Part shown: positions 1-17,980 of the stretch, piece after piece | Layout of the letters: each line of letters begins with the position of its first letter | Position numbering within the stretch: the first letter of the stretch is position 1 | DNA from: Fonticula alba ATCC 38817 | Lineage: Eukaryota; Protista; Nucleariida | Strand: one strand, 5' to 3' | DNA: 17,980 nt | NCBI GenBank assembly: GCA_000388065.2 | Contig: KB932210.1 | The notes under the pieces: generated by a model | What the model saw: only the letters and a program-made list of their open reading frames with translations | What the model was told of the DNA's origin: nothing | Databases searched by the model: none | Position numbers and translations under genes: made by a program

Positions 1-2
1 CG

Positions 3-3000
3 GCAGGCTGGTGGCCGGCCGCCCTGCTGGTGCTGCTCGCGGCTCTGGTCGCGGTGCCGGCGGTCCGGCCGGCCGCCGGGCCGGACCTCTTCCTCCACGC
101 CGGGCCGCTGCCCACGGCGGCCCTGACCCCGTCGACGGTCTTCGTCGCGGCGCCGGGGCTGCCCTCGCTGGCCCATGTCCCGGGGCTGGCCTGGTCCGTG
201 TCCCAGCACCGGCAGGCGGACCCCCTGGCCCCGGTGTCGGAGTGCCGGTGGGGGTCCTTCTTCGAGGGCAGCCCCTCGGCCCGGGTGGACTCCCCCCGGC
301 AGGCCTCCCCGCCGGGCCCCGCGTCGCTGATGTACCTCCCGGCGGCCGGGGCCCCGGGGCCGGTCCTGCTCCAGCACACCGACCAGTGGGTGGCCCTGCT
401 GGAGTCGCCGACCGAGCACCCGCTGCCCGGGTCGCACAACACCCTGCTGGCCGCGGTGGCCGGCTCCCCGGGGCAGGTGGACCTGCTGGGCATCGTCGGC
501 CAGCCGGGCCAGGCCCCGCACGCGGTCTTCCTGGCCACCCTGGAGGCCGGGGCCCTGCGCCCGGTGGCCGGGGCCCTGCCCCCGCTGAGCGCCGGCATCC
601 TCGCGGCCCCCGGGCCCGGGCGGACCATCTACCTGTCCGGCGACTCGACGCTCTACCATGTGGCCTTCCTCGGGGCCGGGTCGGCCGGCGTCAGCCAGCT
701 GGCCCTCGACGCCGAGGCCGTCCGCATGGCCTCCACGCGGGTGGTCTCCCCGGCCTCCGAGTGCCCGGGCGCCGCGGATCTCCTGCTCCTGCTGGCCGAC
801 CGGTCGGTCCTGCTGCTGCCCTGCCAGGCCGGCGGCCACACCTCGGGCCCGGCCATGGCCGGGCCCCTGCCGGCCGGGGCCTCCACCGAGGGGCGCTTCC
901 TGGCCCCGCCGGCGCCCTCCCTGCACGAGGCCACCGGGCACTTCTACTTCATGGAGCCCGCGCCCGAGGGCGGCCTGGCCGGGCTGTGGCACGCGGCCCC
1001 CCGGCAGCCCGGCCAGGGGTTCCTCTGGCGCCGGGTCATCCTGCCGGAGGCGGCCCTCTCGGCGACCGTGGGCTCGCTGCAGCTGGCCCGGCTGCGCACC
1101 CTGCCCGAGCCGCACCCCGGCCAGTGGACCCTGGTGGCCGATGGCCAGCTGGTCCTCTTCGACACCGAGGCCTTCGGCTGTGCCACCGACCCGAGCATCG
1201 TCTGTGACGGGCCGACCGAGAGCACCGGCTCCAGGCATGGCTGGGCGTGCGCTCCGGGGCGCGCCCGGTCGCCCTTCCTCTCGGCCGACCAGCTGTGCGC
1301 CGGGTGCGCCGACGGCTTCTTCCTGGACCGGCCGGCCGGTGCGTCCCCCGCCCCTGCGCCGCCGCCGCCGCCGCGGCTCCCGGTACCTGCCTCTCGCCGC
1401 CGCCCCCCCTGACCGTCCTCTCTCCCTCTCTCTCTCTCCGCCCCCCGCCGCCCTCCCCACCACCGCCTCCGCGCAGATGAGCCGCCCTTCGCCGCCCCGT
1501 CGCATGGCTGCCTGCCCTGCCCGCAGGAAAACTGCACGACCTGCACCGCCGAGCACTGCCTCGTGTGCGCGCAGGGCTTCTTGCCGGAGCCCAGCGGCCC
1601 CGGCGGCAGGACAGCCTGCGTGCCGGGCTGCTCGGCCGGCTTCGCCGAACACCCCGGCGCCTGCCTGCCCGATGCCTTCTCCCCGCCGGCGGCCACCTTC
1701 ACCCTCCCCGAGTGGGAGACCTTCCCCGGGCTGCCGACCGGCACCATCGTCACCGGCCTCGGGGAGACCCACCTGATGGTGGCCCCCGACAGTGGGGACC
1801 TGTTCATCCCGGCCCCGGACGCCTCGGCCACCTCGGCCGCCTCGGCCACCTCGCCGGCCCCCGGCACCCGGGTCCTGCTCTTCACCGACCTGGGCGAGAC
1901 GCTGCTGCTGCCGGCGGCCGACATCGCCCGGCCCGGCGCCCCGGCCCCGGTCGAGGTGGGCCTCCTGGCCCCGGGCCCGGGGGAGCCGGTGGTGGCCATG
2001 GCCGAGGCCGGGCCCTTCCGGCATGCCGGCCGCCTGGCCCTGGGCCTGGTCCTGTGCGACCGCCTGGGCCGGGCCTTCGAGGTGTGGCCCGGCTGCCCGG
2101 ATGCCGGCGGGCCCGGCTGCAGCCTGGCCAGCCCGCCGCCCCGGCGGGACCTGGCCCCGGGCCAGTGCCTCGGTGTCCGGCGCCTGGACCGGGGGCATGT
2201 GCTCCTGGTGACGCGCGACGACCAGGGCATCCTCCTGCGGGCCGACCCGGCGGCCGGGCAATTCGTCGGCCTCGGCTCGCGGGTCCTCGGCATGGCCACC
2301 CTGCCCGGGGGCCCGGTGCCGGCCCGGTCCTTCCTGTCGGGCCCGGGGTCCGGCACGTGGGAGGTGCTTTCTGCCAGCCACTCCGGGGTGTCGCTGCTGC
2401 CGGGGGCCCTGCCCGTGGGGGACTCCCGGCGGGAGGCCCTGCTCGGGCTCCTGGCCCCGGCCGCGGCCCCCATGGGCCCCTCGGTGCCGGTGCTGCTGGA
2501 CACCGGCTTCGGCGGCGCGCCGGCCGGCCAGTGGCCCCCCCTGCCGGAGCTGGTGCTCGTCCACACCGCCGGGCCCAGCCTCCAGGTGTCCCGGGCCCCG
2601 GGGGACATGCTGCCGGCCGGCCGGTCCATGGGGGTCCCCTCGGCCGGGCAGACGCTGGGCCCGATGCCCGGGCCGGTGGCCGACACGCCCGGCGGCCCGG
2701 GGCTCCTGGTCCAGCCGGTGTCGCTGCCCTGGCAGCAGCCGCACTACCCGGCCGGGCTGCTGCTCCTGGGCCGGACCTTCTTCGCCCTGGTGCCGCTCTA
2801 CTGCCCGGCCCCGCCGGGGGGGCCGTGCGTCTTCCTCCGGCCGACGGTGCTGCCCCTGTCGGCCCCGATGCATGTGCCGGACAGCGCGCCCAACTGGCAG
2901 CCGGCCATCATCCGGGCCCCCTCGGCCCCGGGGCACGTCCTGACCATGGTCACCTTCGCCGAGGCCGTCGGCCCGATCAGCGTCTCCCTGCAGGTGGCCT

Positions 3001-6000
3001 GCCCGGCCGGGGCATTTGGCCTTGCCTGCGAGCCCTGCCACGGGGCCTGCCGCGAGTGCACCGGCCCCGGGCCCGGGGACTGCACCGCCTGCACGCTGGC
3101 CCTGGCCTCGGCGCCGGACGAGTGCATGGCCGCCTGCCCGGCCGGGCTGCTGGCCGACCTCGACGCCGGCCGGTGCACCTGCGACACCGGGTGCCTCGAC
3201 TGCGAGGCGGACCCCCACCCGGCCGGCGCCGGGGGCTACCGGTGCACCGAATGCTCGGCCGGGTATTTGTTGGTCGACGACCCGGCCCAGCCCGGGCACT
3301 GCCTGCCCTGTGACCGAGCCTGCGCCGGGTGCACGGCCGCCGGCGACCCGGCCGCCTGCACGGCCTGCGCCGCCGGCTGGCTGCTCCACGCCGGGGCATG
3401 TGTGGATGTCTGTCCGGCCGGGCACTGGCCGGACCCGGGGTCGGCCCGGTGCGCTCCCTGCCTGGCCGAGTGCGCGACCTGCAGCGGGCCGGACAGCTGC
3501 ACCGGCTGCCCGGCCGGGCACCATGTCGGGCCGGACGGCCTGTGCCACCGGTGCGACCTGTCCTGCGCCGAGTGCCAGCAGGCCGGCAGCTGCACCGTCT
3601 GCCAGCCGGGGCTGGTGTTCCTCCAAGCCAATGCCCAAGTCCCGTCGCTGTGTGGCCCGACCTGCCTGCCGGGGCAATTCGCCGGGGCCACCCGGTGCAC
3701 CGCCTGCCACCGGTCGTGCGCCCTCTGCACCGGCGAGGCCACCCGGTGCCAGGTGTGCGCCGTGGAGTATGGCTGGGCCTCGGCGCCGGCGCCGGCCCCC
3801 GGGCCCCCGGCGGCCCCGTGCCTGCTCTGCGAGATGGGCTGCACCTCCTGCCTGGCCGGCCGGTGTCTCACCTGCGAGGAGAGCCTCTTCCTGACGCCGG
3901 AGCACGAGTGCTGGGCCTTCTGCATGCCGGGGTTCTACCCGAATGGGGAGTCCTGCCAGCCGTGCGACCCGAGCTGCGGCGAGTGCCGGGGCCCCGGCCT
4001 GGACGAGTGCCTCTCCTGCCCGATGGACCTGCTCTTCCAGGAGTCCCTCTACCCGCTGGGGACGTGCCAGTCCGGCTGCCCGGACGGGTACTTCCTCCAG
4101 GCCGACTCGCAAGAGTGCCTGCCCTGCCATGCGGCCTGCTCCCGGTGCAATGGGCCCTCCGAGGGGGACTGCTGGCAATGCCGGGGGGATGCCCTGCTGC
4201 AGGGGACCCATTGCGTGCAGGCCTGCGCCCCGGGGCATGTGGCCGTCGGCGACCGGTGCCTCCCCTGCCATGCCTCCTGCGCCGAGTGCACCGGGGTCTG
4301 GGCGAGCGAGTGCACCGCCTGCTCGGCGGGGCTGCTGCCCCTGCCGGCCGGCGGCCGGCCCGACCGGTGTGTGGCCGGCTGCCCGGTGGGCTACCACACC
4401 GGCCCGGATGGCTGCACCCGGTGCTCGGATGACCAGTGCGCCAGCTGCCCGGGCGAGGCGGCCGCCTGCGGGCTGTGCACCGGCTCCTGGCTGCTGGCCG
4501 GGCAGGCCTGCCTGCCGACCTGCCCGGCGGACTCCCTGCCCCAGGGCAATGTGTGCACCGTGTGCCATGACTCCTGCGAGGCTTGCTACGGCCCCGGGCC
4601 GGGCCACTGCCTGTCCTGCAGCGCGGCCTTCCCGCTGATGGTGGAGGGCCACTGCCGGGACGCCTGCCCGGCCGGGACCTTCCCGGATGCCGGGACCTGC
4701 CTGCCCTGCCATGGGCTCTGCTCGACCTGCCACGGCCCGGAGCCCGGCCACTGCGCCACCTGCCCGGCCGGCGGCCTGCTCCACGGGGGGTTCTGCCTGG
4801 CCGAGTGCCCGGCCGCCTTCTTCCCCCAGGCCGGGGCGTGCCACCCCTGCCAGGCATCCTGCGCCACGTGCGACAACCGGACCACCTGCGCCACCTGCCC
4901 CGAGGGGGAGCTCCTCCAGCCCGGGGGCACATGCGCCAAGACCTGCCCGGCGGGCTGGCATGGCTGCGCCCCGGACCCCCGGTGCCGGGCCTGCCCGGAG
5001 GGCTGCGCGGCATGTCGGTCGGTCGGCGGCACCTGCCAGCCGGAGTGCACCGCCTGCTCCGGCGGGCTGCTCCTGTCGGCCGGCCAGTGTGTGGCCCAGT
5101 GCGCCGGGGATGAGTATGTCGTGGCCGGGACCGGCACGTGCGCCGCCTGCAGCGCCGCCTGCCGGACCTGCCTCGCGGCGGCCGACAAGTGCACCTCCTG
5201 CCCGGCCGGCCGGCTGCTCCACCCCCCGGCCGGGGCCTGCCTGGATGTGTGTCCGCCGGGCTCGGCCCCGGCCGGGGGGACCTGCCTCGCGTGTGTCGCC
5301 GGCTGCGACCGGTGCGAGGCCGGCCCCGGCCAGGAGGGCTGCGATCCCAGCCGCGAGGGGTTCCTCTCGTGCCCGGAGATCGCCGGGTGCCTGCGCTGCG
5401 CCGGGGGCCTGCTGCTGCTGAATGGGGCCGCCTGTGTGGACCGCTGCCCGGGGGGCTTCTTCGCGGACGCCCGGGCGCCGGCCGGCCCGATGTGCCGGGC
5501 CTGCGACCCGGCATGCGCCGCCTGCTCCGGGCCCGGGCCGGATGGCTGCCTGGCCCCGCCGGGGTCGCGGGCGTCGCGCATCGGCCTGGCCGTCGGCCTG
5601 TCCATGGGCCTGCTGATCTTGCTGATCCTGCTGCTGCTGCTGGTGCTGCTGTGCGTCCGCCGGCGCCACAAGGCCCACCCGGTGGCCAAGGCCGCGGCCG
5701 ACGCCGAGGACGCCACCATGCTGAGCACCCTCCTGGAGCTGGTGGCCCTGCCCGGGGCCCTGGTGGTGGCGGCCGACGTGGACTTCCGGCCGCTGGAGGA
5801 GGAGGAGGAGGAGGAGGCGGCCCCCCCGGGCGCCGGGGGCCCGGCCAGTGTGTACTCGGCGCAGGCCGTCAGCCCGGCCGTGGCCGAGCGGCTGGCCTGC
5901 CCGGCCGTGGTGGCCATCAAGAAGCCCAAGTCCCACCCGATGCCGCCCACGCAGCAGGCCCTCTTCCACAATGAGGTCGCCCTGATGTGGCAGCTGCGCG

Positions 6001-6692
6001 GGCATGGCAACATCGTCCGGCTCTTCGGCTACAGCCACAGCCCGCCGGCCATCGTGATGGAGCGCTTCGACAGCGACCTGCTGACCCTGCTCCGGTCCGG
6101 GGTGCCCCTGTCGCCGGTGCACCTGGCCGACATCATCCACCAGTGGGCCACCGGGCTGGAGGCCATGCACGCCAGCGGCCTGGCCCATGGCGACCTGAGC
6201 CCGGCCAATGTCCTGGTCAGCCAGGGCCATGATGGGGCCTGGCGCGCGGCCCTCGGCCACCTGGGGGCCAGCCGCAACTTCGCGCCCGACCGGCCCTCGG
6301 CCCTCCTCGACACCATGCCGCCCGACCTGCATGCCCTGACCGTGTGCTATGCCGGGCCCGAGGTCATCGCCGCCTTCCACCAGGGCGCCCCCCTGGAGCC
6401 GGGGCTCCGTCCGCCGGCCGACATCTATGCCGCGGCGGTCATGCTCAATGAGTGCATCGCCCGGGCGGCCCCCTGGCCGGGCATGGGCCTGCCGGGGGTC
6501 ATGGCCGCCGTGCTGGCCGGCCAGCGCCCCGGCACCGACGCCCTGCCCCTGGCCGGGCCCTTCGCCGAGGCCCGGCACCTGATCGCCGAGGCCTGGCACG
6601 CGGAGGCCTCTCGCCGGCCGGATGCCGGGGTCTTCCGCCAGCGGTGCGCCGCCCTGCACGTGGCGGCCGGCGGCCCGGCCACGCCGCCCTGA
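3..6692 (+). CDS. Gene 1 (5'-partial): giant receptor-like TKL (pseudo)kinase with furin-like Cys-rich ectodomain; exons <3..1338 and 1477..6692
   Basis: Frame 3 is open from base 3 (AGWWPAALLVLLAALVAVPAVRP, signal-peptide-like; the ATG is presumably upstream of the window). A phase-1 intron 1339..1476 joins ...DRPA/D-EPPFAAPSHGCLPC and runs into the 1563..6692 ORF. Spliced length is 6552 nt, a multiple of 3. It contains CxxC-rich repeats, a hydrophobic TM followed by RRRHK, and kinase motifs VAIKK, NEVALMW, HGDLSPANV, GHLG, YAGPE, DIYAAAV. Confidence 0.9.
1339..1476 (+). other. Spliceosomal intron 1 of gene 1 (138 nt, phase 1)
   Basis: GTGCGT donor at 1339, CTGAC branch-like motif 1409-1413, (CT)-rich pyrimidine tract, CAG acceptor 1474-1476. 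Splicing removes the in-frame TGA at 1410-1412 and restores the frame. Confidence 0.88.
3000..5549 (+). repeat. Furin-like / growth-factor-receptor Cys-rich repeat region of gene 1 (~850 aa)
   Basis: Recurring C..C...C..C.GP....C..C..G..L..G.C...CP.G.(F/Y) pattern in translation, e.g. CLPCHGLCSTCHGPEPGHCATCPAGGLLHGGFCLAECPAAFF. Family assignment is by motif recognition. Confidence 0.85.
5580..5657 (+). other. Single transmembrane helix of gene 1
   Basis: IGLAVGLSMGLLILLILLLLLVLLCV followed by the basic stop-transfer sequence RRRHK. Confidence 0.9.
5781..6660 (+). other. Kinase-fold domain of gene 1, TKL-like, probably catalytically impaired
   Basis: Subdomain motifs in order: GAGGPASVY, VAIKK, HNEVALM, NIVRLFGY, HGDLSPANV (6186-), GHLG (His at 6258-6260), YAGPE, DIYAAAVML, PW, RP...W...RRP. 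Confidence 0.85.
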
Positions 6693-6906
6693 GCCCCCGG
6701 CCCCGGGCCCGCGCCATTCCCCCGTCGTCCGCCCGAGCGGCCTCTCTTCCCCCGAGCGGCCCGTACTTCCATGCGGTCGGCCCCCGCCTCGGCCACCGGG
6801 CGGCCCCATCCCAATAGAGCATTTCATGGAGAATGCCCCGGGCCCGGGCGGCGCCCCCATGCGCCGGAGGTTGTTGCGCGAGGGGCGGCGAGGGGGCGGG
6901 GGGGGG

Positions 6907-7342
6907 NNNNNNNNNNNNNNNNNNNNNNNNNNNNNNNNNNNNNNNNNNNNNNNNNNNNNNNNNNNNNNNNNNNNNNNNNNNNNNNNNNNNNNNNNNNNNN
7001 NNNNNNNNNNNNNNNNNNNNNNNNNNNNNNNNNNNNNNNNNNNNNNNNNNNNNNNNNNNNNNNNNNNNNNNNNNNNNNNNNNNNNNNNNNNNNNNNNNNN
7101 NNNNNNNNNNNNNNNNNNNNNNNNNNNNNNNNNNNNNNNNNNNNNNNNNNNNNNNNNNNNNNNNNNNNNNNNNNNNNNNNNNNNNNNNNNNNNNNNNNNN
7201 NNNNNNNNNNNNNNNNNNNNNNNNNNNNNNNNNNNNNNNNNNNNNNNNNNNNNNNNNNNNNNNNNNNNNNNNNNNNNNNNNNNNNNNNNNNNNNNNNNNN
7301 NNNNNNNNNNNNNNNNNNNNNNNNNNNNNNNNNNNNNNNNNN
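6907..7342. other. Assembly gap (436 N)
   Basis: Run of N between a G-rich tract (~6884-6906) and a C-rich tract (~7379-7428). Confidence 1.
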
Positions 7343-7393
7343 TTTCCATTCTCCCACGGGCCGAATGCTCCCGCGGCGCCCCCCCCCCTTGAG

Positions 7394-7428
<35 letters not shown>
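7394..7428 (+). repeat. Poly(C) homopolymer (35 nt) upstream of the gene 2 start
   Basis: Read directly from the sequence. The length may be inexact next to a gap. Confidence 0.85.
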
Positions 7429-7429
<1 letters not shown>

Positions 7430-7471
7430 CCCCACCTCCCGCATCCCCACCCCCCGCACCCCGTGCACAGC

Positions 7472-8966
7472 ATGCCGCAGGTCGGCGCCTATGGCATAGT
7501 CCTGCTCTGGCTGCTGGCCCTGCTGCCGGCGGGGGCCTGGGGCGCCTCCCCTGTTGGGCCCCGGCCGGCCGGCCGGTCGGGCCCCGGCGCCGGTGCGCAG
7601 GCCCTCATCCTGGACGAGGCCCACCTCCAGCGCGCGCCCTTCCCCCTGTTTGAGCATGACGCCGAGTGGCATTTCCAGGTCGGGGAGTTTGTCCGCGACG
7701 AGCCAGCGAGCCTGGTTACCACGAGCCCGACCACCCGAGAGACTCGGCGCTACCAGTCGACCGCGGTCGATCTGGCCTCCTGGCCCGAGTCCCGCACCGG
7801 GACCCGCTTCAGCATGGACTCCGGACAGATCACCCTCCGGGCGCCCAGCAGCCAGAGCCCCATCACCCCGGGCGACATCTTTCCCATCCCCTTGGCCACT
7901 GGTGAAACCGGCCTCCTGGAGGCGACCCACGACCCGGTAGGGGACTCCCTGCTGATCACCTATGCCAGTGCCGTGGAAAGCAAACTGGACATCCAGGGGC
8001 GCCAAGTCCGGCTGCTGGCCATCCATGCCACCACCGCAACCAATACCCACGTCCTGGTGGCCAGCGACAGCGGCATGCTGGAGGTCGCCTCCATCGGCGG
8101 ATCCTCCGACATTGTCCCGGTTGTTGGCTCATACGGCACCGCGGGCGCCTTTGCCCCCCCCATGCGACAGGGCGACCCGCTGGCCGCCATCGCCGACTCG
8201 CAGGGCACCTTCCACGTGTGGACCCCGAACGCCTACTACACGGCGGTGTGGGAACCCCCGCAGTGGAGGCTGGTCAGTCAGCACCGCGACAGTGTGGTGC
8301 AGGTCCTGACCACACACATCCTGGACTCCGCAACCGAGAGCCGGATTATCCTGTACCGCGACCGGACGCTGGAGCTGTGCTATCACACCCTGACCGGGGC
8401 TTGCACCCTGCCGGTGACCACCACCCTGCCGGCGGAAGTCCCGCAGGACGGGCTGTTCATCAATGCCCCGGCCACCGAGTCTCGGGCGCCGCTCGGGTGG
8501 CTGATGTACGCCCCCCCCGGGGGGCACACCCTCTGGCGCATGGCTGCCCTGGAGAATGCCCAGCAGCTGTCCTGGCAGCCGCTCCGGCTGCCGGCCGGCA
8601 GCGAGCAGGTCGACTCCCTGCGCATGGTTCGCGTGTCCCTGGCCCTTGGCCACCCGCTGACCTGGGTCCCGGCCGGCCGGCACATGTACCTCGAGCCGGG
8701 GGACTTCCGCTGCCCGGGGGCGTCCGCCCAGCCGGATGTGTCCATCCAGTGCGGCAGCTCGGCCTCGAGCAACTGGAGCTGCGTCCCGGGCCGGGTGTTG
8801 GCGCCCTTCACCGTGCCGGGGCTCCTGTGTGGCGGGTGCGCTCGCGCCTGGTCCGCCACCGACCCGGCCAACCTGTCCAGTACGTTGGGCGCCGCGGGCC
8901 GGTGCCCCTGATGCTGCCTCCCTCTTACCCCCGCCCCCTCCCCCGGCTAACCAATGCCCCCTGCTC

Positions 8967-9049
<83 letters not shown>

Positions 9050-12000
9050 CCCCGCGGCCTGGCCCTCGGCCGGCCTGGCCATCGGACGCCGCCTCAGGCG
9101 GCTGCTCGCCCTGCACCGGCCAGTGCGATGTGTGTGCCGGCACCGGGCCCACGGACGATTGTCTGGTTTGCCGCTCGGGGTTCGTGCTGTCGGTCGACCC
9201 GGCCACCGGCCGGGCGTCATGCGCCAGCAGCTGCCCGGACCAGCAGCCCGCCCTCAGCGGTGTGTGCCCCGGTGCCAGCGGGGTCGGGGCCCTGGACATG
9301 GCCGCCACCTTGACCAGCGTCCTGGTCACCATGCCCGCCCTGCCGGACCCCATCCCTGTGGCCTTCCTCGCCAGGACCTCCCTGCGGGTGGACCCCCAAA
9401 GCAACGAGGTCCAGCTTGTGGGCCCCATGGCCGACGAGCCGGAACGCTGGCTGGCCTTCCCCTCGGCCGAGGTGGATTTGCCGCCGCTGCTCCTGGACCC
9501 GGCGGACCTGCTGGCCGGGACGTCGGTCTCCGCCAGCCGGGCCGACTTCCTGCCGACGCGCGCCCCGGTGGCCGCCTACGCCGAGTCGTCGGTGGCCGCG
9601 ACGGCCACCGGCCGCCAGATGCTGGCCCTCCTGTGCGAAGCGTCCTCCGGCCAACTGATGCGCGTCACCTTTTCCCAAGCCACCGCCGCCCCGTCCGAGC
9701 TTCAGGTCGACAGGGCGAATGTGGGCCTTCTCAGCGACTGCAGGCGCCTGGAGCGCCTCGGCCCGGACCTGGTGGCCCTCATGGACAAAGACCACTCCCA
9801 GGTGCACCTTTTCCGCATGGACCCGGCCAACGGGCTGCTGGCCCACGCGGCCCTGGCCGACACCACCACCCGGCCGGCCCTCCTGCCGCTCGAGTGGCCG
9901 GCCATCCTGCGCCTGGGGCCCGACCTCTCGTCGATCCACCCGCTGGACATGCTCCTGGCCAATGACCCTCGAGCCACGCCGCGCCGGGAGGCCCTCGGCG
10001 GGGTCACCGGCTCCTGGCACTCGACGGTCCTGCAGCCGGGGGCCGGCCGCCCGGGCGAGCTGGTCCTCTCGGCGTTGGTGCCCTCCGGCGGGACCTCCCA
10101 CCGGTGGCTGGCCCAGCACATCCCGCAGGGCGGCCGCCTGCAGGGCCGGACCACCGACCTCCCCCGGGTGGAGTACGACCTGGGCTCGGTGTCGGACCCG
10201 GGCTCCGGCAAGTACCAGGTCCTGGCGGCCCCGGTCCTCGGCCAGGCCGGCGAGGTCGCCACCGCCCTGGTGGTCCTGACCTCGAAGGAGGTCGGGGTGG
10301 CGGCGCTGCACTGTCCGGCCGGGCGGATTGCCTGCCGGCTCCGGCCGGCGGTCTTCCGGCCGCTGGCCCGGCCGCTCGGCAGCCCGGACTCCCTGGTGGT
10401 CGTGGAGCTGCCGGCTCCGATGGGCCCCGGCGGCGGGGCCCATGCCCATGGCGGCTCGCCGGGCGGCCTGTGGATGGCCCTGGCCCTGGTCTCGGGCCTG
10501 GCCGGCGGGGGCCCCATCTTCCGGCTGGACATCGACCTCATGCCCCCCTGCCCAGAGGGGACATTCACGCCGGACTGCCGGGCCTGTGTGGCCGGCTGCG
10601 TCCAGTGCACCGGGCCCAACCCCCGCGATTGTGTCCGGTGTGCCGCCTTCCTGCCAAGCCAGCCGGAAGCCTGCCTGGCGGCCTGCCCGGCCGGCATGGC
10701 CCCCGGGCCGGATGGCGCCTGCGGCTGCCACCCCCTTTGCACAAATTGCCACCACTCGACCGATCGCTACGAGTGCCTGGCATGCGATGCCGGGCATGTG
10801 CCCGGCCCGCCGGACCCGGCCGACCCCGGCGGCCTGGGCCCGGACCGGTGCCTCGCCTGCCGGGCGAATTGCCACCGGTGCACGGCCCCCGGGCCGGACG
10901 GCCCCTGCGACCTGTGCAGTGTGGGCTTCTTCCTGCAGCCGGGCAGCGGCTGTGTGGCCACCTGCCCGGCGGGCATGTGGCCGGATGCCGACAACCGCGT
11001 CTGCGCCCCCTGCCCCGGGCCATGCACCTCCTGCTCCTCGGCCAGCGACTGCACCGCCTGTGCCGCCGGGCACTTCCTCAATGCCAGCCGCATGTGCCAG
11101 CCCTGTGACAGCTCCTGCACCGCCTGCACCGACAGGGCCACCTGCACCATCTGCCGGCCGGGGATGATCTTCCTGTCGCCCGTTCCCCAGCAGGCGTCCC
11201 TCTGCGGCAGCACCTGCCCCCCGGGCGAGTATGTCGGCGCCGGCCGGTGCGCCGCGTGCGATGGGTCGTGTGAGCTGTGCGCCGGCGGGCCGGACCGGTG
11301 CCGGGTGTGTGCGGCGGGCTTCCGCTGGGGCGCGACCCCGGGCCCCGGCGGCACCGGCACGTGCGTCGCCTGTGAGCCGGGGTGCGCCTCCTGCACGAGC
11401 GCCGCATGTTTGTCCTGCGAGGCGGGCCTCCTGCTCACGGCGGCCGGCGCATGTGTCAGCGCCTGCCCAGCCGGGTCGTTCAGCAACGGCGAGTCGTGCC
11501 AGCCGTGCGACATTAGTTGCGCCGCCTGCGCCGACGGCCAGCCGGACCAGTGCACGGGCTGTGCCGCCGGGCTGGAACTTGTCGAGGTCAGCCCCGGTGT
11601 CGGCACCTGCGTGTCCGGCTGCTCGGAGGGCCAGTACCGCGCGGGGGCCGAGTGCCTGCCCTGCGACGCGGCCTGCGCCACGTGCAACGGCCCCACGGAC
11701 AAGGACTGCTGGCGGTGTGCCTCCGGCGTCCTGCAGGGCGGCGACTGCGTGCAGGCCTGCGCCGCCAGGCATGTGGCCGTGGGCGACCGGTGCCTGCCGT
11801 GCCATGTCTCCTGCGCCGAGTGCATGGGCACTCGGAGCACCGAGTGCCTGCCGGACTGCGCACCCGACTTGCTGGCCCTGCCGGCCGGGCAGTCGCCCAC
11901 GCGCTGCGTGCCGGCCTGCCCGGCCGGATACAACACCTCAATGAGCGGCTGCCGCCAGTGCACGGAGCACTGCGCCAGCTGCCCGGAGTCGAACGACACG

Positions 12001-15000
12001 TGCGCCCTGTGCGAGCGCGGGTGGCTGCTGGCCAGCCCGGACTGCGTGACCGAGTGCCCGGCCGGGTCGATGGCCCAGGGCGGGCTGTGCGCCACCTGCC
12101 ACGCCACCTGCGCCACATGCTTCGGCCCGGCGCCCGAGCACTGCCTGTCATGCGCCCCGGGCACGCCGCTCATGCTGGACACCAGCTGCGTGGCCGCCTG
12201 CCCCGGCACGCACTTCGCCGCCGGCGGGGCCCTCTGCCTTCCCTGCAGCCCGTACTGCGGCCGGTGCTCCGGGCCGGGGCGCGACCAGTGCACGGCCTGC
12301 CCGGCGGACCGGGTGCTCGTGCCGGCCGGCGAATGCCTGGGCGCCTGCCCGGCCGGGCAGTATGCCGACGCCGGCCGCGTGTGTCGCCCGTGCGGGCCGA
12401 CCTGCACCGCCTGCTCCGGCGGGCCAGACCGCTGCACCGCCTGCCAGGCGCCCCGGCTATTGCACGCCGGGGCCTGTGTGGCCGGCTGCCCGGCGGGCCA
12501 CTTCCCATGCGCCCCCTCGAGCCAGTGCGTCGCCTGTCCCCCCGGCTGCGCCAGCTGCGCGGCCGCCCCGGCGACCGGCGCCCCCTGCACGGCCAGCTGC
12601 ACCGCATGCGGCCCTGGGCTCGCGCTGTCCCTGTCGGGGGCCTGCCAGGCGGCCTGCCCGGCCGGGGAGTACCTCCCGGCCGGCTCGTCCACCTGCGAGG
12701 CCTGCGCGCCGGACTGCGCCACCTGCCACGGCCGGGCCGATCGGTGCACGGCATGCCGCAACTCGGCGGCCTGGCTGATGGCCGACAGCGGGCTCTGCGC
12801 CAGTGCCTGCCCCGGGGCCGGCTTCGCCATGCTCCCGGACGGCCGGGCCTGCCTCCCGTGCCAGGCCGGCTGCGAGCACTGCCCGGCCCCCGACGGGGCC
12901 GGCCCCTGCACCATCGCCCCGACCGGGGCCCTTGCCTGCCCGGGGGTGACCGCCTGCCACCGGTGCATGGCCGGCTACCTGCTGCTGGCCGGCAGCCAGT
13001 GCGTGGCCACCTGCCCGGCCAATACCTTCCCCGCGTGGGATGCCCCCCTGCCCGTGTGCGGCCCCTGCCACCCCAAGTGCGCGGGCACGTGCACCGGCCC
13101 GGAGCAGGCGGACTGCTCCGGGTCCGCCGGCGGCTCCCCCGGCCGGCGGGACCTCGGTGCGTGCCGGCGCCGGCGCCCCCCTTCCTCCTGCCCCGCTGTG
13201 CTTTGGCTGTGGACTAACGTGCTGCCCGGTCGCCCTCCATGGCCAGCCCTCGGCCTGGGCCTCGGCCTGGGGCTGCTGCTGCTGCTGCTGCTCCTGGCCC
13301 TGGCCATCTTCCTGCTGCTGCGCCTGCGCCGGGCCCGCCGGCCCAAGGATGTGGTCCGTCGGAAACCCCCGGGCCCCTCTGCCGTCTCTGCTCGCCCACC
13401 TCCTCCGCCTCTCCTGCGGTCCCCCTCCCGACCCAGTCCGCCGAGTCCGACGAAAGTGCGCCGTCCCCCCCCCCTCCCCGAGTCGGCCGGCTGGCATGCG
13501 GCCCCTCTGTCTTCTTTCCTCTGTGTGCCCCCAAACAACTCCCCGCCCCCCGCTGCCACGCTCTCTGACTCTCCTTCTCTCCCTCTCGCCGGCAGACTCC
13601 ACGGTGCTCAACACCATCATCGGTCCGCTGCCCCCGCCGCGTGCTCCCCCTCCGTGCCCCGTTGCTCTCGCCCCCCGCCCGGCCGCCTCTCACCCATTCC
13701 CCCCCCCCCCTTCCGCCCCGCCGGCGCGACCACAGAGATGTCCCTCCCCGGCGCCATGCAGGTGGACCTGGCGGCGGACTTCACCCCGATCGATGGCCCC
13801 CTCGGCGCGGGGGCCCAGGCGAGCGTCTTCGCTGCGCGCGCCGTCGGCCCCGGCATCTCCACGCGCCTCGGCTGCCCGGACACCGTGGCCATCAAGCAGA
13901 TGAAGGGTACGCCCATCGGCCTGGCCACGCGCCCAGCCGGTGCTCGGCCGCCGGCCCCTGTCTCACTGACGGACCCCCGCCCCCCCCCCCCTTCCCCCTG
14001 CCAGCCGCCGCCATGAAGCCCACACAGGTGGCCCTCTTCCAGAATGAAATCGCCCTCATGTGGTACGCCCCCGGCTTGTCCCCGCGCCCGCGCCAGCCCG
14101 ACGCACGGCTCTGACAGACCCCCCTGCATGGGGCGCAGGCTCCTCCGCGAGCACCCGGCCATCGTCCGGCTGTACGGCTACAGCGACCAGCCGCCGGCCA
14201 TCATCATGCACCGGTACCAGACGGACCTGGCCACGCTGCTGCACTCGGAGGTGGCCCTCTCGCTGGGCGCCCTGCTGGACATCGCCCAGCAGTGGGCCTC
14301 CGGGCTGGAGGCCATGCACGCCAATGGCGTGGTCCACTGCGACCTGAAGCCGGCCAATGTCTTTGTCAGCCAGCAGCCGGCCGGGTCATGGACGGCGGCC
14401 CTCGGCGACCTGGGCACCTCGCAGAACCTGAGCACCGACCGGTCCTCGGCCCTGGTGACCACGGCCCCGGAGCTGAATGCCATGACCGCGCGCTATGCCG
14501 CGCCCGAGGTCCTGGTGGCCTTCCGGCGCCGGCGCCCGCTGGAGCCAAGCCACCTCTCCGCGGCGGACATCTTCTCGGCGGCCGTCCTGCTTTGGGAGAG
14601 CCTCTCCCGGGCCATCCCCTGGGAAGGTGCGTCCGCGGGGCCAGCTGCCCGGAGCCGGGGGGCGGGGCGGGGGGGCGGGAGACACGGGGCGCCGCATGCG
14701 CTGCAAGCTTCTTCTCTTTCTTTCGCACAACCCCACACTTGCTGACCTCCATCGGGCGTGTTGCCTCCCACCCCCCTTGCCCCTCGTGCCCGCCATGCTG
14801 GCCATGATGATGACACTGGCGGCGGCGGGGGCGGCGACGACGACGACACCAACGGCGAATGGGATAGCATGCAACTTTGAGCAGATCTCCGCGGCCGTGC
14901 AAGCCGGCGACCGGCCGGACGTCTCGACCGCCGTGGCCCCGCTGGGCGCCCAGGCTCCCAACCTCGGCCAGATGGCCGCCGACCTCCTGGCCCGGGCCTG

Positions 15001-15085
15001 GAACCAGGACCCGCTGGCCCGCCCGCCGGCCGCCACCTTCCGCCAGGTGTGCGCCTCGATGGCGGTCTTCTCGTCAGGGCAGTAG
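7472..15085 (+). CDS. Gene 2: giant receptor-like non-RD TKL Ser/Thr kinase, 9 exons (7472..8879, 9098..13156, 13247..13353, 13437..13455, 13596..13622, 13736..13906, 14005..14062, 14139..14626, 14868..15085), 2184 aa
   Basis: ATG 7472 starts MPQVGAYGIVLLWLLALLPAGAWG (signal peptide). All eight introns are GT..AG and phase-compatible, and the total is 6555 nt. The spliced kinase is collinear with the intronless gene 1 kinase at the junctions (KQMK/AAAMKPTQVALFQNEIALMW vs KKPKSHPMPPTQQALFHNEVALMW; PWEACNFEQISAAVQAGDRP vs PWPGMGLPGVMAAVLAGQRP). Motifs: LGAGAQASVF, VAIKQ, HCDLKPAN, GDLG, YAAPE, DIFS. Stop TAG 15083-15085. Confidence 0.88.
8880..9097 (+). other. Intron 1 of gene 2 (218 nt, phase 1)
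   Basis: GTACGT donor 8880, GCTAAC branch-like motif 8946-8951, CAG 9095-9097 is the first AG after it. The acceptor is somewhat uncertain because the intron contains a long (GT)n. Confidence 0.75.
8969..9044. repeat. (GT)38 microsatellite inside intron 1 of gene 2
   Basis: 76 nt of perfect GT repeat read directly. Confidence 0.97.
10549..13116 (+). repeat. Furin-like Cys-rich repeat region of gene 2 (~856 aa)
   Basis: Same repeat pattern as gene 1 and largely collinear with it (e.g. CTICRPGMIFLSPVPQQASLCGSTCPPGEY vs CTVCQPGLVFLQANAQVPSLCGPTCLPGQF). Confidence 0.85.
13157..13246 (+). other. Intron 2 of gene 2 (90 nt, phase 1)
   Basis: GTGCGT donor, GACTAAC branch motif 13212-13218, CAG 13244-13246. 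Splicing places the TM helix directly after RRDL. Confidence 0.88.
13247..13320 (+). other. Transmembrane helix of gene 2 (in its own exon, 13247..13353)
   Basis: ALGLGLGLGLLLLLLLLALAIFLLL followed by RLRRARRPK. Confidence 0.9.
13354..13436 (+). other. Intron 3 of gene 2 (83 nt, phase 0)
   Basis: GTCCGT donor, pyrimidine-rich body, CAG 13434-13436. Confidence 0.72.
13437..13455 (+). CDS. 19-nt micro-exon 4 of gene 2 (SAESDE + A)
   Basis: Flanked by CAG and GTGCGC. It is needed to reconcile the phase-0 donor at 13354 with the phase-1 acceptor at 13595, giving KDVSAESDENSTVLNTIIE, which matches gene 1 KAAADAEDATMLSTLLE. Confidence 0.72.
13456..13595 (+). other. Intron 4 of gene 2 (140 nt, phase 1)
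   Basis: GTGCGC donor, CTGAC at 13565-13569, CT-rich tract, CAG 13593-13595. Confidence 0.75.
13596..13622 (+). CDS. 27-nt micro-exon 5 of gene 2 (..STVLNTII..)
   Basis: CAG and GTCCGC flanks. The translation matches gene 1 ATMLSTLL. Confidence 0.82.
13623..13735 (+). other. Intron 5 of gene 2 (113 nt, phase 1)
   Basis: GTCCGC donor, poly-C tract, CAG 13733-13735. G|AG reconstitutes the Glu of IIEMSLPG. Confidence 0.82.
13907..14004 (+). other. Intron 6 of gene 2 (98 nt, phase 1)
   Basis: GTACGC donor, ACTGAC branch-like motif 13965-13970, poly-C, CAG 14002-14004. Confidence 0.9.
14063..14138 (+). other. Intron 7 of gene 2 (76 nt, phase 2)
   Basis: GTACGC donor, CTGAC 14111-14115, CAG 14136-14138. 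TG|G restores the Trp of ALMW-LLREH. Confidence 0.9.
14627..14867 (+). other. Intron 8 of gene 2 (241 nt, phase 1)
   Basis: GTGCGT donor, GCTGAC 14741-14746, TAG 14865-14867. The spliced product aligns gap-free to gene 1. Confidence 0.82.
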
Positions 15086-15284
15086 GCCGCACCCGGCTGG
15101 GCCAGGCCGGCGCCCCGGCATCGCCGCCGCCCCGCGGCCATGGTGCATGGACGGGCGGGCCGCGCTGGCCCCGTCAGCACGCGCAAATACACGCACTCAC
15201 ACGCACACACGCACGCACGCACCGGAATACGCCTCGATGGCTGGCAGCCCGCCCGGCCGGTCGGCGGCCCGTACGCGCGACCAT

Positions 15285-15877
15285 CGGGGGAGGGGCACTG
15301 TCGCGAACCGGCGCATGCCCGGAACTGTGGTTGCCGGACTTCGGAAAGGGGCACCTTGGCACACACGGGGCTGGCCAGACGCCCAAGGGGCCGGCCGGGT
15401 CTTGGAGCAATGCCCGCCCCGTTTCACGACGCTCTTCCGATCTCGGGGGAGGGGCACTGTCGCGAACCGGCGCATGCCCGGAACTGTGGTTGCCGGACTT
15501 CGGAAAGGGGCACCTTGGCACACACGGGGCTGGCCAGACGCCCAAGGGGCCGGCCGGGTCTTGGAGCAATGCCCGCCCCGTTTGCCAATAATACCTCGGC
15601 ATTAATAAAGGCCCCTTTCACGCGGGAGGGCCCCACACGCCTGAACCGATGATAGCCGGCCGTCTGGCGCGCTGGCTTCTTCTTGGCGCTCCCCGGCGGG
15701 ACCAGGTGCCACAGGGCCGACGGTCACGCCGGCCGCCCTGGTCGACCCTCGAGATCGGAAGAGCGTCGTGACCGATGATAGCCGGCCGTCTGGCGCGCTG
15801 GCTTCTTCTTGGCGCTCCCCGGCGGGACCAGGTGCCACAGGGCCGACGGTCACGCCGGCCGCCCTGGTCGACCCTCG
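15285..15877. other. Assembly artefact: adapter-flanked sequencing fragment causing two false direct repeats
   Basis: CACGACGCTCTTCCGATCT at 15425-15443 and its reverse complement AGATCGGAAGAGCGTCGTG at 15752-15770 are Illumina paired-end adapter sequence. Exact duplications: 15285-15424 = 15444-15583 (140 nt) and 15645-15751 = 15771-15877 (107 nt). Confidence 0.95.
15604..15609 (+). promoter_or_regulatory. Candidate AATAAA polyadenylation signal for gene 2
   Basis: AATAAA within a short AT-rich patch (CAATAATAC..ATTAATAAAG) in otherwise very GC-rich DNA downstream of the stop. Use of this signal in this organism is unverified. Confidence 0.45.
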
Positions 15878-16121
15878 TCGGGGAACGGGCGCACCCCCGG
15901 CGCATGGCGGACCCTGCGCCTGATCTCTGCGTGATCCCGCGACTGCCAACTCTAGGACCCACTCCCCACGCCCCCGGGGGGCGGCGCCCTTCATGGCTCT
16001 CGCGCTCCCGGGCCAGGTGCTCGCCCGGGCCGGCGCGGTGTGAGCCCTGCGCAGGGAGCCCGCCGCCGTCGGGGCTGCTCCCCAACAGGCAGGGGGGGGG
16101 GGACATATTCACGCTGCTGGC

Positions 16122-16171
16122 NNNNNNNNNNNNNNNNNNNNNNNNNNNNNNNNNNNNNNNNNNNNNNNNNN
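16122..16171. other. Assembly gap (50 N)
   Basis: Run of N downstream of a G11 run (16092-16102) and about 50 nt before the gene 3 ATG. Confidence 1.
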
Positions 16172-16224
16172 CCCCTTCCCGCCCCCGTTATCCCCCTGAC
16201 ACCGATCGTCGCCCGGAAAGCACC

Positions 16225-17533
16225 ATGCCGTGGTTGGTGCGGCGACCGGCCGGGCCCCGGCCACCGTCACCCGCGCGGCCGGTGCTCGCCCTGGCGCTGG
16301 CACTGACGCTGCTGCTGCTGCTGTTGCCGGCACATGGCAGCGCGCCGGCCGGTCTCTTTCTCCTGGAAGCGCCGCGCCTGCTGGGGAAGTCCCCCTCCGG
16401 CGGGCAGGCGCTCCTGCTGCCAGGCGAGCCGATGGTCCACCATTCCGCGCCCGGGGACCAGGTCAACATCTTTAAGCAGGGCATCAACCTTGATCTCTTC
16501 TCGGACGCGCGTCTGGGGTCGGTCTTCTTCCCGGATCCCGACCTCATCCTGCGCTTTGCCGGGGTTCCGGACAGCCTGACCAGCGAGCCGATGCTGGTCC
16601 CCATGCCGGGCGAGCTGCCGAGCCTGGTCTGGCTGTCTGGAAGCCGGGTGGGTGTCTCGACCGAGGACCTGGTGCACACCTTCGACCTGCCGGCCGGCGG
16701 CCCGGCGCGCCTGCTGGCGGCCGTGTCCCGCTCTGCCAGCGACACGTCAATCCTCCTGGGCCTGGGCACCGGTAAAACCCTTGTCCTGCGCTGTTACGCG
16801 TCCGCCTGGTCGCTCATTGAGATCCCCACCGGCGCCAATGGCGGCACGGCCGGCCTGCCGGGGCACCTGTACGTGGCCGCCTCCATGTCCGGGTGGGTGT
16901 GGGCACCGGAGGGCGGCCCGATGAGGGGCTTCCCGGTCGACGACGAGCCGGTCCTCCGGGTGGCCGCCACGCGCTTCATCACCGACGACCCGGATTCCCT
17001 GGACCTGGTCATCGTGACGGACCAGCGCCTGCGGGTTTTGGTCGGCCTAAAGGACAACCACCAGCCCGCCCGCGTGCTGGATGCCCCGCTGTCGGCCGAG
17101 CAGAGGGACCTCTCCACCGAGCTGGTGCCCGAGCTGGCGCCCGGTGCCTCGCCATCGGGCTTCCTCTATCTCCTCAGCAATGGGACCACCCTGTGGCGGG
17201 TGTCGGCCCTGCCGGACAATGCGCTGGCCTGGCAGCGGGTCAGCACCCCGTCGGGCTTCTTCGCCGCCCCCAGCCGGGTCAGCCTCATGAGCATGGACCT
17301 GGGCGCCGCCCCGGCCGGGCCGGCCGAGCGCTGGGTCTTGGTCCGGGATGGCAGGGCCTTCTTCACCAACGAGCAGTTCGGCTGCGGGGTGGACGCGTCG
17401 ATTGTGTGCGATGCCGCTGCCCATGCGTGGCGCTGTGCGCCCGGCAGGCGCCTTTCCCCGCTCCGGGCGGCCGGCGAGCTGTGCGCCGGCTGCTCGGACG
17501 GCTTCTACCCGGTGCCGGTGGGCGCCGAGCGGC
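16225..17533 (+). CDS. Gene 3, exon 1 (3'-partial gene): signal peptide plus domain A of a third paralogous receptor
   Basis: GCACCATG start, hydrophobic VLALALALTLLLLLLPAHG, and a C-terminal motif FGCGVDASIVCDAAAHAWRCAPGRRLSPLRAAGELCAGCSDGFY homologous to gene 1 FGCATDPSIVCD..GWACAPGRARSPFLSADQLCAGCADGFF. A phase-1 GTGCGT donor at 17534 sits at the same position as intron 1 of genes 1 and 2. The kinase is not in the window and is inferred. Confidence 0.85.
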
Positions 17534-17980
17534 GTGCGTGTCCAGGCCCTCGGGCCTCCTTGTGCTGGCCTGCTCCCCCTGGCCCTGCCAAGATGCCTGT
17601 CGCGCTCCATATGCTTCCTTTCTGTCACCGGCGCCTATTTTCCCTGTTCTCTCCCTCCCGCCCCCCCTCTCTCCGCCTGTTGTGCCTGCGCTGATCGTCT
17701 TGCCTGTGGTGGTTGTCTTGCCTGCGCTGATCGTCTTGCCTGTGGTGGTTGTCTTGCCTGTGGTGATTGTCTTGCCTGTGGTGATTGTCTTGCCTGTGGT
17801 GATTGTCTTGACTGTGGTGATTGTCTTGCCTGTGGTGATTGTCTTGCCTGTGGTGATTGTCTTGCCTGTGGTGATTGTCTTACCTGTCCTGATCGTCTTA
17901 CCTGTTCTGATCGTCTTACCTGCACCGATCGTCTTACCTGTTCTGATTGTCTTACCTGCACTGATTGTCTTACCTGCACC
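17534..17980 (+). other. Intron 1 of gene 3 (probable; runs off the window end)
   Basis: GTGCGT donor and pyrimidine-rich tract at ~17605-17680. No AG occurs after 17592 on the + strand. Confidence 0.7.
17691..17978. repeat. 18-bp minisatellite, 16 complete units (consensus (G/C)TGAT(T/C)GTCTT(G/A)CCTG(T/C)N), probably continuing past the window
   Basis: Units read directly, e.g. GTGATTGTCTTGCCTGTG at 17763, 17781, 17817, 17835, 17853, with variants CTGATCGTCTTACCTGTT/GCA toward the 3' end. Confidence 0.95.

What the first reader, a model, noticed from the sequence alone, without database searches (positions are those of the whole stretch)
3..17533. Tandem array of non-RD receptor kinases with divergent ectodomains: a candidate pattern-recognition or allorecognition receptor locus in a microbial eukaryote
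Seen in sequence: three head-to-tail paralogues. In genes 1 and 2 the Cys stalk and kinase align closely, whereas the N-terminal domains are hardly alignable by eye outside their C-terminal third. The catalytic loop is HCDLKPAN (gene 2) or HGDLSPAN (gene 1) instead of HRD. Established knowledge: non-RD kinases, often with Cys or Gly replacing Arg, are characteristic of innate-immune pattern-recognition receptors such as plant FLS2, EFR and XA21 and animal IRAK1; from memory, FLS2 carries HCDLKPAN. Inference: a clustered family with constant signalling parts and variable sensing parts may be an independently evolved microbe-sensing or self/non-self receptor system. I know of no characterisation of it, but I cannot search.
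Basis: partly seen in the sequence, partly recalled or inferred. Interest (0 to 1): 0.85.

Follow-up and report, generated by a model that had tools for sequence, protein, structure and literature searches.

The report
Fonticula double-propeller receptor kinase array
Three neighbouring genes of the slime-mould-like amoeba Fonticula alba belong to an undescribed family of about 80 surface receptors found so far only in this species, each with its own sensing head on a shared stalk and kinase, but what they sense is unknown and the "immune-type kinase" argument is weak.

Summary
The window (Fonticula alba, scaffold KB932210.1) carries three head-to-tail genes. Each encodes a signal peptide, domain A, a short Cys linker, domain B, about 18 furin-like Cys repeats, a TM helix and a kinase. 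Both assembly gaps are intergenic.

Median identity across paralogues is 24% for A, 23% for B, 50% for the stalk and 60% for the kinase.

New here:
- A and B are two unrelated, Pfam-less seven-bladed beta-propellers.
- A head profile finds about 70 proteins among 1.84 billion representatives. All 20 checked are F. alba, and no two heads exceed 57% identity.
- At least 35 members carry the kinase. Several have only a TM helix and a short tail.
- Stalk and kinase hold tracts 98% identical in DNA, and head similarity does not track kinase similarity. This points to gene conversion.

The non-RD argument weakens. Gene 3 is HRD, and the family splits HCD 18, HGD 4, HRD 13, with about 10 switches between one-base neighbour codons. 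The nearest solved kinases are RAF, not IRAK or plant RLKs. Gene 1 lacks the catalytic-loop Lys and the DFG Asp, so it is a probable pseudokinase. Gene 2 is transcribed and spliced.

A varied sensor repertoire is supported. An immune or allorecognition role is untested. The scan noted this family before on neighbouring DNA (s1-065497, s1-066504).

The parts
3..6692 (+). Gene 1 (annotated as P0001, 2074 aa, from an internal Met). Exon 1 runs from 3 to 1338, the phase-1 intron from 1339 to 1476, and exon 2 from 1477 to 6692 with no further intron. It is a probable receptor pseudokinase.
   Evidence: The start codon is lost in the N run upstream of the window. No exact RNA contigs were found in 4 runs.
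60..1338 (+). Gene 1 domain A, a seven-bladed beta-propeller ending in a small Cys knot.
   Evidence: Alignment A1 and the fold model of the gene 2 homologue.
1662..2996 (+). Gene 1 domain B, a second seven-bladed beta-propeller unrelated to A.
   Evidence: Alignment A2, fold results and hhalign of A against B with no match.
2994..5585 (+). Gene 1 Cys-rich stalk, with 140 Cys in 864 aa and about 17-18 furin-like repeats of roughly 50 aa.
5781..6689 (+). Gene 1 kinase-like domain. It keeps VAIK but reads HGDLSPAN (6186-6209) and has GHLG in place of the DFG motif. It is the only family member lacking both the catalytic-loop Lys and the DFG Asp.
   Evidence: (alignment to solved kinases).
6907..7342 (.). 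Assembly gap in the intergenic spacer between gene 1 and gene 2, flanked by poly-G and poly-C.
7472..15085 (+). Gene 2 (XP_009497501.1, P0064, 2184 aa). Exons: 7472-8879; 9098 to about 13196; about 13287 to 13354; a micro-exon near 13433-13452; 13596-13622; 13736-13906; 14005-14062; 14139-14626; 14868-15085.
   Evidence: The last four introns were seen as GT..AG joints in RNA contigs, and exact contigs cover 10088-15183.
7544..8879 (+). Gene 2 domain A, a beta-propeller. The model has pLDDT 67 and pTM 0.74.
8880..9097 (+). Gene 2 phase-1 intron holding a (GT)40 microsatellite at 8969-9049.
9265..10545 (+). Gene 2 domain B, a beta-propeller. The model has pLDDT 78 and pTM 0.80.
10543..13190 (+). 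Gene 2 Cys-rich stalk. It passes Pfam GF_recep_IV and holds tracts 98% identical in DNA to the paralogue P0014.
13736..15085 (+). Gene 2 kinase exons. All catalytic residues are present: VAIK, the alphaC Glu, HCDLKPAN at 14335-14358, GDLG and AAPE.
15284..15877 (.). Intergenic assembly artefact: two perfect duplications, each joined by Illumina adapter sequence at 15431-15443 (-) and 15752-15764 (+).
16122..16171 (.). Assembly gap in the intergenic spacer, 54 nt upstream of the gene 3 ATG.
16225..17980 (+). Gene 3 (5' part of XP_009497502.1, P0037). Signal peptide and domain A run to about 17540, followed by an intron with an 18-nt minisatellite at 17683-17976. The rest lies outside the window and includes an HRD kinase. 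The annotated 3462-aa product fuses gene 3 with the head of a fourth gene.

Best explanation
The three genes belong to a large family of type I surface receptors, about 80 genes, found so far only in Fonticula alba.

Each protein has a membrane-distal head made of two unrelated seven-bladed beta-propellers, A and B, neither matching any Pfam family. The head sits on a long, disulphide-rich rod of about 18 furin-like repeats. A single TM helix, a juxtamembrane stretch of about 60 residues and a divergent RAF-like (TKL-like) Ser/Thr-type kinase follow.

Inferred mechanism:
- Each head binds its own extracellular ligand.
- Binding clusters or re-orients the receptors, and the kinase signals inward.
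- Kinase-less members (TM plus short tail) and the pseudokinase gene 1 act as co-receptors or decoys.

Evolution: heads diverge without being homogenised, while stalk and kinase are repeatedly exchanged between paralogues by gene conversion. The result is a repertoire with variable heads and constant signalling parts.

The ligand class is not known. Candidates are bacterial prey, other microbes, conspecific cells or matrix.
For: Shown.
- Architecture and gene models.
- Organism and annotation.
- Gene 2 is transcribed and spliced.
- A and B are confident all-beta models (pTM 0.74 and 0.80). They match hundreds of seven-bladed propellers, with Z of 15 and 18.6, and no family stands out. The only strong AlphaFold DB matches are two hits whose organism the tool masked. 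Their A0A058 accessions fall in the series that one search shows for F. alba proteins, so I read them as paralogues.
- A and B are unrelated to each other.
- The head profile finds 70 proteins at E<1e-30 among 1.84e9 representatives, and 20 of 20 sampled are F. alba.
- Architecture counts are 24 A-B-kinase and 26 A-B, with eight members carrying a TM and a tail of 27-81 aa.
- Median identity is A 24.5, B 23.4, stalk 50.5 and kinase 59.7%.
- Nearest-neighbour identity is 35% for heads and 70% for kinases.
- Tracts 98% identical in DNA, third codon positions included, occur in the stalk and kinase.
- Rank correlation of pairwise similarity falls along the gene, from A-B 0.52 to A-stalk 0.31 to A-kinase 0.06.
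- Catalytic residues are invariant in all aligned kinases except gene 1.
- All genes in the two arrays on this scaffold lie on the + strand.

Inferred: ligand binding by the head, activation by clustering, and co-receptor roles.
Against: - No ligand, binding test or kinase assay exists.
- Head divergence could reflect relaxed constraint rather than selection for diversity. dN/dS is uninformative because synonymous differences saturate near 0.5 at this GC3.
- Many models without a kinase or TM may be truncated by the numerous assembly gaps, so the count of receptor-like proteins is uncertain.
- Gene 1 showed no exact RNA contigs in four small runs.
- The propeller models rest on 18-19 sequences from one species, and domain A has a pLDDT of only 67.
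- The decay of correlation along the gene could partly reflect saturation in A.
Confidence: 0.7

Rival explanations
1. One reading: the family is a pattern-recognition or prey-recognition system. Heads bind bacterial surface molecules, and the mostly non-RD kinases signal for phagocytosis or defence, as plant PRR kinases and Entamoeba transmembrane kinases do.
For: - F. alba feeds on bacteria (established knowledge).
- The family is large, lineage-specific and tandemly arrayed, each member has a unique head, and kinase-bearing and kinase-less members coexist.
- 22 of 35 kinases are non-RD.
- Non-RD kinases are linked to innate immunity across kingdoms (PMC8463890).
- Entamoeba PATMK has an ectodomain of CXXC repeats, a TM and a kinase, and takes part in phagocytosis (PMC2211552).
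- Domain A's structural neighbours include the PLL and PHL fucose-binding propeller lectins.
Against: - RD status flips about 10 times within the family through single-base codon changes, and gene 3 is RD.
- The nearest solved kinases are RAF, not IRAK or RLK.
- The lectin matches do not stand above other propellers.
- No expression or binding data exist.
Confidence: 0.25
2. One reading: the family mediates kin or allorecognition during aggregation and sorocarp formation, with heads polymorphic between strains.
For: - F. alba is an aggregative organism (PMC5055082).
- Heads are extremely diverse and the loci are clustered and recombining.
Against: - Known allorecognition systems rest on a few highly polymorphic loci, not about 80 fixed paralogues.
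- Only one isolate is sequenced, so polymorphism is unknown.
- No pairing of receptor and ligand genes is evident.
Confidence: 0.1
3. The family serves adhesion, matrix or general environmental signalling. Head divergence reflects old duplications and weak constraint, and the apparent constancy of stalk and kinase comes mainly from gene conversion.
For: - Conversion tracts are present and head and kinase histories are decoupled.
- Synonymous sites in heads are saturated, so the heads may simply be old.
- Extracellular propellers on Cys-rich stalks occur in adhesion receptors (LGI1 EPTP).
Against: - About 80 different heads, each kept intact as a folded propeller with conserved core positions, argue for retained and distinct functions.
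- Conserved catalytic residues argue for signalling.
Confidence: 0.2

Closest known systems
Entamoeba histolytica transmembrane kinases (TMKs, e.g. PATMK)
   Same: Both are large families in an amoeba of type I proteins with a CXXC-rich, VSP-like ectodomain, one TM helix and a divergent kinase of unclear specificity. Both families include truncated and kinase-dead members. PATMK is a phagocytosis receptor (PMC2211552, PMC2880585). The stalk here hits Pfam VSP and GF_recep_IV.
   Different: No Entamoeba protein appeared among the kinase hits. The TMK ectodomain described in that paper is Cys repeats, with no double propeller head reported. The organisms are unrelated (Amoebozoa versus Holomycota), so this is a parallel invention.
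Plant RLK/RLP repertoires, including the non-RD PRRs FLS2, EFR and XA21
   Same: Both are tandemly arrayed, lineage-expanded families with variable ectodomains, conserved kinases, kinase-less partners and pseudokinases. Many members are non-RD.
   Different: The ectodomains here are propellers plus furin-like repeats, not LRR or LysM. The nearest solved kinases are RAF rather than RLK/Pelle/IRAK. RD status is unstable within the family.
EGFR/insulin-receptor type and holozoan receptor tyrosine kinases with furin-like Cys-rich regions
   Same: Both have a Cys-rich furin-like rod (GF_recep_IV passes its Pfam threshold), a single TM helix and a cytoplasmic kinase.
   Different: The catalytic loop here is the Ser/Thr type, DLKPxN. 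Fonticula has no tyrosine kinases (PMC4342544). The stalk is far longer, at about 18 repeats, and there are no L domains.
RAF-family (TKL group) kinases
   Same: They are the best solved-structure match for the family kinase profile (E=4e-25). GenBank names most members 'TKL protein kinase'.
   Different: RAFs are cytoplasmic RD kinases. Identity is low, and Pfam Pkinase scores above PK_Tyr_Ser-Thr. No reference phylogeny was built.
Extracellular seven-bladed propellers (LGI1 EPTP domain, Photorhabdus PLL/PHL lectins)
   Same: They share the fold and an extracellular ligand-binding role.
   Different: Sequence identity is 8-12%, and they do not stand out from intracellular WD40 or DDB1 propellers. 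There is no Pfam hit and no conserved sugar-binding motif was tested.

Membership tests
Eukaryotic protein kinase superfamily, catalytically competent | Gly-rich loop, VAIK Lys, alphaC Glu, HxD Asp, catalytic-loop Asn, DFG Asp and APE Glu. | tested here: met
   All are invariant or nearly so in 17 aligned family kinases, and gene 2 has every one. Pfam Pkinase scores 105-110 bits. Gene 1 is the exception: it has Ser for the catalytic-loop Lys and His for the DFG Asp.
Non-RD kinases | A residue other than Arg before the catalytic Asp (HxD). | tested here: inconclusive
   Met for gene 1 (HGD) and gene 2 (HCD), not met for gene 3 (HRD). Family-wide the counts are 18 HCD, 4 HGD and 13 HRD, with about 10 state changes on the tree.
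RLK/Pelle/IRAK kinase family (home of the plant PRRs and IRAK1) | The kinase domain groups with IRAK, Pelle and plant RLKs rather than with other TKL families. | tested here: not met
   The top 60 solved-structure matches for both the family profile and a single member are all B-Raf or C-Raf. No IRAK or plant RLK ranks above them. This is a similarity ranking, not a phylogeny.
Receptor kinase (type I membrane topology) | N-terminal signal peptide, one TM helix and a C-terminal cytoplasmic kinase. | tested here: met
   Hydrophobic N-termini are seen in genes 2 and 3. A single TM helix lies about 330-350 residues from the C-terminus in nearly all kinase-bearing members. Surface localisation cannot be tested here.
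Furin-like / growth-factor-receptor Cys-rich repeats | A match to Pfam GF_recep_IV or Furin-like above threshold, with a regular 8-Cys repeat. | tested here: met
   GF_recep_IV scores 36.8 bits against a cut-off of 29.5 on the gene 2 stalk. There are 140-142 Cys per roughly 880 aa with spacing of about 47-52 aa.
Seven-bladed beta-propeller fold (domains A and B) | A confident all-beta model that superposes on solved seven-bladed propellers over most of its length. | tested here: met
   pTM is 0.74 for A and 0.80 for B. Z is 15.4 and 18.6 with about 290-315 residues aligned. Blades were not counted directly. These are predictions only.
Innate-immune pattern-recognition or allorecognition receptor | Binds microbial or non-self ligands; excess polymorphism or positive selection in the sensing domain; expression induced on contact. 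| not testable with these tools
   There is one sequenced isolate. dN/dS is saturated. The RNA data are small contig sets without conditions.

The most novel reading that the evidence does not exclude
Fonticula alba, sister lineage to the fungi (which are reported to lack receptor-kinase architectures), independently built a repertoire of about 80 recognition receptors. Unique double-propeller heads are selected for diversity, while gene conversion keeps a common stalk and kinase. The amoeba uses this repertoire to tell apart bacterial prey or self from non-self during collective behaviour. That would make it a surface-receptor recognition system analogous to plant RLK/RLP immunity.
Probability: 0.3. 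Interest if true: 0.85.

Novelty: new variant of a known kind. Interest (0 to 1): 0.62.

Why it matters
Fungi are reported to lack receptor-kinase architectures (PMC6733946), and Fonticula has no tyrosine kinases (PMC4342544) and no detected GPCRs (supplement of PMC6733946). A family of about 80 receptor kinases and receptor-like proteins would be roughly 1.3% of the proteome, assuming about 6,300 proteins; that total is only inferred from the numbering of EukProt ids seen. A family of that size could be a major surface-sensing system in this organism.

It offers concrete candidates for prey sensing or cell-cell recognition in an independently evolved aggregative multicellular lineage. It adds two new extracellular propeller families. 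It is also a clear example of mosaic evolution, with heads diverging while stalk and kinase are homogenised.

It shows as well that non-RD status alone is a poor predictor of immune function outside plants and animals.

Tried and rejected
- dN/dS by Nei-Gojobori per domain gave values above 1 in A and B. I rejected these as meaningless. Synonymous differences plateau near 0.5 because of extreme GC3, and the alignments are at about 24% identity.
- Pfam found no family for A, B or the short linker.
- hhalign of A against B showed no relation, so the head is not an internal duplication.
- Foldseek and VIA-align against PDB and AlphaFold DB gave only the generic propeller fold, with no specific family.
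- Reads laid on gene 1 showed only 20-30 nt pieces of paralogue contigs, so expression is not shown. Contigs cannot prove absence.
- ARAGORN found no tRNA in the window, although a note on a neighbouring window describes a tRNA-Val cassette.
- A literature search found no paper on this family and none holding the string HCDLKPAN.
- An assembly-artefact explanation for the paralogues was rejected. The copies differ throughout, gene 2 has matching spliced RNA, and the annotated proteins are distinct.
- I could not build a kinase tree with TKL, IRAK and RLK reference sequences, and could not census RD status in the rest of the F. alba kinome, because no reference set is reachable with these tools.
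Full report
**Source and context.** The window is 77% G+C. A kinase-region search returned proteins that NCBI names as Fonticula alba. Exact look-ups place the genes on scaffold KB932210.1 (619 kb) of GCA_000388065.2. The window starts directly after a run of N of at least 9.7 kb.

**Gaps, tested first.**
- The gap at 6907-7342 lies between the gene 1 stop codon (6690-6692) and the gene 2 ATG (7472).
- The gap at 16122-16171 lies between the gene 2 stop (15083-15085) and the gene 3 ATG (16225).
- Both are intergenic, so no frame has to be carried across them.
- The mechanical ORF 15775-17694 that reads through the second gap is not the gene. The annotated product starts at 16225 with a signal peptide.

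**Gene models.**
- Gene 1: exon 1 runs from 3 to 1338 and a phase-1 intron from 1339 to 1476. Exon 2 is one uninterrupted exon from 1477 to 6692. Its start codon is in the upstream gap, which explains the internal Met of the annotated product.
- Gene 2 (XP_009497501.1, 2184 aa): exon 1 runs from 7472 to 8879. A phase-1 intron holding a (GT)40 repeat follows. Then comes a long exon and a run of short exons.
- RNA support for gene 2: contigs from four runs show GT..AG joints for introns 13623-13735, 13907-14004, 14063-14138 and 14627-14867. Exact contigs cover 10088-15183. Gene 2 is therefore transcribed and spliced.
- Gene 3 (XP_009497502.1): only the signal peptide, domain A and the start of an intron lie in the window.
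- The annotated 3462-aa product of gene 3 has the domain order A-B-kinase-A-B. It fuses gene 3 with the head of a fourth gene, so the array continues beyond the window.
- For gene 1, only 20-30 nt pieces of paralogue contigs were laid at 98% likeness or more. Its expression is not shown.

**Architecture.** All members share one plan:
- a signal peptide;
- domain A, about 430 aa;
- a Cys linker, about 55 aa;
- domain B, about 430 aa;
- a stalk of 860-900 aa with about 140 Cys in repeats of roughly 50 aa, which makes about 18 furin-like repeats. GF_recep_IV passes its Pfam threshold and VSP scores below it;
- one TM helix and a juxtamembrane stretch of about 60 aa;
- a kinase of about 300 aa.

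**The head.** Neither A nor B hits any Pfam family.
- AlphaFold2 models built on family alignments are all-beta. A has pLDDT 67 and pTM 0.74. B has pLDDT 78 and pTM 0.80.
- Foldseek and VIA-align match them to hundreds of seven-bladed propellers. These include LGI1 EPTP, Sec12, DDB1 BPB, Nup120 and the PLL/PHL lectins. Z reaches 18.6 for B and 15.4 for A, with 290-315 residues aligned and 8-12% identity. No family stands out.
- In AlphaFold DB clusters, only two hits score strongly (E=1e-15 to 1e-20). The tool masked their organism. Their A0A058 accessions fall in the series that one search shows for F. alba proteins, so I read them as paralogues.
- A and B show no profile-profile similarity to each other.

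**Family size and range.** A profile of A-linker-B was searched against 1.84 billion cluster representatives.
- It found 70 proteins at E<1e-30. The weaker hits match only the Cys linker.
- All 20 members sampled by exact look-up are F. alba proteins in one-member clusters.
- Local HMMs give these architectures: 24 A-B-kinase, 26 A-B, fragments, and three fused models.
- Eight members have a TM helix followed by only 27-81 residues, which makes them receptor-like proteins. Because the arrays are riddled with gaps, some kinase-less models are probably truncations.
- On this scaffold there are two arrays, at about 292-385 kb and 533-565 kb, with every gene on the + strand. Locus tags show further arrays on other scaffolds.

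**Divergence pattern.**
- Median pairwise identity is A 24.5%, B 23.4%, stalk 50.5% and kinase 59.7%. For gene 1 against gene 2 the values are 24, 24, 45 and 52%.
- Across 70 A domains the nearest neighbour is 35% identical at the median and 57% at most. For kinases it is 70% at the median and 87% at most.
- dN/dS cannot decide between positive selection and relaxed constraint. Synonymous differences plateau near 0.5 at this GC3.
- The stalk and kinase contain 60-codon windows that are 98% identical in DNA, third positions included, against a background of 55-69%. Examples are gene 2 with P0014, P0002 with P0014, and P0013 with P0014. The last pair links genes about 240 kb apart.
- The rank correlation of pairwise similarity decays with distance along the gene: A-B 0.52, A-stalk 0.31, A-kinase 0.06.
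- Together these point to gene conversion or recombination that homogenises the constant parts and leaves the heads alone.

**Kinase.**
- The Gly loop, VAIK Lys, alphaC Glu, HxD Asp, catalytic Asn, the DFG-equivalent GDLG, APE Glu and the subdomain IX and XI residues are conserved across the family.
- Gene 1 alone has Ser for the catalytic-loop Lys and His for the DFG Asp, so it is a probable pseudokinase.
- The catalytic loop DLKPxN is of the Ser/Thr type. Pfam Pkinase scores above PK_Tyr_Ser-Thr.
- The best solved relatives are B-Raf and C-Raf, at E=4e-25 with the family profile and 1e-14 with one member. They fill the top 60 places. The GenBank label 'TKL protein kinase' is therefore reasonable, and membership of the IRAK/RLK family is not supported.
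- The HxD residue is Cys in 18 members, Gly in 4 and Arg in 13 of 35. Gene 3 is HRD.
- On a maximum-likelihood tree the state changes about 10 times. Well-supported branches force 3-4 changes per state. Gene 2 (HCD) and gene 3 (HRD) are sisters.
- In the window the codons are TGC (gene 2) and GGC (gene 1), each one base from an Arg codon CGC. The Arg codon was not read here.

**Interpretation.** The data support a repertoire of surface sensors with variable heads and constant signalling parts. This is shown for anatomy and evolution and inferred for mechanism. The closest functional analogue is the Entamoeba TMK family: a CXXC-repeat ectodomain, a TM helix and a kinase, with PATMK acting in phagocytosis (PMC2211552). 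That makes prey sensing a reasonable guess for a bacterivorous amoeba. Allorecognition has no direct support.

**Literature.** I found no paper describing the family.
- Suga et al. report no tyrosine kinases in Fonticula (PMC4342544).
- Kiss et al. report 323 Ser/Thr kinases and no GPCRs in Fonticula, and no receptor-kinase architectures in fungi (PMC6733946).

**Earlier notes of this scan.** Other notes on this and neighbouring windows cover the same family: s1-065622, s1-066309, s1-066310, s1-065497, s1-066504 and s1-066506. I re-tested the pseudokinase claim and the divergence gradient, and both hold.

Noticed in passing
window 15284-15877: Two perfect 'tandem duplications' (159-nt and 126-nt units) are each joined by Illumina adapter sequence, at 15431-15443 on the minus strand and 15752-15764 on the plus strand. 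This is adapter-chimera assembly artefact in the public genome, close to the gap at 16122.
   Followed up: yes
window 1477-6692 versus 9098-15085: Gene 1 has no intron from the linker to the stop codon. Gene 2 has about seven short introns around the TM and kinase region, four of them confirmed by RNA.
   Followed up: partly
window 1339-1476, 8880-9097 and about 17540 onward: In genes 1 and 2 the signal peptide plus domain A forms a single exon ending in a phase-1 intron. Gene 3 looks the same at the homologous place, but its donor site and phase were not checked. The gene 2 intron holds a (GT)40 repeat and the gene 3 intron an 18-nt minisatellite with 16 copies.
   Followed up: partly
window 6890-6906 and 7385-7430: Long poly-G and poly-C runs flank the first gap upstream of gene 2. 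They are probably the cause of the sequencing gap. A neighbouring-window note describes a poly-C as part of a repeated intergenic cassette.
   Followed up: no
L001 1-9671 (record 346168-355838); L004 from 324787; L002 292266-297160: Very large N runs break the receptor arrays, so family size, gene order and many 'kinase-less' models in the public annotation are unreliable. The annotation also fuses neighbouring genes (P0037, P0039, P0026).
   Followed up: partly
Runs X1-X4 laid on window 700-6692: Contigs of 3.3-4.5 kb that touch gene 1 only in 20-30 nt pieces may come from other family members, which would then be well expressed. Their origin was not checked.
   Followed up: no

What the first reader, a model, noticed from the sequence alone, without database searches (positions are those of the whole stretch)
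6186..6362. Gene 1 is a probable receptor pseudokinase lying next to an intact paralogue: possible sensor/executor pair
Gene 1 has His (CAC, 6258-6260) where gene 2 has the Mg-binding DFG-equivalent Asp (GAC, 14407-14409). It also has Ser (AGC, 6198-6200) for the catalytic-loop Lys (HGDLSPAN vs HCDLKPAN) and GPE for APE. The frame is intact over ~2180 codons and the other kinase motifs (VAIK, alphaC Glu, catalytic Asp/Asn) are retained, so this does not look like general decay. Loss of the DFG Asp usually abolishes phosphotransfer (established). Active/inactive receptor pairs are known (ErbB3 with ErbB2, plant BIR2 with BAK1, IRAK-M). Inference: gene 1 is an allosteric partner, scaffold or decoy for gene 2-type receptors.
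Basis: partly seen in the sequence, partly recalled or inferred. Interest (0 to 1): 0.75.

Follow-up and report, generated by a model that had tools for sequence, protein, structure and literature searches.

The report
Fonticula receptor with a dead-looking kinase
One gene in a large family of surface receptor kinases of the amoeba Fonticula alba has lost the magnesium-binding residue of its kinase yet stays intact, so it is probably a receptor pseudokinase, an ordinary kind of protein; nothing ties it to its neighbour as a working pair.

Summary
Gene 1 is annotated as a Fonticula alba serine/threonine kinase of 2074 aa. It reads LGHLG where 50 of 51 informative paralogues read DLG or DFG, and HGDLSPAN where they read HxDLKxxN.

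His (CAC 6258-6260) is present in the source run and in contigs of three other samples.

The Ser codon varies between samples. All three other samples carry AGG (Arg) at 6198-6200. GPE also occurs in five motif-intact paralogues, so it tells nothing.

The gene is otherwise sound:
- It has the same two-exon structure as its intact clade-mates.
- It has no frameshift or stop.
- The kinase fold is modelled with confidence (pLDDT 91).

Its kinase domain evolves about twice as fast as that of intact relatives. Its ectodomain does not. Strain variants lean synonymous (7:5).

It therefore fits the sequence definition of a pseudokinase. Whether the dead domain is still under selection is suggested but not shown, and I obtained no RNA data.

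The sensor/executor pairing with gene 2 is not supported:
- Gene 2 belongs to another kinase clade.
- Its head is only 26% identical to gene 1's.
- Adjacency is what a tandem array gives.

The family has one other pseudokinase-like member, P0046. An unchecked earlier first-reader note of this scan (s1-065607) describes a receptor pseudokinase on another piece of this genome; it may be the same gene. Verdict: a new member of a known kind.

The parts
3..1338 (+). Gene 1, exon 1. Holds the end of the signal peptide and the first part of the variable head. The 5' end is cut off by an assembly gap upstream of the window.
   Evidence: Translation. Exact match to P0001 residues 1-336 from window position 330. 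All 9671 bases upstream are N in L001.
1339..1476 (+). Gene 1's only intron (phase 1, GT..AG, 138 nt).
   Evidence: P0001 joins FFLDRPA to DEPPF. The donor GTGCGT and the acceptor CAG were read directly. P0002 and P0008 have the same two-exon structure.
1477..6692 (+). Gene 1, exon 2. Holds the rest of the head, the Cys-rich stalk (from about 3000), the transmembrane helix, the kinase domain and the stop codon.
   Evidence: Pfam VSP (PF03302, 6.7e-13) and GF_recep_IV hits in the stalk.
5580..5657 (+). Transmembrane helix IGLAVGLSMGLLILLILLLLLVLLCV, followed by RRRHK.
   Evidence: Read from the translation. It aligns with the same segment in all paralogues.
5715..6689 (+). Juxtamembrane motif plus the kinase (pseudokinase) domain of gene 1, with no intron.
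   Evidence: Pfam Pkinase 1.1e-19 (71 bits, cut-off 31.7) and PK_Tyr_Ser-Thr 9e-17. AlphaFold2 model with pLDDT 91.4 and pTM 0.90. Foldseek TM 0.64-0.73 to Fes, FGFR, RET, Src and BRAF.
5796..5816 (+). Glu7 low-complexity insert just before the Gly-rich loop (PGAGGPASV, 5826-5852). It is specific to gene 1.
   Evidence: Alignment. pLDDT is about 54 over this block.
6186..6209 (+). Catalytic loop HGDLSPAN. The Asp and the Asn are kept. The Lys place is Ser (AGC 6198-6200) in the reference and Arg (AGG) in three other samples.
6255..6266 (+). GHLG in place of GDLG. His (CAC 6258-6260) stands where the Mg-binding DFG Asp should be.
   Evidence: Unchanged in runs X1 to X4.
6354..6362 (+). GPE in place of APE. 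This is not diagnostic.
   Evidence: Five motif-intact paralogues have the same.
7472..15085 (+). Gene 2 (P0033, 2184 aa), an intact paralogue with 8 exons. Its kinase exons are 13735-13905, 14004-14063, 14140-14625 and 14867-15085. All catalytic motifs are present (LGAGAQASV, VAIK, HCDLKPAN, DLG, APE).

Best explanation
Gene 1 encodes a full-length single-pass surface receptor: a variable head, a furin/VSP-like cysteine-rich stalk, a transmembrane helix and a kinase fold. It belongs to a family found here only in Fonticula.

Its kinase domain has lost the Mg-binding DFG aspartate (now His) and the catalytic-loop lysine (Arg in most samples, Ser in the sequenced strain). It is therefore a pseudokinase by the sequence definition, and it most likely cannot transfer phosphate at a useful rate. 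The loss of these residues is shown. The loss of activity is inferred from established kinase chemistry.

The fold, the VAIK Lys, the alphaC Glu, the HxD Asp and the Asn are kept. I infer that the protein still works as a receptor whose inner domain acts without catalysis. The likely ways are:
- pairing side by side with catalytically active family members at the membrane, as an allosteric partner or as a substrate;
- acting as a decoy that soaks up ligand or partner.

The partner is unknown, and nothing singles out gene 2.
For: Motif loss and alignment.

Independent samples: His is fixed in four runs. Three of them are independent of the assembly.

The gene is intact:
- Its two-exon structure is identical to that of the intact P0002 and P0008.
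- It has no frameshift and ends where its paralogues end.
- The kinase fold is modelled at pLDDT 91 and matches solved kinases.

The relaxation is specific to the kinase domain:
- The kinase end branch is 0.68, against 0.15 for P0002. The ectodomain end branches are 1.35 and 1.26.
- In Tajima tests the kinase ratio is 1.3-2.7, and 5 of 8 tests give p<0.05. The ectodomain ratio is 0.97-1.21.
- Branch omega for the kinase is 0.83, against 0.42 and 0.52 in the intact relatives.
- Gene 1 departs at 16 of 112 highly conserved columns. Clade-mates depart at 0 to 5.

Not free drift:
- Neutrality over all of the branch is rejected at P 2e-8, and over 69% of it at P 3e-4.
- Strain variants are 7 synonymous to 5 non-synonymous (pN/pS about 0.26-0.32, one-sided p 0.02-0.05). 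In the kinase they are 4 to 2.

The catalytic-loop residue still toggles between Arg and Ser among strains. That fits a site which no longer matters for catalysis.
Against: - I obtained no RNA or protein evidence. All the runs I laid are DNA contigs.
- The kinase branch omega of 0.83 has a bootstrap range of 0.56-1.35, which includes 1.
- Neutral drift over the last 30% or so of the branch is compatible with the data. Selection on the dead domain after its inactivation is therefore not shown.
- The polymorphism counts are tiny and come from contigs of 2-6x depth.
- Some kinases without the DFG Asp still bind or use ATP.
- The 70 bases at 6072-6142 are shared with paralogues. No contig bridges them, so the join of the two lobes rests on the reference assembly. 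Both halves are nearest to the same clade.
Confidence: 0.55

Rival explanations
1. The kinase domain is in early decay. It was inactivated fairly recently and now drifts. The receptor is either on its way to becoming a pseudogene or survives only for its ectodomain, with the inner domain as a passenger.
For: - Kinase branch omega is 0.83 (0.56-1.35). That is as high as in the fast-evolving stalk and head of the same gene.
- Gene 1 departs at 16 of 112 highly conserved columns.
- The Arg/Ser difference between samples lies on a catalytic position.
- Three conserved Ser/Thr of the activation segment are lost, and a poly-Glu insert has appeared.
- Neutral drift over the last 30% or so of the branch cannot be excluded.
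- I have no expression data.
Against: - There is no stop or frameshift in about 2183 codons. The only indels in the kinase region are in frame.
- Strain variants lean synonymous, 4 to 2 in the kinase.
- The ectodomain evolves at the family's usual rate.
- His is fixed in four samples.
- Neutrality over most of the branch is rejected.
Confidence: 0.27
2. The kinase is atypical but still active. His at the DFG place, with Arg at the Lys place in most strains, supports nucleotide binding and slow or metal-independent phosphotransfer.
For: - VAIK Lys, alphaC Glu, HxD Asp, Asn and a Gly-rich loop are all kept.
- The review PMC7586955 reports metal-independent nucleotide binding by EphB6, which has RLG at this place. 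Putting Asp back there lowered that binding.
- The abstract of PMC9403797 describes a plant pseudokinase, ILK1, with confirmed protein kinase activity.
Against: - The DFG Asp is kept in 50 of 51 paralogues and the Lys in 49 of 51. The family's chemistry is therefore canonical.
- Two catalytic residues are gone at once.
- The Lys place is not even fixed within the species.
- The domain's rate has doubled.
Confidence: 0.12
3. One reading: gene 1 and gene 2 form a dedicated pseudokinase/kinase (sensor/executor) pair kept together in the genome.
For: - The two genes are adjacent and on the same strand, about 780 bases apart as assembled. A gap of unknown true size lies between them.
- Gene 2 has all the catalytic motifs.
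Against: - Gene 2 lies outside gene 1's kinase clade.
- The heads are 26% identical and the kinase halves 55% and 49%.
- Gene 1's closest relative, P0002, lies about 36 kb away on the same contig.
- At least 16 family members lie on this 619-kb contig.
- P0046, the only other pseudokinase-like member, also simply sits inside an array.
Confidence: 0.06

Closest known systems
Receptor pseudokinases of animals (HER3/ErbB3, EphB6, EphA10, ROR, RYK, PTK7)
   Same: - A single-pass receptor with a cysteine-rich (furin-like) ectodomain.
- A complete kinase fold that lacks a catalytic residue.
- It arose by duplication inside a family of active receptors.
- EphB6 likewise has a basic residue at the DFG place (RLG; PMC7586955).
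   Different: - It is not a tyrosine kinase. The family's catalytic loop is the Ser/Thr type, HxDLKxxN, and Fonticula is reported to have no tyrosine kinases (PMC4342544).
- No orthology: no close relatives turned up outside F. alba.
- No partner, ligand or expression is known.
Plant receptor-like pseudokinases (BIR2 with BAK1, NFR5, DRIK1)
   Same: - A member of a large, lineage-specific, tandemly expanded family of Ser/Thr-type receptor kinases.
- Degraded catalytic residues in an otherwise intact gene.
- Presumed to act through active relatives.
   Different: - The origin is independent and the ectodomain differs (unknown head plus furin/VSP-like repeats, not LRR or LysM).
- Foldseek's best matches are animal TK and RAF structures at 18-24% identity.
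- No functional data exist.
P0046, a second pseudokinase-like member of the same Fonticula family
   Same: - The same receptor architecture.
- It also lies in a tandem array between intact members.
- It has a long kinase branch, 1.52.
   Different: - It was inactivated by another route. The catalytic Asp is His, the Lys is Gly and the Asn is Lys (AHCHFGPDKIL), while the DFG Asp is kept.
- It belongs to a different clade.

Membership tests
Eukaryotic protein kinase fold (Pfam PF00069 / PF07714) | Profile match above the curated cut-off, and a bilobal fold. | tested here: met
   PF00069 scores 71.3 bits (cut-off 31.7) and PF07714 61.7 bits (cut-off 23.1). The model has pLDDT 91.4. TM is 0.64-0.73 to solved kinases.
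Pseudokinase (sequence definition) | Lacks at least one of the VAIK Lys, the HRD Asp and the DFG Asp. | tested here: met
   The DFG Asp is His. The VAIK Lys and the HxD Asp are present. The definition is as worded in the abstract of PMC13519141 and in PMC7586955.
Pseudokinase (biochemical definition) | No phosphotransfer activity. | not testable with these tools
   This needs an in vitro assay of the recombinant domain.
Pseudokinase kept for a function | Purifying selection on the dead domain, and expression. | tested here: inconclusive
   Strain variants in the kinase are 4 synonymous to 2 non-synonymous (p 0.05-0.08). Branch omega is 0.83 (0.56-1.35). Full-branch neutrality is rejected, but recent drift is not. 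I obtained no RNA runs.
Receptor kinase architecture | Signal peptide, ectodomain, one transmembrane helix and a cytoplasmic kinase. | tested here: met
   A hydrophobic N-terminal stretch is seen at the window start, although the start codon lies in the gap. Pfam VSP scores 48.7 bits (cut-off 31.4) and there is a GF_recep_IV hit. The transmembrane helix is at 5580-5657 and the kinase at 5715-6689.
Dedicated kinase/pseudokinase co-receptor pair (ErbB2/ErbB3, BAK1/BIR2 type) | A specific physical and functional partnership. | not testable with these tools
   This needs co-immunoprecipitation or genetics.
   There are two pseudokinase-like members among about 50. Both sit in tandem arrays where every neighbour is a family member. 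Gene 2 is in another clade and its head is 26% identical.
Tyrosine kinase group | Catalytic loop HRDLAARN or HRDLRAAN. | tested here: not met
   The family consensus is AHCDLKPGNVF. Suga et al. found no tyrosine kinases in Fonticula (PMC4342544).
Processed (retrocopied) pseudogene | All introns lost and the frame disabled. | tested here: not met
   The 5' intron is kept. The same two-exon structure is found in the intact P0002 and P0008. The frame is intact.

The most novel reading that the evidence does not exclude
In a receptor-kinase family found here only in Fonticula, a close amoeboid relative of fungi that lacks tyrosine kinases, a kinase-dead receptor may have arisen independently and been kept. 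It would act like HER3 or BIR2, as a non-catalytic partner or decoy of active relatives, and might bind nucleotide through the basic His/Arg pair much as EphB6 does. Its catalytic loop still differs between wild strains (Arg or Ser).
Probability: 0.35. Interest if true: 0.5.

Novelty: new member of a known kind. Interest (0 to 1): 0.3.

Why it matters
Pseudokinases inside receptor families are well known in animals and plants. One more, in a protist, is no surprise.

The modest value lies in three points:
- It would be a further independent case of an expanding receptor-kinase family producing kinase-dead members, here on the fungal side of the opisthokonts.
- Independent environmental samples give a first view of variation within the species at a former catalytic site.
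- The F. alba receptor family does not seem to be described in the papers I could search. This gene and P0046 are natural negative controls for any future biochemical work on that family.

Tried and rejected
- **RNA evidence.** The one run search returned only DNA-type contig runs, so I could not test expression.
- **Missing kinase cores in P0049, P0050 and P0052.** I first took these for further dead members. For P0050 the missing core is an assembly gap. I did not check the other two, and I count none of the three.
- **GPE as a sign of inactivity.** Rejected, because five intact paralogues have it.
- **HGD as a sign of inactivity.** Rejected, because P0008, P0016 and P0037 have it.
- **Retrocopy origin of the intronless kinase region.** Rejected, because intact clade-mates share the structure.
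- **Assembly or sequencing error at the two codons.** Rejected for His, which is the same in four runs. For Ser, the reference differs from the other samples.
- **P0003 as outgroup in the rate tests.** It gave confounded results, because its ectodomain groups inside the clade. I used P0012 instead.
- **Absolute dN/dS.** GC3 is 0.89-0.96, which depresses dS. I relied only on comparisons between branches.
- **tRNA scan of the window.** Nothing found.
- **Paper PMC6997932.** Not held.
- **Joining exons.** I searched them exon by exon and took the spliced protein from the database record P0033.

Full report
**What the window is.** The window is very GC-rich (about 0.77 in coding parts). It holds three same-strand genes for giant single-pass receptors. 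Word searches identify gene 1 as an annotated Fonticula alba protein, P0001 (2074 aa, 'serine/threonine protein kinase', contig KB932210.1, 619 kb). Gene 2 is P0033 (2184 aa). Gene 3 is the start of a fused model, P0035. Each protein has these parts:
- a variable head of about 850 residues with no Pfam match;
- a cysteine-rich stalk (Pfam VSP 6.7e-13, plus a GF_recep_IV hit);
- a transmembrane helix;
- a Pkinase domain.

The window contains N runs at 6907-7342 and 16122-16171. The 9.7 kb upstream of the window are all N, so the start codon of gene 1 is missing.

**The observation.**
- BLASTP between the kinase piece of gene 1 and the main kinase exon of gene 2 gives 57% identity.
- A phmmer alignment to solved MAP kinases places His 6258-6260 on the DFG Asp and Ser 6198-6200 on the Lys of HRDLKxxN.
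- The Gly-rich loop, VAIK, the alphaC Glu, the HxD Asp and the Asn are kept.
- The in-frame stop near 1500 lies inside a phase-1 GT..AG intron at 1339-1476. The spliced reading has about 2183 codons.

**Independent samples.** I laid contigs of four public runs on 1300-6900. X1 is from 2012 and is probably the source of the assembly. It matches the window exactly. Three other samples carry nearly the same gene, differing by a few bases per thousand: X2 (a soil metagenome), X3 ('organism B', 2025) and X4 (a sediment metagenome).
- None of the four shows any change at 6258-6260, so the His is real and shared.
- At 6200 all three other samples read G at full depth. Their codon is AGG (Arg), and their catalytic loop is HGDLRPAN.
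- The paralogues have AAG (Lys). The simplest path is AAG to AGG to AGC. On that path the Ser of the sequenced strain is a recent further change at a site that had already lost its Lys.

**Family survey.** Two word searches returned 54 F. alba relatives and no eukaryote other than F. alba. I aligned their kinase regions.
- The DFG Asp is present in 50 of the 51 models that cover it. Gene 1 is the exception.
- The catalytic-loop Lys is missing only in gene 1 and in P0046.
- P0046 reads AHCHFGPDKIL: the catalytic Asp, the Lys and the Asn are all replaced. This stands in an uninterrupted exon of the assembly, so it is a second pseudokinase-like member that arose by another route.
- Three models lack the kinase core. 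For P0050 this is an assembly gap. I did not check the other two and count none of them.
- GPE occurs in five motif-intact members and HGD in three. Neither is informative.

**Is gene 1 a sound gene?**
- Gene 1, P0002 and P0008 share one gene structure: a single 5' intron, then one huge exon running through stalk, membrane helix and kinase.
- The absence of gene 2's 3' introns is therefore a trait of the clade. It is not a sign of retrocopying.
- The kinase alignment shows only in-frame differences and the same C-terminal end as the paralogues.
- AlphaFold2, run with the family alignment, gives a confident bilobal kinase (pLDDT 91.4, pTM 0.90). Only the poly-Glu insert before the Gly-rich loop and the activation segment are less sure.
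- Foldseek matches Fes, FGFR, RET, Src and BRAF at TM 0.64-0.73 and 16-24% identity.
- The catalytic loop is of the Ser/Thr type, and Fonticula is reported to have no tyrosine kinases (PMC4342544).

**Rates.** In a kinase tree of 40 members, gene 1 sits in a 100%-supported clade of 12 with P0002-P0011 and P0037. Gene 2 lies outside it.

| Measure | Gene 1 | Comparison |
|---|---|---|
| Kinase end branch | 0.68 | P0002 0.15; clade-mates roughly 0.3 |
| Ectodomain end branch | 1.35 | P0002 1.26 |
| Unique changes, kinase (Tajima, outgroup P0012) | 1.3-2.7 times each clade-mate | p<0.05 in 5 of 8 tests |
| Unique changes, ectodomain (same test) | 0.97-1.21 times | none significant |
| Apparent branch omega, kinase | 0.83 (0.56-1.35) | P0002 0.42, P0008 0.52 |
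| Apparent branch omega, stalk | 0.75 | P0002 0.63, P0008 0.45 |
| Apparent branch omega, head | 1.12 | P0002 0.83, P0008 0.87 |
| Departures at columns at least 90% conserved | 16 of 112 | clade-mates 0 to 5 |

The omega values come from a three-taxon Nei-Gojobori decomposition. GC3 is 0.89-0.96, so absolute values are inflated and only the comparisons between branches count. The kinase domain of gene 1 has thus lost about half of the extra constraint that marks active kinase domains. The rest of the gene behaves like its relatives.

**Is the dead domain still under selection?** The evidence is mixed.
- Neutral drift over the whole gene 1 branch would have changed about 38% of residues. At highly conserved columns only 14% are changed (P about 2e-8).
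- Drift over 69% of the branch is what a simple two-phase model needs to reach omega 0.83. That is also rejected (P 3e-4).
- Drift over the last 30% is compatible with the data.
- Among the strain differences that I judged real, 7 are synonymous and 5 are not. That gives pN/pS of about 0.26-0.32, with one-sided p of 0.02-0.05 depending on transition bias.
- In the kinase the count is 4 to 2, with p of 0.05-0.08.
- These counts are small and come from contigs of low depth.
- I obtained no RNA data. The single run search returned only DNA-type runs.

I therefore rate 'kept, non-catalytic receptor' above 'early decay', but not by a wide margin.

**The pair idea.** Nothing supports a special tie to gene 2.
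- Gene 2 is in a different kinase clade.
- Its head is 26% identical to gene 1's. That matches any distant member, whereas clade-mates are 30-40% identical.
- The two halves of its kinase domain are 55% and 49% identical to gene 1's, below the clade-mates' 55-65%.
- Gene 1's nearest relative, P0002, lies about 36 kb upstream on the same contig.
- This contig alone carries at least 16 family members, so an intact neighbour is the rule.
- P0046 also has intact neighbours, for the same trivial reason.
- With two dead members among about 50, the family shows no repeated pseudokinase/kinase unit.
- About a tenth of receptor tyrosine kinases are pseudokinases, according to the abstract of PMC13259870, so the share seen here is unremarkable.

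**Mechanism, as far as it goes.**
- Shown: two residues of canonical phosphotransfer chemistry are lost, the fold is retained, and the gene is intact.
- Inferred from established kinase biochemistry: little or no catalytic activity.
- Inferred by analogy with HER3, EphB6 and BIR2: signalling or damping through active relatives.
- Speculative: nucleotide binding through the basic His/Arg pair. EphB6 has RLG at this place and binds nucleotide without metal (PMC7586955).

**Caveat on the assembly.** The conserved 70 bases at 6072-6142 are shared with paralogues and are not bridged by any contig. Both halves of the domain are nearest to the same clade, which fits a correct join. The assembly does contain artefacts nearby, namely Illumina adapter remnants at 15424-15443 and 15752-15770.

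**Earlier notes of this scan.** They named the organism and the family before I confirmed both myself. One unchecked first-reader note describes another 'receptor pseudokinase embedded among active paralogs' on another piece of this genome. It may be P0046.

**Verdict.** 'Pseudokinase' is supported by the sequence definition. The specific pair model is not supported. This is a new member of a known kind, of modest interest.

Noticed in passing
window 15284-15877: Illumina adapter remnants stand inside the assembly: CACGACGCTCTTCCGATCT at 15424-15443 and AGATCGGAAGAGCGTCGTG at 15752-15770. Each lies between two 100%-identical direct copies (141 nt and 107 nt). These are probably assembly artefacts in the spacer between gene 2 and gene 3.
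   Followed up: partly
L002 10001-18489 (P0046, contig KB932205.1): A second receptor pseudokinase of the family. Its catalytic loop reads AHCHFGPDKIL (Asp to His, Lys to Gly, Asn to Lys), with DLA for DLG and a degenerate activation segment. It has a very long kinase branch (1.52) and intact family members on both sides.
   Followed up: partly
window 1339-1476 and 7472-15085; L004, L002: Gene 1, P0002 and P0008 share a two-exon structure with an uninterrupted kinase region. Gene 2 has seven introns, six of them in the membrane and kinase part. The intron loss is therefore a trait of the clade.
   Followed up: yes
window 1-3000 and matching parts of P0002 and P0008: The apparent omega of the head domain is about 0.8-1.1 on all three branches. 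The heads evolve almost neutrally or under diversifying selection, while the stalks (0.45-0.75) and the active kinases (0.4-0.5) are more constrained.
   Followed up: partly
window 11245-12366 compared with the gene 3 model P0035; L003 15729-15959 compared with P0002: Stretches of the stalk of gene 2 are identical in the gene 3 model. The kinase N-lobe of P0050 is 96% identical to that of P0002. This points to recent duplication or gene conversion between family members.
   Followed up: no
window 6907-7342, 16122-16171; L001 1-9671: Assembly gaps flank gene 1 on both sides and cut off its 5' end. The annotated model P0001 therefore starts at an internal Met (window 330), although a signal-peptide-like stretch is visible at window 3-80.
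   Followed up: yes
window 7394-7455, 8969-9049, 17683-17976: There is a poly-C tract just upstream of gene 2, a (GT)40 microsatellite inside gene 2's first intron, and an array of 16 copies of an 18-nt unit at the end of the window.
   Followed up: no
window 6568 and 4221, 4516, 4872: Non-synonymous differences between the reference and the other samples: E to G at 6568 in all three other samples, plus A to T, P to Q and D to H in the stalk.
   Followed up: partly
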